Shown in pieces: positions 1-64,000 of a DNA stretch of 64,000 nt. How positions within the stretch are numbered: the first letter of the stretch is position 1; each line of letters begins with the position of its first letter. Both the position numbers and the translations under genes were made by a program. This DNA comes from an uncultured Clostridium sp. (lineage in GTDB: Bacteria; Bacillota; Clostridia; Lachnospirales; Lachnospiraceae), in the NCBI GenBank assembly GCA_900543885.1, contig UQTA01000001.1, positions 86,395-150,394 of the forward strand. The letters run 5' to 3'. The notes under the pieces were generated by a model, which was not told the origin of the DNA, made no database searches, and saw only the letters and a program-made list of their open reading frames with translations.

Positions 1-8
1 GTTTTCCT

Positions 9-824
9 CTATGCTTCTTTAATAGGGAACCACACAATATGCCAGTTAAAATATTCTTCCTCCGGCTTTGTCATACAGACTACCTGGGTCACAATATCTC
101 CTGCAAGACTTAAACCATTGTGTTTTAAATATTGGAAACCTTCTTTCAGGCTTTCCAAAGACAGATACTTTCCAGAACGTGAGGGAACGCAGGTATGGAC
201 GCAGAGACAAGGGGGATAATACTGCACCAGTTCTGACTCTTTTACATTTAAAAATTGCGCATACTCTTCCCGCAGTCCCATTCCGAAGTCAAACTCCGAG
301 TCTCCATTTTCCACTTTTTTCTGATAAAACACTGCGCAAGAAAAGACAAATGGCTCTTTCTCCGTCCACTCTGAAATCAGATCCAGCTGCTCCTTTTTCT
401 TAAATAAGGTATAATTTTTCTGGGTGTTCATCCGGTAGATCCCCGGTCTTTCCTCAATGCGAAACTTACCCACACTGTCTTTTGCATCCTTAAGGACCTG
501 CTGGCTCTGTCTGATACGCTTTAATAGATTCATCTGACGGATAATCTCCTGCTGGATCACTTCCTCCTGATCCACCATTTTTTCCCGTATTTCCAGCAAT
601 TCATGGCTTCTGAACAGTTCTGCCACCTCTTCTAAGGAAAAACCATAGTTCTGGTAGTGTCTGGCACGCAAAAGCATATGAAAATCCCAGGTATTATAGT
701 ATCTGTAGCCGGTTTCCGGGTCACGGACCGGACTGATAATGTTCCTGCTCTCATAATACCGGATCGCCTCTGCTGAAATCCCCAGCAGTTTTGCCATGGT
801 TCCAATACTGTATTTCTGATACAT
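9..824 (-). CDS. MerR family transcriptional regulator with C-terminal effector-binding (GyrI-like) domain
   Basis: N-terminal HTH of MerR type (YSIGTMAKLLGISAEAIRYYESRNIISP...TGYRYY); about 270 aa, typical of two-domain MerR regulators; divergent to the subtilase gene. Confidence 0.8.
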   Translation of the reverse strand: MYQKYSIGTMAKLLGISAEAIRYYESRNIISPVRDPETGYRYYNTWDFHMLLRARHYQNYGFSLEEVAELFRSHELLEIREKMVDQEEVIQQEIIRQMNLLKRIRQSQQVLKDAKDSVGKFRIEERPGIYRMNTQKNYTLFKKKEQLDLISEWTEKEPFVFSCAVFYQKKVENGDSEFDFGMGLREEYAQFLNVKESELVQYYPPCLCVHTCVPSRSGKYLSLESLKEGFQYLKHNGLSLAGDIVTQVVCMTKPEEEYFNWHIVWFPIKEA

Positions 825-990
825 CTTCTTTCCCCCTGCATTTCTTATACCGTTTATGCCTGTTAGACATAAATTTCATAACTGTTCACGTTCAAAACTC
901 TCAAGCCCCTTGAAAGATTTTTAACAAGAATATAACAAGTATACCATATTTCTTCAGAAAAATGTCATACTTTCATCACAGCTGCCATGG

Positions 991-1125
991 TATAATATAA
1001 TGCATCAAAAAGAAAAACAAGCGACACCATAGGTGGCATTTGTTTTTCTTTGATGCATTAACGAATGAACCGCCTGCGGCAGCAGGCAGTAGAGCGCGCA
1101 GCGCGGGGTTCATGAGTTTTTAATG
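991..1125 (+). promoter_or_regulatory. Leader/attenuator-like structured region upstream of the subtilase gene: TATAAT box, near-perfect 19-21 bp stem hairpin (1000-1058), then a GC-rich hairpin followed by a T-run (1066-1121)
   Basis: Inverted repeat atgcatcaaaaagaaaaacaa/ttgtttttctttgatgcat; GC-rich nested palindromes gcctgcggcagcaggc and gagcgcgcagcgcgg, followed by ttttt before the RBS aaggag at 1151. Confidence 0.4.
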
Positions 1126-1165
1126 ATGAAGAAACAAGCGACACCGCAAAAAAGGAGTATCCCCC

Positions 1166-2434
1166 ATGAAACGACTATCTGCAGGCATCATTTCCGCCTT
1201 GCTTTCCCTTACAATGACATTTACCCCCTGTTCCATATCAGCACTGGCTGCGCAGGAAAACAGCCAGGATTTTTCCCTTTTCTTCAGCGGTCCCGGTGTG
1301 TCAAATATCTCTTCCGGCGACGAATACAGTGAATATCAGTGGGCTCTTCACAATACCGGCCGGCTGCGCCGCACTGAAAAAGTATTAAATATCAAAACCC
1401 TGGACCACATTTATCTCCACTATGGCGAAAACGGCATTGATGATATTGCCCTTCCCCCTTTAGGTCCTGACAACTTTGAAGCGATCAACACCGATGCTGT
1501 AGAAAATATTGATATCAACATTGAAGATGCCTGGAAGACCTACAGTGAAACAGAAAATAAACGGACTGTCACGGTAGCTATTATTGATACCGGTATTGAC
1601 ACTACACACACCGACCTGAAAAACTCCATCTGGGTCAATGAGGACGAGATTCCCGGTGATGGCATTGACAACGATGGAAACGGCTATATAGATGATGTAA
1701 ATGGCTGGAACTTCATTTCTAACAGTAATGAAGTCTGGGGGGAGGAAGAAGACAGCCATGGAACTCACGGTGCCGGCACCATCGCCGCAGCCTGGAATAA
1801 TGGCGGTATCGCAGGCATTGCCGACAACACTCACGTTAAGATCATGGTATTAAAAGCCTTAGGCGGTTCTGACGGAAAAGGTTCCCCGGAAAGCGTCATT
1901 GAAGCCATTAAATACGCAGAAGCCAATGGTGCTGATATATGCAACTTAAGTTTTGGATCCACCAGCACTTCTCCTGAATTTGAAGCAGCAATCCGTGATT
2001 CCAAAATGCTCTTTGTAGTAGCAGCAGGAAATGGAAACCAGTACCAGATCGGTTACGATATCGACAAATCCCCTGTCTATCCTGCAAGCCTTCCTTATGA
2101 CAATGTGATCACCGTAGGAAATCTGCTTTTTAACGGCCACTTAGATGACAGTTCTAACTACGGCACCACAGCGGTAGACCTGGTAGCTCCCGGCACGTAT
2201 ATTTTAAGCACGATCCCTGGTAATTCCTACGCCTACATGAGCGGAACCTCTATGGCTGCTCCCATGGTAACTGGTGCTGCCGCCCTGATCTACTCTGCCA
2301 GAACCGATTTAAGCCTTCAGGACGTAAAAACTGCTATCCTTTCAACTGTACATAAATTAGCCCCATTAAAAGGCAAAACAGCAACCAGTGGTATGCTGGA
2401 TGTTTCTGCCGCTATCAAGTGGGTTAAAAATTAA
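1166..2434 (+). CDS. Secreted subtilisin-like serine peptidase (S8 family)
   Basis: Signal peptide; catalytic triad motifs VAIIDTGID, HGTHGAGTIAA, GTSMAAPMVTGAAAL; RBS aaaaggag upstream. Confidence 0.85.
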   Translation: MKRLSAGIISALLSLTMTFTPCSISALAAQENSQDFSLFFSGPGVSNISSGDEYSEYQWALHNTGRLRRTEKVLNIKTLDHIYLHYGENGIDDIALPPLGPDNFEAINTDAVENIDINIEDAWKTYSETENKRTVTVAIIDTGIDTTHTDLKNSIWVNEDEIPGDGIDNDGNGYIDDVNGWNFISNSNEVWGEEEDSHGTHGAGTIAAAWNNGGIAGIADNTHVKIMVLKALGGSDGKGSPESVIEAIKYAEANGADICNLSFGSTSTSPEFEAAIRDSKMLFVVAAGNGNQYQIGYDIDKSPVYPASLPYDNVITVGNLLFNGHLDDSSNYGTTAVDLVAPGTYILSTIPGNSYAYMSGTSMAAPMVTGAAALIYSARTDLSLQDVKTAILSTVHKLAPLKGKTATSGMLDVSAAIKWVKN

Positions 2435-2447
2435 TGCTGATGACGAA

Positions 2448-3380
2448 TTATAAAGAATCATAACAATTCAGCCCTGCAACTATTGCTGCATAATCTCCGA
2501 TCCGCTCTCCTAAAGCAGCCGGCACGATCTCACATGCCGCCCTGTTCATGGGGAGCGCTTCTTTTTCCAGTTCTTCATACATGGTCTTATCTAAAAGCTG
2601 GTGGCTTCTGGCATAAACAGAACCGACTACGATTTTCTCTGGATTTAAAAGATCCATAAGGATCGCCAGTCCCCGCCCAAAAACAGCACCGCATCTGGCA
2701 TAGACCGCCAAAGCCGTCTCGTCACCAGCCTCTGCCCGCTTGGCCAGTTCTTTTGCGCTTCCTTCTGTTCCAAAGTATCCAGCCAGTTTTGCAATTCCGC
2801 CTCCGGAGCAAAATCCTTCAAAACTTCCTGCTTTTCCATAACCCACCGGTCCTTCTGGTTCCATACGGATATGTCCTGCTTCCCCAGCCATGCCAGTACT
2901 TCCTCTGTATAGTTGTCCGTTTAAGATAAGACCGCAGCCAAGCCCTGTGCCAAAGGTCAGAAAAATCATATTCTTACAGCCTTTTCCAGCACCGAATTTC
3001 CACTCTGCCAAAGCTCCTGCATCCGCATCATTTTCCATTTCTACAGGAATTCCTAGCTTTCTTTTCAGGTATTCCACTACAGGTACCTGATCCCAGCCTG
3101 GAAGATTGGGCGGCGATAAGATCCATTTCCGATCCGTGCTTAAAGGACCGCCACAGGAAATTCCTCCACAAACAACCGTCTTCTCGCCCTTTTTCCCCAT
3201 ATTTAAACCGTGTTTCTTTGCCATCTCCAGCGCTTTGCATGCCAAATTTTCCAGAACTTTTTCCCAGTCCCGTTCTGTCTGCATTTCATAACGTTCCAGG
3301 AAGTTGGTATGGTCATTGTCCACCTGTGCCAGTATCACAGCGCATTTTGTGCCTCCAATATCAAATCCATACAGATACAT
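2448..3380 (-). CDS. ROK/BadF-type sugar kinase (glucokinase or N-acetylglucosamine kinase-like)
   Basis: N-terminal YGFDIGGTK ATPase motif, GTGLGCGLI and GEAGH motifs of the ROK/ASKHA fold; the zinc motif is only partly conserved. Confidence 0.6.
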   Translation of the reverse strand: MYLYGFDIGGTKCAVILAQVDNDHTNFLERYEMQTERDWEKVLENLACKALEMAKKHGLNMGKKGEKTVVCGGISCGGPLSTDRKWILSPPNLPGWDQVPVVEYLKRKLGIPVEMENDADAGALAEWKFGAGKGCKNMIFLTFGTGLGCGLILNGQLYRGSTGMAGEAGHIRMEPEGPVGYGKAGSFEGFCSGGGIAKLAGYFGTEGSAKELAKRAEAGDETALAVYARCGAVFGRGLAILMDLLNPEKIVVGSVYARSHQLLDKTMYEELEKEALPMNRAACEIVPAALGERIGDYAAIVAGLNCYDSL

Positions 3381-3487
3381 ACTGGATCTCCTTTCTACAA
3401 AAACAGCTCCGGCAGACTAAAAACCTGCCGGAGCATATTTCTCTGTTACTGTTCATTCATTGCATGACCAGCAATGGAACAGCCTGA

Positions 3488-4564
3488 TTATTTAACTGCA
3501 TCTAAGTTTAAGATAGAAACGCCAGTGTCGATATAATCAGGAGCTACCTTACCATCATTGATAGCGGTGATTGCTGCATACATACCTTCATAACCCATAA
3601 CGTCTGGATTCTGAGCCATTGTGCAGATCAGAGCGCCGTCTTTGATCAGCTGGATAACTGCATCAGACTTGTCCATACCTGCTGCTACAACGTTATTTCC
3701 ATCTTCTGCAACTGCATTACCAACACCAACACAAGAACCTTCGTTTGCACCAAACAGTGCTACACAACCCTGAGAAATAAAGTTAGCTGCTGCGTCTTTG
3801 GATTTTGCTGCATCGCCATCAGCATACTGAGTTTCAAGGATCTCATAAGCGGTTCCTTCAAATGCAGAACGGAAGCCTTCGTCACGGTCTACAGTAGAAG
3901 TAGTTGCTGCGTTTACAGAAACGATACCGATCTTTCCTTCTTTAACTCCCTTAGCTTCCAGAGCTGCTAAAACCTGCTCGCCAGCGGTCTTTCCTGCTGC
4001 GCGGTTGTCAGTTCCCAGCTGCTGTACACATGGATAATTTGCGAAAGAGTCAACCTGAACGATCTTAACACCAGCCTGATCAGCTTCTTCCAGCGCTGCA
4101 GTAATAGCATCAGGACCATTTGCAGCTACCAGAATAGCGGTTGCGCCATCAGCTACTGCGTTATTTACACACTCGATCTGCTTTGCGTCATCTTTTACAT
4201 CTGGAGCGATCCACTTATAATCACAGCCAAGTTCTTCTGCTGCCTGCTTGCAGCCCTTGTCCATGTTTACCCAGTGCTGATCCATAGAGTCGATAGTAAT
4301 CAGAACTACTTTCTGTCCTTTTCCATCTCCAGGCTTTGCAATGTCTCCTGTTTCCCCAGACAGCATATCATTGCCAGAAGCAGCCTCTTCCTTCTTTTCT
4401 TCCTTGGTGGTTTCTTCAGCCTTGCTTTCTTCCTTCTTCTCCTCTGCAGTGGTTGCTGCCTCTGTAGCTGCTGCAGTTGTTTCCTTTGGAGTAGATGAGC
4501 AGCCTGCTAATAATGCAGAACCAAGTGCTGCCGCCAGAATCATTGAAATCGCTTTTTTCCTCAT
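3488..4564 (-). CDS. Sugar ABC transporter substrate-binding lipoprotein (PBP1, ribose/galactose type) with E/K/T/A-rich low-complexity linker
   Basis: Lipobox LLAGCSS; periplasmic-binding-protein type I core; operon with permease and tandem ATPase. Confidence 0.8.
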   Translation of the reverse strand: MRKKAISMILAAALGSALLAGCSSTPKETTAAATEAATTAEEKKEESKAEETTKEEKKEEAASGNDMLSGETGDIAKPGDGKGQKVVLITIDSMDQHWVNMDKGCKQAAEELGCDYKWIAPDVKDDAKQIECVNNAVADGATAILVAANGPDAITAALEEADQAGVKIVQVDSFANYPCVQQLGTDNRAAGKTAGEQVLAALEAKGVKEGKIGIVSVNAATTSTVDRDEGFRSAFEGTAYEILETQYADGDAAKSKDAAANFISQGCVALFGANEGSCVGVGNAVAEDGNNVVAAGMDKSDAVIQLIKDGALICTMAQNPDVMGYEGMYAAITAINDGKVAPDYIDTGVSILNLDAVK

Positions 4565-4648
4565 AATACTATACCTTTCCTTTCTTTATTGTGAAAGCAT
4601 TTTTATGCTTTACCTTCGTTTTTACTCTTGTTTACCAGTTACTCAAAA

Positions 4649-5665
4649 TTAATTGCTTTTATGCTTCTTGCTCTTGCCTCTGCCGCTTCTTACAACAACA
4701 TCCATAAGAACTGCAACAACTACGATAATACCAATAACGATATTTCTAATTGCAACAGGTGCTCCGGCAAACTGAAGACCATTCTGTAAAACGCCCCAGA
4801 TTGCTGCACCGATCACAGTACCAAGTAAGATACCGGAACCACCCAGTGTAGATACACCGCCGATTACGGAAGCTGCTACTGCATACATTTCATAAGATGT
4901 ACCGGCATCCATAGTACCTGTACCAGTAGATGCACAGGTGATCAGACCTGTTACACAGGCACAGAACGCAGATACAATGTAAACATAAATAACGGTATTA
5001 TCTACATTAACACCGGAAAGTCTAGCCGCGTCAATATTGCTTCCTGTTGCATAAATATGACGGCCCGTTCTGGTACAGCTCATAATGTAGTTAAATACAA
5101 ACCAGATGATCACTGCAATCCAGAAAGCACTGAAAATGCCTAATACTTTGCCGCTGTAGAAGAAAGTACGGAAGCCTTTTGCTGCTTCACCAATGGAATC
5201 TGTATTGTAGTTTCCATTGACGATCTGTGCAATACCTCTTGCAATGGTCATTGTACCTAAGGTTGCGATGAATGGCGGCAGCTTACATTTAGATACCAGG
5301 ATACCATTGATGTATCCAACTAACAGGCAGGCAATCAATGTGATCACCATTGCCACCCATGGATTCATTCCGTGGCACATTAATGTTGCTGAGATCATAC
5401 AGCTCATACCTACTACTGAGCCGATGGAAAGATCGATATTTCCTGTGAATAATACATAGGACTGACCTATGCCGATCAGAAGTGTAGGTGCGATCTGCCG
5501 CAGCAGGTTTGCTGTATTTCTGTAGGTAAAGAAATTCGGATTGATGATTCCAAATACCAGGCATAAAACGATCAGACCGACTGTTACTGTTACAACCTGT
5601 CCCATTCCCCTCTGGGAAAGGAAGCGCCCCAGTACACCGGGCTTTTTATCACTTGAACTGCTCAT
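4649..5665 (-). CDS. Sugar ABC transporter permease (RbsC/MglC-like, about 10 TM)
   Basis: Highly hydrophobic 338-aa protein with the RbsC-family pattern, adjacent to the tandem ABC ATPase. Confidence 0.85.
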   Translation of the reverse strand: MSSSSDKKPGVLGRFLSQRGMGQVVTVTVGLIVLCLVFGIINPNFFTYRNTANLLRQIAPTLLIGIGQSYVLFTGNIDLSIGSVVGMSCMISATLMCHGMNPWVAMVITLIACLLVGYINGILVSKCKLPPFIATLGTMTIARGIAQIVNGNYNTDSIGEAAKGFRTFFYSGKVLGIFSAFWIAVIIWFVFNYIMSCTRTGRHIYATGSNIDAARLSGVNVDNTVIYVYIVSAFCACVTGLITCASTGTGTMDAGTSYEMYAVAASVIGGVSTLGGSGILLGTVIGAAIWGVLQNGLQFAGAPVAIRNIVIGIIVVVAVLMDVVVRSGRGKSKKHKSN

Positions 5666-5701
5666 ATTGTCCCTCCTTGATGAGATTGAATCTAAAACGT
5701 A

Positions 5702-7237
5702 TTATGACGCTGTTTTCTGCTCAAACTGCGTTGCCTTTGTTAAGATCATATCCTGGGTTGCCTCTTCTGCTGAAAATTCTCCGGTAATGCGTCCGTCACA
5801 CATAACAATGATCCGGTCACTCATTCCCATTACCTCCGGCATCTCAGAAGAAACAAACATAACACCGATTCCATTCTGCTTCAACTGATTCATCAGGTTG
5901 TAGATCTCTACCTTTGCAGCTACATCAATACCTCTGGTCGGTTCATCAAAGATAACAACTCTTGAGTTTCTGGCCAGCCACTTGGCAACTACCACTTTCT
6001 GCTGATTTCCTCCTGAAAGACTTCCTGCATCCACCTGGGCATTGGGAAGCTTGATCTTCAGAGCTTTTACAGCATTATCAACCATTTCCTTTTCTTTTTT
6101 CCGGTTAACTGTTCCAACCGGACCTTCACAAAGCATATCCAGATTTGGAAGAGCAATATTGTCTGCTATACTTAGTCTTGTGCACAGACCATCTTTCTTT
6201 CTGTCTTCCGGTGCCAGTACCAGACCTGCTTTAATGGAATCCGCCGGACAATTGATCTTTACTTCTTTTCCGTCAATGAAGATCTCTCCGCTTTCCTTTG
6301 GATCAATGCCGAAGATCGCACGGGTTGTTTCTGTACGTCCTGCACCCATCAGTCCTGCGATACCAACAATCTCACCTTCAAACAGTTCCAGGTTAATATC
6401 CCGTACCATTTTTCCTGCATTCAGATGCTTTACTTCCAGGATCTTCTTTCCCTTTTTGCAGGATACTCTTGGGAATTTCTCTTTGATCTCATGTCCTACC
6501 ATATTTGCAATGATCTCATCCATGCGGTTGATATCATATGGCATCTGAGTGATATATTTTCCATCACGCATAATGATAACACGGTCTACAATATGCTGTA
6601 ATTCCTCTAATCGGTGGGATATGTAGATAATACCGATTCCTTCATCCTTTAACTGATGAATGATCTTAAACAATTCATCAATTTCCTTGGATGTAAGGGC
6701 GGAAGTAGGCTCGTCCATGATCAGCACTTTTGCATTCTGTGAAAGTGCCTTGGCGATTTCTACCATCTGCTGCTTGGAAACAGCCAGTTCACTGACCTGC
6801 GCTTTTGGATCAATATCAATATTCAATTTGTGAAGAATCTCTTTCGTCTCCTGATTCATCCGTTCATTATCCAGACGGCCATTCTTTAACAGCTCCCGTC
6901 CCAGGAAAATATTTTCTGCCACACTTAAGTGGGTACACATATTTAACTCCTGATGAATGATCGCAACGCCTGCCTCTTTGGCTTTATTTGCATCCCACTC
7001 GCCAATTTTATTTCCAAACAGGATAATCTCTCCGTCATCCCTCTGATAGACACCTGAAAGGATCTTCATCAGTGTTGACTTACCAGCACCATTTTCCCCC
7101 AAAAGGGCCAGCACCTCTCCGGCATACAGATCCAGTTTTACATTATCTAGAGCCTTTACACCGGGAAACTCTTTCATAATGCCTGTCATTCGGACCAGTT
7201 CTTTGCCCACAGGCACTTCTGCCTTCTTCTCTCCCAT
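5702..7237 (-). CDS. Sugar ABC transporter ATP-binding protein, tandem ABC domains (RbsA/MglA family)
   Basis: Walker A GENGAGKST, Walker B LIMDEPT, H-loop and second ABC domain present; 511 aa. Confidence 0.9.
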   Translation of the reverse strand: MGEKKAEVPVGKELVRMTGIMKEFPGVKALDNVKLDLYAGEVLALLGENGAGKSTLMKILSGVYQRDDGEIILFGNKIGEWDANKAKEAGVAIIHQELNMCTHLSVAENIFLGRELLKNGRLDNERMNQETKEILHKLNIDIDPKAQVSELAVSKQQMVEIAKALSQNAKVLIMDEPTSALTSKEIDELFKIIHQLKDEGIGIIYISHRLEELQHIVDRVIIMRDGKYITQMPYDINRMDEIIANMVGHEIKEKFPRVSCKKGKKILEVKHLNAGKMVRDINLELFEGEIVGIAGLMGAGRTETTRAIFGIDPKESGEIFIDGKEVKINCPADSIKAGLVLAPEDRKKDGLCTRLSIADNIALPNLDMLCEGPVGTVNRKKEKEMVDNAVKALKIKLPNAQVDAGSLSGGNQQKVVVAKWLARNSRVVIFDEPTRGIDVAAKVEIYNLMNQLKQNGIGVMFVSSEMPEVMGMSDRIIVMCDGRITGEFSAEEATQDMILTKATQFEQKTAS

Positions 7238-7304
7238 ATTTGCTTCCTTTCAAAGATGTTTCGCTTTTATACGGTATCTATATCGTAACAATCCAGCCTT
7301 GCAT

Positions 7305-8600
7305 CTATTTTGTCAGTGATTCGATCCTCAGGCAGCACTCCATCATAGCCCGGTCTGTATGATAAATACATTTCCACTGATTTCCTGTATCATCGATCAC
7401 AGGTGTTCCGTCTGCTAACAGCAGCTGTCTGGACTCGCCAACCTCTGGATTATAGAAATATTTCTTATCAAATTCCCATAATTTGACAAATGTATCCAGA
7501 TACCGCTCATCCTCTGTGGCCTGATAGGAATCCAGAAAGCCTGTCAGAGATTCAAAATTCTGCCACCATTCCTTGTCTGTTACAACGATCCGTCCATCAT
7601 GCATTCCATCTCTGTAAATACCGCCGTGAACATTATCCCAGCCATTTGCCAGTGTGTAATCTGCAAATTTTCTGGTAAATTCTCTTGCAGGCGGAAGTCC
7701 TAATACTTCGTATGCACGATTTAACAGCCAGATCAGTTCAATATTATGTCCATAAGAAGTTGTATCCAGTGGATTTTTATTAGCGCTTTCCGGATCTCTG
7801 TCGTAGTTCCAGGTTCTGCGGATAGAAATTGCAGGCTTTGGCGTAAAATCAATGGAGAACTGATTTCTGCCGCACCAGAAATCATAATCAACCATGTGTT
7901 TCAATACAATATCAATGATTTCCTGCAAAGCTCTCTTATGTACTTCCTTGTGGGTTGCTTCATAAAGAGTAGTATAAGCTTCCATGGTGTGCATGTGGAT
8001 ATCCAGTGATTTCAGATCTCCTCCGTAAACACCGGCACTTTCCAGTGTCCAGTCCTCTTTAAAGTTTTCAAAATAGCCGCCGTAAAATGTATCAGCTGCA
8101 TATTTTTTCAAAGCATCAAAGGTTTTCTCCGCATATTCAATTCCCCGTTCATCACCGGTAGCCATATAATATTCAGCTAATGCATAAATAGCAAATGTCT
8201 GTCCATAAACCAGTTTTCCATTGTCCAGAACATTTCCTTTACGGTCTGTTACCCATGCCCAGCCTGTATTCTTTTTATCCCAGAACTTATCAATGAAGAA
8301 ATCCACGCCCTGTTTTGCTGCCTCTTTGCACTTTTCCTCCCAGCCATAGCGTTTTGCCAGACCATTTCGAAGAAGTGCTGAAAATCCCCAGATCATACGT
8401 GTCTGAGTTACGATCATCTTATCTTCAGGCGTTAATACTGCCAGTTCCTTCATCAGCTTTCCCTTAGAATCAAAGCATACCAAATAACCGCCGTATTCTT
8501 TATCAATTCCGTTTTCAAGCCAAAAAGGAACGCTTTCCTTCATAAAGCCTTCCATTTCTTTTTTCACTATAAGGAGTTTTTCTCTCTTTGACTGTTCCAT
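7305..8600 (-). CDS. N-acylglucosamine 2-epimerase (AGE) superfamily protein (cellobiose 2-epimerase / sugar isomerase-like)
   Basis: 431 aa alpha/alpha-barrel AGE-like sequence; RBS aggagg 8 nt upstream. Confidence 0.7.
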   Translation of the reverse strand: MEQSKREKLLIVKKEMEGFMKESVPFWLENGIDKEYGGYLVCFDSKGKLMKELAVLTPEDKMIVTQTRMIWGFSALLRNGLAKRYGWEEKCKEAAKQGVDFFIDKFWDKKNTGWAWVTDRKGNVLDNGKLVYGQTFAIYALAEYYMATGDERGIEYAEKTFDALKKYAADTFYGGYFENFKEDWTLESAGVYGGDLKSLDIHMHTMEAYTTLYEATHKEVHKRALQEIIDIVLKHMVDYDFWCGRNQFSIDFTPKPAISIRRTWNYDRDPESANKNPLDTTSYGHNIELIWLLNRAYEVLGLPPAREFTRKFADYTLANGWDNVHGGIYRDGMHDGRIVVTDKEWWQNFESLTGFLDSYQATEDERYLDTFVKLWEFDKKYFYNPEVGESRQLLLADGTPVIDDTGNQWKCIYHTDRAMMECCLRIESLTK

Positions 8601-8611
8601 TATCCTTTACC

Positions 8612-8653
8612 CCTCCTGTTCTTCTGTTACAAAAAGTATATCAGAACAGGAGG
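8612..8653 (-). promoter_or_regulatory. Hairpin (11-bp stem) whose 3' arm contains the Shine-Dalgarno of the AGE gene
   Basis: cctcctgttct...agaacaggagg inverted repeat; the aggagg RBS lies within the stem. Confidence 0.35.
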
Positions 8654-8774
8654 AAATAATAAGGGGACATTTTTCAGAATTAGGTAGACATTTTTTAGAT
8701 AATTTTCCGTTGCTGGTCATGCAACGCATAAACAGTAACCATTTTTCATTCATGAAGAATACTGAGGATCTTTA

Positions 8775-10223
8775 TCAGAAAAGTCTGCTGGCGATCCCGT
8801 ACTCCTGAGGTTCCAACAATATCGAAAGTTTTCCATCTTTCACAATACCGATATGATCGGATATATATACACAATCTGTCAGATAACTGGTAAGCATTAA
8901 AATACATACACCTGCTGCCTTTAGTTCCTGTATTCTTTTCAAAATATACGTACGGCAATGCATATCCCCATAGGCAAAAGGCTTCTTGATCACCAGGATC
9001 CGTGGATGAAACAATTTTATTTTATTATAGATCAACCCGTATTTTTCTTTTAAAGAGAGGGACTCGATACTTTTTGTGTCAATAACATCTCCTGCTTCCC
9101 CATAGTATTCACTGCGCACACTGTTTATGTAAGACTGCTTTAATATGCTTTTCTTTAATTTTCGATCCAGCAAAAAGGTAAGATTTTCCAGATAAGACAT
9201 TTCGGAAAACAGAAATGACTGTACCGGATTATCATCCAAAACGATCATTCCCCGATCAAGGCTGCTTTTTACTTTCTTTTCTATTTTTTTGTTTCCGCAG
9301 AAAATATTTCCCTCATAATCTGTAATTTCGCCTGCAAGGATCTCTGTCAGCCGGTCCATGATCTGATTATCAGAATCCAGTAGCGTAATGCATTCTCCTG
9401 ATTTAACGCCAAGGTTCAGATTATGTATATCCGGATCTGTAATATTTTTCAATTCCAGCATATACCCCTTATTTCCTTCCGGCTTAAATACTGCATTTTC
9501 TTTAAAATAGTAAATATATGGTGCTATAGCCTCTTCTCTGAAATCCTTCGGTTCAAATAATTTTTTGATCCTTCCTCTGGAAAACAACGCGATCCTGTCA
9601 CAGATTTTAAACATAATCCAATGATGATAGCAAAAATACAAGGTAGATATCCCCATACTGCGCACTTTCCTTAAAAGCTGATGAAACTGCTCAAGATCCG
9701 CCTGTCCCACCAGTTTTTCCGGATATAGAACTACCAAAAGCTTGCTTCCCATTAAGTAAGCTTTTGCAATCTCTACCATGATCCGTTCCATGGTAGTAAG
9801 TCTTTCTACCCTTTTATTTAAATCCAGTTCCATGGAAAGCTGCTTAAAAACTCTTGCCGCCTGCTCCCGCAAAACCCATTCATTGATCATATGTTTTTTA
9901 AAACCAGGGCGCATCACAAACAAATTATCAGCAATCGACAGATCTGAGATCAGAGAACTTTTCTGATCGATCTGGTAAATACGGTTGGATGTTTCTTCCT
10001 GGTTCAGATAACTGTTCACCAGTTTTCCATCCACATATACTCTTCCGGCATCAATGGGATGATTTTTTTCTGTCAGTTCAATCAGTTCTTTAATTCCTCT
10101 GTCATTAACGGACAGCATTCCCACGATTTCCCCTGTTGTCATGTAAAAACTGAAATTATCCAGATAAACGGCCCCGTCTTTTTTACAGGTCACATTTTCA
10201 AATCGAAGTATTTCCTGTTTCAT
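8775..10223 (-). CDS. Degenerate tandem ABC-ATPase-like protein (pseudo-ATPase paralog of the RbsA/MglA family; Walker A, Walker B and signature motifs lost in both halves)
   Basis: The two-domain ABC fold is recognisable (MVEIAKAY mirrors MVEIAKAL of the neighbouring active ATPase). Walker A is TGEIVGMLSVNDRGIKE and Walker B is VVLYPE; the second half is similarly degenerate. Confidence 0.6.
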   Translation of the reverse strand: MKQEILRFENVTCKKDGAVYLDNFSFYMTTGEIVGMLSVNDRGIKELIELTEKNHPIDAGRVYVDGKLVNSYLNQEETSNRIYQIDQKSSLISDLSIADNLFVMRPGFKKHMINEWVLREQAARVFKQLSMELDLNKRVERLTTMERIMVEIAKAYLMGSKLLVVLYPEKLVGQADLEQFHQLLRKVRSMGISTLYFCYHHWIMFKICDRIALFSRGRIKKLFEPKDFREEAIAPYIYYFKENAVFKPEGNKGYMLELKNITDPDIHNLNLGVKSGECITLLDSDNQIMDRLTEILAGEITDYEGNIFCGNKKIEKKVKSSLDRGMIVLDDNPVQSFLFSEMSYLENLTFLLDRKLKKSILKQSYINSVRSEYYGEAGDVIDTKSIESLSLKEKYGLIYNKIKLFHPRILVIKKPFAYGDMHCRTYILKRIQELKAAGVCILMLTSYLTDCVYISDHIGIVKDGKLSILLEPQEYGIASRLF

Positions 10224-10241
10224 AAGTATCTCCTGATTGGA

Positions 10242-11249
10242 TTAATCTCTCACAATGGGAAGGGTGATCTCTACGTCCGTCCCAACATCCAGCTGACTGT
10301 AGATATAAATACCATACTCTTCTCCAAATAACAGCTTGATACGATTATTTACATTTTTCACCGCGATTCCGCCCCGCTTGCCATTTTCCTCTTCTTCCTC
10401 TTCTTCCAGCCTTAATGCCCTCAGTTTTTCGTTCATAGCCCTAACCTGGCCTTTTTCCATTCCTACCCCATCATCAGAAATCATAATGATCAAATGTTTA
10501 TCTGTCATGGTGATCTTAATGTCCAGACAACCTTTCCCAATTTTCTGCTCCAGACCATGGTAAATAGAATTTTCCACAATAGGCTGCAATGTTAATTTTG
10601 GCAGCTGACACATAAGAGCTTCTTCATCTTCACAGTCATAACGGATCCGCAGATCTAACTTGCTTCCAAAACGGAACTGCTGAATATAATAATAATTTTC
10701 CACATTAGCCAGTTCTTCTTCCAATGTGACAAGATTGTTTACCTGAGAAATAGTATATCGGAAATAAGTCGCTAATGCCTCCGTCATTTCCGCAATAGAA
10801 TCAACTCCCGCGATCAAAGCTTCTGCCCGGATGCCTTCCAGTGTGTTATAAAGAAAATGTGGATTAATCTGATTCTGTAAAGCCAGATATTCTGACTTTT
10901 TCTTGGATACAGTAACTAATTCACTTTTATCCAATAATGCATAAAACCGACGCAGCATATTTTTCTCTTCTTCATTCAGCAAATATGGCATATGATAAAT
11001 ATCTTCATAGCTGTCTCCTCTTGCAAAAGCAGCTTTTATGCGGCTGTTTACTTTTAAAGGCCGGTAGATCAGCCGATATCCTCCGTATAGCAAAATGACA
11101 TAAAAAAGCCCAAAAAGTCCGATAACCCATTTCAATCCTGCTATTTTCCATTCCTGAAAGAACAGGATAAACAGCAGGCTTATATGAAAGATAAAAAAGA
11201 TCGCTGCAAACCAGCGTATACGGTCAAAAAGATAGCTCTCTTTATTCAT
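10242..11249 (-). CDS. Sensor histidine kinase, LytS/YesM-type His_kinase + HATPase, two TM helices and no extracytoplasmic sensor domain
   Basis: H-box NPHFLYNTL; HATPase_c C-terminal; start MNKESYLF overlaps the response-regulator stop (atga); only about 100 aa precede the kinase core. Confidence 0.8.
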   Translation of the reverse strand: MNKESYLFDRIRWFAAIFFIFHISLLFILFFQEWKIAGLKWVIGLFGLFYVILLYGGYRLIYRPLKVNSRIKAAFARGDSYEDIYHMPYLLNEEEKNMLRRFYALLDKSELVTVSKKKSEYLALQNQINPHFLYNTLEGIRAEALIAGVDSIAEMTEALATYFRYTISQVNNLVTLEEELANVENYYYIQQFRFGSKLDLRIRYDCEDEEALMCQLPKLTLQPIVENSIYHGLEQKIGKGCLDIKITMTDKHLIIMISDDGVGMEKGQVRAMNEKLRALRLEEEEEEENGKRGGIAVKNVNNRIKLLFGEEYGIYIYSQLDVGTDVEITLPIVRD

Positions 11250-12865
11250 GAATAGATCTTCCTGTATTCTCCTGGCTTCAGCCCGGTGTATTTTACAAAG
11301 CATTTTGTGAAATATTTCACATCTGAATAACCCACTTTTTCGCAGATCACGTTCATTCCTTCGTTTCCTGAAACCAGCATCTTTTGGGCTGCATCCATAC
11401 GTACTGACTGCAAGAATTCCAGAAAAGTGGCTCCTGTTTCTTTCTTAAAAAGTGTGCTGAAATATCCGGGAGCAAAACCTGCCATTTCACTTACTTCTTC
11501 CAGGGTAAGGGAACGGTTATAATTTTCTTCTATATATTGTTTTGCCTGCCGGATGGGACGGTTATCCTCTGCTTTCTTGGCTTCCGAAGCTTTTTGCAAA
11601 GATCTTCCCAATGTGCCGCCTAAAAGCCGGAACAGCTCTTCAATATCTGCACATTCTCCTGCATCTTTGCTGAATTTTTCCACAAACTTAGCTTCTCCGT
11701 CTACATGGATTCCCTTACTCTTCATACAAAACAGATAATGGTTGCAAGCTTCTTTGGACATCTGCAAAATCTCATATCCAGTAATACCCGGATAATTTTT
11801 CAATGTATCCCGTAGATTTTCAATGGTTCTTCTTACATCCACTACATTTAAAGCTTCTACTGCCCGTTCCATTTCTTTGTTAAAACGATAAAATGCTTCG
11901 CTGTTTATAAAATCCGATGTTTTTCGCTGCTGCGTTTCATCCATCTCCAGCATACGTCCAGTTCCCAGAAGGAGCCTCTGCTTTATCATAAAAACAGCAT
12001 CCAGAAAAGACTCTCTGATATATTCTGATGTTTTTACCATATTTCCCATTCCTATGGTAACGCTCATTCCTTTTAAGATACTTTCCTGGGTTTTCAGCTC
12101 ATCTAACATCTGACGCACATTTTTTCGCACATTCCTGCTTTCTTCTTCCTCATAATTCATCAAAAGATAAAATGTAGAACACTCTGCATAAATCTCGAAA
12201 TCATAACAAACTGGATCCAGATACTGAAATGCCAGATTGGCAGCTTTATCTGCCAAAAAAGAAAGACAGTTGTCATTGTTGCTTACATGGTCAAATTTGA
12301 TCGCAGCAAACTGAAAGATTCCCTCCTGAAAATGAAAATGGTACTGACTGTTCAGTTCTCTCAGTCCAATGACAGTCTCTCTCTCCCGGTCCCCATAGAT
12401 CATTCGTGAAACAAAGCTGGTACGCAGTTTTCCTGCATCATTTTTCAAAGCAAGTCTGACTCTCTCTTCAAAATTTAACTGTTCATTCTTCTCTTTATAA
12501 ATCTCTGTGATCCTTTGTAACGTATCCTTAAGTTCCTCTTTTTTGATCGGTTTTAAAAGATAATCTCTTACACCATAGCGGATCGCTGTCTGGGCATATT
12601 CAAAATGGCGATAACCGCTGATGATAATGATCTCCGTATCCGGCAGTTTTTCCTTTACTTTCTGAATCAGTTCCATACCATCGATCCCAGGCATTCTTAT
12701 ATCTGTGATCACGATCTCCGGTTTATAAATTTCTGCCTGTTCTAAGGCTTCAAGACCGTTAGACGCAGTTGCTGCCACAGTCAATCCCATTTCCTCCCAG
12801 TTGATCAGTTTTATGATCAGCTGGCATATCTTCTCTTCATCATCTGCGATCAATACCTTCAGCAT
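11246..12865 (-). CDS. Response regulator, REC + AraC-type HTH (YesN-like)
   Basis: N-terminal MLKVLIADDE...DIRMPGIDG receiver; C-terminal AraC HTH (YFSTLFKKETG...). Confidence 0.85.
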   Translation of the reverse strand: MLKVLIADDEEKICQLIIKLINWEEMGLTVAATASNGLEALEQAEIYKPEIVITDIRMPGIDGMELIQKVKEKLPDTEIIIISGYRHFEYAQTAIRYGVRDYLLKPIKKEELKDTLQRITEIYKEKNEQLNFEERVRLALKNDAGKLRTSFVSRMIYGDRERETVIGLRELNSQYHFHFQEGIFQFAAIKFDHVSNNDNCLSFLADKAANLAFQYLDPVCYDFEIYAECSTFYLLMNYEEEESRNVRKNVRQMLDELKTQESILKGMSVTIGMGNMVKTSEYIRESFLDAVFMIKQRLLLGTGRMLEMDETQQRKTSDFINSEAFYRFNKEMERAVEALNVVDVRRTIENLRDTLKNYPGITGYEILQMSKEACNHYLFCMKSKGIHVDGEAKFVEKFSKDAGECADIEELFRLLGGTLGRSLQKASEAKKAEDNRPIRQAKQYIEENYNRSLTLEEVSEMAGFAPGYFSTLFKKETGATFLEFLQSVRMDAAQKMLVSGNEGMNVICEKVGYSDVKYFTKCFVKYTGLKPGEYRKIYS

Positions 12866-12915
12866 GTTTCCCTCCTATACTGTCATATATATGCTCTCGG
12901 AATCCTTTTTCTCCC

Positions 12916-13080
12916 CTAGTATAATCCGCGATAATTACCGATCCCTTACACGCAGGATAAATTTTCATGTGCAAGGAAGCTGAATGAGGCGATGCCGGTA
13001 GCATCGTCGATTGAAGCTGACGCGGCAGATGGAAATTTAGACAAGTGAAAGGGGCGGATAATTATTGTGGATTATACTAG
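12916..13080. repeat. About 165 bp element bounded by 22-bp imperfect inverted repeats containing TATAAT boxes
   Basis: ctagtataatccgcgataatta (12916-12937) versus taattattgtggattatactag (13059-13080); GC-rich core with the palindrome gatgccggtagcatc. Confidence 0.4.
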
Positions 13081-13114
13081 TGTATCATCTCAATGAGATT
13101 TGCGCTAGATGCAG

Positions 13115-13157
13115 GGGTAAAAAAACGCGTCCCCCGAAGGGACGCGTTTTCAACTGA
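13115..13157. terminator. Bidirectional rho-independent terminator (A-run, GC hairpin, T-run)
   Basis: aaaaaacgcgtcccccgaagggacgcgtttt; sits downstream of the minus-strand decarboxylase operon. Confidence 0.6.
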
Positions 13158-13262
13158 TGTGATCGTATTTTGACCTCTTTGATACCGGGTTCCAAGATCA
13201 AAAATCCTCTTGCAAGCAAGCTTGCATCGGATTTCAGACCTTTTGACCCTGGTATCATAAAA

Positions 13263-14675
13263 TTATACTGGATAAGCCTTATTCTCTTTATCTGCTACAG
13301 CAGCATCTACTTTCTTCTGCTGAGCTTCTCTGTACTGGAAGAACTCCTTGGCAACATTTGGGAACAGAGCGTAGCTTAATACGTCCTCATCCTGCTGTTT
13401 CCACTGAGCGCATTCCTTTTCAAACTGAGGCATCTGAGGTGCGATCAGATCTGCAGGTCTGCAGGTGATCGGAGTCTCATCGCCGATGATTTTCTTCTGT
13501 ACTTCTGGGTTAAATGGCTTAACAGTCTGACCAAATTCACCAAGCATGATCTTCTTGGATTCCTTTGGAACCATCTTGTAGCGCTCACCCATTAATACGT
13601 TAAGAACTGCCTGAGTACCAACGATCTGGGAAGAAGGTGTAACCAGAGGCGGCTCACCAAAGTCTTTACGAACTCTTGGGATTTCCTCCAGAACCTGCTG
13701 ATACTTGTCTTCCTGACCAGCTTCCTTTAACTGGCTAACCAGGTTGGAAAGCATACCGCCAGGTACCTGATACTGCAGAGTCTTGATATTTACGCCTAAT
13801 ACCTTTGGATTCAACAGACCGGTCTTTAATGCTTCTTCACGGATTGGCTGGAAGTGAGCAGCGATCTCTCCTAACAGCTTCTGATCATAACCGGTATCAT
13901 ATGGAGTACCGCGGAAGGTCTCTACCATAACTTCTGTAGCTGGCTGGCTGGTTCCCAGTGCCAGTGGAGACATAGCACAGTCAATAATATCGCAGCCTGC
14001 TTCTACAGCCTTCATATAGGTCATGGAAGCAACACCGGAAGTATAATGGGTGTGCAGATCGATTGGAAGTGTGGTTCCTTCCTTTAAAGCCTTAACTAAT
14101 TCAGTAGCCTTGTATGGAGTTAACAGACCTGCCATATCCTTGATACACAGAGAATCAGCTCCCATGTCTTCAATTCTCTTAGCAATGTCTCTCCAGTAAT
14201 CCAGAGTATAAGCATCACCTAAGGTGTAGCACAGTGCGATCTGAGCATGTCCTTTTTCCTTCTTTGTTGCCTTTACAGCAGTCTCCAGGTTACGGATATC
14301 GTTTAAGCAGTCGAAAATACGAATGATATCAATACCATTTGCAATAGATTTCTGTACGAAATATTCAACTACATCATCTGCATAGTGATTATATCCCAGG
14401 ATATTCTGTCCACGGAACAGCATCTGCAGCTTTGTGTTCTTAAATCCATCTCTTAACTTTCTTAAGCGCATCCATGGATCTTCTTTTAAGAAACGCAGGC
14501 AGGCATCAAATGTAGCGCCTCCCCAGCACTCTACTGCATGGTAGCCAACCTTATCCATCTTGTCTACGATAGGCAGCATCTGCTCTGTAGTCATTCTGGT
14601 AGCAAGTAAAGACTGATGTGCATCACGAAGGACGGTTTCCACGATCTTTACTGGCTTCTTCTCTATCTCTGCCAT
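13263..14675 (-). CDS. Biotin-dependent carboxyltransferase 5S subunit (oxaloacetate decarboxylase alpha / pyruvate carboxylase subunit B-like), lacking a C-terminal biotinyl domain
   Basis: VKIVETVLRDAHQSL..., HxH metal motif region, 470 aa (too short to include a biotin carrier domain). Confidence 0.85.
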   Translation of the reverse strand: MAEIEKKPVKIVETVLRDAHQSLLATRMTTEQMLPIVDKMDKVGYHAVECWGGATFDACLRFLKEDPWMRLRKLRDGFKNTKLQMLFRGQNILGYNHYADDVVEYFVQKSIANGIDIIRIFDCLNDIRNLETAVKATKKEKGHAQIALCYTLGDAYTLDYWRDIAKRIEDMGADSLCIKDMAGLLTPYKATELVKALKEGTTLPIDLHTHYTSGVASMTYMKAVEAGCDIIDCAMSPLALGTSQPATEVMVETFRGTPYDTGYDQKLLGEIAAHFQPIREEALKTGLLNPKVLGVNIKTLQYQVPGGMLSNLVSQLKEAGQEDKYQQVLEEIPRVRKDFGEPPLVTPSSQIVGTQAVLNVLMGERYKMVPKESKKIMLGEFGQTVKPFNPEVQKKIIGDETPITCRPADLIAPQMPQFEKECAQWKQQDEDVLSYALFPNVAKEFFQYREAQQKKVDAAVADKENKAYPV

Positions 14676-14741
14676 AGTTTAAATCCTCCTTAATAGGCAC
14701 CCGGTCTTATTCCAAAGACCAGGTGCAGTAAATGTTGGTTT

Positions 14742-15887
14742 TTATACACCGAAAATTGCCATAAAGGTACCGGCTGCTACTGCAGTACCGATAACACCTG
14801 CAACGTTTGGTCCCATTGCATGCATCAGCAGGAAGTTGGTAGGATCATATTCAGCACCAACCTTCTGGGATACACGGGCTGCCATAGGAACTGCGGATAC
14901 ACCTGCAGAACCGATCAGTGGGTTGATCTTTCCGCCAGTTACCTTGCATAAGATCTTTCCTAAGAGAACGCCGCCGATGGTTCCTACGCAGAATGCTACC
15001 AGACCTAAAATAACGATCTTGATAGTAGTTGCGTTTAAGAATGCCTCTGCACTGGTGGTTGCACCTACAGAAGTACCAAGCAGGATAACAACAATATACA
15101 TCATTGCATTGGAAGCGGTCTCCTGCAGCTGTTTTACAACGCCGCACTCACGGAACAGGTTACCTAACATCAGCATACCTACTAACGGAGCAGTAGATGG
15201 CAGGATCAGGCACACAACGATAGTAACGATGATCGGGAATAAGATCTTCTCCAGCTTGGATACGGAACGAAGCTGGGACATTTTGATCTTACGCTCCTTA
15301 TCAGTAGTAAGAAGCTTCATAAATGGCGGCTGGATGATCGGAACCAGAGCCATATAAGAGTAAGCTGCAACAGCGATTGGTCCCATGATCTGGGTCTGTC
15401 CTAACTTACTGCAAAGGAACAGGGAAGTAGGACCATCTGCACCACCGATAATGGAGATACAAGCTGCCTCTTTTCCTGAGAATCCTAACAGGATTGCGAA
15501 GAAATATGCAGAGTAAATACCTAACTGAGCTGCTGCACCCATCAGGAAGCTGATCGGGTTTGCGATCAGCGGACCAAAGTCTGTCATCGCACCTACGCCC
15601 ATGAAGATCAGGGACGGAAGGATACTCCACTCGTCCAGAGTGAAGAAGTAATACAGCAGACCGCCTACGCCGTTGGAAGTCTGTTCCGGAGAATACATGA
15701 TATCCGGATAGATATTTACAAGCAGCATACCAAATGCGATCGGGATCAGCAGCAGCGGCTCAAATCCCTTAGCGATCGCCAGGTATAAGAAGACCAGTGC
15801 TACACCGATCATAATGTAGTTTCCTGCAGTCAGATGAAAGAACGCCATCTGGCCAAGCAGGTTTGATACCAAATTGCCAAAATCCAT
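14742..15887 (-). CDS. Na+-translocating decarboxylase beta subunit (OadB/MmdB/GcdB family)
   Basis: 381-aa polytopic membrane protein with the OadB family pattern. Confidence 0.9.
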   Translation of the reverse strand: MDFGNLVSNLLGQMAFFHLTAGNYIMIGVALVFLYLAIAKGFEPLLLIPIAFGMLLVNIYPDIMYSPEQTSNGVGGLLYYFFTLDEWSILPSLIFMGVGAMTDFGPLIANPISFLMGAAAQLGIYSAYFFAILLGFSGKEAACISIIGGADGPTSLFLCSKLGQTQIMGPIAVAAYSYMALVPIIQPPFMKLLTTDKERKIKMSQLRSVSKLEKILFPIIVTIVVCLILPSTAPLVGMLMLGNLFRECGVVKQLQETASNAMMYIVVILLGTSVGATTSAEAFLNATTIKIVILGLVAFCVGTIGGVLLGKILCKVTGGKINPLIGSAGVSAVPMAARVSQKVGAEYDPTNFLLMHAMGPNVAGVIGTAVAAGTFMAIFGV

Positions 15888-15938
15888 AATGTTACCTCCA
15901 TAATGGAAACCTTAAAAATAAGGGGTCCATCTTGTTGA

Positions 15939-16310
15939 CTAGTTCAGAGTAGCTAAAACAGCGCCGGACTCAACTGCATCGCCATTTGCTACATTAATGC
16001 TGGCAATTGTACCATCTTCAGGAGCAACGATGTCGTTCTCCATCTTCATAGCTTCCAGAACCAGGACAACTTCGCCCTTCTTTACTGCCTGTCCTACAGA
16101 AGCCTTAACTGCAACTACTTTACCTGGCATTGGAGCGGTAACTTCAACAGATCCTGCTGCGCCAGCTGGTGCTGCTGCCGGAGCTGGAGCTGCTGCTGGT
16201 GCAGGTGCTGCAACTGGAGCTGCTGCTACTGGTGCTGCAGCTGCTGCTGCGCCCTCTTCAACGGTTACTGCATATGCTTTTCCATTTACTGTAATGGTAT
16301 ATGTCTTCAT
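15939..16310 (-). CDS. Biotin carboxyl carrier protein subunit with Ala/Pro-rich linker
   Basis: C-terminal biotinyl domain with the EAMKMEN motif; AAPVAAAP linker. Confidence 0.85.
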   Translation of the reverse strand: MKTYTITVNGKAYAVTVEEGAAAAAAPVAAAPVAAPAPAAAPAPAAAPAGAAGSVEVTAPMPGKVVAVKASVGQAVKKGEVVLVLEAMKMENDIVAPEDGTIASINVANGDAVESGAVLATLN

Positions 16311-16373
16311 AGTTTGTTTCCTCCTACTTGTTGTATAAGCACATAGATCGAATCAAGTCTTTATGTGCAGTGA

Positions 16374-17192
16374 TTATCTTCCCAGACCTACACGGCGGAT
16401 AGAACGTACTACCAGACCGTTGGATGAGGTGCTGCCTTCATATGCTGCAATAGCTGCTGTAATAACAGCTACTAATTCTGCATCACCAGAAAGATCAGGA
16501 CCGGTTACTGCAGGTGCTGCTGCTACTGGCTTAACAGCCGGAGCTGCTGCCTTTGGTGCAGGAGCAGGTGCTGCTGCTTTCTTCTTGCCTTCTTCCCATG
16601 CATGGATATACTTAAAGCATGAGATCAGGATGCTGATGAAAATCAGAACAAGGAATACAGTACCGATACCAATAACTGTATATACAGTAGCAGTCTTTAA
16701 CAGGGCTCCCATAGAAGTATCTTCTACAACGCCTGCAGACATATCTGTAAATTCAGCCTGGATCTGCTGAGTAGCCATGTTGATGTTCATCACATATTTC
16801 TTGGTTCCCTCTGTAAAATCAACAGGGATCACAACTGTATAGCTGCCATCTTCCAGAAGAACAACAGAACCTTCGTCCATGTTTACGTTCTTTAATTCGC
16901 CCATGTCCTCACGTGCTTCCAGCTGAGCTTCATAGATAGAAGCAGTTGCTTCATCACCGGTTGCCTCTGCCAGAGTTTTCTGAACGATCAGCTGATCCTT
17001 CGGTACGCCTAAGGTCTGTGCTGCAGAAAGCATGATGGACTGAGCCATGGCATCATCTACAGGAGTTCCGTCCATGCTGATGGTGGAACCGGTTTCTGTA
17101 TCCTGATTAGAAGAGCAGCCGGAAAGACTTACCAGGCATGCGGACAGAAGAACTGCTGCTGCCATTCTCTTTACAAATCGTCTCATATACAT
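16374..17192 (-). CDS. Lipoprotein fused to an OadG/MmdD-like sodium-pump decarboxylase gamma/delta subunit
   Basis: Lipobox LSGCSS; C-terminal TM helix + Ala/Pro-rich spacer + AELVAVITAAIAAY motif typical of OadG. Confidence 0.5.
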   Translation of the reverse strand: MYMRRFVKRMAAAVLLSACLVSLSGCSSNQDTETGSTISMDGTPVDDAMAQSIMLSAAQTLGVPKDQLIVQKTLAEATGDEATASIYEAQLEAREDMGELKNVNMDEGSVVLLEDGSYTVVIPVDFTEGTKKYVMNINMATQQIQAEFTDMSAGVVEDTSMGALLKTATVYTVIGIGTVFLVLIFISILISCFKYIHAWEEGKKKAAAPAPAPKAAAPAVKPVAAAPAVTGPDLSGDAELVAVITAAIAAYEGSTSSNGLVVRSIRRVGLGR

Positions 17193-17203
17193 GTCACCTC
17201 TCT

Positions 17204-18655
17204 TTAAACCGTGCCATGCTTCTTGGAAGGACGGTCCTCACTTTTTGTGTACAGCATCTCAAAAGCGGCGATCACTCTCTGACGGGTCTCTTCTGCCTTG
17301 ATGATGTCATCTACATAGCCTCTCTTTGCAGCAGCAACAGCGCCGGACTGCAGAGCGGTATATTCTGCGGTTTTCTCTTTGATCATTGCAACTGCGTCAT
17401 CAGCAGCTTCGATTTCTTTTGCGTACATGATCTTAACAGCTTCTGCCGGATCCATGGTACCGATCACTGCATTTGGCCAAGCGTAAACGATGTCTGCGCC
17501 CAGGCTCTTGCTGCCCATAGTAAGACCCGCACTGCCTAATGCATTCTTAACAACAACTGTTACCTTCGGTACAGTCGCATCTGCATATGCATAGGTCAGC
17601 TTAGCTGCTAACTTAGCGATCTTTCTTTCGCTGCACATAGTTGCACGGTATCCATTTACATTTACCAGAGTCAGAACAGGAATGCTGAATGCATCACAGA
17701 AATTGATGAAGTCAGCTGCCTTCTCACAGCCTTTTCCGCAAAGAGCTGCCTCTAAGGTCTGTACTTTCTCACCATTCTCATAAACTTCGCTGCGGTTAGC
17801 CACACAGCCAACTGTGCTTCCGTTTAAACGGATAAATCCAGTTACCATAGAAGCACCGTAGTTCTTCTTAACTTCCATAAAGAAGTTATTATCAGAGATC
17901 ATCTGTAAAGCTGCTGCAGTATCTCCGGTATATCCTTCGATACCAGTGCACATACGGTTTAAATCATCTGTGCAGTCAACTTCAGACAGATCTTCTTCAT
18001 TATTAGAAGGCAGAATAGATACCAGTGTGCGGATCTGAGATAATACAGAGGCTTCATCACCTGCAAAATCAACCAGACCGGATTCTTCTGACTGGAACTT
18101 AGCAGAAGAAGTATCACATTTTGCCTTATAGTTGCCCTCCAGAGCATTTGGGGAATTGACAAACAGTTTTGCAGAAGTATCTTCCATGAAAGTGAAATCT
18201 GCCATACCTGCACTAACAGCCATACCGCCGCCGCAGGTACCGAAAATTGCCATAATCTGAGGAATCACTCCAGATGCCATTGTCTGGCTTAAATACAGCT
18301 TTCCAAATCCATCCAGTGCGTCAGTTGCTTCCTGAAGACGCAGTCCTGCACAGTCTACCAGACCGATCACAGGTGCTCCCATCTTCATAGCCATAGAGTA
18401 GATGTTGCAGATCTTCTTTGCATGCATCTCACCCATGGAACCGCCCAGTACAGCAGCATCCTGGCTGTATACATATACCAGGCATCCGCCGATGGTACCG
18501 TAGCCGGTAACTACACCGTCAGCCGGTGTTTCCTGCTCAGTCATGTTAAAGTCAGTATTTCTCGCCGCAATATAGGCTCCGACTTCAACAAAACTGTTCT
18601 CATCAAGCAGGGCTGCTATACGGCTGCTTGCTGAAGTTTGTGCTGAATTACTCAT
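17204..18655 (-). CDS. Acyl-CoA carboxyltransferase alpha subunit (methylmalonyl-CoA decarboxylase MmdA / 12S-like)
   Basis: Carboxyl_trans domain (GGSMGEMHAKKI..., GLVDCAG); start placed at MSNS behind the RBS ggagga. Confidence 0.85.
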   Translation of the reverse strand: MSNSAQTSASSRIAALLDENSFVEVGAYIAARNTDFNMTEQETPADGVVTGYGTIGGCLVYVYSQDAAVLGGSMGEMHAKKICNIYSMAMKMGAPVIGLVDCAGLRLQEATDALDGFGKLYLSQTMASGVIPQIMAIFGTCGGGMAVSAGMADFTFMEDTSAKLFVNSPNALEGNYKAKCDTSSAKFQSEESGLVDFAGDEASVLSQIRTLVSILPSNNEEDLSEVDCTDDLNRMCTGIEGYTGDTAAALQMISDNNFFMEVKKNYGASMVTGFIRLNGSTVGCVANRSEVYENGEKVQTLEAALCGKGCEKAADFINFCDAFSIPVLTLVNVNGYRATMCSERKIAKLAAKLTYAYADATVPKVTVVVKNALGSAGLTMGSKSLGADIVYAWPNAVIGTMDPAEAVKIMYAKEIEAADDAVAMIKEKTAEYTALQSGAVAAAKRGYVDDIIKAEETRQRVIAAFEMLYTKSEDRPSKKHGTV

Positions 18656-18843
18656 TTTCCAGTCCTCCATCATTCTTAAGTTTACAGTATTTAGCGGAAA
18701 GCACATAAAAACAATGCTTTCTTATAAAATACAGAAATATTGCCGTTTATATTATAGTGATTTTTTTGTCAAATGGCAAGCATTTCCTTTTATTAAAGTT
18801 GTTTATTAATAAATTTTAAGATGCTTCTTTTCCTGAAATTTGA

Positions 18844-18872
18844 AAAAGCCCTGCCTATACGACAGGACTTTC
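18844..18872 (-). terminator. Rho-independent terminator downstream of the fumarate hydratase genes
   Basis: The minus strand reads agtcctgtcgtataggcagggc followed by ttttt. Confidence 0.5.
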
Positions 18873-18902
18873 TCTTTTCTTTATATGATCTTTTGCTGAT
18901 CC

Positions 18903-19529
18903 TTATTTAATAAAGCTTACATGTTTGCAGATCTCTTCGTAAACCTTTTCCTTCCGTTCATTAAACACAACCTTGTTTTCTTCAAACAGGTTTCTTCCTT
19001 CTGTGTCAATGGATACGATCAGCGGTCCGAATTCCTTCACACGGCAATTCCACAAAGTTTCCGGCATTCCCAGATCACGCCACTCTGCACGGACGATCCC
19101 TTCTACCTCAGTTGCAGCTACCACTGCATTTCCAGCAGGGAACACACAATGGATCGCCTTGAAATTCTTGCAGGCATATTCCGTATTTGGTCCCATGCCG
19201 CCTTTTCCTACGATCACTTTTACACCAGTCTGCTCTACAAATTCCTTCTCAAATTTTTCCATACGCATACTTGTGGTAGGACCTACAGAAACCATTTCAA
19301 ACTTGTCATCCCCTAAAGGACGGATGATGGGACCTGCATGGAAAATCGCATTATTTCTTACATCTACAGGCAATGGTCTGTGTTCTTCTACCAGACGGCG
19401 GTGAGCCACATCACGGCAGGTAGTTAAATTACCATTTAAGTAAATAATGTCACCGATATGGATATCTTTTAAATCTTCGTCACTGATTGGTGTTGTTAAA
19501 ATTTTCTTTCCATCTTTGATCTCTAACAT
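18903..19529 (-). CDS. Fe-S hydro-lyase, tartrate/fumarate subfamily, beta subunit (class I fumarate hydratase C-terminal domain)
   Basis: 208 aa with the beta-subunit pattern; stop/start overlap with the alpha subunit. Confidence 0.85.
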
Positions 19530-20428
19530 TATAAAGTCACCCCCGAATGAGTTGTAATTGTATAGTTAAGGTCCTTATCAAAAATAATATGGCCGCGACG
19601 ATGAGACCAGCATCCCACATTGACAGCTACACCAATGGTAGATGGATGTCTTGCTGTATTTTCAATATGTACGCCCATTACAGAGTACTTTCCTCCCATA
19701 CCCTGCGGTCCAAGGCCGATCTCATTGATTCCGTCTTCCAGAAGCTTCTCCATACTTGCAGCTCTCTCATTTTCATTGTGGCTGCCTAAAGGACGCATCA
19801 GGGCTTTCTTAGAAAGCAGAGCTGCTGTCTCTACAGAAGTAGCTACTCCGACACCTACTAACAGTGGCGGACATGCATTTAAGCCATAAGAAGTCATAAC
19901 ATCCAGTACGAAACGCGTAACTCCTTCATAACCTGCGCCTGGCATTAATACCATTGCTTTTCCAGGAAGTGTACAGCCGCCGCCTGCCATGTAAGCATAG
20001 ATCTCACATTTGTCGCTGTTTGGAACAATATCCCAGAATACAGTAGGCGTTCCCTTACCAACGTTCTTTCCTGTGTTGTACTCATCAAAAGTTTCTACGC
20101 TGTTGTGACGAAGAGGTGCGTCCACAGTTGCTCTTACTACAGCTTCCTTTAATAACGCTTCCAGATCATCGATCAGCGGGAATCTGGTTCCGCATTTTAC
20201 CCAGAACTGCAGTACACCGGTATCCTGGCAAGAAGGACGATTTAATTTTACTGCCAGATCCTGATTACGCTTCATGGTCTGATAAATTACTTTTGATAAT
20301 GGGCTGTCTTCCTTTTCTGCCAGTTCATCTAACTTGGCAATAATGTCATCCGGCAATTTCTTACCGATATGGGCAACAAAGTGCGCCATATAATTGGTAA
20401 GCTGCTCTACCTGTTCTGTTCTGCTCAT
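19529..20428 (-). CDS. Fe-S hydro-lyase, tartrate/fumarate subfamily, alpha subunit (class I fumarate hydratase N-terminal domain)
   Basis: 299 aa; conserved Cys ligands (CQDTG...), typical FumA/TtdA alpha. Confidence 0.85.
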
Positions 20429-20493
20429 TTCATATCCTCCTTAAAATATAAGTAATGTGTATTCATGGTTTATTAACTGTTCCACCATCTCAT

Positions 20494-21135
20494 TTACGGA
20501 AAAAATGGAAATGCAATGGGTAAAAGGATCATACTGACTGCAGTTGCGATAAAAATAAGGGGCAGTCCTGATTTCGTATAATCCAAAAAGCTGTAGCCGC
20601 CGGCTCCAAGTACCATGGTATTTGCCGGCATACCGATAGGTGTTGCATATGCACAGGAACCACCGATGACGCAGGCCATCAGCACTGCTCTCGGATCAGC
20701 TCCCATAGCTGCTGCAAATACCAACGGCATCAGAAGCCTGGAACGTGAATAGCCTGATTTTGCTGCAATACCGATCACAACCGGGATCAGTACTGCCGCT
20801 GTACCTGTGTTTGAAAGAACGCCGCTCATCACACCTACGATGATCATAACAGCCGCGATCAGCATTCTTTCTGATTTGGCAAATTTTGTAACAATACCAC
20901 CGATCTTATTAGCCATACCTGTTTCAAAAAATGCGCCGCCTACAATAAACATTGCTACAAAGAGAATTACATTGCTGTCAATAAAACCGGCAAATGCCGT
21001 CTTCGCATCCAGGACCCCGGTAACGACCAGACCTACACAAACGATCATGGAAGTTACCCCCAGCGGGATTTTCTCCAATACGAACATTACGATCGCAAAC
21101 AGGAGAAAAAGGATGGTTATAGTTGATGGACTCAT
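20494..21135 (-). CDS. DASS/SLC13-like anion permease of only 213 aa: both hairpin motifs present (SNTG, PANT) but the central region is absent; internally deleted gene or mini-transporter
   Basis: N-terminus resembles the DASS TM1-HP1 region and the C-terminus resembles HP2 plus the last TM; full-length homologs are 450-600 aa. Confidence 0.45.
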   Translation of the reverse strand: MSPSTITILFLLFAIVMFVLEKIPLGVTSMIVCVGLVVTGVLDAKTAFAGFIDSNVILFVAMFIVGGAFFETGMANKIGGIVTKFAKSERMLIAAVMIIVGVMSGVLSNTGTAAVLIPVVIGIAAKSGYSRSRLLMPLVFAAAMGADPRAVLMACVIGGSCAYATPIGMPANTMVLGAGGYSFLDYTKSGLPLIFIATAVSMILLPIAFPFFP

Positions 21136-21182
21136 AAACTCCCCCTTTGGTTTTATAAAACTGTATGAACCTTATTCATTTA

Positions 21183-21375
21183 CTATGAAAGTCCCGGACG
21201 GCAGCCGCGAATGAGCCATGCTTGCATGAGCGAATTCACGGGTATCGGACGGGCAAGCCGGTATGAGCAAGGAGCGCGATAGCGCGGATTGCGAATGCTG
21301 GCGACGATTGCGGGAGCACCAAAGGTGCGGAGCAATCGGCTTTCATGAATGGTGATGCCTGCGTCAGCAGGCATG
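21183..21375. repeat. GC-rich REP-like element with short palindromic units
   Basis: gagcgcgatagcgcgg (21272-21287) and gcctgcgtcagcaggc (21357-21372) recur as gagcgcgcagcgcgg / gcctgcggcagcaggc at 1076-1106; the GC content is far above that of the flanks. Confidence 0.45.
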
Positions 21376-21387
21376 TCCGTTTAGTTA

Positions 21388-21440
21388 CAGTTCAGCCTGG
21401 CATCTTCTTGACCGCTCGCAGCGGACAAGAAGATGCCAGC
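21388..21440. repeat. Partial copy of the 151-bp palindromic MITE-like repeat (left terminus + core palindrome)
   Basis: gttacagttcagcc...cttcttgaccgctcgcagcggacaagaag. Confidence 0.5.
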
Positions 21441-21646
21441 CAGAGCACGTATGTTTTGCAGCTGCTGTCCTGGATCATTATTTGATATTTTATATTTGAT
21501 ATTTAATAATGTATCCATTTCATGTTTTTATAATAAAACAGAACACCTTGATTGTCAATGGTCATTTAACAATTCGGCGTTCTGCATACTCTTTTTGATA
21601 TTTTATTGTATGTTTTTTATAATACAACGTTTTACTAGTTATTCTA

Positions 21647-22288
21647 CTAATAACGGGTAAGAACATCATTCATGCTTCGCATAATGTGAGCCACCATTTT
21701 CTCCCCTGCAAGCTTCGGACCCTGACTTTCCAGAGCTGCCAGGATCTGTCTGTGTTCTGCCTGAGAATTGCGAGCATATTCTTCTTCTGTAGATTTTAAT
21801 CCCATGGAAAGACCATTCCACATCTCAGACAACATTGTCTTCAGCTTTTCATTTCCTGCTGCTGTCCAGATCTCATAGTGGAATGACTGGTTATAGTTAG
21901 AATAACTGCCTGAATCTCTTCGTTCCAGTGCCTCATCTGCCATTTCCACACAGTTTCGTATTGCAGAAAGGTCCGCCTTTTTCTGGCAACATAACACACA
22001 GGCTGCACTTTCCAGCGCCGCTCTTATTTCATAGTGTTCCCGGATCGTTGTCTCATTTAATCCCAGAACAGTTGCTCCTTTGTTCTGCCTTAAATCAATA
22101 AGTCCATCTCTTGCCAGTATCTGAAATGCCTCCCGCACCGGTGTAACAGATACACCTAACTGCTGTGCTGTGGATTCCAGTGTAATCACTTCTCCCTCTG
22201 TTATCTGCTTTGAGATAATAGCCTTGCGCAGCGCAGAAGCCACCCGTTCTCTTGCAGGCAGCAATTTAATTGGTTTTAATGTAACCAT
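21647..22288 (-). CDS. GntR family transcriptional regulator (FadR/FCD C-terminal domain)
   Basis: wHTH LESTAQQLGVSVTPVREAFQILARDGLI; 213 aa. Confidence 0.8.
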   Translation of the reverse strand: MVTLKPIKLLPARERVASALRKAIISKQITEGEVITLESTAQQLGVSVTPVREAFQILARDGLIDLRQNKGATVLGLNETTIREHYEIRAALESAACVLCCQKKADLSAIRNCVEMADEALERRDSGSYSNYNQSFHYEIWTAAGNEKLKTMLSEMWNGLSMGLKSTEEEYARNSQAEHRQILAALESQGPKLAGEKMVAHIMRSMNDVLTRY

Positions 22289-22342
22289 ACTTTTTAATCC
22301 CTTCTTTTACCAGGTCTTTATGGCTGACCGGCTGTTTTTTGT

Positions 22343-23023
22343 CTATTTCCCTTCATGCATAGCTTCCAGCTTTACTGCCATTTTTTCAAAATATTCCTCC
22401 AGCTGTCTGGCTCCATCTTCTTTCTTTCCTGACTTCCAGTTTCCTATGCTTTTTTCTAACAGGATCTCTTCTTCTGTTTTTTCTGCTTTCCTTCCCCATA
22501 CACCTTCCGGATTACGCCTGGAAATCACAAAATATAAGTAAATCTCCGTTATCGTTTCCAGATTTTTTCTTGATAAGCTATAGGGATAATTTCTCCAGAT
22601 TGCACGGTGAAAATTCAATTCCTCTTCCGGAAGGGCTTTTAGCTCTTCCTCATCCAGATTCTGCAAAAATTCTTTTTCCAGCCCGGCACCTGTTTTTAAA
22701 ATATGATGAAAATAAGCTTCTGTAAAAGAAGCTACCCGTACATGATTATTAGGCAGACGATCGATCAGCCCCTGATATTCTAACAGGATCAACGCTTCTC
22801 TTACCGGCATCCGGGATACTCCCAGACTTTCTGCCAGTTCATTCTGGGTCATCTCACTGCCGTCTGGTATATTTCCCGCCAGTATCTCATCACGGAGAAG
22901 TTCTACAATACTGCCTTGTTTCTTTTTATTCCCGATATATTCCATTCTGTCTTTCCCTTTCTGCCTGTCAAACAAGATTCGCAATGTGCCTTTGCTGCCC
23001 GCTTTCAGGCACACCACTGCCAT
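22343..23023 (-). CDS. GntR family transcriptional regulator (second paralog); the true start may be the internal Met MEYIGNKKK
   Basis: wHTH ELAESLGVSRMPVREALILLEYQGLI. Confidence 0.75.
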   Translation of the reverse strand: MAVVCLKAGSKGTLRILFDRQKGKDRMEYIGNKKKQGSIVELLRDEILAGNIPDGSEMTQNELAESLGVSRMPVREALILLEYQGLIDRLPNNHVRVASFTEAYFHHILKTGAGLEKEFLQNLDEEELKALPEEELNFHRAIWRNYPYSLSRKNLETITEIYLYFVISRRNPEGVWGRKAEKTEEEILLEKSIGNWKSGKKEDGARQLEEYFEKMAVKLEAMHEGK

Positions 23024-23050
23024 ACTGCATCAAACATCCGACCAGACATA

Positions 23051-23680
23051 TTACTGCAGTTTTTTCTTAAAATATCCTTCTGCGCAGTAAATAGCACCAC
23101 ATGGATTATGTGCCAGCACACGGTCTTTGGCAACCAGCGTAGTCACCATAGGTTTTGAATATTTATAAAACATAGAATCATGTCCCACGCAAAGTCCCAG
23201 TGCAATATTAAATTCGGTTTCCTGTGAATTTAAAAATTCTGCCTGGGCGATGGGATTGCACATTGGCTCAAAGGCATCTGCATGGATTTTTCCTTCTTTG
23301 GGAATGCCTGCTGTTTCTTTCGGAAAACCGCCTGTCTTACAGATCACAGATACCACATCAAATCCGTGCTCTGTAAAAAGATCTGCCACAATACGTGCCT
23401 CTTTACGAAGTCCCTTACAAAATGCCAGTCCTATTTTCTTATATCCCATTTTTTTACAAAATTCCACTGTTTCTTTTAATCTTGGCCACTGGCAATATCC
23501 TTCTCCCTCAATAGAAGAAGATTTTACATAAAATTCATGGTTCTCTTCCAACCCATATTTTTCTAAAGCGCCGCCCATTTTTTCTTTTTCCCGCATGGGA
23601 CAGTTTTTAGGCATCTTTTCCCGCAGCGCAGGATCATCTGACGCGCAGGCTAAAACATTACATTTTGCACAGGTATACAT
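23051..23680 (-). CDS. DUF1847-family Cys-rich (probable metal-binding) protein
   Basis: 209 aa with multiple CxxC-like cysteines (CAKCNVLAC, CPMREK, CQWP, CKTGG, CGAIYC); resembles DUF1847 proteins of Clostridia and archaea. Confidence 0.55.
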   Translation of the reverse strand: MYTCAKCNVLACASDDPALREKMPKNCPMREKEKMGGALEKYGLEENHEFYVKSSSIEGEGYCQWPRLKETVEFCKKMGYKKIGLAFCKGLRKEARIVADLFTEHGFDVVSVICKTGGFPKETAGIPKEGKIHADAFEPMCNPIAQAEFLNSQETEFNIALGLCVGHDSMFYKYSKPMVTTLVAKDRVLAHNPCGAIYCAEGYFKKKLQ

Positions 23681-23971
23681 ATCCTTCTCCTCTTTGATCT
23701 TCTAAATACTCTATCCAAATTAATTTGTATATTTTATATTGTATCCATTTTTTAATAAAAAGTAAAGGGGCTGTTGCAAAATATAGCAGCGATTTTCTGT
23801 AATCCAGTTGTTCTGCCTCTTCGAGACATCTGTACGGGCAGAACGGACTTCAGTCCGAGCTGAACGCACAGATGTAACGAGAAGCTGTGCAGACAACGGA
23901 TACAGAAAAATAGAGGCTGTGTTTTACAACGGCTCCTTTCTTTATAACCAAATAGCTGTTATACAGCTTAC

Positions 23972-25183
23972 TTAAAACGCAAAAAACTTATCATGAACGG
24001 CCTGAACGGCTCTGTCTGCATCCTTCTTATCCACCAGTACAGAGATCTTGATCTCACTGGTAGAGATCATATTAATATTGATATGAGCATCATACAGTGC
24101 CTCAAACAGCTTTGCTGCAACACCTGGATTGTTGATCATACCAGAACCAACAACAGAAACCTTGGCAATATCAGCATTGGTCTCCAGTCTTGTAAAGCGC
24201 AGCTCATCCTTATGAGATTCCAGCAATTCTGCTGCTTTCTTCAAATCTCCTTCTGCTACTGTAAAGCAGATATCTTTCCCTTCTTCATGACCGATCCCCT
24301 GAAGGATAATATCTACATTAATATGATTCTGTGCCAGCAAAGAGAATACTTTAAAAGAAGTTCCCACTTCATTTGGTACTCCTACCAGTGCGATCCTTGC
24401 AATATCTTTATCTTTTGCTACACTGCTGACTGCTGTCTTTTCCATTCGTTTTGCTACCCCTTTCACCTTTGTACCCGGATGACCGGTAAAGCTGGATAAA
24501 ACTTCCAGTTTTACATTATATTTCTTTGCCAGTTCCACAGAACGGTTGTGGAGAACCTGGGCTCCTAACGTTGCCAGTTCCAGCATTTCATTATAAGTAA
24601 CTTCGTCCAGCTTTCTGGCTCCCTTTACATGTCTTGGGTCGGCTGTGTATACACCATCCACATCTGTATAGATCTGACAAAGATCTGCTTCCAGCGCTGC
24701 TGCAAGTGCAACTGCAGAAGTATCGGATCCGCCTCTTCCTAAAGTGGTAATATTCTGATTTCTGTCTACACCCTGAAAACCTGTAACGATCACAATGCGC
24801 TTCTGATCCAGTTCTGCTTCCAGACGCTCTGTATCGATTTTTTTAATTCGTGCATTTTTTGCTGCTGTATCTGTAAGCACTCCAGCCTGCCAGCCAGTAA
24901 GAGAAACCACCGGATAGCCCAGTGCCTCAATAGCCATAGCGCAAAGTGCAACAGAGATCTGCTCTCCTGTGGATAACAGCATATCCATTTCCCGGTTGGA
25001 ACCCTCCGGATTGATTTCTTTTGCCTTTTCAATTAAATCATCCGTAGTATCTCCCTGTGCAGAAAGCACCGCTACCACCTGGTTGCCTGCTTTATAGGTA
25101 TCAGTGATGATCTTCGCTACATTGCGAAGCCGCTCTGCATCTGCTACAGATGTACCTCCGAACTTCTGTATGATCAACCCCAT
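23972..25183 (-). CDS. lysC: Aspartate kinase
   Basis: IQKFGGTSV, GRGGSDTSA motifs; two C-terminal ACT domains; 403 aa. Confidence 0.9.
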   Translation of the reverse strand: MGLIIQKFGGTSVADAERLRNVAKIITDTYKAGNQVVAVLSAQGDTTDDLIEKAKEINPEGSNREMDMLLSTGEQISVALCAMAIEALGYPVVSLTGWQAGVLTDTAAKNARIKKIDTERLEAELDQKRIVIVTGFQGVDRNQNITTLGRGGSDTSAVALAAALEADLCQIYTDVDGVYTADPRHVKGARKLDEVTYNEMLELATLGAQVLHNRSVELAKKYNVKLEVLSSFTGHPGTKVKGVAKRMEKTAVSSVAKDKDIARIALVGVPNEVGTSFKVFSLLAQNHINVDIILQGIGHEEGKDICFTVAEGDLKKAAELLESHKDELRFTRLETNADIAKVSVVGSGMINNPGVAAKLFEALYDAHININMISTSEIKISVLVDKKDADRAVQAVHDKFFAF

Positions 25184-25265
25184 TTTCTTTTTCCTTCCTG
25201 TATCTTTTTCTGCATAAAACAGTTCTGTTTTTGTTAAAAGTCAGCTTACATTTTATTCCTTTTTT

Positions 25266-25335
25266 GTCCGCTTGTCTAGTACATATTGCAATATTTGTCT
25301 TTATACAAGAAGATGCAAGGCTGAACTATAACGAA
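25266..25335. repeat. Partial copy (right terminus) of the MITE-like repeat
   Basis: ...cttgtataaagacaaat...gatgcaaggctgaactataac. Confidence 0.4.
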
Positions 25336-25344
25336 TTTCCTAGT

Positions 25345-25385
25345 ACACAAAAAACACTGCAGAAGATTTTCTCCTGCAGTGTTTT
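25345..25385 (-). terminator. Rho-independent terminator downstream of the hydrolase-like gene
   Basis: The minus strand reads aaaacactgcaggagaaaatcttctgcagtgtttttt. Confidence 0.55.
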
Positions 25386-25441
25386 GACTTATAAAATGGC
25401 CAAAGGACATTTTTATTATTGTGCAGCTGTTCAGCCTTCCA

Positions 25442-27136
25442 TTATTTTTCCAGATTTTTCCATTTAAAGTTTGGAACTACATCAGACCATTTATTAATAC
25501 CGATCAGGGATTTTGCAAATTCGCTTGCTTCTAACGTAGCGTTCTTCTTATCAATATCCCTGAATACCTGCCAGATTTTTCTCCGCTTAGTGGCTTCGAT
25601 CAGGTTTGGTTTGCTCATATCACACTCCCATAAGCCTAATTTCAGGCCATTCTTTGCTTCAGAAGGAGCATCCACCTGACGGCTTAAAGTATAGGCATCA
25701 ATATATGGGTTGCTGTCTACCAGATAATAGGAATAAGCAAAAGCAGCTGCCTGAAGCTCTGGAACATCTCCTCTGGTAGGACTGTAAGCAGTGAATCCCT
25801 GTTCTGTAAGGATAATATGGCGAACATGGCCGGATGGTGTCTTTAATGTATCCTGGCAGAAATAATCAGTCAGCACATTTAAGTTGGCAAAATTAATAAC
25901 CGGTGAGTTAAAGTCGTTTTTGACCAGGCCTGTTGTCTCTGCGTCATCCCAGAATACTGGATCTGCCAACGGGCATGGATATGGATGATATGCAAGTCCC
26001 CACTCCATCTGTCCCTGATTATTTGCAATTGAGTTAAAACTGTCTATAATCTCTTTGCCGCCATATTTTAACTTTCCGTCCATTTCATTCATCCAGTTAT
26101 AACCAAGGGAAAGATATACACGGTCATTTGCATTGGTGCTCTTAATAGCTGTGTAGCATACGCGGAATGCCTTTTCATAGGTTTTTACATAATTAGTCAG
26201 ATCCATGGGACCCATATAATTCCATTCCTGGTTTTCAATTTCATTTCCAATGATCCAGTTGGAAACTTTACCATAATTAGCATTTTTGCCGCTGTAATGG
26301 TCTGCCAGGAATGCAGAAATGGCCTTCAGCTGTTCAAATCCTGCTTCATTGGTAGCATTAAACATATAATAATATGCGCTGGATGTTTTCTCCACTCCAG
26401 GAATAAACAAATTGGAAGTAGAATCACTCCAGTCATTTAAAAGAATAGCGTTTACAACCATTCCCTTTCCTGAATAAGCACTGATGATCTTGTCATAGTC
26501 TTCTACAATTCCCTTATTGAAATGATATGTTTTGCCTTCATACTGGAAATCAATCCCTGAACCCATCAATCTGGATACTGCAATATTGGTAGTAACATAT
26601 TTAACACCTAGATCAAAGGCATCATCTAACATGTTCAGCTCAATATTCAGGCCCTTTTTAGTAAGGGGTTCCTTAAATGCATCTGTATTCTTTGCCACGA
26701 CCTCCGGATTTGTAATATAATGGTGCTCGCTGACTGCTTTGTAAGCTCCGTTTTCTTTCACTGCCAGCACAAATTTACTGTAAAGGCGGTCAGATCCATC
26801 ATTACATTTAAAAGGGACCGTAACTGTAGTGGAACCAGTTGCATCCGACGAAGTAAGATAATCGCTGCGGCTTCCAAGGTCATCTTCATAAGCAGACTGC
26901 TCAAATACATAAACTTTGCCATCCGTTCCCTCTGTACTGCCGCTGCTGTTAAAAGCAATCTCAACATTCTGTTTATCATCTGTTATTTTACAGGATGCGA
27001 TCTGCCCGGAAACTTCCGCTGCCAGTGCATCAAAAGCGCTAGTTCCCATCGCTAAAATGCCTGTTCCTAGAAACAGTGCTGCTGCACATAAAAGGCCTGT
27101 AAGCCCTGCTCCTTTTGAACCTTTATATTTTCTCAT
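25442..27136 (-). CDS. Secreted TIM-barrel glycoside-hydrolase-like protein (family not resolved)
   Basis: Signal peptide/TM (LTGLLCAAALFLGTGILA); WIIGNEIENQEW motif typical of GH clan A catalytic NE; start chosen at MRKYKG. Confidence 0.45.
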   Translation of the reverse strand: MRKYKGSKGAGLTGLLCAAALFLGTGILAMGTSAFDALAAEVSGQIASCKITDDKQNVEIAFNSSGSTEGTDGKVYVFEQSAYEDDLGSRSDYLTSSDATGSTTVTVPFKCNDGSDRLYSKFVLAVKENGAYKAVSEHHYITNPEVVAKNTDAFKEPLTKKGLNIELNMLDDAFDLGVKYVTTNIAVSRLMGSGIDFQYEGKTYHFNKGIVEDYDKIISAYSGKGMVVNAILLNDWSDSTSNLFIPGVEKTSSAYYYMFNATNEAGFEQLKAISAFLADHYSGKNANYGKVSNWIIGNEIENQEWNYMGPMDLTNYVKTYEKAFRVCYTAIKSTNANDRVYLSLGYNWMNEMDGKLKYGGKEIIDSFNSIANNQGQMEWGLAYHPYPCPLADPVFWDDAETTGLVKNDFNSPVINFANLNVLTDYFCQDTLKTPSGHVRHIILTEQGFTAYSPTRGDVPELQAAAFAYSYYLVDSNPYIDAYTLSRQVDAPSEAKNGLKLGLWECDMSKPNLIEATKRRKIWQVFRDIDKKNATLEASEFAKSLIGINKWSDVVPNFKWKNLEK

Positions 27137-27192
27137 TCTTTCTGCCTCCCATATTCTGTCCATTTTATGCTGCTATTTATCCCAATATGACC

Positions 27193-27343
27193 GTTACAGT
27201 TCAGCCTTGCGAAGATTTAGGGACAAAAGTACGTTGAAAACTTGTTTTCATAAGTGCTTTTGGCACTAAATCTTCATAAGGCTGACGCCCAAAGCTTCTT
27301 GTCCGCTGCAAGCGGGCAAGAAGCTGCAAGGCTGAACTGTAAC
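27193..27343. repeat. 151-bp highly palindromic MITE-like intergenic repeat, copy 1
   Basis: Perfect 18-bp terminal inverted repeats gttacagttcagccttgc/gcaaggctgaactgtaac; internal palindromes gaagatttag...ctaaatcttc and cttcttgtccgctgcaagcgggcaagaag. Confidence 0.75.
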
Positions 27344-27434
27344 ATATGACCAGCATCGTTTTATTACAGCCTACATCATACATAATCTAACTTATATTTT
27401 CAATTACATTTTTATTACATTATCTTAATTCAGC

Positions 27435-27585
27435 GTTACAGTTCAGCCTTGCGAAGATTTAGGGACAAAAGTACGTTGAAAACTTGTTTTCATAAGTGCT
27501 TTTGGCATTAAATCTTCATAAGGCAGACGCCCAAAGCTTCTTGTCCGCTGTAAGCGGGCAAGAAGATGCAAGGCTGAACTGTAAC
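27435..27585. repeat. 151-bp palindromic MITE-like repeat, copy 2 (tandem, about 95% identical to copy 1, separated by a 91-bp AT-rich spacer)
   Basis: Same termini and core; 5-6 substitutions relative to copy 1. Confidence 0.75.
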
Positions 27586-27623
27586 AATTCAGCTATTGAC
27601 ATTTTTTTCTGTCCGTTTATAAT

Positions 27624-27652
27624 ATTTTTAGACCTTTTGTATCTGCCAATGG
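27624..27652 (+). promoter_or_regulatory. Sigma-A type promoter (TTGACA-16-TATAAT) for the thiW-thiM operon
   Basis: ttgacatttttttctgtccgtttataat. Confidence 0.5.
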
Positions 27653-27654
27653 CT

Positions 27655-27835
27655 GAGACGGTGTGAGGGGGAGCGCCCTGACACTGCGTACAAAAGAAAT
27701 GCGATGGGACTCCGTGTTTCGGATTGAGAGGATGCTAGTGAGCATCGACCGCCAATTACAGCTGTTAGTCGGCGCCATCGCTATGTCTATTTTTAACAGG
27801 ACTATATCAACGCGCCGCAGGTGCGTTTTTTATTA
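27655..27835 (+). promoter_or_regulatory. About 180-nt GC-rich structured leader ending in an intrinsic terminator (acgcgccgcaggtgcgttttttatt): riboswitch-like architecture upstream of thiW
   Basis: Multiple hairpins (gatgctagtgagcatc, cgccaattacagctgttagtcggcg); terminator 27808-27835; gene RBS at 27908. This is the expected position of a TPP riboswitch, but the canonical THI-box order could not be matched. Confidence 0.4.
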
Positions 27836-27918
27836 CCCAATTTTGCATATAGCTGCGGCAGAAACTGATAAACTTTTGCATGGAAAGCCCTCTTTACACA
27901 GCAGAAAAGAGGAGAAAA

Positions 27919-28635
27919 ATGAAAACATCAAAAACTCACGTAACAAAACTGGTATTTCTCGCCATGATGGTGGCACTGGGAGTTGTTATATCCCCCATCC
28001 TTCGTGTAGAAGGTATGTGCCCTATGGCTCATTTCATCAATGTGACCTGTGCAGTCATGCTTGGTCCCTGGTACGCATTTGTGTGTGCTCTGGCCATCGG
28101 CATCATCCGCATGGTATGTATGGGGATCCCGCCTCTGGCTTTGACCGGTGCTGTATTCGGTGCTTTCCTTTCCGGTCTGCTCTACCGCCTTTCCAAAGGT
28201 AAACTGGTCTGCGCATTCATCGGTGAAGTGATCGGAACCGGCATCATCGGCGCAATTGTTTCCTATCCGGTCATGACTCTGATCTGGGGACGTACAGGTC
28301 TTACCTGGTTCTTCTATGTACCATCCTTTATCGCAGGTACACTGATCGGCGGAAGCCTTGCCTTTATCTTCTTAAAACATTTACAGAAAGCCCATATGTT
28401 ATCCACATTCCAGGCTGCTTTAGGCTCTCAGGTCTACAATAATACAGATACTGTTGTGAATGACTCCCTGGGAATCGCATTTTTAGGTTTTATCGGATAT
28501 CTGGCTTCTACTGTCGCTGTAAAACAGTTCATTGCTGAACCTGGCCCTGTAGCAGGAAGCATTAAATATATTGTTCTCGTTGCCTTTGTTGCAATAGCAG
28601 TGGTATACTGGAATACAAATAAGAAACATGCCTGA
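27919..28635 (+). CDS. thiW: ECF-transporter S component, ThiW family (thiazole/hydroxyethylthiazole uptake)
   Basis: About 240-aa 5-6 TM protein directly upstream of thiM; start MKTSKTH behind the RBS aagaggag. Confidence 0.7.
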   Translation: MKTSKTHVTKLVFLAMMVALGVVISPILRVEGMCPMAHFINVTCAVMLGPWYAFVCALAIGIIRMVCMGIPPLALTGAVFGAFLSGLLYRLSKGKLVCAFIGEVIGTGIIGAIVSYPVMTLIWGRTGLTWFFYVPSFIAGTLIGGSLAFIFLKHLQKAHMLSTFQAALGSQVYNNTDTVVNDSLGIAFLGFIGYLASTVAVKQFIAEPGPVAGSIKYIVLVAFVAIAVVYWNTNKKHA

Positions 28636-28752
28636 TGTGCATGATACGCAATGGTAAAACAAACGCTGTGACAAGCCTGCATGGTTCTGCCACAGCGTTT
28701 TCTGTTATGCATATCTATATCCTTATAAATTTAAAGTAAAGGAGTTTTCTTT

Positions 28753-29637
28753 ATGACCATCACAGATCCAGACAAACAAGAAATCTATTACCATTTAGAA
28801 GGAGCCCGCAGTAAACTTTATGGCCTGGCGCCGCTGATCCACTGCATCACCCATCCCATTGTGATCAATGACTGCGCCAATGCAGTCCTTGCCCTTGGCG
28901 GCCGCCCTATTATGGCCGAACACCCGGTGGAAGTAGCAGATATTTCAGCCAGCGCCGCCGCCCTTACTGTCAGCCTTGGAAATATCACTGATGCAAGAGC
29001 TGAGTCCATGTTCCTGGCTGGAAAAGCTATCAAAAGAATAAATGTTGATGAAAACGCAAAAAGAGCCTCTGTGATCGACCTGGTAGGGATCACATGCAGC
29101 TCTTTCCGCATGGAACTTGCAAAACGTTTTATAAAAAAATGTGAGCCAGCTGTTATCAAGGGCAATGGCTCTGAGATACGTGCTATGGCAGGAACTGCCT
29201 TTCATGGTACTGGCGTGGATGTAAGTGCGGCTGATGCTGTAACTGCAAAAGATCCAGATACCGTTCACTCTATGGCTCATATTGCCAAAGAGCTTGCGAA
29301 AGAGACCGGCGCTGTAGTTATGGTCACAGGTGAAGTAGATATTATCGCTTCCCCTAAAAATGATTCAGTATACACCATTTATAACGGCTCTCCCAACATG
29401 GCCAAAGTAACCGGCACAGGCTGTATGCTTACCTGCATCACAGGTACTTATCTGGCTGTTACCTATGCTCTCGATGCCTGCATCCTGGCTGCTCTCACGC
29501 TGGACTGCGCCGGTGAATACGCCTATGCCGCAAAAGGTCTTGGTACCTACCATATGGAACTGATCAACCAGCTGTCACTTATGGATGAGACCAAAATTGC
29601 TCAGTTAGCAAATATGCAGGTGTTGTCTATAAAATAA
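28753..29637 (+). CDS. thiM: Hydroxyethylthiazole kinase
   Basis: 294 aa; LIHCITHPIVINDCANAVLALGG and VIKGNGSEI motifs typical of ThiM. Confidence 0.85.
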   Translation: MTITDPDKQEIYYHLEGARSKLYGLAPLIHCITHPIVINDCANAVLALGGRPIMAEHPVEVADISASAAALTVSLGNITDARAESMFLAGKAIKRINVDENAKRASVIDLVGITCSSFRMELAKRFIKKCEPAVIKGNGSEIRAMAGTAFHGTGVDVSAADAVTAKDPDTVHSMAHIAKELAKETGAVVMVTGEVDIIASPKNDSVYTIYNGSPNMAKVTGTGCMLTCITGTYLAVTYALDACILAALTLDCAGEYAYAAKGLGTYHMELINQLSLMDETKIAQLANMQVLSIK

Positions 29638-29673
29638 AAGCAGCGCCACTATTTACGTTGTAAAAACAATATT

Positions 29674-30294
29674 TCAACAATCATTTTCGTGATTTTTCAG
29701 CTGCATAAAACCTGACATCATGCAGCCGCCTGCTGCCCCGGTCTCAAGGATCCGGGGCATTTTTTCTTTTGTTATGCCGCCGATGGCATAAACAGGAATT
29801 GTCACTTCTTTACATACTCTTTCAAGAAATTCCAGACCTCTTCCCGGCAGACCCTTTTTGCAGTCTGTTTCAAATATATTTCCTGCAAATAAATAATCTG
29901 CCCCCAGGGACTCTGCCGCTTTTGCGTCCTCTACAGAATGAATGGAAGTCCCTAGAAGAGTAAGTCCTGCAGGACGTCCCATTGTTTTCAGCATGTCAAG
30001 AGGCAGGTGCAGTTTGTGATAACCTAAATGCTCTGCTGCTTTTGTAAAACGGTGAAGGATCAACGTTGTTTCAGCCTGTTGGCACAATGGAATGACCACT
30101 TTTGCCAGTTCTTCATATTTCTCTTCTGACAGATCTTTTTCCCGCAGTACCATGGCCTTTGGGTGTAAGGAAGCAATATATTCTAACTGTCTTATATATG
30201 CTTCACTCCATTCTGCCCCTGTATCAACAGCTTTATCTTCTGGTTCTTCCAAAACCAGGTGACGGTTGGTCACCGCTATCATTTTTTCGTACAT
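29674..30294 (-). CDS. thiE: Thiamine-phosphate synthase
   Basis: TIM-barrel ThiE pattern (IAVTNRHL..., VIPVYAIGGI); start placed at the internal Met MYEKMIAV. Confidence 0.8.
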   Translation of the reverse strand: MYEKMIAVTNRHLVLEEPEDKAVDTGAEWSEAYIRQLEYIASLHPKAMVLREKDLSEEKYEELAKVVIPLCQQAETTLILHRFTKAAEHLGYHKLHLPLDMLKTMGRPAGLTLLGTSIHSVEDAKAAESLGADYLFAGNIFETDCKKGLPGRGLEFLERVCKEVTIPVYAIGGITKEKMPRILETGAAGGCMMSGFMQLKNHENDC

Positions 30295-30388
30295 GAAAGA
30301 TCCTCCTACCTTTCTATGTGCTCTCAAAGTCTTTCTGTAGTTGATTTTACATAAAAAACTCCGGGAGTGCATTTCTCTCCGCTATATG

Positions 30389-30418
30389 AAAAAAGCTCCC
30401 GGAATTACTTCCGGGAGC
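30389..30418 (-). terminator. Rho-independent terminator downstream of tuf
   Basis: The minus strand reads gctcccggaagtaattccgggagc followed by tttttt. Confidence 0.6.
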
Positions 30419-30482
30419 AAAATCGTTTGAGCATAATGTCCATTCAGACATGTTGTATTACTTATATATAAAATCTGTAAAA

Positions 30483-31676
30483 TTATTCGATGATAGATAC
30501 AACTCTACCAGAACCTACAGTACGTCCGCCTTCACGGATAGCGAAACGAAGTCCCTGCTCCATAGCTACTGGATGGATCAGTTCAACGGTCATTTCTACG
30601 TTATCGCCAGGCATACACATCTCAGTACCAGCTGGTAACTCGCAAACGCCAGTTACGTCAGTTGTTCTGAAGTAGAACTGTGGACGATAGTTGTTGAAGA
30701 AAGGTGTATGACGGCCGCCCTCGTCCTTAGTCAGAACGTAAACCTGAGCGGTAAATTTGTGATGGCAATGTACAGAACCTGGCTTGCACAGACACTGTCC
30801 ACGCTCGATCTCAGTTCTCTGAACACCACGCAGCAGAGCACCGATGTTATCACCAGCCTCAGCGCTGTCAAGGAGCTTACGGAACATCTCGATACCGGTT
30901 ACAACAGTCTTACGGGTATCTTCATGAATACCAACGATCTCAACTTCGTCGTTCAGGTTCAGAGTACCACGCTCTACTCTACCAGTAGCAACAGTACCAC
31001 GACCAGTAATGGTGAATACGTCCTCTACAGGCATCAGGAAAGGCTTATCTGTTTCACGAACAGGATCTGGAATCCAGCTATCAACTGCATCCATCAGTTC
31101 CATGATCTTGTCGCCCCATGGGCCGTTTGGATCTTCCAGAGCCTTCAGAGCGGAACCCTGGATGATAGGAGTATCATCGCCTGGGAACTCATACTCGTTC
31201 AGCAGTTCACGGATTTCCATGTCTACTAATTCAAGTAACTCAGGATCGTCTACCATATCACACTTGTTCATGAATACTACGATGTAAGGTACACCTACCT
31301 GACGGGACAGAAGGATGTGCTCTCTTGTCTGAGCCATAACACCATCAGTAGCAGCTACAACAAGGATAGCTCCGTCCATCTGAGCAGCACCAGTGATCAT
31401 GTTCTTAACGTAGTCAGCATGTCCTGGGCAGTCAACGTGTGCATAGTGTCTCTTCTCAGTCTGATACTCAACGTGTGCAGTAGAGATGGTGATACCACGC
31501 TCTCTCTCTTCTGGAGCCTTATCGATATTCTCGAAATCTACCTTTGCGTTTCCTGCAACTCTTTCTGCCAGAACCTTGGTAATAGCAGCGGTCAGAGTAG
31601 TTTTACCATGGTCAACGTGTCCGATGGTACCAATGTTACAATGAGGTTTAGTTCTTTCAAACTTAGCTTTAGCCAT
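30483..31676 (-). CDS. tuf: Elongation factor Tu
   Basis: [28 protein letters not shown]...; 397 aa. Confidence 0.97.
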
Positions 31677-31863
31677 TTTATAACGTCCTCCTTAATTTGT
31701 GCCCCTGTATATGTGTGGGGCTAATATAGTTAATGTCAGGCTATCAACCATTATATGATATTTCACCTTGATTTACAAGCCTTTTTTAGATTTTATACAG
31801 AGTCCTCCCCTGGCAGATTACCAGGAGAAGATCTCTGTTATTGTTTGCATTTTCTATGCACAA

Positions 31864-33981
31864 TTATTTCTTATGATCAGCAAGAACTTTCTCCTGAACG
31901 TTCTTTGGAACCTGCTCATATTTCTCGAAGAACATAGAGTAGTTACCACGACCCTGAGTTCTGGAACGCAGGTCTGTGGAGTAACCGAACATCTCAGACA
32001 GCGGAACATATGCCTTAACCATCTTACCACCGCCGATATCTTCCATACCTTCGATACGGCCACGACGGGAGTTGATATCACCGATTACATCACCCATGTA
32101 TTCTTCTGGCATGGTAACTTCAACCTTCATGATAGGCTCAAGAAGAACTGGATTGCCCTTTGCCATAGCATCCTTGAATGCCATAGATCCAGCAATGTGG
32201 AATGCCATTTCAGAAGAGTCGACTTCATGGTAAGAACCATCATATACATCAGCGCATACACCCAGTACTGGGAATCCGCCAAGGATACCGGTCTTAGCAG
32301 CCTCTTCAATACCTTCGCCAACTGCTGGGATATATTCCTTAGGAATAGCACCACCAACAACGGAAGAAGTGAACTTGAAGGTCTCTTCTGCGTTTGGATC
32401 CATTGGTGTGAAGTGAACTTTACAATGTCCGTACTGTCCACGGCCACCGGACTGCTTAGCATACTTGCTGTCTACATCAACAGCCTTAGTAAAGGTTTCC
32501 TTATAAGCTACCTGAGGAGCACCTACGTTAGCCTCTACGTTGAATTCACGCAGCAGACGGTCTACGATGATGTCCAGATGTAACTCGCCCATACCGGAGA
32601 TAATGGTCTGACCAGTTTCTTCGTCGGTACGAACACGGAAAGTAGGATCTTCTTCTGCCAGCTTTACAAGAGCATCGCCCATCTTATCCTGGCTTGCTTT
32701 TGTCTTAGGCTCGATAGCGATATCGATAACTGGCTCTGGGAATTCCATGGATTCAAGAATTACTGGATGCTGCTCATCACAGATGGTATCACCAGTAGTT
32801 GTATTCTTGAAACCAACAGCTGCTGCAATATCACCAGAGTATACACGATCAAGTTCGTGTCTCTTGTTTGCATGCATCTGAAGGATACGTCCTACACGCT
32901 CCTTCTTATCCTTTGTAGCATTCAGTACATAAGAACCAGATGCTAAAGAACCAGAGTAAACACGGAAATAAGCCAGCTTACCAACGAATGGGTCAGTCAT
33001 AATCTTAAATGCAAGAGCTGCAAATGGCTCATCATCAGAAGAATGACGTACTACTTCGTTGCCTTCCAGATCCACACCCTTGATAGATGGGATATCGGTT
33101 GGTGCAGGCATATATTCAAGGATTGCATCCAGAAGCTTCTGAACGCCCTTGTTACGATAAGCGGAACCACAGCATACAGGAATTGCTGTACACTCACAGG
33201 TTGCCTTTCTTAATGCTTTCTTTAAATCATCTACAGATGGCTCTTCACCTTCCAGATACTGCATCATCAGATCATCATCCAGCTCGCAGATCTTCTCTAC
33301 TAACTCGGTGTGATATAATTCAGCATCATCCTTCATGTCTTCAGGGATCTCACAGATGGTAACATCTTCACCCTTATCATCATTGTAGATGTAAGCATCC
33401 ATTTCAAACAGGTCGATGATTCCCTTGAATTCATCTTCCTTGCCGATTGGCAGCTGTAAAACAATCGGGTTCTTGCCCAGACGGGTCTTGATCTGCTCTA
33501 CTGCGCCGTAGAAGTTTGCACCAAGGATGTCCATCTTGTTGATGAATGCCATACGAGGTACATTGTATGTGTCAGCCTGACGCCATACGTTCTCGGACTG
33601 TGGTTCAACACCGCCCTTTGCGCAGAAAACGCCGACAGCACCATCCAGTACACGCAGAGAACGCTCAACCTCAACGGTAAAGTCAACGTGTCCAGGGGTA
33701 TCAATGATATTGATACGATGCTCTAAAGCACCAGCCTTTGGCTTGCAGTGATCCTGCAGAGTCCAATGGCAGGTAGTAGCAGCGGAAGTAATAGTAATAC
33801 CTCTTTCCTGCTCCTGGGCCATCCAGTCCATGGTAGCAGTACCTTCATGAGTATCACCGATTTTATAGTTTACACCAGTGTAATACAGAATACGCTCGGT
33901 CAATGTGGTCTTACCAGCATCAATATGAGCCATGATTCCGATATTTCTGGTTCTCTCCAATGGATATTCTCTTCCAGCCAA
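31864..33981 (-). CDS. fusA: Elongation factor G
   Basis: [15 protein letters not shown]...; probable TTG start (LAGREYPLE read as M) 8 nt after the RBS aaggagg. Confidence 0.95.
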
Positions 33982-34023
33982 GGGATTTTCCTCCTTAAAA
34001 TAGTGAAAAAAGGAAACCTGCAA

Positions 34024-34527
<504 letters not shown>

Positions 34528-34714
34528 TCATATCCTTGGCAGGTTTACATTAACTCGTCGGTACTCACATGTTTCCATAAAATGTGTTCGTGCTCGGTCA
34601 ATATATTTCCTGCAACCACAGGTTCAATATCACAATCCGGCACAACAAAGCAGTTCAGTATTTACTGACTGCAGTCACTTTACTGCTGTTAGTGATTCCA
34701 GTTTTAAATTTTAA

Positions 34715-35134
34715 TTACTTTTTGTCTTTTGGTCTCTTAGCGCCGTATTTGGAACGAGCCTGCTTTCTGTTAGCAACACCTGCTGTATCCAGTGTACCTC
34801 TTACGATATGATATCTGGTACCTGGCAGGTCCTTTACTCTTCCTCCACGGATCAGAACAACGCTGTGCTCCTGAAGGTTGTGACCTTCTCCTGGGATGTA
34901 GCTTGTTACTTCGATACCATTGGAAAGACGTACTCTGGCGATCTTTCTAAGTGCAGAGTTAGGTTTCTTAGGGGTAGCAGTCTTAACAGCGGTACAAACG
35001 CCACGCTTCTGTGGTGCAGATACGTCTGTTGCTTTCTTCTGTAAAGAGTTGTAACCCTTCTGCAGAGCTGGTGCAGTAGACTTCTTTGCGCTGGTCTGTC
35101 TTCCCTTTCTTACTAACTGGTTAAATGTTGGCAT
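34715..35134 (-). CDS. rpsL: 30S ribosomal protein S12
   Basis: [13 protein letters not shown]...; 139 aa. Confidence 0.95.
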
Positions 35135-35225
35135 CCTTTTCACCTCCTGTGATATTGACTGTTGGTTGCTGTGTCTTTCAGCTTGTTGTTATGCAAAGAG
35201 CTAAGCACTTTGCACACACCTTTTT

Positions 35226-35253
35226 ATTATAGCATGGGGAAATAATCTGTCAA
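35226..35253 (-). promoter_or_regulatory. Candidate sigma-A promoter (TTGACA-16-TATAAT) for rpsL-rpsG-fusA-tuf
   Basis: The minus strand reads cttgacagattatttccccatgctataat. Confidence 0.4.
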
Positions 35254-35274
35254 GAGGATTTTTTAAATATTTTG

Positions 35275-35402
35275 CTACAGTTCAGCCTTGCGAAGATTTA
35301 GGGTCAAAAGCACGTTGAACATTTCAATACGGCAAATTCCCGCTGCCACTACGTTATCGTACGGCACTTTCGGTTCCAAAAGTGCCTACCCGTGTACAGT
35401 AA
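35275..35402. repeat. Divergent copy of the MITE-like repeat family
   Basis: ctacagttcagccttgcgaagatttagggtcaaaag...gtgtacagtaac; internal hairpin cggcactttcggttccaaaagtgcc. Confidence 0.5.
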
Positions 35403-35595
35403 CATTATGCATTCAGATAATCCAATGCAAACTGTACATAAATGCCGGTACCGTGGAACAGAACATCTTCATCTACATCAAAGGCCGGATGATGATGATG
35501 AGCAGCCGTAATCCCCAGCTCCTTTAAACTGGAAACCAGGTATGCCGTAGTATTTTTTTCTTCATAAGAAAGCTTTGGATGCTGATGCAGAGTGC

Positions 35596-35642
35596 ATGCA
35601 AAAAGGACGCAGGGAATCCGCCTATACAGCCGGACACCTGCG
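35596..35642 (-). terminator. Rho-independent terminator downstream of rpoC
   Basis: The minus strand reads ggacgcaggtgtccggctgtataggcggattccctgcgtcc followed by ttttt. Confidence 0.6.
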
Positions 35643-35681
35643 TCCTCAGATCTGATTCTTTTACAAATCAGCTTCTATATT

Positions 35682-38600
35682 TTATTCTTCTGTTTCATCT
35701 GTATCCTCAAATGCATCTTCTGCATCCTCGGTCTCGTCCATGTCCAGAACTTCTTCTGCTACATTGTCCTCAGAGATCTCAGAATCTTCTGCTGCATCAG
35801 ATGCGATATCATCATCCTCTAATACGGAGATTTCATCATCTTCTGTAAGAAGTCTGTCATCTGTATCCAGTTTTACATTACGGTAACGCTTCATACCTGT
35901 ACCAGCAGGAATTGGCTTACCGATGATTACGTTCTCCTTGATACCGATCAGGTGGTCAACCTTACCATTAATAGCAGCCTCTGTCAGAACCTTCGTGGTC
36001 TCCTGGAAGGATGCTGCTGATAAGAAGGAATCTGTTGCAAGAGATGCCTTGGTGATACCAAGCATTACCTGCTTGCCTTCTGCAGGCTGTTTGCCCTGAG
36101 CGATCAGTTCTTCATTCATCTCGTTGAAGTCAAGAACATCCATAGATACACCTGGGAGAACATTGCTGTCGCCGCTCTCTTCAATGCGGATCTTCTTTAA
36201 CATCTGGTGTACGATCATTTCGATGTGCTTATCGTTGATCTCAACACCCTGGAGACGGTATACACGCTGAACTTCCTGGATCATGTAATCCTGTACAGCA
36301 CGAACGCCCTTGATCTTTAAGATATCATGCGGATTTACACTACCTTCTGTCAGCTCATCACCAGCTTCCAGAACCTGTCCTTCCATAACCTTGATTCTGG
36401 ATCCGTATGGGATCAGATAGGTCTTGGAATTACCGCTTTCCATATCTGTAACTGTGATCTCACGTTTCTTCTTGGTATCCTTGATATCAACAACACCGCC
36501 GAATTCGGTGATGATCGCAAGACCCTTTGGCTTACGTGCCTCAAAAAGCTCCTCGACACGAGGAAGACCCTGTGTAATATCGCCGCCGGCAACACCACCG
36601 GTATGGAATGTACGCATGGTCAGCTGTGTACCAGGCTCACCGATAGACTGAGCTGCGATGATACCAACAGCTTCACCAACCTGTACAGGCTGTCCGGTTG
36701 CCATGTTTGCGCCGTAGCACTTTGCACACACACCAATGTGGGACTTACAGCTTAATACGGTACGGATCTTAACAGACTTGCGTCCTAACTTGTTCAGAAC
36801 CTTCATAACAGCTGCAGCACGTTTTGGTGTACACATATGATTAGCCTTGATCACTACTTCACCTGTATCCGGATCAGTAATCGTCTCAGCGATATAACGT
36901 CCTGTGATTCTCTCTTCCAGATCTTCGATCACTTCGTTTCCATCCATGAAAGCCTTAATCTCCATGTAAGGGATCTCTTTGCCTTCACAGCAGTCAACCT
37001 CACGGATGATCAGATCCTGAGATACGTCTACCAGTCGTCTGGTCAGATAACCAGAGTCCGCAGTACGAAGAGCGGTATCGGACAGACCTTTACGTGCACC
37101 ATGAGCGGAGATGAAGTACTCCAGTACGTCAAGACCTTCACGGAAGTTGGACTTAATAGGAAGTTCGATGGTATGACCAGTTGTATCTGCCATCAGTCCT
37201 CGCATACCGGCCAGCTGTTTGATCTGCTTATCAGATCCTCGCGCACCAGAGTCAGCCATCATGAAGATGTTGTTGTACTTATCAAGACCAGTTAACAGGT
37301 CATGAGTCAGCTGATCATCGGTGGTCTTCCAGGTTTCAATAACCTCTTTATAACGTTCTTCCTCGGTAATAAGACCGCGGCGGTAGTTCTTTGCAATGTG
37401 GTCTACTGTTGCCTGAGCATCAGCGATCAGCTTCGGCTTGCTTGCAGGTACGGTCATATCAGAAATAGATACGGTCATAGCTGCTCTGGTAGAGAACTTG
37501 TAACCAATTGCCTTGATATCATCCAGTGTAACAGCAGTCTGGGTAGCGCCGTGTACATTGATAACTTTTTCAAGGATCTGCTTTAACTGCTTCTTAGCTA
37601 CATGGAAGTCAACTTCCAGTTTCAGCTCATTTTCAGGAATGCTTCTGTCTACAAAGCCTAAGTCCTGAGGAATGATCTCGTTGAAGATAAAACGTCCGAT
37701 GGTGGACTCGATCACACCAGTCTTAACAGTGCCATCCGGCATTGTCTTGGAAACTCTTACCTTAACTCTTGAGTGCAGAGTTGCCTCCTGGTTCTCATAA
37801 GCCAGGATTGCTTCGTTTACACTCTTGAAGATCATGCCTTCGCCCTTAGCGCCAGGACGCTCCTGGGTCAGATAGTAGATACCAAGTACCATATCCTGTG
37901 AAGGAACGGCTACAGGACCACCATCAGAAGGCTTTAACAGGTTGTTCGGGCTTAACAGAAGAAAACGGCACTCTGCCTGTGCTTCTACGGACAGAGGAAG
38001 ATGAACTGCCATCTGGTCACCGTCGAAGTCGGCGTTGAACGCGGTACAAACAAGTGGATGCAGCTTAATCGCTTTACCTTCTACCAGGATCGGCTCAAAT
38101 GCCTGGATACCAAGTCTGTGCAGTGTAGGAGCACGGTTTAACATAACCGGATGCTCTTTAATAACATCTTCCAGAACATCCCATACTTCTGTCTGAAGCT
38201 TTTCAACCATCTTCTTTGCATTCTTAATGTTGTGAGCAGTACCGTTTGCTACTAACTCTTTCATTACGAATGGCTTGAACAGCTCGATCGCCATTTCTTT
38301 TGGCAGACCGCACTGATAGATCTTTAATTCAGGACCAACAACGATAACGGAACGTCCAGAATAGTCAACACGCTTACCTAACAGGTTCTGACGGAAACGT
38401 CCCTGCTTACCCTTTAACATATCGGAAAGAGACTTAAGAGCACGGTTTCCAGGTCCTGTTACAGGACGGCCGCGGCGGCCATTGTCGATCAGGGCATCAA
38501 CTGCTTCCTGAAGCATACGCTTTTCGTTGCGGACAATGATATCCGGAGCGCCAAGCTCTAACAGTCTTGCCAGACGGTTATTACGGTTGATGATTCTTCT

Positions 38601-39530
38601 GTATAAGTCGTTTAAGTCACTGGTTGCAAAACGTCCTCCGTCCAGCTGTACCATAGGACGGATATCCGGCGGGATAACAGGAATAACATCCATGATCATC
38701 CATTCAGGGCGGTTTCCGGAGCTTAAGAATGCCTCTACAACTTCCAGACGCTTGATGATCCTTGCACGTTTCTGGCCGCTTGCATCGATCAGCTGCTTTC
38801 TTAACTCAGCAGAATCTTTTTCCAGGTCGATTGCTTTTAACAGCTCCTGGATCGCCTCAGCACCCATTCCTACACGGAATGCAGTGCTGCTGCCATATTT
38901 TTCTACTTCTTCACGGTATTCCTTTTCAGATAATACCTGCTTGTACTGAAGGCTTGTTACGCCTGGATCCAGTACAACATAAGAAGCAAAGTACAGAACT
39001 TTCTCCAGAGTTCTTGGAGAAATATCAAGGATCAGACCCATACGGCTTGGGATTCCCTTGAAGTACCAGATATGGGAAACAGGAGCAGCAAGCTCAATAC
39101 GTCCCATACGCTCTCTTCTGACGCTGGACTTGGTAACTTCAACGCCGCAGCGATCACAGATCACGCCTTTATAACGGATCTTCTTGTACTTTCCGCAGTG
39201 GCACTCCCAGTCCTTGCTCGGTCCAAAGATTCTTTCACAGAAAAGTCCGTCTTTCTCAGGTTTTAAAGTTCTGTAGTTAATGGTCTCAGGCTTCTTTACA
39301 ACGCCGTGATCCCACCAGTCTTTCCACTCCTTAGAAGGAGCGCCTGCAGGCTCAGGCATACGGTTGCGCATTGCACCCTGCTCCCACCATTCTTTCCACT
39401 GCTTGCTTGGCTTATCTGCAGGCTCCGGAGTTCTGTGTGTCCAGGAGCGGATCTTTTCAGGGGAAGCCAGACCTATTTTAATGGCATCAAACGCCATTGG
39501 ATGATAAGTTTCATTTGTTGTTTCCGGCAT
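35682..39530 (-). CDS. rpoC: DNA-directed RNA polymerase subunit beta' with an N-terminal 45-aa Trp-rich tandem-repeat insertion and an acidic C-terminal tail
   Basis: Zinc-ribbon CERIFGP...CHCGKY...CDRCG, NADFDGD active site; start MPETT behind the RBS gaagggag, 19 nt after the rpoB stop. Confidence 0.97.
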
Positions 39531-39549
39531 GAGCTTATACTCCCTTCTA

Positions 39550-42500
39550 TTATTCGTTCTCACTGTCATCTGTATATGCGTCATACAGATCATCTGTATA
39601 ATCGTCGTTTGTTTCCTTGGAATCAGATTCTACATTCACAAGCTCATTATTCTTGAATTCCTGCTCCTGATATCCGTAATTGGAGTAAGACTCTCTGTCA
39701 TTGTAATGACGGTCGCCTTCCAGCATAGCGCGCAGTTCTGTATCGCCGTAGTCGATGCTCTCTGTCATCTCTACTTCTGTACCATCTTCTCTCTGAACCT
39801 GAACATCCAGACCCAGGGACTGCATTTCTTTCAGAAGTACCTTGAAGGATTCCGGAACGCCTGGCTCAGGGATATTCTCGCCTTTGATGATAGCCTCGTA
39901 TGTCTTAACACGGCCAACTACGTCGTCAGACTTAACAGTCATGATCTCCTGCAGGGTGTAGGAAGCACCATATGCCTCCAGAGCCCAAACCTCCATCTCT
40001 CCGAAACGCTGTCCGCCGAACTGAGCTTTACCACCCAGAGGCTGCTGTGTAACCAGGGAGTAAGGACCGGTAGAACGTGCATGGATCTTATCATCTACCA
40101 GATGATGCAGTTTCAGGTAATGCATGTGTCCGATGGTTACTGCGCCGTCGAAGTATTCGCCGGTACGTCCATCACGAAGACGTACTTTACCATCACGGCT
40201 GATCGGTACGCCTTCCCAGAGCTTTCTGTGCTCTAAGTGGGAACCAAGATAATCCATTACCTCAGGTCTTAAAGTATCTTTATATTTAGCTTCAAACTCT
40301 TCCCATGGAGTATTTACATAGTCGTTTGCAAGTTCCAGAGTATCCTGGATATCATTCTCGTTTGCGCCATCGAAGATAGGAGTAGAAACATTGAATCCAA
40401 GTGCCTTAGCTGCAAGGCTTAAGTGGATCTCCAGCACCTGTCCGATGTTCATACGGGAAGGTACGCCCAGTGGGTTCAGTACGATGTCCAGAGGACGGCC
40501 GTTTGGAAGGAATGGCATATCTTCTACAGGAAGTACACGGGAAACAACACCCTTGTTACCATGACGTCCAGCCATCTTATCACCAACAGAGATCTTACGT
40601 TTCTGGGCAATGTAGATACGAACAGTCTGGTTTACACCCGGTGCAAGTTCATCACCATTTTCTCTTGTGAATACCTTTGCGTCTACGATGATACCGTAAG
40701 CACCATGCGGTACCTTTAAGGAAGTATCACGTACTTCTCTTGCTTTCTCACCGAAGATAGCTCTTAACAGTCTCTCTTCAGCAGTCAGTTCTGTTTCTCC
40801 CTTTGGAGTAACCTTTCCTACCAGGATATCTCCGGCACGGACTTCCGCACCGATACGGATGATACCACGTTCATCCAGATCCTTTAATGCATCTTCACCA
40901 ACACCAGGTACGTCACGGGTGATCTCTTCCGGTCCTAACTTGGTATCACGTGCTTCTGCCTCGTATTCTTCAATATGAACAGATGTATAAACATCATCAC
41001 GTACCAGACGCTCAGAAAGAAGAACCGCATCCTCGTAGTTGTAACCTTCCCAGGTCATGAATCCGATCAGCGGGTTCTTACCAAGGGCGATCTCGCCGTT
41101 GCAGGTGGAAGGACCGTCTGCGATAACCTCACCGGCTTCTACGTGATCATTCTTATAAACAATTGGTTTCTGGTTGTAGCAGTTGCTCTGGTTGCTTCTC
41201 TTAAACTTGGTCAGGTGATATACATCACGGTTTCCATCAGAGTCTCTCTTAATGATGATCTCGTTGGAAGCGGAACGCTCAACAACACCTGCGTTCTTTG
41301 CAACAACACAAACACCGGAGTCAACGGCAGCTTTGCCTTCAATACCGGTACCTACTACAGGAGCCTCTGTACTTAACAGCGGCACAGCCTGACGCTGCAT
41401 GTTGGATCCCATCAGCGCACGGTTCGCATCGTCGTTCTGAAGGAATGGGATCATAGCAGTCGCAACAGAGAATACCATCTTAGGAGAAACGTCCATCAGG
41501 TCGATGGTGCTCTTTCTGAACTCAGAAGTCTCTGTACGGAAACGTCCGGATACATTATTATGAACAAAGTGACCATCTTCATCCAACGGCTCATTCGCCT
41601 GTGCTACGATGAAGTTGTCCTCTTCGTCTGCAGTCAGATATACAACTTCGTCAGTAACCTTTGGATTAGCTGCGTCTGTCTTATCTACCACACGGTAAGG
41701 TGCTTCAATAAAGCCATACTGATTTACTCTTGCATAACTTGCAAGGGAGTTGATCAAACCGATGTTAGGACCTTCAGGGGTCTCGATTGGGCACATACGG
41801 CCATAATGTGTATAGTGTACATCTCGTACCTCGAATCCGGCACGATCTCTTGACAGACCGCCAGGACCTAAGGCAGACAAACGTCTCTTATGTGTCAGTT
41901 CTGACAGCGGGTTGTTCTGATCCATGAACTGGGACAGCTGGGAAGATCCGAAGAATTCCTTTACAGCAGCTGTAACAGGTTTGATGTTGATCAGGGACTG
42001 TGGTGTAATGCCATCTACATCCTGAGTTGTCATACGTTCTCTTACAACACGCTCCATACGGGACAGACCGATACGGTACTGGTTCTGAAGCAGTTCACCT
42101 ACGGCACGGATACGACGGTTGCCTAAGTGGTCGATATCATCAGATGTACCAACCTGCTCTTCCAGATGCATGTTGTAGTTGATGGAAGCTAAGATATCTT
42201 CCTTTGTAATGTGCTTCGGGATCAGATCATGGATATTTCTTCTGATTTCTTCCTTGAGCATCTCTTCGTCGTCACCTGCTTTTTCCAGGATCGGAGCCAG
42301 AGCCGGATAATATACTAATTCAGAAACACCAACCTCTTCCGGATCAAAGGAAACATAAGCGCCAAGTTCAACCATCATATTGGAAAGAACTTTCTGCTTT
42401 CTGTTGATTCCCTCTACCCATACAAAAGGAACAGCAGAGTTCTGAACCTTCATAGCGGATTCTTTATCTAACTTTGTACCAGCTTCTGCAATGATCTCAC

Positions 42501-43410
42501 CAGTTGTGGTATCTACTACATCTTCTGCCAGTACCTGTCCGTTCAGACGGAACTTAAAGGACAGCTTCTTATTGAATTTATAACGTCCGACTTTTGCCAG
42601 GTCATATCTCCTAGGATCGAAGAACATGCTGTTTAACAGACTTTCAGCACTGTCTACAGACAGCGGCTCGCCTGGGCGGATCTTCTTATACAGTTCCAAC
42701 AGACCATCCTGATAATTATCAGATGTATCTTTTCCAAAGCTTGCAAGCAGCTTTGGCTCCTCACCAAACAGATCTAAGATCTCTGCGTTGGTTCCATAGC
42801 CTAAAGCACGGATCAGTACAGTAACCGGTACTTTACGGGTTCTGTCTACACGAACATAAAATACATCGTTGGAATCAGTTTCATATTCCAGCCATGCACC
42901 ACGGTTTGGGATAACCGTACATGTAAACAGCTCTTTACCTACCTTATCATGTCCGATCCCGTAGTAAATACCAGGGGAACGTACAAGCTGGCTGACGATA
43001 ACACGTTCTGCACCGTTAATCACAAATGAACCGGTATCTGTCATCAGAGGCAGATCACCCATAAATATCTCATGTTCATTCATTTCATCTTTGTCTTTAT
43101 TGTACAGTCTGACCTTTACCTTAAGCGGTGCGGCGTAAGTAGCATCCCGTTCTTTACACTCTTCGATGGTATACTTGATATCATCTCTGCATAATGTAAA
43201 GTCAACGAATTCCAGACTTAAATGTCCTGCAAAATCCGCGATAGGAGAGATATCAGCAAACGCTTCCTTCAGTCCTTCATCTAAGAACCACTGGTAGGAG
43301 TCTTTCTGAATCTCGATCAGGTTAGGCATCTGAAGGACTTCCTTCTGCCTTGAATAGCTCATTCTTACGCTTTTCCCGGCCGGTACCGGACGTATTCTGC
43401 TTTTCTCCAT
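39550..43410 (-). CDS. rpoB: DNA-directed RNA polymerase subunit beta with an acidic C-terminal extension
   Basis: [15 protein letters not shown]..., full-length RpoB conservation; 1286 aa. Confidence 0.97.
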
Positions 43411-43563
43411 TGACGTTTCACCCCTGTTTTCTTATTTGGTTGCAGCGGTTTGAAAGGATTTTTCTTTCTTTTTTCATCCTTTTTTCCGCTGCTGTCGTTC
43501 TCGGTAATCGGGCGTCAGCAAATGGGCGCAATAAGCCCACGACGCCACAATAATGCACTCTCC

Positions 43564-43592
43564 ATAATAACATACATTTGTCAAGGTGTCAA
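43564..43592 (-). promoter_or_regulatory. Candidate sigma-A promoter (TTGACA-17-TATTAT) for rpoB-rpoC
   Basis: The minus strand reads cttgacaccttgacaaatgtatgttattatgg. Confidence 0.4.
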
Positions 43593-43700
43593 GAATTTTT
43601 CTTGCTTTTTTTTATTATAAATGATATACTATATTAGAATGTCTTGGGGCATGTCCAATCAAGCCCACGGGAACTATACTACAGTTCGGAGGTATACCTT

Positions 43701-44150
43701 ATGTTAAATACCGTTTTAAACATACTGCTGGTGATCCTCATCATTGCAGCTATCATCCTGGCTATCCTGTATTTCCTTGGAAATAAACTTCAGAAACGCC
43801 AGTTAGAACAGCAGCAGATGTTAGATGCCACCGCTCAGACCGTGTCTCTTCTGGTTATTGATAAGAAGAAACTGAAGCTGACTCAGGCAGGTCTTCCAAA
43901 AATGGTAGTTGACCAGACTCCAAAGTACATGCGCTGGACCAAGGTTCCGGTTGTAAAAGCAAAGATCGGACCAAAGATCGTTACTCTGATCGCTGATGCA
44001 AGAGTGTTTGAATGCCTTCCTGTTAAAACAGAAGCCAAGGTTGTTTTAAGCGGTATCTACATCACTCAGATCAAGAGTGTGCGCGGAGGTGCTATTCCAA
44101 CTCCTCCAAAGAAAAAGGGATTTTTTGCAAGATTCCGTAAAGATGCATAA
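43701..44150 (+). CDS. Hypothetical membrane-anchored protein (single N-terminal TM)
   Basis: RBS ggagg, then MLNTVLNILLVILIIAAIILAILYF; 149 aa; no recognisable family. Confidence 0.5.
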   Translation: MLNTVLNILLVILIIAAIILAILYFLGNKLQKRQLEQQQMLDATAQTVSLLVIDKKKLKLTQAGLPKMVVDQTPKYMRWTKVPVVKAKIGPKIVTLIADARVFECLPVKTEAKVVLSGIYITQIKSVRGGAIPTPPKKKGFFARFRKDA

Positions 44151-44160
44151 GATGGGGCGT

Positions 44161-44196
44161 AAAAAGCCAGACCTGATCGAGGGTCTGGCTTTTTTA
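44161..44196. terminator. Bidirectional terminator between convergent genes
   Basis: aaaaagccagacctgatcgagggtctggctttttt. Confidence 0.55.
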
Positions 44197-44197
44197 T

Positions 44198-44620
44198 TTA
44201 TTGACAGGACTGCACATCCACCAGGATGCGGCAGTCTGACATATGCTCATAATTAATATCCAGGGCATAATCCACATTCACTTTCAGGCTGTCCGGCTGC
44301 TCATCCACAGCAAAATGATTTGCCTGTATTCCCACTACCATTTCACCAAAAGGTGTACTGTAACAGGATACATTTTTCCGGTTCTTTTCAAACAGCATGT
44401 GGGTAATGGCTGTCCCCTTTTTGGTAATATCCATTGAGGTAGGCGTGATCTTGATGATATTTTTTACCGGTTCTTTAAAACCTTCCAGGAGTTCTTCATA
44501 GAGAATATAGTGTTTCCCGTTTTTCTGGTAATAATCTCCCCGGACGATCATCTCCACATCATTGTCCTCTTCGTCCATAGTATGGACACCGCGGATGGTG
44601 ATCAGTACATCTTTTGTCAT
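44198..44620 (-). CDS. DUF1934-family protein (YwiB-like beta-barrel)
   Basis: About 140 aa from MTKDVLITIRGVHTM...; the family is commonly encoded near ddl/argS in Firmicutes. Confidence 0.55.
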   Translation of the reverse strand: MTKDVLITIRGVHTMDEEDNDVEMIVRGDYYQKNGKHYILYEELLEGFKEPVKNIIKITPTSMDITKKGTAITHMLFEKNRKNVSCYSTPFGEMVVGIQANHFAVDEQPDSLKVNVDYALDINYEHMSDCRILVDVQSCQ

Positions 44621-44823
44621 GTTATTCCTCTTTTCTTTAAACATATTCTCTCGGAATCTTTTTGTGCCTGATTTTGCAAGATGATTTTTTGTCAGTTGTG
44701 CCCAAATTTCTGAGGCGTACGCGGTGCGTACATTGATGAAATTCGGGTGCGGCTGGCGGAAAATCAGCTGCAAAAGCAGGTGCAGGAAAGACTTCGAGAG
44801 AACATAAACCTATCCTGCTCTGA

Positions 44824-45882
44824 TCAGAAACGCTCCAGAGCATGGCTCATCAGTTTATCCACCAGTTCTTCTTTATTAATGCCTCTTGCTTCCCAGAGCA
44901 TCGGATACATACTGATGGCAGTAAATCCAGGCATTGTATTGATCTCATTAAATACTACTTCTCCATTTTCCTTTACAAAAAAGTCTACACGGGAAAGTCC
45001 GTATCCGTCTACTGCCTTGAAAATAGCCACTGCTGCTTTTCTTACTTCTTCTGTTGCATTGCCTGGAAGTACCGGGTCAGTTACAGTCTTGGACTCTGCA
45101 TTGTAATACTTTGCATCGAAATCATAAAAATCTGCTGCTGCCAGGATCTCTCCTACGCCAGAAGCCACTACTTCTTCTTTTCCGCCGCCAAATACAGCAC
45201 ATTCGATCTCACGGCCGATAATGGTTTCTTCTACCAGGATCTTTCTGTCATGCTTTGCAGCCTCTTTTAAACCTGCTTCCAGTTCTGCTCTGTTTTCTGC
45301 CTTGCTGACGCCTTTGGAAGAACCTGCATTGGAAGGTTTGATAAATACCGGATATGCAAAATGATTTTCAATGCGTGCTGCTACAGCATCCATATCTGCC
45401 AGCTGCTCGCTCATAACAGGCTCATAATCAGCCTGGCGGATACCCAGATTATTTACAATGATCTTTGTATACAATTTATCCATACCAACTGCGGATGCTA
45501 ATACACCGCAGCCTACATATGGGATCTTTGCCAGTTCCAGAAGGCCCTGAATGGTTCCGTCTTCGCCGTGAAGTCCATGAAGAACCGGGAAAACAAGATC
45601 AAGTTTTACTTCTGTTACTTTATCTCCGTCCATAAGAAACGCACATTTTTTCGTTGCATCCGGAAGGATCACTGCTGATACATTGCCCTTTCTCCATTCA
45701 CCGCTTCTGATGTCTTCTACAGAATCTGTCTTGATCCAGTGTCCGTCTAATGTAATACCAATAAGAAGCAGATCATATTTTTCTTTGTTGATGCGGTCGA
45801 TCACATTTGCTGCAGACATGCAGGAAACTTCATGTTCTGATGACTGTCCGCCAAAAATGACTGCTGCTGTTTTTCTTTCCAT
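44824..45882 (-). CDS. ddl: D-alanine--D-alanine ligase
   Basis: ATP-grasp; MERKTAAVIFGGQSSEHEVS...; 353 aa. Confidence 0.9.
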   Translation of the reverse strand: MERKTAAVIFGGQSSEHEVSCMSAANVIDRINKEKYDLLLIGITLDGHWIKTDSVEDIRSGEWRKGNVSAVILPDATKKCAFLMDGDKVTEVKLDLVFPVLHGLHGEDGTIQGLLELAKIPYVGCGVLASAVGMDKLYTKIIVNNLGIRQADYEPVMSEQLADMDAVAARIENHFAYPVFIKPSNAGSSKGVSKAENRAELEAGLKEAAKHDRKILVEETIIGREIECAVFGGGKEEVVASGVGEILAAADFYDFDAKYYNAESKTVTDPVLPGNATEEVRKAAVAIFKAVDGYGLSRVDFFVKENGEVVFNEINTMPGFTAISMYPMLWEARGINKEELVDKLMSHALERF

Positions 45883-45996
45883 TTTTATATCTCCCTTATA
45901 CCATTTCTTTTTCAGAAATCTTTCTTTTCTCAAATTTTACCGTTTACAGTATAGCATATGTGGCAATAAATACAAATAGAAAGTTGAAAGGAAGTT

Positions 45997-46623
45997 ATGC
46001 TTATGAAACCTGTATCTTACTGCCGTAAATGGCTTTTTTGTTCACTTGCCTGCTTTTTTACCGCTTTTCTCATTGCAGTCTCTGCCAATACCTGTAAACA
46101 GGAGGCCGACGCCAGCCGTATTTCCCCATATGTACTGCGCTTTCATATTTTAGCTGAAAGCAACTCAAAAACAGACCAGGAACTGAAATTAAAAGTGCGG
46201 GATCAGGTTCTCTCCTATATCCGCGAAAATGCTCCTGACGATCCTTCTAAAACAAAACTGGCTTCCTGGCTCCTTTCCCACAAAAATGAGGTCATTCTTG
46301 AGGCAAAGCAGGTACTGGCACATTCCGGCTGTGAAGCAGATGTAAACCTTAGTCTGAGCCATGACCATTTTCCCGCAAAAATATATGGAAATGCCTTCTT
46401 TCCCTGCGGTTATTATGACGCAGCCCGCATTACCATAGGTAAAGGAAAAGGACGCAACTGGTGGTGCGTCCTCTATCCCGGTCTCTGTTTTACAGATCCG
46501 GATCCTGCTATAAAAGAAACATCCTCTGATGGATATTCCCTTGTCTTTGAAACTGCGCCAAGACCGGAACTGCATCTTGGACTTTTAGATGCTGCAAAAC
46601 AGCTTTTCAAGCAGAAGGTTTAG
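45997..46623 (+). CDS. spoIIR: Stage II sporulation protein R
   Basis: Signal/TM N-terminus, VLRFHILAESNS...GRNWWCVLYPGLCF motif. Confidence 0.8.
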   Translation: MLMKPVSYCRKWLFCSLACFFTAFLIAVSANTCKQEADASRISPYVLRFHILAESNSKTDQELKLKVRDQVLSYIRENAPDDPSKTKLASWLLSHKNEVILEAKQVLAHSGCEADVNLSLSHDHFPAKIYGNAFFPCGYYDAARITIGKGKGRNWWCVLYPGLCFTDPDPAIKETSSDGYSLVFETAPRPELHLGLLDAAKQLFKQKV

Positions 46624-46823
46624 GCTTTCTGCTTGTCTAACATCTCCATAAGAGCCTCGTCGCTTTCGTCGATCCAGACATCTTCTTCATCTGCATTTAA
46701 TCCCAGATAAACAGCCAGTGTGCGCTCATCATCACTGTTGTTCCAGCGGCTGATATAACGGTCGATCTCTTCAAATTCGATCTCACCTGCAAGATAACGT
46801 TCTTTGAAAGTCTTTTCTTCCAT
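46620..46823 (-). CDS. Small acidic hypothetical protein (67 aa)
   Basis: RBS aaggag then MEEKTFKERY...; no recognisable family. Confidence 0.4.
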   Translation of the reverse strand: MEEKTFKERYLAGEIEFEEIDRYISRWNNSDDERTLAVYLGLNADEEDVWIDESDEALMEMLDKQKA

Positions 46824-46860
46824 CTTATCTTCTCCTTTTTTCCAAGAGTACATTTCCCCT

Positions 46861-47568
46861 TTATCTTCTTCCACGGCCCCGCACAGGCATCACATCTTCC
46901 TGCTCTTTGATGTTCTTAGAAACCGTGATCTCCTGATTATCAATATGTTCTCTGGCCGCATTCTTTGCCTCTGCAATATTGCGGGCCTTAATAGCCGTTA
47001 AAATGTGTTCATGCTCTACAACTAAGATCTGACGCTTGTCCTCATCTTTGATGTATTCCAGGCGATAACGATACATCTGCTCTCTTAAATTATTTAAGAT
47101 CTGCACCAGTTTATCATTTCCTGTTCCCAGATAGATCACATCATGGAATGCTTCATCAGTCTCGGCAATGTTCATGGCATTCCCCTTATGAATGGCATTC
47201 TTAAAGTCATTCTGGCGTTCGCCTAACTGTTTGATCTCTTCATCTGTCATTCTCTGGCATGCCAGCTCGATGGCCAGTTCTTCCAGGGACCGACGTACTT
47301 CCAGAACATCACGAAGGCTTTTTTCAGAGATCTTGGCAACTTCGGCGCCTTTTCGAGGGATCATAAGAACCAGGCCTTCCAGTTCCAGCTTACGGATCGC
47401 TTCACGGATCGGTGTGCGGCTTACACCTAATTTTTCTGCCAGCTGGATTTCCATCAGTCTTTCTCCCGGAGCCAGTTCTCCCTTTAAAATAGCCTGACGC
47501 AATGTGTTAAATACAACATCACGAAGAGGCAAGTATTCGTTCATATTGACTTTAAAATTATTTTCCAT
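46861..47568 (-). CDS. GntR family transcriptional regulator (FCD domain)
   Basis: wHTH LAEKLGVSRTPIREAIRKLELEGLV. Confidence 0.8.
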   Translation of the reverse strand: MENNFKVNMNEYLPLRDVVFNTLRQAILKGELAPGERLMEIQLAEKLGVSRTPIREAIRKLELEGLVLMIPRKGAEVAKISEKSLRDVLEVRRSLEELAIELACQRMTDEEIKQLGERQNDFKNAIHKGNAMNIAETDEAFHDVIYLGTGNDKLVQILNNLREQMYRYRLEYIKDEDKRQILVVEHEHILTAIKARNIAEAKNAAREHIDNQEITVSKNIKEQEDVMPVRGRGRR

Positions 47569-47607
47569 CTTAAGACCATTCCTTTCTGTATTTTATCTGT
47601 ATTTTAT

Positions 47608-48522
47608 TTATGTCTCATCCGCATTTTGCCGGGTACGTTTCACATTAAAAAAATTCGTAAGATATACCTGTTTTGCCAGTTTGGAAGCGTCACCATAACG
47701 AAGCTTTTCATAGGCATTCTGAGCTGCCTGAGGATTGGTAAACAGCCCAAATACCGTAGGACCGCTTCCGCTCATCATAGCGTTAACAGCGCCTTCTTCT
47801 TTCATCACCTGCTCAATCTCACCAATCACAGGATACTTTCCTGCTGTAACAAGTTCCAGTACATTTCCAAATTTTCCGGCTATTTCATGGATATTTTTCC
47901 GGTCAATGGCAGCTAACATACCATCTATATCCGGGTGATCTTCTGGTTTTAATTCCATCGCATCCAGGCTTTCGTATACTACTTTCGTAGAAACACTGAT
48001 CCCAGGCTTGGCGATCAGCACCTGACACTGAGGGATCTGGGGAAGAGGCGTTAATTCTTCACCGATTCCTTCGGAAAGGGCAGTTCCACGCATCAGGCAG
48101 TAGGGAATGTCTGCCCCCAGCTTTACCCCCCGCTCCATCAGTTCTTTTGTACTCAGGCCCAGGCCAAACATTTTATTGACTCCAAAAAGGACGGCTGCTG
48201 CATCAGTACTTCCCCCCGCCATTCCTGCTGATACGGGAATGAACTTTTTAAGCTGTATGGAAACACCTTCTTTAACTGAGAACTCTTCCATTAAAAGAGC
48301 TGCCGCCCGGTAAGCCAGATTCTGTTCATTATTTGGAAGATAGAACAGATTGGTCTCTAAGCGGATCCCAGGCTCTTTTGTCCTGTAAAGTTCAATACGG
48401 TCATGAAGTCCTACGGTCTGCATGATCATGCGCACATCATGATACCCGTTATCTCTTCTTCCCAGTACATCCAACGCCAGATTTATCTTTCCATATGCTT
48501 TAAGGCGTAAATGTGTGATCAT
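47608..48522 (-). CDS. ispE: 4-(cytidine 5'-diphospho)-2-C-methyl-D-erythritol kinase
   Basis: GHMP kinase motifs (KINLALDV, PVSAGMAGGSTDAAA). Confidence 0.9.
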   Translation of the reverse strand: MITHLRLKAYGKINLALDVLGRRDNGYHDVRMIMQTVGLHDRIELYRTKEPGIRLETNLFYLPNNEQNLAYRAAALLMEEFSVKEGVSIQLKKFIPVSAGMAGGSTDAAAVLFGVNKMFGLGLSTKELMERGVKLGADIPYCLMRGTALSEGIGEELTPLPQIPQCQVLIAKPGISVSTKVVYESLDAMELKPEDHPDIDGMLAAIDRKNIHEIAGKFGNVLELVTAGKYPVIGEIEQVMKEEGAVNAMMSGSGPTVFGLFTNPQAAQNAYEKLRYGDASKLAKQVYLTNFFNVKRTRQNADET

Positions 48523-48667
48523 AGCTGCTGTCCCCTTTTTCTCGATTCATTGATACTGCCGGACTGCCTGGCAATCCGTAAAACATTTGTAATACATAAT
48601 ATTGTATACAATAATTTTACATGATTTTCAAGAGTGAAAACATTAAAAAAGTATTAAAAAACATTAA

Positions 48668-48700
48668 GAGGGCCCACCGGCCCTCTTATATATGATCGTG
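48668..48700 (-). terminator. Rho-independent terminator downstream of the DUF624 gene
   Basis: The minus strand reads taagagggccggtgggccctctta then a T-rich run. Confidence 0.5.
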
Positions 48701-48711
48701 TTCTATTATTA

Positions 48712-49464
48712 TTACTTGCTTTTTAAGCTCTGGATGGCATCCTCAATCTCTTTGTTGTTTTCATCTAATAAAGGTGAAAGACCGCTGGTATGATCTGTTT
48801 CCTCTTCTTTTGGAATATAATTTTTGAAAATAGCTGTAAGGAAGTAGGAATTTACAAATGCGATCAGTGGAAATCCAAAAAGCAGCAACAGCATGGCAGC
48901 CTGAGGCACCATAAACAGTGCAAAATAGACGCCCACCAACAGCATTCCATCTACTGCCAGCATGGCAATGGTCTGAATCAGGTGACGCACAGACATAAAA
49001 ATCGCATTCATCAGCGTGCGTCTGATGGTATTATAAAATCTTGCCTGAAGAGGGAATACATAGGTGACAATAAATAGCAGGATCAACGTCATACCGCCTA
49101 AGATCGCTGTAAGTACTGTCTTTACAGCAGATGGAAAAGTCATGGCAATACCTGCTGCAGCTGCTCCCCCTAAAATAAACCAAAGATCAAAAGCAACCAG
49201 CGCTCCTGCCACAAGGAGTAAAAGCCAGATGGCTGTAGCCTGCTTGAAGTTCTGGAAAAAAGAGCGGAAAAAGGATCGGATCGTGGAATCATCTTCATCC
49301 CGCACCAGTTTTAAAGTAACATAATATACGGCTGTGGTTGCTGCTCCTGCAGTAAATACCGGAATACAGCAGATCAGCCACAAAAGATTCAAAAGTATCA
49401 GGTCTCCCAGCTTTCCTATAAAGCGCCAGACCGGATTATCATAATTAAAAAGTCCCTGTAACAT
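48712..49464 (-). CDS. DUF624 (YesL-like) membrane protein
   Basis: MLQGLFNYDNPVWRFIGKLGDLILLNLLWLICCIPVFT...; the N-terminus is typical of YesL-family proteins. Confidence 0.7.
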   Translation of the reverse strand: MLQGLFNYDNPVWRFIGKLGDLILLNLLWLICCIPVFTAGAATTAVYYVTLKLVRDEDDSTIRSFFRSFFQNFKQATAIWLLLLVAGALVAFDLWFILGGAAAAGIAMTFPSAVKTVLTAILGGMTLILLFIVTYVFPLQARFYNTIRRTLMNAIFMSVRHLIQTIAMLAVDGMLLVGVYFALFMVPQAAMLLLLFGFPLIAFVNSYFLTAIFKNYIPKEEETDHTSGLSPLLDENNKEIEDAIQSLKSK

Positions 49465-49710
49465 ATTTTATCCTCATCTTTCCTGAACTGTATATTATAT
49501 CTTACCACATTTAGCCTGATCAAGGAAGTCCCTTATTCCAATTGCCCATATCCTTTTACTGCAAAATCTGACCTGGCAAAGCAGAAAAACTGCCCCTAAA
49601 ACTGAACTTGAAAAAAAATGAAGAGTTGCAGGTGTCTGGTTTTTCAGTTATACTATAACGTAATCGGCACACAGAAAGCAGGTGCCTTTCTGAAAGGAAC
49701 TGAACACATT

Positions 49711-50394
49711 ATGGAACTGAAAAGAAGCTTGAAAAGTGAACTTGAAAAATTAAAAAAGATGTCCGCCAAAGATAAGATCTGGTATATTTTTGAATATTAT
49801 AAATTTCATATGATCGCAATTTTATTTGTTTTTGTTCTGTTATGGGTAGTAGGCAGCAGTATCTACCGCCAAACTTTTACCACCCGTCTTACATTGGCTG
49901 TTGTTAATGACTATTCCGGCAGTAATTCTTCTATGGACCCATTAGAAAGCAATCTGAAAGAAGCCCTTGGCTGCGGAAAAAAGGACCTGATCGAGATCAA
50001 TTCCGGTCTATTCGTCAATACAGATGAAACTCAGTCTTCCGAATATTCCTATGCCAGTATGGCAAAGATCGCAGCTCTGTCAGCAGGTGGTAACCTGGAT
50101 ATCATGATTGCAGATCCAGAAACCTTAAAACACTATGAATCTCAGGGGGCATTTCTCAATCTGAGTGATTTTTTACCGGAAGATCTGAAGGAACGTGCCG
50201 AAAAAGAAGGCCTTTTCCTCTATACTGACAATAAAAACGGACAGTCTGAAGCTGCGGCCATTTCACTGGATTCAACTGATTTTGCTGATATGACCGGTGC
50301 CACGATCCAGTCTCCTTATCTGGCTGTTATCGCATCCTCTCAGCATACAGAAGATACACTCCGGGCCATTTGCTGGCTGTTTGGTCAGAAATAA
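49711..50394 (+). CDS. Hypothetical membrane-anchored protein
   Basis: MELKRS...single TM (MIAILFVFVLLWVVGSSI); the 3' end overlaps the convergent GNAT gene. Confidence 0.45.
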   Translation: MELKRSLKSELEKLKKMSAKDKIWYIFEYYKFHMIAILFVFVLLWVVGSSIYRQTFTTRLTLAVVNDYSGSNSSMDPLESNLKEALGCGKKDLIEINSGLFVNTDETQSSEYSYASMAKIAALSAGGNLDIMIADPETLKHYESQGAFLNLSDFLPEDLKERAEKEGLFLYTDNKNGQSEAAAISLDSTDFADMTGATIQSPYLAVIASSQHTEDTLRAICWLFGQK

Positions 50395-51157
50395 CTTTTA
50401 CAACATCCATTCCAAGGCTTTCTGCCAGTGCGCAGGAGGCCTTGTTTGTTTCCTCGATCCATGCACAGAGTCTGGCTGACAATACTTCATGGGAATAGGA
50501 AAGAATGGCACTTACTGCTTCTTTCGCATAACCGTTTTTCCTGAAAGGCTTAAAAATATGGTACCCCAGTTCCAGCCAGTATAAATCATCTGGAAGTGCC
50601 GACAGCGCCTGTAGTGCCGCTTCTGGAAGATCCGGATTGCTGACACCTGCTATACCGATCAGCTTATCCTGCATTTCTGCTGCCACTGCAGCGTTTTGTC
50701 CGGCTTTATTTTGAACCGGCGCTTTTTTTTCTCTTTTCTTCAGCACAGCCCAGGTTCCATATTCATAAAATCCATACTGGTTCTTTATATACACTTCCAG
50801 CTTGGCCGGATCTCTGAATATCTCTTCTTCCTTCCCATACTCTTCTTCCGGTATACTTTCTGCATCTTCTTTTACCAGTTCCCGGATGCGCAGCTGATCT
50901 GTTTCATCAATCAGCCACGGAAGCCCCAGATGGCGGCGCAGGATCAACTCCACAAGTTCCTCTGTTGCATACTCCATAGAAGGGATCACATAAGGTATTC
51001 CCTTAAATTCTGTTTTCCCATCATTTTGTGCTCCTGCATCCAGACAACCTAAAACAGCCCTTCCAGAAGCTTTCGCCTCCAAAAGGGCCTGCAATTCATC
51101 GGATATAAGAAGCGTATGTTTTTTTCCTTCTATAAAAAGAGTCCGCTCCTGTTTCAT
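50327..51157 (-). CDS. Two-domain protein with a C-terminal GNAT N-acetyltransferase fold
   Basis: C-terminal part (IGIAGVSNP...YHIFKPFRKNGYAKEAVSAIL) resembles the GNAT acetyl-CoA-binding region. Confidence 0.55.
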   Translation of the reverse strand: MKQERTLFIEGKKHTLLISDELQALLEAKASGRAVLGCLDAGAQNDGKTEFKGIPYVIPSMEYATEELVELILRRHLGLPWLIDETDQLRIRELVKEDAESIPEEEYGKEEEIFRDPAKLEVYIKNQYGFYEYGTWAVLKKREKKAPVQNKAGQNAAVAAEMQDKLIGIAGVSNPDLPEAALQALSALPDDLYWLELGYHIFKPFRKNGYAKEAVSAILSYSHEVLSARLCAWIEETNKASCALAESLGMDVVKVISDQTASKWPGVYLLYAERMR

Positions 51158-51218
51158 ACGATCCTATCTCCTGAAGAAATCATTTTTCTGACTTTTCCGG
51201 TACATGAGCTGTCAGCTA

Positions 51219-51737
51219 TCAGCACTTCTCTGGCTCCGGATATTCTACTCCAAAGGTATCTACAGTCATAGATTTGATCTTCTGTTCCTTTAATGGGCGG
51301 TCAGAATAATCAGTGCGCTCATTTGCGATCTTATCTACGATGTTCATTCCTTCTGTGATCTTTCCAAATGCTGCATATGCGCCATCCAGATGAGGTGCAT
51401 CCTTATGCATAATAAAGAACTGGGAACCAGCAGAGTTTGGCATCATGGATCTTGCCATAGATAAAACGCCTTCTGTATGCTTTAAGTCGTTCTTTACACC
51501 GTTCTGGCTGAACTCACCTTTAATGCTGTAACCTGGGCCGCCCATGCCTGTTCCCTGTGGGCATCCGCCCTGGATCATAAATCCACGGATAACTCTGTGG
51601 AAGATCAGGCCATCATAATAACCTTTCTTTACCAGACTGATAAAGTTATTTACTGTGTTTGGTGCTACTTCCGGATATAACTCTGCTTTCATCACATCAC
51701 CATTTTCCATGGTAATAGTAACAACTGGATTTGCCAT
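51219..51737 (-). CDS. ppiB: Peptidyl-prolyl cis-trans isomerase, cyclophilin type
   Basis: FHRVIRGFMIQGG...; 172 aa. Confidence 0.9.
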   Translation of the reverse strand: MANPVVTITMENGDVMKAELYPEVAPNTVNNFISLVKKGYYDGLIFHRVIRGFMIQGGCPQGTGMGGPGYSIKGEFSQNGVKNDLKHTEGVLSMARSMMPNSAGSQFFIMHKDAPHLDGAYAAFGKITEGMNIVDKIANERTDYSDRPLKEQKIKSMTVDTFGVEYPEPEKC

Positions 51738-51940
51738 TGTCTTTTCGTCTCCTTACATACATTTTCTAAATATGCCCTGTAAACAGGCTCTTTCTGTTTA
51801 ATATACCAGATTGCAGGCTGGTTGTCCAGTAAGGTCCTGTGGCAACTAATATCACCATAAGTCTTTGGTTACTATCCATGGGCAATGTCATTAAAAGGAC
51901 CATGTATCTCTGCACAATCCCTATTACTAATTTTATGTAT

Positions 51941-52837
51941 TTACATCCAACTTTTTGTCTCTTTACTCCATGTATGCTCAAAGGAATTCTCGTTATGAAT
52001 TGATTCCACGATAGGAAGCAATAATTCTTTTAATAATTGCATAGTTTCTCCAAATTCTACTTTCACCAGTGCTTTCTTCTTTTTGATAAAGGCTCTCCAT
52101 CTTCCCTGCCTTGTCTCATCCTTGGTAAAATCATCATCAAAGGCTGCAATATCATCAAAACCGGTCCCTCGATGGATAAAGGTCTCTACAATCGCATTCT
52201 TTAATTCCACACCATTAAGATTATATCTGTCAGCCAAAACATAAATATCATAGAAATCCTTATATCTACCATTTGCAAGGCCCAGAGAAACAAAAGCCTC
52301 AAACTTTTCTGCTATGACAGAGTAAATAGAATAGGCATATACTTGCGGAACCTCCATATCCAGCAGAACCGGAAACTCCATTTTCATTCTTTCAGGATAC
52401 ACCACATCACCAAAACCAATATCTATTGATACCGGAACCTTAGTTCTGTCCAGATATCCCATAATGGATACATTTACTCCGTGATACTCCTTGAATTCAG
52501 TTATATTAATAACCACAAGCGTATTCAGATCAAATCGTAACGCATCATCGCACTCTATAGAAAAAATGTCATTAAATACTTTCTTCATTTCTTCAGCATC
52601 ATTTGGAATGCGTTGTGCCAAAAGATCAATATCCATTGTTGCACGAGCATACTCTCCATCAAATAGTGCATACAAGAAAATGCCGCCCTTTAGTGTAAAT
52701 CTCTCCACATAATTTGAAACAGATAATCTATATATTGTTCTCTCCAAACCATATGTTATCAGCTTATCCTGCATAGTCTTTCCATCTTCTACCGCCTGTT
52801 TCTTTAATCTGTCCTTTACGGATATAGTATTTGTCAT
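51941..52837 (-). CDS. AbiEii/AbiGii-family nucleotidyltransferase toxin (type IV TA / abortive infection)
   Basis: DUF1814-like nucleotidyltransferase pattern; overlaps the upstream AbiEi gene by 4 nt. Confidence 0.7.
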   Translation of the reverse strand: MTNTISVKDRLKKQAVEDGKTMQDKLITYGLERTIYRLSVSNYVERFTLKGGIFLYALFDGEYARATMDIDLLAQRIPNDAEEMKKVFNDIFSIECDDALRFDLNTLVVINITEFKEYHGVNVSIMGYLDRTKVPVSIDIGFGDVVYPERMKMEFPVLLDMEVPQVYAYSIYSVIAEKFEAFVSLGLANGRYKDFYDIYVLADRYNLNGVELKNAIVETFIHRGTGFDDIAAFDDDFTKDETRQGRWRAFIKKKKALVKVEFGETMQLLKELLLPIVESIHNENSFEHTWSKETKSWM

Positions 52838-53430
52838 ACCAGCACCTCCAGGTACATTTTCATTACATCCCCACATTTGAGCATCTCCGCATATCTGATT
52901 AGCCTATTCAGATTACGGTCACTCCGATGCAGATAGGTTGTAAGAACTTCTTTCGTTTCTTCAATTCCGATTTTTTCTCTGTAGAAAACGATGTCAACAA
53001 CACTTTTCTCAATATTATATATACGAAATCTGTTATTCCCATCTTCTACAGTCACGATACCAACATCAAATCGGTCATCTGTAAAATAACATACATTCAG
53101 TTCCGGCCAATCCGGTAAAGTTGATACCTTTGCTTTTCTGGGAATCGCTACATCAATGGCATCAGGGCGATAAGTAGAGAGATTATAATACACAGCTGCA
53201 CTCAACAGGCAAACTACTCCGTCTGGTACAAATGCATAGACATAGTAGAAATCTGATCCCTCACCATCAAAATTTGCATTTTCATAATACTTTTTATTCA
53301 ATTTTATCAGGATCCCCTGGTCAACCATCTGATTGATTTTATAATAGGAAAACCCCTTATCTTTCAGTTCTTGAATTGAAAAAATCATTTGGTCATTAGA
53401 AATCTGTGCAGTCTTTATCATCTTTCTCAC
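52834..53430 (-). CDS. AbiEi-family antitoxin/transcriptional regulator
   Basis: Size and gene order typical of AbiEi; translationally coupled to the AbiEii gene. Confidence 0.65.
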   Translation of the reverse strand: MRKMIKTAQISNDQMIFSIQELKDKGFSYYKINQMVDQGILIKLNKKYYENANFDGEGSDFYYVYAFVPDGVVCLLSAAVYYNLSTYRPDAIDVAIPRKAKVSTLPDWPELNVCYFTDDRFDVGIVTVEDGNNRFRIYNIEKSVVDIVFYREKIGIEETKEVLTTYLHRSDRNLNRLIRYAEMLKCGDVMKMYLEVLV

Positions 53431-53453
53431 CTCAATTCCAGTATATCCAAATT

Positions 53454-53533
53454 CATGATAATTATTTAAATGAAATTCGGCGTTTTTATTATTTTGCCGA
53501 ATTTCATTTAAATCATAATAATCATTTCATGAT
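53454..53533. promoter_or_regulatory. Long inverted repeat (18-bp perfect arms, about 30-bp extended arms) immediately upstream of the AbiEi gene: candidate autoregulatory operator
   Basis: atttaaatgaaattcggc N14 gccgaatttcatttaaat. Confidence 0.45.
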
Positions 53534-53787
53534 TTGTCAATGGATTTTCAGTAAGCAACCCTGATATGGTATAAAAAGTTGACAGCTCATCATTTAAACT
53601 ATGCCATGCTCAACATTACAACGTTCACCAGAAAAAAATGCCTCTATAAAATCATCATACAACTCTTTATATACATATGTATCAGAATCAATTCGTTTAT
53701 CAATATTAAATGACACCTCCAATTTTTCAGCTTTTCCAATCATATAAATTATATCCTTTCGCTCTTACATTCACCTCATACACAAAA

Positions 53788-54312
53788 TTAGGCTGCCTGC
53801 TGACCATCCACATGATTCTGATGGTTGTAACCATCCAGATTAGAAGTTACCACATCTTTATAAAGATCATCGAGACTTACGTAACCGTAATAACGCCAGG
53901 TTTTTGTACTCCACCATCCGCTGTCAACACCGGAATCTACCTCAACGCGGCTGCTTGGAGTGCTGTAATCGGTAAGATCTACATTCACGGTTCCATCTCC
54001 CTTTGTCAGAAGATCATCGTAACGGATATACCAGTACACATCGTTGAGTTCATTGTAAGATGCATCGCTCTCATTAGAGTAGGTATTTCGCACCTGAGCT
54101 TTGTATACCAGGAAAAAGTAGTTTTTCTGGGAATTTTTGGAAGTAAGCAGGTAATTACCTAAGTATGAGAAGGATTCCAGTGATTCTCCCTCACCCCAGT
54201 CCTGTGCAGCCTTCGCATGATAAACATCCTCTGCCTGCTGCTTCATCGCTGCAAGAGAATCCTCATTTATTTCCTCTAGCTTCACGAAATCAATATCATG
54301 ATCCGGCTTCAT
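53788..54312 (-). CDS. Hypothetical protein (174 aa, acidic, Tyr/Asp-rich) inside the defence island
   Basis: Intact ORF with no recognisable family and no signal peptide. Confidence 0.35.
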   Translation of the reverse strand: MKPDHDIDFVKLEEINEDSLAAMKQQAEDVYHAKAAQDWGEGESLESFSYLGNYLLTSKNSQKNYFFLVYKAQVRNTYSNESDASYNELNDVYWYIRYDDLLTKGDGTVNVDLTDYSTPSSRVEVDSGVDSGWWSTKTWRYYGYVSLDDLYKDVVTSNLDGYNHQNHVDGQQAA

Positions 54313-54503
54313 ATGCAGTTAAAGCAGGAACGTAATGCCACAAACCACGCTGGTGAATCAGAAGAACGCAGCAGCATTAAAACAATCCAAAATGCTTTAA
54401 AATGTTATATTATCTTATATAACGATATTTTAAAAAAGCTTCACATCTAAATCTAAACACTCATGATACCCTGACTCCATACTCCTGGTCAGGGTATTCT
54501 TTC

Positions 54504-55820
54504 TCATTTTATAAGATCCGCCAGAAAATCATCCAAAATATTTTCCTGATAACCTGCTTTTTTCCTTTTTTTCACGCTCTCTGCTGTTTTTGCAAGGATC
54601 GGATGCTCCACAGCTTCCAGTTTTTTCAGGGATATCGTTCCAAGCAGTTCTTCCGAAATACTTTTCTCATAATCACATTTTGACATTCTCCAGATATGAA
54701 TCCGATCTCCATACTTTTTCCAAAGTCTGTCAGCGATCCGGATCCCGTCTGGATCAATATCACCGCTATAGTAGATTTCTGCTCCGCTATCCACTAAAAA
54801 TGAAATGAGCTTCACCGCCGCACTGCGCAGCTGACCGGAGGTACATAACAACGTAATATTCGTATTTTTCAAATGTTTCAGCAAATAGCTGAACACCATT
54901 TCATTTTCTACGATGTATACTCTGTCACCTTCCGGCTGCACAGCAGTCAGTTCCTGGAGATTTTCCATTGTTACAGCATATGGTTCCTGCATCTGGCAGA
55001 ATGCATCATAGGCCGGATGCCAGTTTCCTTTTATCTGGATCCTCAAACCATAAACATGTACAATGGATGAGAGATTGTCCGGAACAATCCCATAAGAGAG
55101 CAGCACTTCCCGCCACTGATGTGCATTCTTTGGATATGTCATCTCATTCCCATAACACATTCCATGAACCAGTAATTGCCCGGCTGTTGTTCCATGATCA
55201 AAATAATGGGGATTTCCGGAAATTTCTGCTGAAAATACAGCAAGTGGTCTTTCTTCTCCATTTGAAATTTTATCTGCTTCTGCAATTGCTCTGCCTGCGG
55301 CAGCTAACAGCTTTCCAGCCTGTTCTCTGTTTTTCTTATACTCTCTGATCACGATCTGATAGCCATGACTTTTCCCTGACATCATTTCGTGCAGCCACGA
55401 AACAGGAATCGAATCTGAGCCTGCATATTCTGTCAGATATTGTTCCGCTTCTTTAAAAAAATCTGCCTTTTTGCGCTCTTCCTCTATCTGTTTTTCTTTT
55501 GCGGATATGATTTTTCTGCCCCAATATGCTTCCAGCACTTTTTCAAAATCAACCGGAGCAAATTTCGTCCGCTGCAGACCTTTTTCAAATTCAGAAAAAG
55601 AAAAGCGCACTGTATCCTCATAAAACGTTTTCCCGATGATTCCACCGATCGCTTTCCGCTCTTTTTCAGAAGCATTTTTTAAGATAATGATCCCTGCGAC
55701 TCTTCCGTAAGATTTCCACTTCTTTTCAAATTCCAGAAAGCATCGGCTAAAGGCTGTCTGGCCTTTAAAATATGCGGCACACATTTCATTATTGTTCATC
55801 CAGTATCCTCTCATGTCCAT
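54504..55820 (-). CDS. jetD: Wadjet JetD-like protein (Toprim/DUF2220-type nuclease subunit)
   Basis: C-terminal Toprim-like YYSGDIDPDGIRIA (DxD); 438 aa; last gene of the four-gene cluster. Confidence 0.75.
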   Translation of the reverse strand: MDMRGYWMNNNEMCAAYFKGQTAFSRCFLEFEKKWKSYGRVAGIIILKNASEKERKAIGGIIGKTFYEDTVRFSFSEFEKGLQRTKFAPVDFEKVLEAYWGRKIISAKEKQIEEERKKADFFKEAEQYLTEYAGSDSIPVSWLHEMMSGKSHGYQIVIREYKKNREQAGKLLAAAGRAIAEADKISNGEERPLAVFSAEISGNPHYFDHGTTAGQLLVHGMCYGNEMTYPKNAHQWREVLLSYGIVPDNLSSIVHVYGLRIQIKGNWHPAYDAFCQMQEPYAVTMENLQELTAVQPEGDRVYIVENEMVFSYLLKHLKNTNITLLCTSGQLRSAAVKLISFLVDSGAEIYYSGDIDPDGIRIADRLWKKYGDRIHIWRMSKCDYEKSISEELLGTISLKKLEAVEHPILAKTAESVKKRKKAGYQENILDDFLADLIK

Positions 55821-58800
55821 TCCAGGTATACCGGATCACAGATACTACCTGTGAATTTTCCGGACGATGCAGTTCTGCAATGCGAAGCTTTTTCACCGTT
55901 TCAAAACATCCCCACAATGCCTGTGAATTCATAATATAGTCAAAATCCAGTTTATCTACCAGTTCAAACATACTGCTGATATTTCTGTCATCCACACCAG
56001 CAAAGGCTTCATCCAATGCGATCATTCTTGGATGATCTGCATTTTCAGCCTTTTGATACTGCGCATTTACCGCTCCAAACAGCGGAACATACATTGCCAT
56101 TGCTTTCTCACCACCACTGAAACGGTTGAAAGCCGCATTGGTCAACGGTTTTCTGGTCTCATCTCCACGTTTGTAAAACATCTGAAATGCAAACCATTTT
56201 CGATAATCCAATGCATCTCTCACTAATTCCATATAGTTGATGATCGTTCCTGCTTCTTCCAGCCTGGTTTTCTCTGTACGGATCTTACTTCTAAAATGCC
56301 CCGCCACTTTTTCAATATCATCCATGGTAAGAAGTTCCCTGTCTCGAAGGAGGATCTGCTCCAGTTCTGCTGTATCCAGTTCTTTCTCCCCATCTCCCTT
56401 GCAGGGTTTCCATTCCAGGGAAAAACTAAGTCCCATAGAAGTGTCCATCTCTTTCATAAGCTTTGACATATCCAATGTCCACTTCCGGCTCTCTGCAATA
56501 CGGTCTGTAAGCTGCTGGCTGATCGTCTGGGACAGAATATCCTCAAAAAGTTCCCTGTCTTTTTTCTGTATCAGCAGTTCTGTCTCTTCAATTGCTGTTT
56601 TCAAAATATTGTAGAACTCTTCAAGATATACTTTCTTTCCATTCCAGACGGAAATGATCCGAACTCGTTTTCGCACTGCATCTCCATTTTCTGTATCACC
56701 AAAACATTCTTCCATGGAAGTTCCGTAACTGGCAAGACTTCCATTATGCTGTAAATATACATTATGCAAAGCCTGCAAAAATTCAGCCGGTTCCCTGTTT
56801 TTGTCACTTTCCCGCAATATTTTCATTGCTTCTTTGGCGCATTCAAAAACAGTTCTTCCTTCCCGGTTCATTATCATTTTCAGATTCAGCTCTTCCTCAA
56901 AGTAATTTCTAAGGGCCGTCTCTTCTATGATTGATTGCTGCAGTTTTTCTCTCTGTTCCGGCAGATCTGCCTGTAATCCCCTCAATCTTTCTTTCAGTGT
57001 TATGATACGGTTGTTTAGCTCTTCTAATCTCTGCTTAATCCTATCCAGATCCATTTCCAACTGTTTCAGACGTTTTGCCTTTTCAATCAGCTCAGGACTG
57101 TTCAGATATTCCTCCAGCTGCCGGATCTGGATCTCACATTCTTTTGCTCTTGTACTATATCTTTTCTTTTCCTCAAAAGCCTCATCCAGATCATCACTGT
57201 ATCTTTCAATCTGATCCTGTTTATCTATGCAGCTGCTCTGATCCGCCTGTATATAAAACAATTCCTGCTTTATGCTCTGCCAGGTTTTACCATATTCTTC
57301 CGCTGCATCCCAGGCTTCTTCATAGGCCTGCACGTTTCTTTCATATGGCAATATCTTGCATATTTTCAAGACTTCCTGATACTGACGGTTCTTCTGAACA
57401 GCAAGACGGCTTTCTTCATCCTGTCTTTTCAGGTATTCGCCTTCCAGTCTTTCCAATTCATGCTCCCGGTCGTTTTTCTCTGCCATCGCTGTATAGATTT
57501 TTGAAAAATCAGGAATTTTCGTATATTCATCCTGCAGCTGATCCATACATTTCTGAACATACTCAATCTCACCTGTCAGATCATCGATCATTTTCCGGAT
57601 ACTTTCGGCCTGCTGCTGCAATTCATGTATTTTTTGCTCTTTTTTACGCTTTCTTGCCAGATATCCTACGTATTCAGCTGTTTCTTTGTCTGCCTTTCCA
57701 GTTAAGATTCCTTGTCTGAAGCTGCCATCTTCACCAAAATAGATTCCCTGGGTCGTTCCTTCTTTTTCATAAATATTACTGAGGATCTTTAACACCGCTT
57801 CTCTCAGAGTTTCCGGCACTTCTTCACTGACCGTCAATTTTGAAAAATCACTATTTCCAAATACTTCTGCCTGCAGCACAACGTCCAAAAATTCCTTATG
57901 ATCTGCTTTGATCTTTTCAAAATCCTTCTGTGTCACAACCAGTGCATCCAACATTCCGGATGTCTGCAGCTGTGCCTCCAGTCTTGCGCAGGATATCTCG
58001 TCCAGATCCTTTGCAAATTCGACCGTTCTGTAAAACGGGATCGCGGTAATACCTGCGTTTTTAAGCATTTCTCTGGATCTTACAGTTGTCTTATCCCGCT
58101 CAGGCTCCAGTTCTTTCTGATCCTGTATCTGTTTTTGCTGCTTTTCTATTTCTTTCAGGTTCTCTGTCTGCAGATTCCGCTGATACTGTTTCTTGCTTTT
58201 TTCATCCATAAACAGCTGACGCTGACTTTCATAATCTTTGCGAAGGCTTTCCCGTATTTTTGTCTCATCTGCCACAGAACTATACTGTCTTACCTGCTGT
58301 TCTGCCTGCAGAAGGATTTCCTGTTTCGGATGCCACTGTGTGGATATTTCTGCCTGGTGAAAAAGTGTCATGATCCATTCATCAATCCGGTCTGTGACCT
58401 GTTCCAGTGCAGCTTTAAATTTCTGTTCGCCTTCTAATTTCTGCTTTTTGGTCTCTTCCAGCAGTCTGGCTGCTTCCTCATACTGCCCGGATATTTCTTC
58501 ATATCTCTGAAGTGCTGATTTTCCCTCAGTCAGCTGACGTTTCAGCATTTGAAGTCTCTCTGCGATCTCATCCTTTTCTTCATATTTTTCCAGACTGATC
58601 TTCTGCTTTGCTTTTTCATGCAGATCCCATTGTAAGATTTCCTGTTGTTCATCCAGTTCTTCTCTCTGCTCTTTTAGAGAATCCCTGCGAAGTTCCAGAT
58701 TCTCCTGCAATTTTTTCAGGTTCTTTTCCTCTTCCCAGATCCGTTCTTTACCATCTTCAATTTTTTTATTCCAACGCTGTTCTCCCTCTGCAGCCTCAGA

Positions 58801-59832
58801 ATATTCCCCCTTTAGTTTCTCCAGTTTTCGGTCTGCTTTTTCCAGCTCCGGATCCAGAAGCCCATTACGCTCCGTATCTTTTAATTTCTTCTCTTCTGTC
58901 AGTTTTTCTGTCTCCTGAACTGCTTCTCTTTGTTCCTCTTCTGCTTTTTTCTGCTTTTCTTCCTGTTCTGACAGTTTCTCCTGTGCTTTTTCCACTTCCT
59001 GCTTTTTATTCAGATAACCGGATGCTTTCTTTGCCAGCATATACTGATTGTAGCGGATATATTCATTCTGGATGATCTTTACATCGCCAAATGCACGGTT
59101 CAGCATCTCCAGGCTGTCCTGGATCTCATCCATCTTTTCCATGGCATCTACCATGGGCCGCAGGTCTTCATCCGTCAAAGTTTGCAGGGAATCATTGAGA
59201 ATGTCATAAACTTTTGTAGGCTTAAATTCTTTAGAAAGTTTGGGTGCCCTTACTTTTACAAGGAGTTTAATAAACTGCTCATACTGTTCATCTTTTCGAA
59301 AACCAAAGATATATTGATTTACATGTTTCTTATATTCCGCCTGACTGTCTGTAAAGAAATTATTATCTCCCAGCTCTGTTTTCATTTCCCGTTTATCACG
59401 GGGAATTTTATTGGAACCAACTTCTTTATACAGCCACAGATCATATCCGATCCGCCGCCCATCCAGGATCACAAATCCCCAGAAATCCATAGGCTTTCCC
59501 CGTTTTGCCTTTTGCCCGATCCCAATGGTACGGTATTCTTCTGATCCGTTCTTTTTAAACTCTAAAAACAGATAACCGGTAGATTCATCCTTACCTTCTT
59601 CTCCCAGAAAATAATATTCCATCCGGCGGTCACTGGAACCAAATGGATCTAATCGGCTGGGTGTACGGTCTCCATCTAACACAAAGGGAATGAAGCTTTG
59701 GGTCGTAATTGATTTTCCAGAAGCATTCTGGCCGCGTAAAAGCAGCTTTCCATCTTCAAATTCAAAATCCTCTTCATCATATAACCAGAAATTCACAAAA
59801 CCGATCCGGTTCATCTTCCAGCGTTCTTTCAT
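55789..59832 (-). CDS. jetC: Wadjet JetC-like SMC-family ATPase (about 1350 aa, long coiled coils)
   Basis: N-terminal Walker A GQNASGKS, C-terminal Walker B ALDEAFAGVD, very long E/K/Q-rich coiled-coil region. Confidence 0.8.
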   Translation of the reverse strand: MKERWKMNRIGFVNFWLYDEEDFEFEDGKLLLRGQNASGKSITTQSFIPFVLDGDRTPSRLDPFGSSDRRMEYYFLGEEGKDESTGYLFLEFKKNGSEEYRTIGIGQKAKRGKPMDFWGFVILDGRRIGYDLWLYKEVGSNKIPRDKREMKTELGDNNFFTDSQAEYKKHVNQYIFGFRKDEQYEQFIKLLVKVRAPKLSKEFKPTKVYDILNDSLQTLTDEDLRPMVDAMEKMDEIQDSLEMLNRAFGDVKIIQNEYIRYNQYMLAKKASGYLNKKQEVEKAQEKLSEQEEKQKKAEEEQREAVQETEKLTEEKKLKDTERNGLLDPELEKADRKLEKLKGEYSEAAEGEQRWNKKIEDGKERIWEEEKNLKKLQENLELRRDSLKEQREELDEQQEILQWDLHEKAKQKISLEKYEEKDEIAERLQMLKRQLTEGKSALQRYEEISGQYEEAARLLEETKKQKLEGEQKFKAALEQVTDRIDEWIMTLFHQAEISTQWHPKQEILLQAEQQVRQYSSVADETKIRESLRKDYESQRQLFMDEKSKKQYQRNLQTENLKEIEKQQKQIQDQKELEPERDKTTVRSREMLKNAGITAIPFYRTVEFAKDLDEISCARLEAQLQTSGMLDALVVTQKDFEKIKADHKEFLDVVLQAEVFGNSDFSKLTVSEEVPETLREAVLKILSNIYEKEGTTQGIYFGEDGSFRQGILTGKADKETAEYVGYLARKRKKEQKIHELQQQAESIRKMIDDLTGEIEYVQKCMDQLQDEYTKIPDFSKIYTAMAEKNDREHELERLEGEYLKRQDEESRLAVQKNRQYQEVLKICKILPYERNVQAYEEAWDAAEEYGKTWQSIKQELFYIQADQSSCIDKQDQIERYSDDLDEAFEEKKRYSTRAKECEIQIRQLEEYLNSPELIEKAKRLKQLEMDLDRIKQRLEELNNRIITLKERLRGLQADLPEQREKLQQSIIEETALRNYFEEELNLKMIMNREGRTVFECAKEAMKILRESDKNREPAEFLQALHNVYLQHNGSLASYGTSMEECFGDTENGDAVRKRVRIISVWNGKKVYLEEFYNILKTAIEETELLIQKKDRELFEDILSQTISQQLTDRIAESRKWTLDMSKLMKEMDTSMGLSFSLEWKPCKGDGEKELDTAELEQILLRDRELLTMDDIEKVAGHFRSKIRTEKTRLEEAGTIINYMELVRDALDYRKWFAFQMFYKRGDETRKPLTNAAFNRFSGGEKAMAMYVPLFGAVNAQYQKAENADHPRMIALDEAFAGVDDRNISSMFELVDKLDFDYIMNSQALWGCFETVKKLRIAELHRPENSQVVSVIRYTWNGHERILDEQ

Positions 59833-60965
59833 TCCCCTTTGCCTCCTTGGTAATCTGCAGGATATTGTCCGGTCAGTCTTCCTGCTCCTGGTAATATAAT
59901 AACCATTTCGCCTTCACAACGAATCAGCATCCAGTCTTTCATATATTTCAGGATCGTCTCAACAAGCCTGTCCTTATCCATTTCACGATATTCTTTGCTC
60001 CATGCTTCTTTCCATTGCTGTCTGCAGTTAATGACAAGTTCTTCAAACATCTGCCTTGGCATAGAAATACATTCATTTTCTTGTAATTTTAGTCGTCCAT
60101 CCTCTATTTGTTCCTGAATGTGGGCACAGATCAGCAGAATGCTTTCTGCTATCTGCGCATCCCGCGGATGTACCAGTCCATAACAGTCATCCCCGTCAAG
60201 AGTGAGAAATGCAGCATTTCGGTAGATATCCAGATTGCCGCCTATATTTTCCTGCAGATATCTGCCAACCCACTGCCTTTGATTTTTCAGATACAAAGCA
60301 TCTGCATCATCTGATGTATCCCAGTAAAACGCTGGACAAACTGCCAGCTGTCTGTATACACGATGAATACGTACCGCTCCCCGGTTCTCCTGAACTTCTT
60401 CAAAATCTGTTTTTTCAAAATCCTTCCAGGATTGATAGCCAGAAATATCTGTTGTGAAACTGCTGGCAAAATATTTTGAATATCCGGTATTTTCATACAG
60501 GACTTCCTGCCCGGCTTCCTGACTGAAGGATTCACTTTTTCCTTCATATACTCTCAGCATCTGCAGCCGTTCCATATACTGCAATACCCGCACCAGCGAC
60601 TTTCTCTGGGTAAACGAAGTCCAGTCCACCGTCATATAATTCCTTAACTGGGTTTCTACATAATCGATCAGCTCTGATAAAAGAAACTGCTTTCCCTCTT
60701 CTGTATCTTCCAGATACATCAGTACCACGCATAAAATACAATAATCCCTGATATCCGTAAATTCACTGATCCCCATAAACGCTTCCGCATGGGCCGGCCG
60801 CTTTTCCAGTTTCAGCAGCTTTTCCGTATGGATCAGTTTCCACCCCAGCTGTTCTCTGACGAAACGCTGAAAATTAGGAATATCCCGTTTTACTTTATAA
60901 AAAGTCTCTTTATCACTGTCTCTGCTGACCCAGAAATTTTCCATTAATGTTCTGATCTCATTCAT
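59829..60965 (-). CDS. jetB: Wadjet JetB-like (KleisinWHD-binding/MukE-like, DUF2398-type) protein
   Basis: 378 aa; 4-nt overlaps with both neighbours; position between JetA-like and JetC-like genes. Confidence 0.7.
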   Translation of the reverse strand: MNEIRTLMENFWVSRDSDKETFYKVKRDIPNFQRFVREQLGWKLIHTEKLLKLEKRPAHAEAFMGISEFTDIRDYCILCVVLMYLEDTEEGKQFLLSELIDYVETQLRNYMTVDWTSFTQRKSLVRVLQYMERLQMLRVYEGKSESFSQEAGQEVLYENTGYSKYFASSFTTDISGYQSWKDFEKTDFEEVQENRGAVRIHRVYRQLAVCPAFYWDTSDDADALYLKNQRQWVGRYLQENIGGNLDIYRNAAFLTLDGDDCYGLVHPRDAQIAESILLICAHIQEQIEDGRLKLQENECISMPRQMFEELVINCRQQWKEAWSKEYREMDKDRLVETILKYMKDWMLIRCEGEMVIILPGAGRLTGQYPADYQGGKGE

Positions 60966-62437
60966 GCGTTCTTAAACTCCAATACATAATCCGGCATTCG
61001 TAAATCTCCATCCTCGCATTTCATAACACAGGTTCCTTCTCCTTTAACCAGATGATATTCCTGTCCATATTCTGTCCGCCCTATCTTCTGTGAACTCATA
61101 TTAGCCTGTGTGATCCACTGCAAAAAAATCACTCTTGCATCTTCTGAAACAATTTCCTCAATATCCGCAAATCGTATTTTTCCGTTTTTGATATAGCGGC
61201 GCGCCAGTTCTCTCTGTCTGTGCGCCTGCCGCAGATAATTCTCACGCTGTGCTCTTTTTTCCAGTGATTTATCAGAAAAACCGATTCTGTCTTTTCGTTC
61301 CCGATAGCTTCTTGTATGGGGTTTCAGCAGAAACATAGCTGGATCTTCCTGATAAACACTTTTATTAATACTGTCACCATCTCTTGGAACATTGACTTTA
61401 TAATGTTCTATCTGCTGAACACCAAAAACATGGGCCGAAAGTTTGTGGGCTTCCTCTATATTTTCACACTCCAGAAACAATTCCAGGAATTTTTTATAGT
61501 CATCTTTTCTGCTGATCCCCCAGTTCTGTATCTGCACGATCAGCGCCGCATTCTGAATGATATTTCGTATAATATCGTTGGTGATCTTTAATACTTTTTT
61601 CGCTTCACATTCCTGCCCTTTATGATCCACAAACCAGTTTCTCAAAGAGTCCCATTTTCCAAAGACATTTTCCCATATACTGGGTTCTGTACTCCCATTG
61701 GTTTCTAGAAGGGCATGGGGAATATCCAGTTCACTTTGCACTACCTTTTCCAGGATCTGGTTTTCCATAAGCTCCCTGTTCTTTTCCAGCAGCTGTTCCA
61801 TCCTCTTGGCATGGCGCTGCAGTTCCTGGACAAACTCGTTCAGATATTTAATAAATTTATCCTTATGAACCATAAACTCCAGTGATTTCATCAGTTTTTC
61901 TGATTTTCCGGAATAAAAATCTCTTAGATAATCCTGGTAATTCTGATTCAAGCGCTTAAAATCCTCCTGGAGCATCTGCCACCATTCATTTACAGTGCGA
62001 AGTGGCGCATCCTCCATATCCGGGATCTCCTCCAGGCTTTTTTCCAAACGGACAAAAAAGTTTGTTGACAGATTTCCAGACTCAAAAAACAGATTTTCCA
62101 GCCGCACCGTCAGACGCTCAATCTCAACTGCATACTCTGACATAGTATATCGGTACTGCTTATTTTTGTAATCTGCGATCGTATACACTTTCCCCGGATC
62201 CTGTATGGGGGTGAGATTTTTCCATTTTACAAGTGCTTCCAGATCCTGTATCATCTGCTCCATAGAATATTCTTCAAATGCTTCATCTTCCTTCATCAGA
62301 CGAAAGATATCTTCTTTATACAGCTGGAAATGCATTTTTTCATATTCCCGGAAAAAGCATCTCATAATTTTTCGATATACAGGTGCATTTTGTACGGATA
62401 AATACGAGGTTTCATTAATCTGTTCAAATCGTTCCAT
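60962..62437 (-). CDS. jetA: Wadjet JetA-like (kleisin/MukF-like, DUF2397-type) protein
   Basis: 491 aa; first gene of the translationally coupled four-gene operon. Confidence 0.7.
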   Translation of the reverse strand: MERFEQINETSYLSVQNAPVYRKIMRCFFREYEKMHFQLYKEDIFRLMKEDEAFEEYSMEQMIQDLEALVKWKNLTPIQDPGKVYTIADYKNKQYRYTMSEYAVEIERLTVRLENLFFESGNLSTNFFVRLEKSLEEIPDMEDAPLRTVNEWWQMLQEDFKRLNQNYQDYLRDFYSGKSEKLMKSLEFMVHKDKFIKYLNEFVQELQRHAKRMEQLLEKNRELMENQILEKVVQSELDIPHALLETNGSTEPSIWENVFGKWDSLRNWFVDHKGQECEAKKVLKITNDIIRNIIQNAALIVQIQNWGISRKDDYKKFLELFLECENIEEAHKLSAHVFGVQQIEHYKVNVPRDGDSINKSVYQEDPAMFLLKPHTRSYRERKDRIGFSDKSLEKRAQRENYLRQAHRQRELARRYIKNGKIRFADIEEIVSEDARVIFLQWITQANMSSQKIGRTEYGQEYHLVKGEGTCVMKCEDGDLRMPDYVLEFKNA

Positions 62438-62684
62438 AACTATTTTCCATTCCGTTTCTGGCTTTTTTCATCAGTTCCATATTGGTCGGCAATTATAGAG
62501 ATATTGTACCATTTTCATTCCTATTTCTCAATATGTACACTGCACATACCATAAAGTTTAACTGATATTTTTGTCGGATTTTGTTTTTTATCAGTTATAA
62601 CTTATAATTTTGGTTTTTTAACATTGAGATTCAGCTGTAAATATGCTATACTATGACCAATCATGGAAAGGGGAACTAAAATCT

Positions 62685-63899
62685 ATGATCAAACGTGAAC
62701 TGTATATGAGCCGCATTCGTCCATTTATCGGATCAGATCTTATCAAAGTTATGACCGGTATTCGCCGCTGCGGAAAATCGGTCATGTTGGAACTGATCAA
62801 GCAGGAACTCACAGAGTCAGGTGTCAGCCCAACACAGTTTATTTCCATTAACTTTGAAGATATGAACTATTCTCATCTGCAAACTGCGCGTGCTTTGCAT
62901 GATGAGATCACGCAGAGAGCCGCCGCAATGAAAGGCAAAGTCTATCTGTTTTTTGATGAAATACAGGAAGTCAAAGATTGGGAAAAATGCATCAATTCTT
63001 TCCGCGTTTCTCTGAATTGTGATATCTACATCACTGGTTCAAATGCGAAGCTGCTGTCCGGTGAGCTTGCAACTTACTTGGGCGGACGTTATGTGGAGTT
63101 TGTCATCTACCCATTCTCATTTGGGGAATTTATGGAGCTGTACCGTTCGATTGCCCCCAATGAAACAATCCCTCAGTATTTCCAAAAGTACCTGCTTGCC
63201 GGAGGTATGCCTTATCTTGCGAATCTCCAATATGCAGACGCTCCATCCAGGCAATATCTTCATGACCTGTTCAACTCGGTCCAGCTCAAGGACATTGTAA
63301 AGCGGAATAAAATTCGGGATGTTGACTTGTTAGAGCGAATCATTGCTTATGTGATCGCCAACGTGGGAACAACCTTTTCTGCCACCTCTCTCGCTAAGTT
63401 TCTGAAAAACGAGCAGCGCACGGTTGCTCCAGAAACGATTCTCAACTATATCAAATACTGCTGCGAGGCATATTTGTTCTATCAGGTAAAGCGTGAAGAT
63501 TTACAGGGCAAACAAATTCTCGCCTCCAATGAGAAATACTATATTGCTGATCACGGCATCCGTGAAGCTGTCTTTGGCGGCAATATGCGCGATATCAATC
63601 TCATTTTGGAGAATATTGTGTATCTTGAATTGCTGCGTCGCGGCTATAAAGTAACTGTCGGCAAAACAGGCGATAAAGAAATTGATTTTGTATGCAGCAT
63701 GCGCAGTGAAAAGCTGTATGTTCAGGTCACTTATCTGCTGGCATCGGATGAAACAATCAATCGCGAATTTGGTGCATACGATAACATCCGCGACAACTTC
63801 CCAAAATATGTTGTTTCTCTTGATGAATTCGATATGAGCCGAAATGGTATTAAGCACCGTAATATTCGCGATTTTCTCTTGGCTGAGGAATGGAACTGA
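62685..63899 (+). CDS. AAA-family ATPase with C-terminal DUF4143 domain
   Basis: Walker A GIRRCGKS, Walker B LFFDEIQ; about 400 aa; divergent from jetA. Confidence 0.75.
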   Translation: MIKRELYMSRIRPFIGSDLIKVMTGIRRCGKSVMLELIKQELTESGVSPTQFISINFEDMNYSHLQTARALHDEITQRAAAMKGKVYLFFDEIQEVKDWEKCINSFRVSLNCDIYITGSNAKLLSGELATYLGGRYVEFVIYPFSFGEFMELYRSIAPNETIPQYFQKYLLAGGMPYLANLQYADAPSRQYLHDLFNSVQLKDIVKRNKIRDVDLLERIIAYVIANVGTTFSATSLAKFLKNEQRTVAPETILNYIKYCCEAYLFYQVKREDLQGKQILASNEKYYIADHGIREAVFGGNMRDINLILENIVYLELLRRGYKVTVGKTGDKEIDFVCSMRSEKLYVQVTYLLASDETINREFGAYDNIRDNFPKYVVSLDEFDMSRNGIKHRNIRDFLLAEEWN

Positions 63900-64000
63900 A
63901 AAAAGCCTGGCATCACATTAAACAGCGCGATGCTCACGAGAATCTAACAAAAAAAGGGCAAGAAGCTCCACCACAGAACTTCCTGCCCTTCTTCTCTATC

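Follow-up and report, generated by a model that had tools for sequence, protein, structure and literature searches.

pABC, a non-catalytic paralogue of CUT2 sugar-transporter ATPases encoded with a YesM/YesN-type two-component system

The 64-kb window (the whole stretch of DNA analysed here) encodes a 482-aa pseudo-ATPase, here named pABC, which is a tandem-NBD paralogue of the ATPases of CUT2 sugar transporters. It is non-catalytic and under purifying selection, and its gene always stands third in a two-component operon of YesM/YesN type. Proteins of this kind are widespread and form a family that had no name before. It seems that a component of a transporter was turned into a signalling protein, and we infer that pABC delivers the input missing from the kinase. 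The trio of response regulator (RR), histidine kinase (HK) and pABC would then be accessory-dependent (three-component) signalling in a new form, with a dead ATPase as the third part. If this is true, the ATPase of an ABC transporter has been reused as the signalling input for a sensor-less kinase controlling a sugar uptake operon. The features of the region are as follows.

2448..3380, minus strand: sugar kinase of the ROK family, encoded at the end of the operon (Pfam ROK, 1.8e-54)
3488..4564, minus strand: lipoprotein-type sugar-binding protein (Pfam Peripla_BP_4, 7.3e-47)
4649..5665, minus strand: CUT2 permease (Pfam BPD_transp_2, 4.9e-42)
5702..7237, minus strand: active CUT2 tandem ABC ATPase, Walker A/B and signature intact (Pfam ABC_tran, 9.3e-55, two stretches)
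7305..8600, minus strand: epimerase/isomerase of the AGE family, encoded first in the regulated operon (Pfam GlcNAc_2-epim, 4.3e-41)
8635..8640, minus strand: -10 box (TATACT) of a promoter that RR presumably activates; the second operator repeat lies 22 nt upstream
8657..8700, minus strand: predicted operator for RR, located between pABC and the transporter operon and kept in divergent loci; its two direct repeats (AAAAAATGTCTACC / GAAAAATGTCCCC) are spaced by about 21 nt
8775..10223, minus strand: pABC, tandem-NBD paralogue of CUT2 (RbsA/MglA-type) ATPases
10242..11249, minus strand: HK, 335 aa (Pfam His_kinase, 1.7e-25, and HATPase_c, 1.5e-08, only)
11246..12865, minus strand: RR, 539 aa, first gene of the trio (Pfam Response_reg, 1.7e-27; HTH_18, 1.1e-18; HTH_AraC, 1.4e-17)
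13119..13150, minus strand: intrinsic terminator belonging to an unrelated gene upstream, recognised by reading the sequence itself as a hairpin (ACGCGTCCC-TTCG-GGGACGCGT) with a T-run behind it

The pABC protein and its family

Residues 3-467 of pABC align with residues 12-485 of the active ATPase (5702-7237, minus strand) at 19% identity (BLASTP, E = 8e-26). This full-length alignment and the AlphaFold model (pLDDT 88, pTM 0.82) agree with the preliminary description, in which the 482-aa protein was a two-domain homologue of the adjacent RbsA/MglA-type ATPase. Foldseek matches of the model were tandem NBD proteins (TM 0.69-0.74). The top NCBIfam matches were AraG, XylG and RbsA, pABC reaching about 120 bits to the CUT2 ATPase equivalogs, whose cut-offs are 586-850, whereas the active ATPase scored 585-589 bits as XylG/RbsA-like. 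The Pfam ABC_tran match of pABC was confined to the N-terminal half (2e-11). The profile search and the motif alignment, both proposed earlier as checks, found pABC degenerate, with no intact Walker A/B. The aligned motifs are given below.

Walker A, NBD1: GENGAGKST in the active ATPase, SVNDRGIKE in pABC
Walker B, NBD1: LIMDEPT in the active ATPase, LVVLYPE in pABC
Walker A, NBD2: GLMGAGRTE in the active ATPase, DSDNQIMDR in pABC
Walker B, NBD2: VIFDEPT in the active ATPase, LVIKKPF in pABC
Signature, NBD2: LSGGNQQK in the active ATPase, LSLKEKYG in pABC
Helix after the signature: MVEIAKA in both

The loss of Walker A and Walker B from both halves and the conservation of the MVEIAKA helix, as first described, were thus confirmed. 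The reported loss of LSGGQ holds in that both signatures are gone from pABC, but the NBD1 signature of the active paralogue is itself non-canonical (LAVSKQQ). In the pABC of the window the P-loop Lys, the two acidic Walker B residues (Asp and Glu) and the signatures of both halves are missing; NBD1 does retain the Q-loop Gln and the H-loop His.

The family comprises more than 150 clusters at 50% identity, each scoring 323 bits or more, where canonical ATPases reach about 120-145 bits. Across these divergent clusters the reading frame is intact (470-500 aa). The dN/dS ratio was 0.056-0.060 for pABC, 0.037 for HK and 0.06-0.07 for RR; dN of pABC (0.06) keeps pace with HK and RR and exceeds that of the transporter (0.015-0.026), pABC evolving 3-4 times faster than the true ATPase. 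Among 80 genomes no member had an intact Walker A in either half, and the NBD2 motifs were lost in every member. NBD1 retains the sixth P-loop glycine, the H-loop His and, in many members, the Q-loop Gln. In some deep-branching members the NBD1 P-loop still has G-K-S and the NBD1 Walker B still has D-E, because of which part of the family may show residual nucleotide binding. The motifs specific to the family are YLDN, DNxFVxRxGFKKY, FERxxxELxKA, NHH, GEC, LDxDN, FLFxxMSYxENLTFLLDRKL, SVRxEY and QPFAxGDM; LDxDN occupies the position of the NBD2 Walker A and FER that of the NBD1 signature. Conservation is highest in the S-x-x-[DE]-N-h segments that follow the Q-loop; in ABC importers these presumably line the groove for the coupling helix.

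Two readings of the degenerate motifs can be weighed here. It is highly improbable that pABC still binds or hydrolyses ATP through non-canonical residues and either energises the transporter or reports the energy state: the NBD1 remnants, including GK[ST] with D-E in some deep-branching members, would suit such a role, but the residues listed above are missing from the window protein, NBD2 is fully degenerate throughout the family and the cluster includes a gene for an intact ATPase. The chance that the gene is a decaying pseudogene or an annotation artefact, as the lost catalytic motifs and the Pfam match to one half only might suggest, is negligible in view of the invariant motifs of the family's own. 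A decayed pseudogene was rejected on the low dN/dS (about 0.06), the intact frame in more than 150 clusters and the confident fold prediction, and the original proposal of a real pseudo-ATPase stands.

The two-component genes, the operator and the transporter

A gene-neighbourhood survey, also suggested in the preliminary description, found pABC with a YesM/YesN-like pair, always in the order RR, HK, pABC, in each of the 74 genomes whose flanks were long enough, and the layout recurs in a distant representative (L081). The position as third gene, claimed at the outset, is therefore general, whereas the spacer to HK, given as 19 bp, is 18 nt long in the window and contains an AGGAGA Shine-Dalgarno sequence. 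Elsewhere the gap is mostly -11 to +33 nt, and 4-nt overlaps are numerous. The likeliest start codon of HK is M19 of its ORF (11249), in an ATGA overlap with the RR stop. The hairpin at 13119..13150, which was absent from the list produced by a consensus scan, indicates that a separate transcription unit of the trio starts there.

RR is YesN-like, with a REC domain, a middle region of about 300 aa and an AraC-type HTH. In HK, hydropathy and conservation delimit TM1 (about 7-34), an outer loop of 4-6 aa and TM2 (about 39-60), followed by a degenerate HAMP-like linker with invariant P64 and G78, a DHp domain with H131 and a CA domain; AF2 secondary structure also backs this layout of helices and linker. 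Pfam and hydropathy revealed no extracytoplasmic or PAS/Cache sensor. By hhalign, HK is colinear with the TM2-HAMP-DHp-CA part of canonical YesM-like kinases, and its homologues are nearly all 333-358 aa long. Judged from its sequence, HK is a YesM with the extracytoplasmic sensor deleted and with two TM helices and a HAMP-like linker retained; the earlier label of a sensor-less kinase is right about the sensor but overlooked these membrane and linker elements.

The Pfam matches corroborated the complete sugar ABC transporter and AGE epimerase noted next to the trio. The translated sugar-binding protein has an N-terminal signal and a lipobox-like LLAGC, and the permease is presumably a homodimer, since there is a single permease gene. 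NCBIfam matches of the AGE epimerase were far under the cut-offs, and its gene is restricted to the closest relatives (synteny in L002-L005 and L034). A CUT2 operon adjoins the trio in 65/69 informative loci; among these 69, CUT2 transporters and never other sugar systems were seen beside the module, and ROK genes accompany it in most loci. Four genomes had no CUT2 transporter within 4.5 kb of the trio, and in these four no operator was found within the fetched flanks.

The operator PWM, trained on the same loci on which it was scored, scored 49.7 bits for the site in the window; the range over 68/80 loci was 25-62 bits, the shuffled maximum being 2.7. The operator core (8663-8692) is unique within the window. 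In 68/80 loci the 44-nt operator and the -10 box lie 50-100 nt upstream of the operon's first gene, the box being TATAAT or TATACT at the same distance from the second repeat in related loci, and where the operon is displaced the site moves with the first transporter gene. RR probably binds the tandem repeats at 8657..8700 and through them would activate the uptake operon. The proposed linkage to a CUT2 transporter is thus supported both by gene neighbourhood and by a promoter with a family-wide operator.

How pABC might inform the kinase

Our main reading, with a probability of roughly 0.45, is a transporter-coupled receptor in which pABC sits under the CUT2 permease and the state of the complex is relayed to the kinase. 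By replacing the real ATPase under the permease dimer, pABC would give a variant of the transporter that acts as a receptor and does not transport. When the binding protein docks with its sugar, permease and pABC would change conformation; the change would pass to the membrane-anchored kinase via its TM helices, the HAMP-like linker and contact with pABC, and would switch RR phosphorylation. Such a complex presupposes a basal supply of permease and binding protein, and the real ATPase would be its competitor. A membrane-coupled route is favoured by the two TM helices and HAMP-derived linker of HK with its invariant P64/G78, by the S-x-x-[DE]-N-h segments being the most conserved parts of pABC, and by partial Mantel results linking pABC and the HK TM segment with transporter parts. 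Given RR, pABC correlated with the substrate-binding protein (r = 0.52), the ATPase (0.37) and the permease (0.34), whereas the HK core and the permease did not (-0.04); given the HK core, HK TM and permease gave 0.42. With the RR signal removed, pABC and the HK TM segment co-vary with transporter parts and the HK core does not, which is suggestive only. Docking on the transporter and relaying its state are plausible, the covariation pointing to them weakly.

Other figures count against docking on the permease. In whole-protein distances, mirror-tree statistics being inflated by shared phylogeny, pABC tracks HK (r = 0.92) and RR (0.90) far above the permease (0.70). Its partial correlation in a six-protein model is 0.41 with HK and -0.08 with the permease, r(pABC, permease given ATPase) is 0.05, and four genomes have the trio without nearby CUT2 transporter or operator. 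The close tracking of HK, the two six-protein partial values and the four genomes without an adjacent transporter support the main rival, in which pABC is a cytoplasmic sensor bound only to HK, at the HAMP-like linker or DHp/CA. Its ligand would be intracellular, e.g. the sugar after import or the sugar phosphate, and would be sensed where the NBD interface has been remodelled; the transporter would be no more than the regulated target. We consider this rival rather unlikely, although it also gains from the juxtamembrane segment of HK correlating, given the core, with pABC (r = 0.40) and not the permease (0.08), from translational coupling or overlap of HK and pABC in most loci, from the new polar motifs (LDxDN, FER) at former nucleotide-site positions, and from the residual divergence of pABC being closest to that of the substrate-binding protein, as expected if both proteins follow ligand specificity. 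It leaves unexplained the family-wide two TM helices and HAMP-like transducer in HK and the CUT2-only association, and the ligand site in pABC remains hypothetical. A transport brake, with pABC competing with the real ATPase for the permease and throttling uptake without any kinase signal, its gene standing in the regulator operon solely for coordinated expression, is very unlikely: it would suit the full tandem-NBD architecture, the groove-lining segments and the adjoining transporter, but it gives the sensor-less kinase no input and accounts neither for the invariant HK-to-pABC order and overlap nor for a pABC dN like that of HK and RR and above that of the transporter.

Relation to known systems

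pABC matches the CUT2 tandem ATPases (RbsA, MglA, XylG, AraG) in length and two-NBD architecture and is homologous to them over its full length; it also keeps their S-x-x-[DE]-N segments and the helix behind the signature. It differs from them in the family-wide absence of Walker A, Walker B and signature from both halves, and in being encoded with a kinase and a regulator instead of a permease. In PhoR-PhoU-PstSCAB and MalK-MalT a transcriptional system is informed of an ABC importer's state from the cytoplasmic face, at or near the ATPase. These systems rely on the active ATPase itself (PstB, MalK), the phosphate case adding the unrelated adaptor PhoU, and we know of no dead NBD paralogue involved in them. 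In UhpABC, a transport-impaired transporter paralogue, UhpC, senses for the kinase/regulator pair that induces the real transporter. UhpC is a membrane MFS paralogue that binds external substrate itself, whereas pABC is a soluble NBD paralogue whose ligand is hypothetical. No Pfam or NCBIfam model or curated family describing pABC was found, and a literature search found no paper describing the pABC/kinase arrangement, in line with the initial view that it is absent from standard annotation.

In Bce-type systems (BceRS-BceAB) signalling is thought to depend on the adjacent ABC system, and the operon is regulator-induced (PMC7828314, PMC10314905). The Bce-type kinase is of the intramembrane-sensing kind and relies on an ABC transporter for sensing; in common with HK it has a pair of TM helices with a minimal outer loop, and also a HAMP-like linker. 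However, Bce modules use the active BceA ATPase instead of a dedicated dead paralogue, an FtsX-type permease with a large outer domain instead of a binding-protein-dependent sugar importer, and a different kinase family with an OmpR-type regulator instead of a PF06580 kinase with an AraC-type regulator; they sense antimicrobial peptides, whereas the present module lies beside a sugar importer. In XylFII-LytS-YesN and CuaD-CuaSR a PF06580-type kinase and an AraC-type regulator control a sugar ABC transporter, and the third component is a transporter-part paralogue dedicated to sensing (PMC8050422, PMC10384115). These two systems recycle the extracellular binding protein, whereas here a cytoplasmic ATPase would be recycled, and their kinases have an outer or multi-TM input region, whereas HK has no outer domain. 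At two loci (L076 and L077) a binding-protein-type three-component system and a pABC-type system lie side by side.

Gene row and lost catalytic motifs of pABC

The module forms an unbroken row of genes on the minus strand of the window. A regulatory trio, made up of a response regulator (RR), a histidine kinase (HK) and the ATPase paralogue pABC, adjoins a transporter operon of the CUT2 (RbsA/MglA-type) sugar importer class:

12865-11246, minus strand: response regulator (REC and AraC HTH; Pfam), 539 aa
11249-10242, minus strand: histidine kinase (His_kinase PF06580 and HATPase_c; Pfam), 335 aa
10223-8775, minus strand: pABC, 482 aa (Pfam ABC_tran in the first half only)
8696-8663, minus strand: two direct repeats, AAAAAATGTCTACC and GAAAAATGTCCCC, 21 nt apart, in the gap between pABC and the epimerase gene
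8600-7305, minus strand: AGE-family epimerase
7237-5702, minus strand: intact tandem ABC ATPase
5665-4649, minus strand: BPD_transp_2 permease
4564-3488, minus strand: Peripla_BP_4 binding protein
3380-2448, minus strand: ROK kinase

The Pfam assignments agree with the complete sugar ABC transporter, the AGE epimerase and the AraC-type response regulator named in the preliminary description. The RR stop and the HK start overlap (ATGA). pABC lies directly downstream of HK, as had been described, at a measured distance of 18 nt instead of 19 bp; the gap carries an AGGAGA ribosome-binding site, and the two genes share a reading frame with one stop codon between them. The unrelated gene upstream ends in a hairpin with a T-run (about 13150-13119), which shows that the trio begins its own transcription unit. 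No RNA family from Rfam was found over positions 2300-13400, and a terminator and promoter scan of 7100-13400 gave counts at chance level.

The genes flanking the module look unrelated to it. By eye, from the translations, 1166-2434 (plus strand) encodes a subtilisin-like protease that is secreted, and 13263-14675 (minus strand), upstream of the trio, an oxaloacetate-decarboxylase/pyruvate-carboxylase-like carboxyltransferase subunit. The protease gene and the ROK gene converge, with 13 nt between them. The G+C content is 38-40% in the trio (8001-13000) and 43-48% in the transporter genes (2001-8000). Measured against two of the closest relatives (loci L002 and L003), synonymous divergence reaches 1.0-1.8 in the trio, as against only 0.3-0.7 in the transporter genes. 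Either recombination has given the two blocks separate histories, or they differ greatly in codon bias.

BLASTP aligned pABC end to end with the active neighbour ATPase (19% identity, E = 8e-26). Two nucleotide-binding domain (NBD) folds in one chain were seen in this alignment, in the AF2 model (pLDDT 88, pTM 0.82, built on an alignment of 62 family sequences) and with Foldseek, where the best PDB matches of the model were tandem-NBD proteins (TM 0.69-0.74), namely the Mcr A2 component and the fused DppD/OppD of M. tuberculosis. A sequence search found no solved structure of a CUT2 tandem ATPase. The post-signature helix MVEIAKA is still present, and the full-length alignment and the model uphold the earlier claim that the helix and the two-domain fold are kept.

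The motif alignment against the active paralogue likewise agrees with the reported loss of both Walker A boxes, both Walker B boxes and the signatures. Walker A (GxxGxGK[ST]) is absent from both halves, which read SVNDRGIKE and DSDNQIMDR; Walker B (hhhhDE) with its catalytic Glu is absent (LVVLYPE, LVIKKPF), as is an LSGGQ-type signature (LTTMERI in NBD1, LSLKEKYG in NBD2). The H-loop His and Q-loop Gln are retained in NBD1. The ABC_tran profile search, proposed earlier as a check, matched only the first half of the protein. On the NCBIfam CUT2 ATPase models pABC scored about 120 bits against cut-offs of 586-850, its best equivalog score being 120.6 bits (AraG, cut-off 689), and the active neighbour ATPase scored 585-589 bits. 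Judged by its sequence, pABC is a homologue of the CUT2 ATPases with none of their Walker A, Walker B or signature motifs.

The pABC family and its genomic surroundings

A word-indexed search returned about 100 pABC clusters at 90% identity, extending from 99% down to 27% identity (1069-185 bits), with a clear break before the canonical RbsA-like proteins, which reached at most 144 bits. A profile search run exhaustively against 1.84 billion representatives gave at least 150 clusters at 50% identity, nearly all of 440-510 aa; since all of the best 150 scored at least 323 bits, the true family exceeds 150 clusters. Among the best 150 representatives (329-556 aa long) there was no pABC-kinase gene fusion of the Rosetta-stone type.

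In the alignment of 80 genome-encoded members an intact Walker A, which would have contradicted the earlier claim of a dead ATPase, was found in neither half of any member (0/80), and the second half was degenerate in all. The Walker B Asp of NBD1 is kept in many members and D-E in only few; G-K-S and D-E persist in the first half of a few deep-branching members, which suggests stepwise motif loss. That pABC is a still-active nucleotide-binding protein is unlikely. The family has invariant or near-invariant motifs of its own, the strongest being FLFxxMSYxENLTFLLDRKL in the helical subdomain of the second half, with DNxFVxRxGFKKY as its first-half counterpart.

The dN/dS of pABC against two relatives at 88-89% identity was 0.056-0.060, in the same range as that of HK (0.037) and RR (0.06-0.07). 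This purifying selection and the at least 150 divergent clusters rule out the decayed pseudogene that the preliminary description had named as a possible refutation. The alignments and substitution rates show pABC to be a selection-maintained tandem-NBD protein, predicted to be non-catalytic.

Neither Pfam nor NCBIfam has a model specifically for pABC. Named members are labelled 'ATP-binding cassette domain-containing protein' or 'ribose transport system ATP-binding protein', a labelling by which transporters are overcounted and a regulatory system is concealed. Among the carriers are Lachnospiraceae and Oscillospiraceae that are common in the human gut (Enterocloster, Lacrimispora, Hungatella, Caproiciproducens and others).

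One genome per species was scanned, which gave 107 relatives; the 80 loci retained from these belong to Lachnospiraceae, Oscillospiraceae, Tissierellaceae, Geosporobacter, Anaerovirgula, Peptococcaceae and one Oceanispirochaeta MAG. Wherever enough upstream sequence was available (74/74 loci), the order was RR, HK, pABC on one strand, in line with the earlier placement of pABC as third gene of the operon; the neighbourhood survey proposed there thus found pABC with a YesM/YesN-like pair in every such locus. The gap between HK and pABC was mostly -11 to +33 nt, a 4-nt overlap being frequent. pABC is genomically inseparable from the sensor-less HK and RR pair, and a role as a pure transport brake is unlikely.

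The CUT2 transporter genes (ATPase, permease, binding protein) lie directly downstream of the trio in 59 loci and upstream in 6, often accompanied by a ROK kinase gene. They are absent within 4.5 kb in 4 loci, and 11 of the 80 contigs were too short to tell. No other transporter type was found next to the trio in the loci surveyed. A distant representative found independently (L081) has the same layout.

Several loci depart from this pattern in detail. In a Peptococcaceae MAG (L069), the only locus with HK and pABC separated (1.2 kb), an opposite-strand 334-aa gene at 6840-7844 intervenes; by eye, its translation resembles uroporphyrinogen-decarboxylase/methyltransferase proteins. L017 (C. asparagiforme) and L022 have the trio with neither CUT2 transporter nor operator in the 8-kb flanks; its neighbours are FGGY kinase and transketolase genes and a PRD/EIIA regulator in the former, and a LacI-PfkB fusion and an M20 peptidase in the latter. 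In L008, L009, L011, L013, L018-L021 and others (about 13000-15700) the binding protein has about 600-670 aa, roughly double the usual size, which points to an additional domain or to duplication of the binding module; these proteins fall in the subfamily with a ROK kinase gene after pABC.

The kinase, the regulator and a predicted operator

HK matched PF06580 (1.7e-25, H-box NPHFLYN) and HATPase_c (1.5e-08) in Pfam, and its H-box, N-box and G-box columns do not vary among the 38 homologues compared. Nearly all HK homologues have 333-358 aa. RR carries REC and an AraC-type HTH, with D55 and K105 present in the translation. With the catalytic boxes of HK and the phospho-acceptor residues of RR intact and no sensor, the pair looks functional but devoid of an input domain of its own.

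In all 38 HK members Pfam (E up to 10) detected the kinase core only, with no HAMP or Cache match. The earlier statement that HK has no sensory domain therefore stands in this respect, but the protein keeps two hydrophobic helices (about 7-34 and 39-60, not conserved in sequence) with a 4-6-residue outer loop, and a HAMP-like linker. Profile-profile comparison (hhalign) showed HK to be colinear with canonical YesM-like kinases (TM2-HAMP-DHp-CA); the HAMP origin of the linker is supported by this colinearity only. The family-invariant P64 and G78 align with the HAMP proline and glycine, and the AF2 secondary structure of the linker is helix, connector, helix. HK is a YesM with the sensor removed.

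On two metagenome contigs (L082, 5893-8025; L083, 2-2203) a pABC 89-90% identical to that of the window follows a kinase with a conventional N-terminus. Pfam found HAMP in both kinases and dCache_1 only in that of L083. They join exactly at the H-box to a core about 85-90% identical to the window HK; the two N-termini share only about 25% identity, and the cores are nearly identical. Coverage of L082 is 4x, and there are IS66 genes close by on it. The hybrids probably arose as chimeras during assembly, at the conserved H-box, recurrent recombination being a possible alternative.

The gap between pABC and the epimerase gene is 174 nt, and the direct repeats in it are followed by a TATACT -10 box 22 nt beyond them, an architecture that can be aligned in loci with pABC only 41-60% identical. 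A position-weight matrix refined on the loci (consensus ATCaAAAGATTGTCCCCCTTAATCGAAAGAATGTCCCCTTTTTG) scored 25-62 bits in 68/80 loci, the set on which it had itself been trained, as against at most 2.7 bits in shuffled loci; the window site (8657-8700) scored 49.7 bits with this same matrix. The site lies 50-100 nt upstream of the first gene of the transporter operon, also when the operon is displaced or divergent, and a pattern search found its core only once in the 64-kb window. The alignments and matrix scores show that a family-wide predicted operator precedes the adjacent CUT2 operon. From its position and repeat structure we infer that the AraC-type RR binds it, and the RR/HK pair would control the CUT2 operon through this site. 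The conserved operator offers an immediate reporter for experiments.

In L012, L016, L024, L030-L033, L040, L063-L065 and L075 pABC and the operator are separated by a GC-rich hairpin with a T-run, placed within the first 40-120 nt downstream of pABC, which makes the trio a separate transcript in those loci. The window (scan of 7100-13400) and its closest relatives have no such terminator after pABC, and read-through may therefore give basal transporter expression there. An inverted repeat (CCTCCTGTTC / GAACAGGAGG, window 8612-8653, minus strand) flanks the -10 box on both sides, and the epimerase ribosome-binding site is covered by its 3' arm; the repeat could mask that site in read-through transcripts of the trio, and transcripts from the regulated promoter would be devoid of its 5' arm. 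The repeat is conserved in L002 and L003 and not in L004 and L005, all among the closest relatives.

Possible roles of pABC and related systems

Distance matrices were compared over 56 complete loci. The correlations of pABC with HK (r = 0.92), RR (0.90), ATPase (0.80), permease (0.70) and binding protein (0.69), like the partial values below, are inflated by shared ancestry and were treated as leads. pABC has a high substitution rate, as have HK and RR; that of the transporter is low. Six-protein partial correlation over the same loci gave 0.41 for pABC-HK and -0.08 for pABC-permease. With RR regressed out, pABC correlated with the binding protein (0.52), the ATPase (0.37) and the permease (0.34), and the HK core with the permease at -0.04. 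With the HK core regressed out, the HK TM segment correlated with the transporter proteins (0.42-0.47) and with pABC (0.47), and the HAMP-like linker with pABC (0.40) and with the permease (0.08). These values are compatible with a chain leading from the transporter to the HK TM segment together with pABC and on to the linker, and also with a pABC that follows the sugar in its specificity.

From its linkage in the genomes, its co-evolution and the selection on it we infer that pABC supplies the missing input of HK. The route we favour, at a probability of about 0.45, is a sharper form of the docking and relay idea of the preliminary description, whose observation is confirmed by the motif, family and context data and whose interpretation is partly supported. 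pABC would occupy the ATPase position beneath the permease dimer, giving a receptor that does not cycle; once the loaded binding protein docks, the resulting change would be transmitted to HK via the TM helices, the HAMP-like linker and pABC. We prefer this route because HK still has its membrane anchor and HAMP, pABC retains its groove-lining segments, CUT2 transporters are the only ones with which the module occurs, the sugar to be detected is external and the residual covariation points toward a receptor. Its main rival, in which pABC is a kinase-bound cytoplasmic ligand sensor, draws on the dominance of the pABC-HK covariation, translational coupling, the four loci lacking a transporter and new polar motifs at the former nucleotide sites; we regard it as less likely than the receptor route. 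In the most far-reaching version of that route a dead tandem-NBD protein, replacing the motor under the permease, holding the complex non-cycling and relaying the docking change to a sensor-deleted HK, would make a sugar importer that depends on a binding protein serve as a dedicated transmembrane receptor, a reading that we rate somewhat below even odds.

In its operating logic the pABC system resembles two known designs. Bce modules have an intramembrane-sensing kinase that depends on an ABC transporter (PMC7828314, PMC10314905); the likeness extends to the kinase, whose two TM helices are joined by an outer loop too short for sensing. Here, however, the transporter consists of BPD_transp_2, Peripla_BP_4 and a tandem ATPase, not of BceAB, whose FtsX permease has a large outer domain; an AraC-type regulator stands in place of an OmpR-type one. 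Three-component sugar sensors of the XylFII-LytS-YesN type have a binding-protein paralogue as the dedicated sensor of their PF06580 kinase and AraC regulator (PMC8050422, PMC10384115). In those systems the sensor binding-protein gene is in the kinase/regulator operon, whereas none was found inside the trio in 74/74 loci, the sole binding-protein gene being that of the transporter operon. As the BceAB permease, the OmpR regulator and an in-operon sensor binding-protein gene are all absent, the pABC system belongs to neither group. It shares with YesM/YesN a PF06580 and HATPase_c kinase and a REC and AraC-type HTH regulator, but HK has neither an extracytoplasmic Cache-type sensor nor a Pfam-recognisable HAMP.

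We rate the trio as a candidate case of accessory-dependent or transporter-coupled two-component signalling, with a dead ABC ATPase as the new third component. The literature searched (dead ABC ATPases; YesM/YesN with ABC transporters; CUT2 with two-component systems) held no description of it, in keeping with the earlier claim of an undescribed arrangement, though such absence is not proof. PMC10128022 is not a prior description: its kinase is a hybrid with its own HAMP, and it has no pseudo-ATPase.

The inputs of most two-component kinases are unknown, and sensor-less kinases are a long-standing puzzle. The large unannotated pABC family is an obvious candidate input device for one class of them. 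If the receptor reading is true, a signalling receptor has been assembled from transporter parts, and pABC would be the first pseudo-enzyme of the ABC-ATPase class with a defined role in two-component signalling and a natural ATP-independent NBD pair for studying conformational coupling in ABC transporters. The ATPase subunit would then join binding proteins and permeases as a source of transporter-derived sensors.

In two Oscillospiraceae/Clostridiales loci (L076, 3161-7274; L077, 10119-14165) a conventional set of binding protein, kinase (about 494 aa) and regulator genes adjoins the trio, so that both designs coexist in one neighbourhood.

What the first reader, a model, noticed from the sequence alone, without database searches (positions are those of the whole stretch)
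13263..18655. Hybrid Na+-pump decarboxylase cluster combining 12S-type and 5S-type carboxyltransferases around one biotin carrier
The gene order on the minus strand is: acyl-CoA carboxyltransferase (MmdA-like), OadG-like subunit, free biotin carrier, OadB-like beta subunit, then a 5S oxaloacetate/pyruvate-type carboxyltransferase with no biotinyl domain of its own. The pairing of 12S, 5S and 1.3S-like subunits recalls Propionibacterium transcarboxylase, yet it is embedded in a membrane sodium-pump context. The complex might therefore act on both methylmalonyl-CoA and oxaloacetate, or run transcarboxylation coupled to the pump. The adjacent fumarate hydratase genes point to a succinate/propionate-type pathway.
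Basis: partly seen in the sequence, partly recalled or inferred. Interest (0 to 1): 0.55.

Follow-up and report, generated by a model that had tools for sequence, protein, structure and literature searches.

The report
Two-carboxyltransferase sodium-pump decarboxylase operon
This is a real five-gene operon for a sodium-pumping, biotin-dependent oxaloacetate decarboxylase that also carries a second, acyl-CoA-type carboxyltransferase; it is common in gut Lachnospiraceae, sits here next to tartrate-breakdown genes, and what the second enzyme does has not been worked out.

Summary
On the minus strand, 13263-18655 encodes a 12S-type carboxyltransferase (CT), an OadG-like anchor, a free biotin carrier, OadB, and a 5S/OadA-type carboxyltransferase with no biotin domain. 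They form one unit with a promoter-like site upstream and a terminator downstream.

- The neighbouring "fumarate hydratase" genes are L(+)-tartrate dehydratase TtdAB. They make oxaloacetate, so they do not indicate a succinate/propionate pathway.
- The CT is not an MmdA. It scores 464 bits against a cut-off of 999, and its active-site motifs are remodelled.
- The layout is not peculiar to this genome. The same order occurs in 62 of 80 related species loci (Enterocloster, Lacrimispora, Hungatella) and in more distant relatives, including Blautia, down to about 41% CT identity.
- Other lineages place it beside a tartrate operon or citrate lyase genes. Some variants lack OadB.

Best reading: a clostridial-type Na+-translocating oxaloacetate decarboxylase built on a transcarboxylase-like core. 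The CT is an obligatory subunit and probably a second carboxyl-exchange site. A Clostridium thermocellum metabolic model treats that organism's similarly composed, OadB-less cluster as a putative malonyl-CoA-forming transcarboxylase. I found no biochemical study. New variant of a known kind; moderate interest.

The parts
18751..18779 (-). Promoter-like site (TTGCCA, 17 nt, TATAAT) for the five-gene operon. A conserved leader of about 95 nt follows, down to the CT start codon.
   Evidence: 11 of 12 consensus matches; the promoter and leader sequence are conserved upstream of the CT gene across Enterocloster, Lacrimispora and Hungatella loci; no Rfam match in the leader.
17204..18655 (-). 12S-type (acyl-CoA-type) carboxyltransferase, 483 aa. 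It lacks the N-terminal extension of about 25 residues seen in canonical enzymes, and its active-site motifs are remodelled.
   Evidence: Carboxyl_trans E 3.6e-108; TIGR01117 464 bits against cut-off 998.8; best solved-structure hit 1vrg at 366 bits, 12S (1on3) at 328 bits; motif analysis; omega 0.07-0.13 in most comparisons (one of six gave 0.02 with dS about 6, heavily saturated); gene callers place the start at 18655.
16374..17192 (-). OadG-like membrane anchor, 270-272 aa. Order of features: lipoprotein signal (LSGC), an outside domain of about 110 aa with a DUF3887/NTF2-like fold, one TM helix, an Ala/Pro linker, and a conserved C-terminal tail (AELVAVITAAIAAY...GLVVRSIRR).
   Evidence: OAD_gamma and TIGR01195 hit residues 163-255 only; alignment of 39 sequences. 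AF2 pLDDT about 84 for residues 40-150; best PDB match is the DUF3887 protein 4hyz.
15939..16310 (-). Free biotin carboxyl carrier, 123 aa. It has the N-terminal MKxYxITVNGxxYxVTVEE peptide, an Ala/Pro linker and the EAMKME biotinylation motif.
   Evidence: Biotin_lipoyl hit; the best NCBIfam match is MmdC (NF047903) at 114 bits, below its cut-off of 200; both the N-terminal peptide and the biotinylation motif are conserved in the prevalent forms among 79 distinct orthologues.
14742..15887 (-). OadB, the Na+-translocating carboxybiotin decarboxylase beta subunit, 381 aa.
   Evidence: OAD_beta E 2.6e-152; TIGR01109 474 bits, cut-off 190.6; aligns with Salmonella OadB (6iva_A) at 380 bits, with the IIGGADGPT, AAYSYMALVP and NPLIGSAGVSAVPMAAR segments intact.
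13263..14675 (-). 5S/OadA-type oxaloacetate:biotin carboxyltransferase, 470 aa, with no biotin domain and a conserved C-terminal K(A/T)YPV.
   Evidence: NF008985 766 bits, cut-off 718; 5ks8_C 496 bits, Vibrio OadA (2nx9) 488 bits, transcarboxylase 5S (1rqb) 444 bits. The alignments show LRDAHQS, IKDMAG and LHTHYTSG identical or nearly identical; on my recollection of the Vibrio OadA and 5S structures, these segments hold the metal-binding residues and the carbamylated lysine; lengths and C-terminal motif across orthologues.
13119..13150 (-). Intrinsic terminator after the last gene: aaaacgcgtccc-ttcg-ggggacgcgtttttttt.
   Evidence: Read directly from the sequence. The consensus scan did not list it.
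18903..20428 (-). L(+)-tartrate dehydratase TtdA (19529-20428) and TtdB (18903-19529). This is the upstream, separately transcribed supplier of oxaloacetate.
   Evidence: NF006084 547 bits (cut-off 365) and NF006082 374 bits (cut-off 264); a terminator-like hairpin at about 18842-18874 (dG -25.8 kcal/mol, z -8.4) followed by a U-run, directly after the ttdB stop codon.
20494..23680 (-). Remainder of the tartrate module: half-size SLC13/CitMHS-type permease (20494-21135), GntR/FCD regulator (21647-22288), GntR regulator (22343-23023) and a DUF1847 protein (23051-23680).
   Evidence: The module sits between aspartate kinase and the CT gene only in the closest relatives, L001-L010. In 20 other loci aspartate kinase lies directly upstream of the CT gene (cluster 5).

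Best explanation
The operon encodes a clostridial-type, five-subunit Na+-translocating oxaloacetate decarboxylase assembled on a transcarboxylase-like soluble module.

Proposed steps:
1. In this organism L-tartrate is dehydrated to oxaloacetate by the adjacent TtdAB. In other species the oxaloacetate comes from citrate lyase or from central metabolism.
2. The 5S/OadA-type subunit moves the carboxyl group of oxaloacetate onto the biotin of the free carrier protein and releases pyruvate.
3. OadB decarboxylates the carboxybiotin and exports Na+.

The 12S-type CT is an obligatory member of the complex.
- It probably forms the oligomeric core, to which the carrier's conserved N-terminal peptide and OadA attach, as 12S does in Propionibacterium transcarboxylase.
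- It is probably tethered to OadB by the cytoplasmic tail of the OadG-like anchor, as the alpha subunits of methylmalonyl-CoA and glutaconyl-CoA decarboxylases are.
- I also think it keeps a second carboxyl-transfer site. Carboxybiotin could then be exchanged with an acyl-CoA pool, most plausibly acetyl-CoA/malonyl-CoA, as a side branch of the pump.

Shown here: gene content, operon structure, intact catalytic or pump motifs in OadA, OadB and the carrier, conservation, and repeated linkage to oxaloacetate-producing genes.

Inferred: the assembly, the Na+ coupling, and any catalysis by the CT.
For: Components and operon:
- Family assignments and intact motifs for OadA, OadB and the carrier.
- One promoter-to-terminator unit.

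Conservation:
- All five genes in the same order in 62 of 80 species loci.
- The same order in Blautia luti and in four deeper lineages down to 41% CT identity, usually in housekeeping synteny (ScpAB, RluB ... RpiR, HI0933-like, cmk, ispH).

Three separate links to oxaloacetate producers:
- ttdAB in the window.
- A lineage with one GntR-GntR-CT-x-BCCP-OadA-OadB-x-TtdA-TtdB-CitMHS array.
- citXDEFG directly after oadA in L074.

The CT as an integral subunit:
- It is always the first gene. In the window it ends 11-17 nt before the anchor gene, and the spacing is similarly short in most other loci.
- Omega is 0.07-0.13 in most comparisons, like OadB.
- Its N-domain motifs are invariant in 81 orthologues.
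- All eleven non-canonical CTs whose context was read (window included) lie with a carrier gene. In nine of them, every case where the contig reaches that far, a 5S-type gene is also present. The one canonical-motif relative sampled lies next to a biotin carboxylase subunit.

Literature:
- Na+-pumping OAD serves citrate and tartrate fermentation (PMC8100219).
- Enterococcus faecalis has an OAD with a biotin-less OadA plus a separate carrier, OadD (PMC6193673).
- Gamma/delta subunits link the alpha subunit to beta (PMC7145394).
Against: - No biochemical data exist for this or any orthologous complex in the literature I could search.
- E. faecalis makes a working OAD without any 12S-type subunit, so the CT is not needed in principle.
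- The CT's biotin-side (C-domain) motifs are remodelled: G375 to S/T, and G402, P338-G339 and G350 are lost. It also evolves 2-3 times faster than OadA. Both fit a non-catalytic scaffold as well as they fit an altered enzyme.
- Six loci lack OadB in the operon (five keep the anchor gene; L094 lacks that too), so pumping is not universal to the module.
Confidence: 0.45

Rival explanations
1. The module is mainly an ATP-free transcarboxylase. Its housekeeping role is oxaloacetate + acetyl-CoA -> pyruvate + malonyl-CoA for fatty-acid synthesis. OadB is an added outlet that decarboxylates surplus carboxybiotin and conserves energy when oxaloacetate is abundant, for example on tartrate or citrate.
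For: - The constant core is CT + carrier + 5S. OadB, and sometimes the anchor, can be absent at the same syntenic locus.
- The operon sits among housekeeping genes in most lineages rather than in substrate-specific islands.
- A C. thermocellum genome-scale model assigns that organism's similarly composed cluster, Clo1313_1523-1526, as a putative malonyl-CoA-forming transcarboxylase, because the organism lacks a standard acetyl-CoA carboxylase; the same paper states that OAD activity was not detected (PMC5414155).
- The position aligned with the PccB specificity residue D422 is a hydrophobic Leu, invariant in 81 sequences. As I recall, hydrophobic residues at this site go with acceptance of acetyl-CoA.
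Against: - I could not test whether these genomes lack accABCD or a biotin carboxylase.
- In L092 the CT lies inside a dedicated tartrate-catabolism gene array, and in L074 the cluster lies next to citrate lyase. A biosynthetic enzyme has no obvious place there.
- Canonical residues around the biotin site are lost.
Confidence: 0.2
2. The 12S-type CT is a non-catalytic scaffold (a pseudoenzyme). It only organises the free carrier and the biotin-less OadA and docks them to OadB through the anchor. Under this reading the complex is a plain oxaloacetate decarboxylase pump.
For: - Of 146 sites that are at least 90% conserved in canonical PCC-beta-type representatives, the window CT keeps 91.
- The losses are clade-wide and cluster at the classic motifs: G103, Y147, G183/G184, P338-G339, G350, G375 and G402.
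- In deeper members even the PG[FY] glycine is replaced by E, S or R.
- The CT diverges 2-3 times faster than OadA.
- The operon's repeated linkage to tartrate and citrate catabolism needs only OAD activity.
Against: - Within the Enterocloster/Lacrimispora/Hungatella group the motif residues are strictly invariant: DCAGLRLQEA, FGxCGGGMAV, E343, G374 and A376. That is more than a scaffold would seem to need.
- Omega is as low as for OadB.
- The oxyanion holes use backbone amides (my recollection of the PccB and 12S structures), so a G-to-S/T change need not inactivate the site.
- A 50-kDa subunit that forms hexamers is an expensive scaffold, and E. faecalis manages with the small OadH.
Confidence: 0.2
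3. One reading: a dual-input pump. The CT feeds carboxyl groups from (S)-methylmalonyl-CoA, or malonyl-CoA, into the same carrier and OadB, so the complex is a methylmalonyl-CoA decarboxylase and an oxaloacetate decarboxylase at once, as part of a succinate-to-propionate route.
For: - The gene order CT-anchor-carrier-beta is that of mmd operons (my recollection of the Veillonella and Propionigenium operons).
- The carrier's best NCBIfam match is MmdC.
- The CT belongs to the PCC-beta/MmdA/12S superfamily.
Against: - TIGR01117 (mmdA) scores 464 bits against a cut-off of 998.8.
- The supposed fumarase genes are tartrate dehydratase.
- No methylmalonyl-CoA mutase or epimerase genes appear in the neighbourhoods read.
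- From my own knowledge (Reichardt et al. 2014), the host genera are not succinate-pathway propionate producers, and mmdA-type propionate pathways in the gut belong to Bacteroidetes and Negativicutes.
Confidence: 0.08

Closest known systems
Enterococcus faecalis membrane oxaloacetate decarboxylase OadA/OadB/OadD/OadH (cit locus; PMC6193673, PMC3198936, PMC8100219)
   Same: - It is from a Firmicute.
- Its carboxyltransferase OadA and the biotin acceptor OadD are separate subunits, as OadA and the carrier are here.
- It has an OadB Na+ pump and a small subunit that functions like OadG.
- It is linked to an oxaloacetate-producing pathway (citrate lyase).
- The window OadA passes the NF008985 cut-off.
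   Different: - The enterococcal enzyme has no 12S-type carboxyltransferase.
- Its fourth subunit is the small OadH, whereas here the anchor carries a lipoprotein signal and an extra outside domain.
- Its genes are scattered through the cit operon rather than forming a fixed five-gene block.
Enterobacterial/Vibrio oxaloacetate decarboxylase OadGAB, including the Salmonella copy used in tartrate fermentation (structures 6iva/6iww and 2nx9; PMC7274780, PMC8100219)
   Same: - OadB aligns at 380 bits with its pump motifs intact.
- The OadA carboxyltransferase domain aligns at 488 bits.
- It serves the same physiological pairing with citrate or tartrate breakdown.
   Different: - According to PMC7145394, the enterobacterial alpha subunit carries its own C-terminal biotin carrier domain and a short peptide that binds the gamma subunit. 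Here the carrier is a separate protein.
- As I recall, the enterobacterial gamma tail contains histidines that bind Zn. The tail here (AAIAAYEGS...VVRSIRR) has none.
- The enterobacterial enzyme has no 12S-type subunit.
Na+-translocating methylmalonyl-CoA decarboxylase MmdABCDE of Veillonella parvula and Propionigenium modestum, and glutaconyl-CoA decarboxylase GcdABCD (PMC7145394)
   Same: - They share the order CT (alpha), small anchor, free biotin carrier, beta subunit.
- The carrier has an N-terminal peptide and an Ala/Pro linker.
- The anchor has one TM helix, an Ala/Pro linker and a cytoplasmic tail.
   Different: - Those enzymes have no 5S/OadA-type subunit.
- The CT here fails the MmdA model (464 bits against 998.8) and matches GcdA only weakly (81 bits).
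- The CT's active-site motifs are remodelled.
Propionibacterium freudenreichii methylmalonyl-CoA:pyruvate transcarboxylase (12S, 5S, 1.3S; structures 1on3, 1rqb)
   Same: - It uses the same three soluble parts.
- The window CT aligns with 12S at 328 bits and the window OadA with 5S at 444 bits.
- The carrier's N-terminus, MKTYTITVNGKAYAVTVEE, resembles the 1.3S N-terminus (MKLKVTVNGTAYDVDVDV, from memory), which I recall holding 12S and 5S together.
   Different: - Transcarboxylase is soluble and has no beta or gamma subunits.
- The window proteins score below the equivalog cut-offs: 5S NF008984 at 553 bits against 827.
- The host organisms are not propionate fermenters.
Clostridium thermocellum Clo1313_1523-1526 (Cthe_0699-0701) and the 'oaadc' clusters listed for Caldicellulosiruptor, C. 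cellulolyticum and C. phytofermentans (PMC3561251, PMC5887222, PMC5414155)
   Same: The cluster contains a putative oxaloacetate decarboxylase gene (Clo1313_1523) and a sodium-pump gamma subunit gene (Clo1313_1525). As I recall its annotation, it also contains a carboxyl transferase and a biotin protein. It is annotated as an oxaloacetate decarboxylase and, in one metabolic model, as a putative transcarboxylase that makes malonyl-CoA. It resembles the OadB-less variants found here (L067, L070, L073, L074, L075).
   Different: - As I recall, it has no OadB, whereas the window has an intact one.
- I could not fetch those sequences, so orthology with the window CT is not tested.
- Those assignments come from annotation and modelling, not enzymology.

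Membership tests
Na+-translocating biotin-dependent decarboxylases (Oad/Mmd/Gcd class) | An integral-membrane beta subunit (OAD_beta) with the conserved Asp, Tyr, Asn, Ser and Arg pump residues. | tested here: met
   TIGR01109 474 bits, cut-off 190.6. The alignment to Salmonella OadB (6iva_A) keeps the IIGGADGPT, AAYSYMALVP and NPLIGSAGVSAVPMAAR segments.
Na+-translocating biotin-dependent decarboxylases (Oad/Mmd/Gcd class) | A small single-TM gamma/delta anchor with an Ala/Pro linker and a cytoplasmic tail. | tested here: met
   OAD_gamma E 8e-22; TIGR01195 43 bits, cut-off 36. The TM helix, linker and tail are conserved in 39 sequences. An extra N-terminal lipoprotein domain is not typical of the family.
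Na+-translocating biotin-dependent decarboxylases (Oad/Mmd/Gcd class) | Na+-dependent, avidin-sensitive decarboxylation coupled to Na+ export. | not testable with these tools
   This needs enzymology and proteoliposome transport assays.
Oxaloacetate decarboxylase alpha subunit, enterobacterial type (TIGR01108) | An alpha chain with the carboxyltransferase domain, an association domain and a C-terminal biotinyl domain in one polypeptide. | tested here: not met
   TIGR01108 660 bits, below its cut-off of 756.5, matching profile positions 1-453 of 582 only. No AMKM motif in the window protein or in 67 orthologues.
Oxaloacetate decarboxylase alpha subunit, short biotin-less type (NF008985) | A protein of about 465 aa that scores above the curated cut-off and retains the conserved catalytic segments. 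| tested here: met
   766 bits, cut-off 718. LRDAHQS, IKDMAG and LHTHYTSG are conserved in the alignments to 5ks8 and 2nx9. Caveat: the 5S-type protein of the pump-less cluster in L094 also passes (780 bits), so membership does not prove a pump-coupled role.
Methylmalonyl-CoA decarboxylase alpha subunit MmdA (TIGR01117) | A score above the curated cut-off, with the canonical acyl-CoA carboxyltransferase motifs. | tested here: not met
   464 bits against a cut-off of 998.8. DSGGARIQE is replaced by DCAGLRLQE, YGGAY by LGSAG, and QExGGIIRHGAK by SER-KIAKLAAK.
Methylmalonyl-CoA:pyruvate transcarboxylase (12S/5S/1.3S) | All three soluble subunit types are encoded together. | tested here: met
   Carboxyl_trans, Biotin_lipoyl and PYC_OADA/HMGL-like genes lie in one operon.
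Methylmalonyl-CoA:pyruvate transcarboxylase (12S/5S/1.3S) | The 5S subunit scores at equivalog level (NF008984). | tested here: not met
   553 bits against a cut-off of 827.
Methylmalonyl-CoA:pyruvate transcarboxylase (12S/5S/1.3S) | A soluble complex with no membrane subunits that catalyses carboxyl transfer between an acyl-CoA and pyruvate. | tested here: inconclusive
   Membrane subunits (the anchor and OadB) are encoded inside the operon. Variants at the same locus lack OadB or both membrane subunits. The activity itself cannot be tested here.
L(+)-tartrate dehydratase TtdAB (neighbouring genes) | Alpha and beta subunits both score above the equivalog cut-offs. | tested here: met
   NF006084 547 bits (cut-off 365) and NF006082 374 bits (cut-off 264). 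The fumarate hydratase models fall below their cut-offs: 235 bits against 276, and 170 bits against 269.

The most novel reading that the evidence does not exclude
The complex is a membrane-coupled transcarboxylase hub. One swinging carboxybiotin serves three stations: OadA (oxaloacetate/pyruvate), the remodelled 12S-type CT (acetyl-CoA/malonyl-CoA or another acyl-CoA), and OadB (CO2 plus Na+ export). Abundant gut Lachnospiraceae such as Blautia, Enterocloster, Lacrimispora and Hungatella would then make malonyl-CoA without ATP from oxaloacetate. Because these pumps are reversible in vitro (Dimroth and Hilpert 1984, from memory), the same organisms might even carboxylate at the expense of the Na+ gradient. 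That would partly or wholly replace acetyl-CoA carboxylase.
Probability: 0.2. Interest if true: 0.8.

Novelty: new variant of a known kind. Interest (0 to 1): 0.5.

Why it matters
Three kinds of Na+-pumping biotin decarboxylases acting on oxaloacetate or acyl-CoA thioesters are textbook cases (oxaloacetate, methylmalonyl-CoA, glutaconyl-CoA), alongside malonate decarboxylase, and transcarboxylase is a fourth, soluble relative. This operon joins the parts of a pump and a transcarboxylase in one unit. It is not a rarity. It is conserved across a large part of the Lachnospiraceae and related Clostridia, which are major members of the human gut flora.

If the second carboxyltransferase is active, these bacteria have an ATP-free route between oxaloacetate and an acyl-CoA that is wired to a sodium pump. 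That would change how their energy budget, fatty-acid synthesis and organic-acid use (tartrate, citrate) are modelled.

If it is inactive, it is a clear case of an enzyme turned into a scaffold.

Either outcome can be tested directly with a purified complex. It would also correct current piecemeal annotations, in which the CT is named 'acyl-CoA carboxylase subunit beta' and the neighbouring tartrate dehydratase genes register only as fumarase-type domains.

Tried and rejected
- **Succinate/propionate context.** Rejected. The 'fumarase' genes are TtdAB, and no mutase or epimerase genes appear in any neighbourhood read.
- **GcdA-type glutaconyl-CoA decarboxylase.** Rejected. The match is only 81 bits.
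- **Riboswitch or known RNA in the conserved leader upstream of the CT gene.** No Rfam hit.
- **cre or Rex operators upstream of the operon in 81 loci.** None beyond chance: one loose cre match.
- **Biotin carboxylase (AccC) in the window and about 1.5 Mb of held loci.** No hit. The key question, whether these genomes lack acetyl-CoA carboxylase, therefore stays open.
- **Structure prediction of the anchor using orthologues taken from the loci.** Repeated with database homologues.
- **Literature.** I found only annotation tables and one modelling assumption for C. thermocellum.
- **PDB.** No close structure for the CT (best 366 bits, T. maritima PCC beta) or for the anchor.
- **dN/dS.** Computed, but synonymous sites are saturated (dS about 1-2). 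Only the conclusion 'strong purifying selection' is used.

Full report
**1. The observation**

The minus strand between 13263 and 18655 carries five consecutive ORFs. Pfam and NCBIfam assign them as follows:
- CT, 17204-18655: Carboxyl_trans, E 3.6e-108.
- Anchor, 16374-17192: OAD_gamma, E 8e-22, confined to residues 167-252.
- Biotin carrier, 15939-16310: Biotin_lipoyl, E 8e-21, with the EAMKME motif.
- OadB, 14742-15887: OAD_beta, E 2.6e-152; TIGR01109 474 bits against a cut-off of 190.6.
- 5S/OadA-type protein, 13263-14675: PYC_OADA plus HMGL-like.

The last protein is 470 aa and has no biotinyl domain. None of 67 distinct orthologues contains an AMKM motif. Independent gene calls on six metagenome contigs give the same genes and the same CT start at 18655.

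**2. Transcription units**

- Gaps between the five genes are 11-66 nt, and no terminator-like site was found on that strand.
- Directly after the ttdB stop there is a strong hairpin followed by a U-run (dG -25.8 kcal/mol; shuffles average -8.6; z -8.4).
- Next comes a TTGCCA-17-TATAAT site at 18779..18751.
- After the last gene lies a textbook terminator, aaaacgcgtccc-ttcg-ggggacgcgtttttttt, at about 13150-13119.

The five genes are thus one operon. The upstream dehydratase genes are a separate unit. The promoter and a leader of about 100 nt are conserved across genera. The leader matches no Rfam family.

**3. What the neighbours really are**

The two genes read as fumarate hydratase pass the equivalog models for L(+)-tartrate dehydratase: TtdA 547 bits (cut-off 365) and TtdB 374 bits (cut-off 264). 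They fall below the fumarase cut-offs. Tartrate dehydratase produces oxaloacetate. Upstream lie an SLC13/CitMHS-type permease gene and two GntR-type regulators. The context is therefore tartrate to oxaloacetate to pyruvate, the classical setting of an oxaloacetate decarboxylase pump (PMC8100219). It is not a succinate/propionate route.

**4. The individual subunits**

- **OadB.** It aligns with the Salmonella beta subunit (6iva_A, 380 bits) with the conserved pump segments intact.
- **5S-type protein.** It scores 496 bits to a two-subunit pyruvate carboxylase beta chain (5ks8), 488 bits to Vibrio OadA (2nx9) and 444 bits to transcarboxylase 5S (1rqb). Three conserved segments (LRDAHQS, IKDMAG, LHTHYTSG) are retained. 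It passes NF008985, 'oxaloacetate decarboxylase subunit alpha', whose profile is 465 positions long (766 bits, cut-off 718). It fails the transcarboxylase 5S model (553 bits, cut-off 827). That name does not settle function, because the 5S-type protein of a pump-less cluster passes too (780 bits).
- **Carrier.** It has the N-terminal peptide MKxYxITVNGxxYxVTVEE, conserved in the prevalent forms among 79 distinct orthologues. From memory, this resembles the N-terminus of the 1.3S subunit, which ties 12S and 5S together in transcarboxylase.
- **Anchor.** It is unusual. It has a lipoprotein signal, an outside domain of about 110 aa, one TM helix, an Ala/Pro linker and a strongly conserved tail, (A/L)ELVAVITAAIAA...GLVVRSIRR. 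The outside domain is modelled with pLDDT about 84. Its best solved match is a DUF3887 protein of Ruminococcus gnavus (Foldseek probability 0.99, E 0.013). Short anchors without this domain occur in other lineages.

**5. The 12S-type carboxyltransferase**

It belongs to the PCC-beta/MmdA/12S superfamily: 366 bits to Thermotoga 1vrg, 328 bits to 12S (1on3), and only 81 bits to GcdA. It reaches just 464 bits on the MmdA model, whose cut-off is 998.8.

It lacks the usual N-terminal extension of about 25 residues, and its motifs differ from the canon:

| Canonical motif | Window CT |
|---|---|
| DSGGARIQE | DCAGLRLQE |
| GPCAGGAVYS | GTCGGGMAVS |
| VDTPGYLPG | VNVNGYRAT |
| QEHGGIIRHGAK | SER-KIAKLAAK |
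| KAYGGAY | NALGSAG |

.

These replacements are fixed within 81 orthologues. There D101-A110, F138-G139, C141-V147, G335-Y336, E343, A372, G374 and A376 are invariant.

An exhaustive search of 1.84 billion cluster representatives places the protein in a large, fast-evolving radiation of non-canonical CTs. The canonical motif set reappears only at about 40% identity.

Of 146 sites conserved in at least 90% of ten canonical representatives, the window keeps 91. Losses across the whole clade include G103, Y147, G183/G184, P338-G339, G350, G375 (to S/T) and G402.

The gene is under strong purifying selection (omega 0.07-0.13 in most comparisons, similar to OadB; synonymous sites are saturated). 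It nevertheless diverges 2-3 times faster than OadA: 41-60% identity against 61-81% in distant loci.

**6. How widespread the arrangement is**

A scan of one genome per GTDB species found 336 relatives. The best 80 are Enterocloster, Lacrimispora, Hungatella and unnamed Lachnospiraceae. The window itself is nearest to Clostridium sp. AM22-11AC at 99%.
- 62 of the 80 loci have all five genes in the same order.
- 13 are incomplete: 12 are cut by contig ends, and in L059 no oadA match was found.
- Five (L067, L070, L073, L074, L075) have CT-anchor-carrier-OadA without OadB.

Contexts of more distant CTs:
- Blautia luti (60-62% CT identity), Candidatus Fimousia (about 50%) and four further lineages (41-55%) again show CT-anchor-carrier-OadB-OadA.
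- One lineage has only CT-carrier-5S at the same syntenic place.
- Two short contigs show CT-anchor-carrier before they end.
- The one canonical-motif relative sampled sits next to a biotin carboxylase subunit, so it is a true ATP-dependent carboxylase.

A remodelled CT therefore goes with a 5S-type partner and the absence of a biotin carboxylase gene next door.

**7. Genomic neighbourhoods**

In most species the flanks are housekeeping genes: PBP5-type carboxypeptidase, aspartate kinase, ScpAB, RluB, RpiR, an HI0933-like protein, cmk and ispH. In the window's closest relatives only (L001-L010), the tartrate module lies between aspartate kinase and the CT gene.

Two other lineages link the module to oxaloacetate producers:
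- L092 has GntR-GntR-CT-x-carrier-OadA-OadB-x-TtdA-TtdB-CitMHS as one array. Its TtdA scores 506 bits and its TtdB 393 bits, both above cut-off.
- L074 has citX, citD, citE, citF and citG immediately after oadA.

Recurrent linkage to tartrate and citrate breakdown argues that oxaloacetate is the physiological carboxyl donor. It also argues that the CT travels with the decarboxylase even in dedicated catabolic gene arrays.

**8. Mechanism**

I commit to the following.
1. OadA carboxylates the carrier's biotin from oxaloacetate.
2. OadB decarboxylates the carboxybiotin and pumps Na+.
3. The CT is an integral subunit that forms the core. The carrier's N-terminal peptide and OadA bind to it. The anchor's cytoplasmic tail docks it to the membrane.

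The first two steps follow from family membership and intact motifs. The assembly is inferred by analogy with transcarboxylase (my own knowledge) and with Mmd and Gcd (PMC7145394).

Whether the CT also catalyses carboxyl transfer is open. I lean towards a retained second site that exchanges the carboxyl group with an acyl-CoA. My reasons are that the motif residues are invariant within the group and that pump-less CT-carrier-5S versions exist.

The most concrete candidate reaction is oxaloacetate + acetyl-CoA = pyruvate + malonyl-CoA. This is the role a genome-scale model gave to a similarly composed cluster in C. thermocellum, Clo1313_1523-1526. That organism is said to lack a standard acetyl-CoA carboxylase, and oxaloacetate decarboxylase activity was not detected there (PMC5414155; cluster annotation in PMC3561251 and PMC5887222).

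**9. Rivals**

- **Housekeeping transcarboxylase, with the pump as an outlet.** Supported by synteny and by the OadB-less variants. Weakened by the catabolic arrays and by the lost canonical residues.
- **Pure scaffold.** Supported by the clade-wide loss of canonical glycines and prolines and by the CT's faster evolution. Weakened by strict motif invariance within the group and by the cost of a 50-kDa subunit, given that E. faecalis does without one (PMC6193673).
This has the least support. The MmdA model fails, the 'fumarase' cue was wrong, and no mutase or epimerase genes appear in any neighbourhood.

**10. Comparison with known systems and novelty**

The nearest characterised enzyme is the E. 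faecalis OadA/B/D/H complex. It shares the biotin-less OadA and the separate carrier, but it has no 12S-type subunit. Mmd and Gcd share the CT-anchor-carrier-beta layout but have no 5S-type subunit. Transcarboxylase shares the three soluble parts but has no membrane subunits.

The window's complex combines all of these. It is a new variant of a known kind rather than something categorically new. At the level of annotation it has already been noticed in cellulolytic clostridia.

I found no enzymology or close solved structure for it. Its wide distribution in dominant gut Firmicutes and its unexplained second carboxyltransferase make it a worthwhile biochemical target, with moderate interest.

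**11. Limits**

I could not determine whether the host genomes lack acetyl-CoA carboxylase, which is the single most informative computational test. I could not fetch the C. thermocellum sequences to prove orthology. Statements about the PccB/12S oxyanion-hole residues, the role of the 1.3S N-terminus, the reversibility of the pumps, and the distribution of propionate pathways rest on my own knowledge, not on tool results.

Noticed in passing
window 21186-21345 (+) and window 13180-13257 (-): A full-length Clostridiales-1 RNA (RF01699; 121 bits, gathering score 48) lies between the promoter-like site of the tartrate module and the permease gene, on the opposite strand. A weak partial match (44 bits, just below gathering) sits directly after the oadA stop, inside a long hairpin. 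Together the two flank the permease-ttdAB-decarboxylase block.
   Followed up: partly
window 20494-21135 (-); L007 5869-7134: The permease gene of the tartrate module is only 213 aa and matches the first half of the CitMHS profile. The sister strain has a 421-aa protein, and both of its halves match the window protein (73% and 46% identity). Half-size homologues of 194-240 aa occur on long contigs in several Firmicutes. This looks like a genuine half-size transporter family rather than a truncation.
   Followed up: partly
window 16374-17192 (-), residues 1-160 of the protein: The OadG-like anchor has a lipoprotein signal (LSGC) and an extracytoplasmic domain of about 110 aa with an NTF2-like, DUF3887-type fold (AF2 pLDDT about 84; PDB 4hyz, Foldseek probability 0.99). 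This domain is variable (23-72% identity outside the closest relatives) and is absent from the short anchors of L074, L085, L089, L090 and L093. Its role is unknown.
   Followed up: partly
window 18656-18750 (-), and upstream of the CT gene in L007-L086: The 5' leader of the operon is conserved from Enterocloster to Hungatella and Lacrimispora...TATAAT.GGCAG.AATT..., a variable hairpin, then AAAATGGAGGAYTGSAAAATG. It matches no Rfam family, and I saw no cre or Rex site. It could be an unrecognised regulatory leader.
   Followed up: partly
window 13263-21135 compared with L007 and L006: The ttdAB-to-oadA block is 99-100% identical at protein level between the window and Clostridium sp. AM22-11AC, apart from the anchor (94%) and the carrier (87%). 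The genes just upstream are only 73-93% identical. One metagenome contig (L006) carries the same block with different upstream genes (LysR, SNF transporter). This suggests either recent exchange of the block or an assembly join at a repeat.
   Followed up: no
L036, L009, L060 (record titles): Contigs carrying this Lachnospiraceae-type operon are labelled as Bacteroides thetaiotaomicron, Agathobaculum and Paenibacillaceae MAGs. These are probably binning errors.
   Followed up: no
window 12916-12951 and 13045-13080: A 36-nt inverted repeat (81% complementary, arms 93 nt apart) lies between the operon's terminator and the downstream response-regulator gene. Its meaning is unknown.
   Followed up: no

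Follow-up and report, generated by a model that had tools for sequence, protein, structure and literature searches.

Paired 151-bp palindromic repeats upstream of thiW as probable insertions of a modular MITE family with ISBst12-type ends in Lachnospiraceae

The window analysed here is a stretch of 64,000 nucleotides from an uncultured Clostridium sp. of the Lachnospiraceae (contig UQTA01000001.1, positions 86,395 to 150,394), and it contains two nearly identical, highly self-complementary repeats side by side in one intergenic region. The locus raises the question of what these repeats are, how they came to lie next to each other, by which enzyme they may have been moved, and whether they matter to the genes on either side. 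An earlier note on this DNA had read them as a tandem pair of a MITE-like element. The evidence for and against that reading is presented below, starting from the two copies themselves.

Two insertions with their own target-site duplications

Copy 1 occupies 27193-27343 (+), with terminal inverted repeats (TIRs) at 27193-27210 and 27326-27343, and copy 2 occupies 27435-27585 (+), with TIRs at 27435-27452 and 27568-27585. The dimensions reported before were confirmed, two copies of 151 nt on the same strand separated by a 91-bp spacer, and so were the perfect TIRs, which are 18 nt long in both copies (GTTACAGTTCAGCCTTGC) and 100% complementary. Two other details had to be corrected. The identity between the copies is 97.4%, with four differences (27266, 27283, 27309 and 27324), and not about 95%. 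Likewise, the internal palindromes, which had been called perfect, are imperfect: the 32-nt arms of hairpin 1 (27201-27285 in copy 1) are 84% complementary and the 15-nt arms of hairpin 2 (27293-27325) are 93% complementary. Folding of the element as a single strand gave -88.9 kcal/mol (z = -13.7) for the + strand and -78.7 kcal/mol (z = -11.1) for the - strand.

The element has no coding capacity. Its ORFs do not exceed 42 aa and none is recorded as a called gene; when the 42-aa internal ORF was looked up for a census of copies, nothing was on record. Terminator and small RNA gene functions, both proposed previously, are unsupported. A T-run follows neither hairpin, so that no canonical intrinsic terminator is present in the element, and the consensus scan detected no sigma-70 promoter inside it. 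Rfam searches of the window at the gathering score and of the region at E ≤ 10 returned no family for the element, the hits to it at E ≤ 10 being microRNA-hairpin noise only.

Around each copy, a perfect target-site duplication (TSD) of 8 bp can be read from the window. Copy 1 lies between two copies of ATATGACC (27185-27192 and 27344-27351), and copy 2 between two copies of AATTCAGC (27427-27434 and 27586-27593). Since the two duplications differ in sequence, copies 1 and 2 are two independent insertions and an origin by tandem duplication was rejected. The term "tandem pair" is thus right in that two copies lie side by side, but misleading as to how they arose.

Apart from the two full copies, the window holds one diverged copy and three fragments, all of them intergenic, as had been claimed. 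The three partial copies previously placed at 21388-21440, 25266-25335 and 35275-35402 are real according to BLAST within the window, but their limits had to be redrawn. The first, at 21384-21439 (-), is a truncated or short copy composed of a TIR and the hairpin-2 module; it shares 92% identity with positions 103-151 of copy 1 and represents the right-end module in inverted orientation relative to it. The second, at 25306-25332 (+), is a 27-nt right-end fragment with 93-96% identity. The third, at 35274-35403 (+), is a diverged element of about 130 bp, with 95% identity to copy 1 over its left 46 nt. Its left end was delimited by BLAST as 35276-35319 and the remainder to 35403 was read by eye; also by eye, its right part resembles that of the 135-bp A subfamily described below. 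A clear TSD was not found around this element. In addition, a degenerate solo TIR-like fragment, GTAACAATCCAGCCTTGC, is present at 7285-7302 (+). Overall, when up to 3 mismatches are allowed, the window contains 8 matches to the TIR, where shuffled sequences would lead one to expect 0.04.

Two other features of the window were recorded alongside these copies. A full-length Clostridiales-1 RNA (RF01699, 121 bits) lies at 21186-21345 (+), and is followed by a small hairpin and then by the truncated copy at 21384-21439. Separately, a 35-nt inverted repeat at 3445-3479 and 8705-8739, 89% complementary, brackets a 5.3-kb operon for a sugar ABC transporter and an epimerase, and its outer 12 nt, GTTACTGTTCAT, resemble the MITE/ISBst12 terminus. 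The operon with these TIR-like borders was considered as a mobile unit, an idea left unsupported as the arrangement is fixed in 10/10 listed strain contigs and has no 8-bp TSD.

A modular family across Lachnospiraceae

The copies are not confined to the window, a case that the earlier note had raised against mobility. The exact 18-mer TIR was found at at least 74 loci of a species-representative genome collection. Among the matches listed, nearly all loci belong to Lachnospiraceae, often with many per genome, and include the genera Lacrimispora, Acetatifactor, Muricomes, Lachnoclostridium, Ca. Limivivens (at least 17 loci) and UBA7179 (at least 9); a few matches look like chance (L047, L062). 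Loci with the family carry several copies per 8-kb tile. A BLAST search of a plasmid collection with the element found nothing, the exact 18-mer had no match in viral contigs, and literature searches, by sequence and for MITEs in Lachnospiraceae or Clostridiales, did not find this family described.

The end pair of the family can be written as GT(T/A)ACAGTTCAGCC ... GGCTGAACTGT[AT]AC. The same TIRs enclose at least four unrelated interiors, named types A and B (both 135 bp), C, and D, the last being the 151-bp element of the window. Type D also occurs in L096 (93% identical, TSD matching at 7/8) and in L016 (77% identical, TSD of about 7 nt by eye). A survey of the window and 0.67 Mb of loci gave 46 end pairs, 29-155 bp in length, whose TSDs agree in at least 7/8 positions. 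Among them, 42 elements are unique, and 28 of these 42 have perfect TSDs. In the control, with flanks taken 20 nt further out, 0 matching pairs were obtained. The TSDs are AT-rich (29% GC vs 45% in the background) and show no consensus. Elements with ORFs on both sides could be classified in 34 cases, 8 more being unclassifiable; 32 of the 34 are situated between genes, which show all orientations, and the other 2 within an ORF.

These duplications bear on a further explanation, namely that the repeats are REP/BIME-like or IS200/IS605-derived palindromic elements (PATE), moved as single-stranded DNA by a Y1 (HUH) transposase. The elements are certainly rich in hairpins, their termini contain TTAC, and the left end of types A, B and C is by itself a 29-nt hairpin. 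REP/BIME and ERIC sequences are, like this family, multi-copy intergenic imperfect palindromes. However, REPs lack TIRs and TSDs and are linked to RAYT (Y1) transposases, and REP/PATE elements make no duplication, whereas TSDs flank all 46 end pairs counted here and none of the controls. In addition, true TIRs are present that match those of a DDE IS group, and the duplicated sequences are not a conserved target motif. An origin of this kind is therefore considered hardly credible, and the MITE reading, supported by the missing ORFs, the perfect TIRs, the TSDs, the dispersal and the site polymorphism between strains, is retained.

Ten unique elements of 29-42 bp consist of little beyond two abutting TIRs, each with its own 8-bp TSD. 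Forms of 29-42 bp were located in L088-L097, L018, L033 and L057, several of them directly before the ribosome-binding site of a housekeeping gene (rpsR, xpt or galE). They may be deletion derivatives or minimal mobile units. Types A, B and C contain an internal direct copy of the right end, which would permit deletions to such short forms.

Correia elements of Neisseria, RUP of S. pneumoniae, bcr1 of the B. cereus group and MITEAba12 are likewise short, ORF-free, multi-copy and intergenic, with TIRs, TSDs and long hairpins, and some classical bacterial MITEs adjoin promoters or sit in UTRs. Their termini, TSD length and host clade differ from those of the present family, which in contrast to them is modular, with at least four interiors, and includes the near-TIR-only forms of 29-42 bp. 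The element is thus a new family within a known kind, and knowledge of how MITEs work is unchanged by these results. The family, which is abundant in gut Lachnospiraceae, causes short-read assemblies to break.

Ends of ISBst12 type

No transposase was found in the window by Pfam. The termini were compared with those of known insertion sequences. IS66-family elements generate 8-bp direct repeats, and their inverted repeats are reported to start with GTAAGCG (PMC11946415). ISDge4, of the single-ORF ISBst12 group, carries GTGACTACTCAGCA / GTAACTGCTCAGCA as its TIRs and makes a direct repeat of 8 bp (PMC12898284), and its transposition is 'copy-and-paste' according to one paper. Ends of ISBst12 type were read from Geobacillus pHTA426, from plasmids of B. 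cereus, Deinococcus and Acaryochloris, and from IMG/VR and metagenome contigs; two of the transposases were chosen for a C-terminal G, the residue that would be encoded by the right end of the MITE.

The 13 elements tabulated have ends GTAACT[AG][TC]TCAG and a single IS66-family transposase each, and 10 of them are flanked by perfect 8-bp TSDs. Where Pfam data are on record, the single ORF carries DDE_Tnp_IS66 together with DUF6444 and, in part, zf-IS66. Such elements occur in Lachnospiraceae: the transposase P0210, whose cluster is found on 143 contigs, is named 'IS66 family transposase [Lachnospiraceae bacterium]' in one source, and its IS measures 1826 bp, with TIR GTAACTGTTCAGAACCCC and TSD AAAAAGAT.

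The MITE termini read GTTACAGTTCAGCC and GTAACAGTTCAGCC, the latter at the right ends of the B subfamily. They match the end of the P0210 IS, GTAACTGTTCAG, at 11/12 positions and the end of the L125 IS, GTAACTGTTCAGCC, at 13/14. With ISBst12-type elements from three phyla and from gut metagenomes, the agreement is 11-13 of the first 12-14 nt. The MITE ends begin with GTTAC or GTAAC, and position 3 also varies in real insertion sequences (GTTAC in the Acaryochloris IS and in L130). Position 6 is T in 13/13 IS and A in most MITE copies, with T in a few MITE-like copies (6767-6899 of L019, and the repeat at 3445 of the window).

It is well supported from these terminal sequences that the MITE ends are of ISBst12 type (IS66 family) at the family level, so that the possibility of a match to an IS family, raised before for the terminal repeats, has found a positive answer. 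The ISBst12 group (ISBst12, ISDge4, ISGka4-family and the P0210 IS) shares with the MITE the 8-bp TSDs and the termini GT(A/T)AC..TTCAG(CC). There are also differences. The IS are 1.5-1.9 kb long and encode a transposase, while the MITE has 151 bp and none; it also has A instead of T at position 6, another inner TIR and an unrelated interior, with no sequence similarity between MITE interiors and the ISBst12-type IS examined. The element is not itself a member of IS66, since it has no DDE_Tnp_IS66 ORF, an absence that is expected for a non-autonomous derivative, and it is ISBst12-like at its ends only.

As to the cognate transposase, the end matches point to a family and no further, and the exact parent was not found. 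An autonomous element with A at position 6 and the inner sequence CCTTGC was sought in the 0.67 Mb of MITE-bearing loci, where no long TIR pair with a TSD was detected. In these loci, the ORFs adjoining unpaired TIRs were housekeeping genes only, and there were no multi-copy ORFs. Scanning metagenomes for a TIR followed by a ribosome-binding site and ATG yielded nothing but the mini-elements of 29-42 bp that precede genes such as rpsR, xpt and galE. The ends of the seven ISBst12-type IS subgroups that were read are related and never identical to the MITE ends.

The missing parent, together with position 6 and the inner CCTTGC, in which the MITE differs from all ISBst12-type ends read, could be taken to mean that the MITE is moved by another family producing 8-bp TSDs (ISL3, IS256, IS1595, IS6 or ISAs1) and that its likeness to ISBst12 is coincidental. 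Elements of those families begin with GG or CAGGG and are not known to begin with GTAAC, and the terminal agreement given above also speaks against this view. We therefore judge this explanation improbable. Instead, the repeats are very probably independent insertions of a 151-bp MITE that belongs to a large, modular family of Lachnospiraceae with ISBst12-type ends.

According to this reading, a DDE transposase of ISBst12-like type, with its gene in another part of the genome, would bind both terminal repeats and insert the element at AT-rich intergenic sites through an 8-bp staggered cut. If the 'copy-and-paste' mode of ISDge4 applies here, copies would accumulate rather than excise. The link to ISBst12 offers a concrete candidate for the mobilisation of these repeats, and ties a large set of orphan palindromic repeats to a little-studied branch of IS66.

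Strain variation, neighbouring promoters and the hairpins

The intergenic region that holds the two copies is flanked by a DUF5722 gene (- strand) and the thiW-thiM operon (+ strand), with thiE beyond the operon on the - strand (all by Pfam). The start of the DUF5722 gene is likely at 27136, as the recorded product has 564 aa. The scan for promoters identified TTGACA-16-TATAAT at 27596-27623 (+), with 12/12 consensus positions, as the thiW-thiM promoter, and its -35 box begins 10 nt past the end of copy 2. A promoter-like site that faces DUF5722, TTGAAA-17-TATGAT, was found in the 91-bp spacer by consensus scan only (27375-27403, -). If the spacer site is used, copy 1 probably lies within the DUF5722 5' UTR, to which it would add a hairpin of about -79 kcal/mol, and copy 2 would set the two divergent promoters apart. 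An effect of the copies on the expression of DUF5722 or thiW is plausible, and their position in the control region of these genes may cause differences in expression between strains.

The thiW-thiM leader is itself unusual for thiamine-salvage genes in giving no riboswitch match. It spans about 250 nt (27624-27879) and contains a terminator-like hairpin at 27809-27827, followed by a T-run, upstream of the start codon. Neither a TPP nor any other riboswitch was matched in Rfam, even when the 311-nt segment was searched by itself at E ≤ 10. It could be an undescribed regulatory leader.

Strain contigs from other samples with an identical ThiW protein revealed two alleles. Copy 2 is present in L078, and also in the contigs L080, L082 and L084, and is absent at its exact site in L075-L077, with otherwise identical flanks; L076 represents 8 more places like it, and the L075 contig occurs in 4 samples. 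Insertion polymorphism between strains, which the earlier note had proposed as a check, was thus observed for copy 2, but the "empty" allele carries a TIR-like insert. In place of copy 2, L075-L077 hold 18 nt, GTTGCAGCAGTTCATCCT, between CTTAATT and ATTCAGC. A 3-nt ATT repeat flanks this insert, which sits 4 nt away from the point where copy 2 is inserted and resembles a TIR variant (compare the left end of the L016 element, GGCAGCAGTTCAGCC). The insert may be what is left of another, independent event at this hotspot. An excision footprint of copy 2 was considered unlikely, since the insert is not TSD + TSD and ISDge4 is reported to transpose by 'copy-and-paste'. A pristine empty site (…CTTAATTCAGCTATTGAC…, …CCCAATATGACCAGCATCG…) was seen for neither copy among the strain contigs.

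Copy 1 adjoins DUF5722 in 8/8 listed related-strain contigs. In two of these contigs of the species, copy 1 is joined upstream to other sequences, to minC in L081 (2819-2944) and to a membrane-protein gene in L083 (710-861), in both cases with no matching duplication. These junctions could be due to recombination between MITE copies or to chimeric metagenome assembly, so that the role of recombination hotspot once suggested for the element is hinted at by them but may reflect assembly chimeras. The same two contigs contain further D-type copies in other contexts, and L081 also has a 101-nt form devoid of hairpin 2, with a solo TIR 7 nt away. Many contigs of this species end within the element. 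The near-identical copies suggest recent activity in this species, and they serve as strain-level markers.

Conservation of the hairpins was studied in the related subfamilies. A covariance model built from the A subfamily recovered 43 full-length A-/B-like elements. In this alignment, which was fitted to the model and in which many changes reflect a single A/B split, 92% of cells are in standard pairs vs 83% in shuffles, and 22/44 pairs are changed on both sides. The covariation score is 0.246 vs at most 0.056 in slid controls, and was reached by 0/500 shuffles. In helix 3, two-sided changes affect 10/11 pairs, and 96% of its cells form pairs. These compensatory changes do not prove selection on RNA, because palindromes can repair one arm from the other. 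Rfam gave no match for ten loci of the related subfamilies. The few D-type copies available in L016 and L096 have decaying hairpins with no compensation, as expected for neutral copies.

The very stable fold, the position in a promoter region and the compensatory retention of hairpins in A and B could all fit a structured host element that was locally duplicated and is not mobile, for instance a small RNA gene, a terminator or insulator, or an operator for the DUF5722 and thiW promoters. The different TSDs of copies 1 and 2 argue against it, as do the occurrence of copies in unrelated contexts and all intergenic orientations, the absence of an Rfam match, an internal consensus promoter and a T-run, and the uncompensated decay of D-type hairpins in other organisms. 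Moreover, the strains devoid of copy 2 (L075-L077) keep the same thiW promoter. A host element of this type is very unlikely, and mobile MITE copies are the far more probable account of the locus.

For the MITE family, it is conceivable, though we would not expect it, that the hairpins are a cis-requirement of ISBst12-type transposition or that some copies have been co-opted as RNA or DNA modules tuning neighbouring promoters or UTRs. What prompts this idea is the architecture of three hairpins that the 135-bp subfamilies A and B retain despite many compensatory changes, together with the position of 29-42-bp forms, with TSDs of their own, right before housekeeping genes. In the case of co-option, the tuned genes at this locus would be DUF5722 and the thiamine-salvage operon.

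Other variable features were noted in the region. A palindromic repeat of another, unrelated kind, with a unit of about 117 nt, occurs once in the window, in the intergenic region between a MerR and an S8 peptidase gene (825-1165). Among L100, L104 and L108, this unit is tandemly duplicated in two strains and partially deleted in another, and the intergenic length ranges from 288 to 459 nt. The merR-family gene of one related strain (L099, 11465-16933) is interrupted, at a place beyond the left edge of the window, by a Mu-like transposable prophage that encodes a Mu transposase, a MuB-like AAA protein and DUF6906; neither the window nor the other strains have this prophage. Finally, the segment 51941-62437 contains an AbiEii toxin gene and a four-gene cluster that encodes DUF2397, DUF2398, a 1347-aa SbcC/RAD50-like ATPase and a DUF3323-DUF2399 protein with a JetD_C match; the cluster looks like a Wadjet-type defence system.
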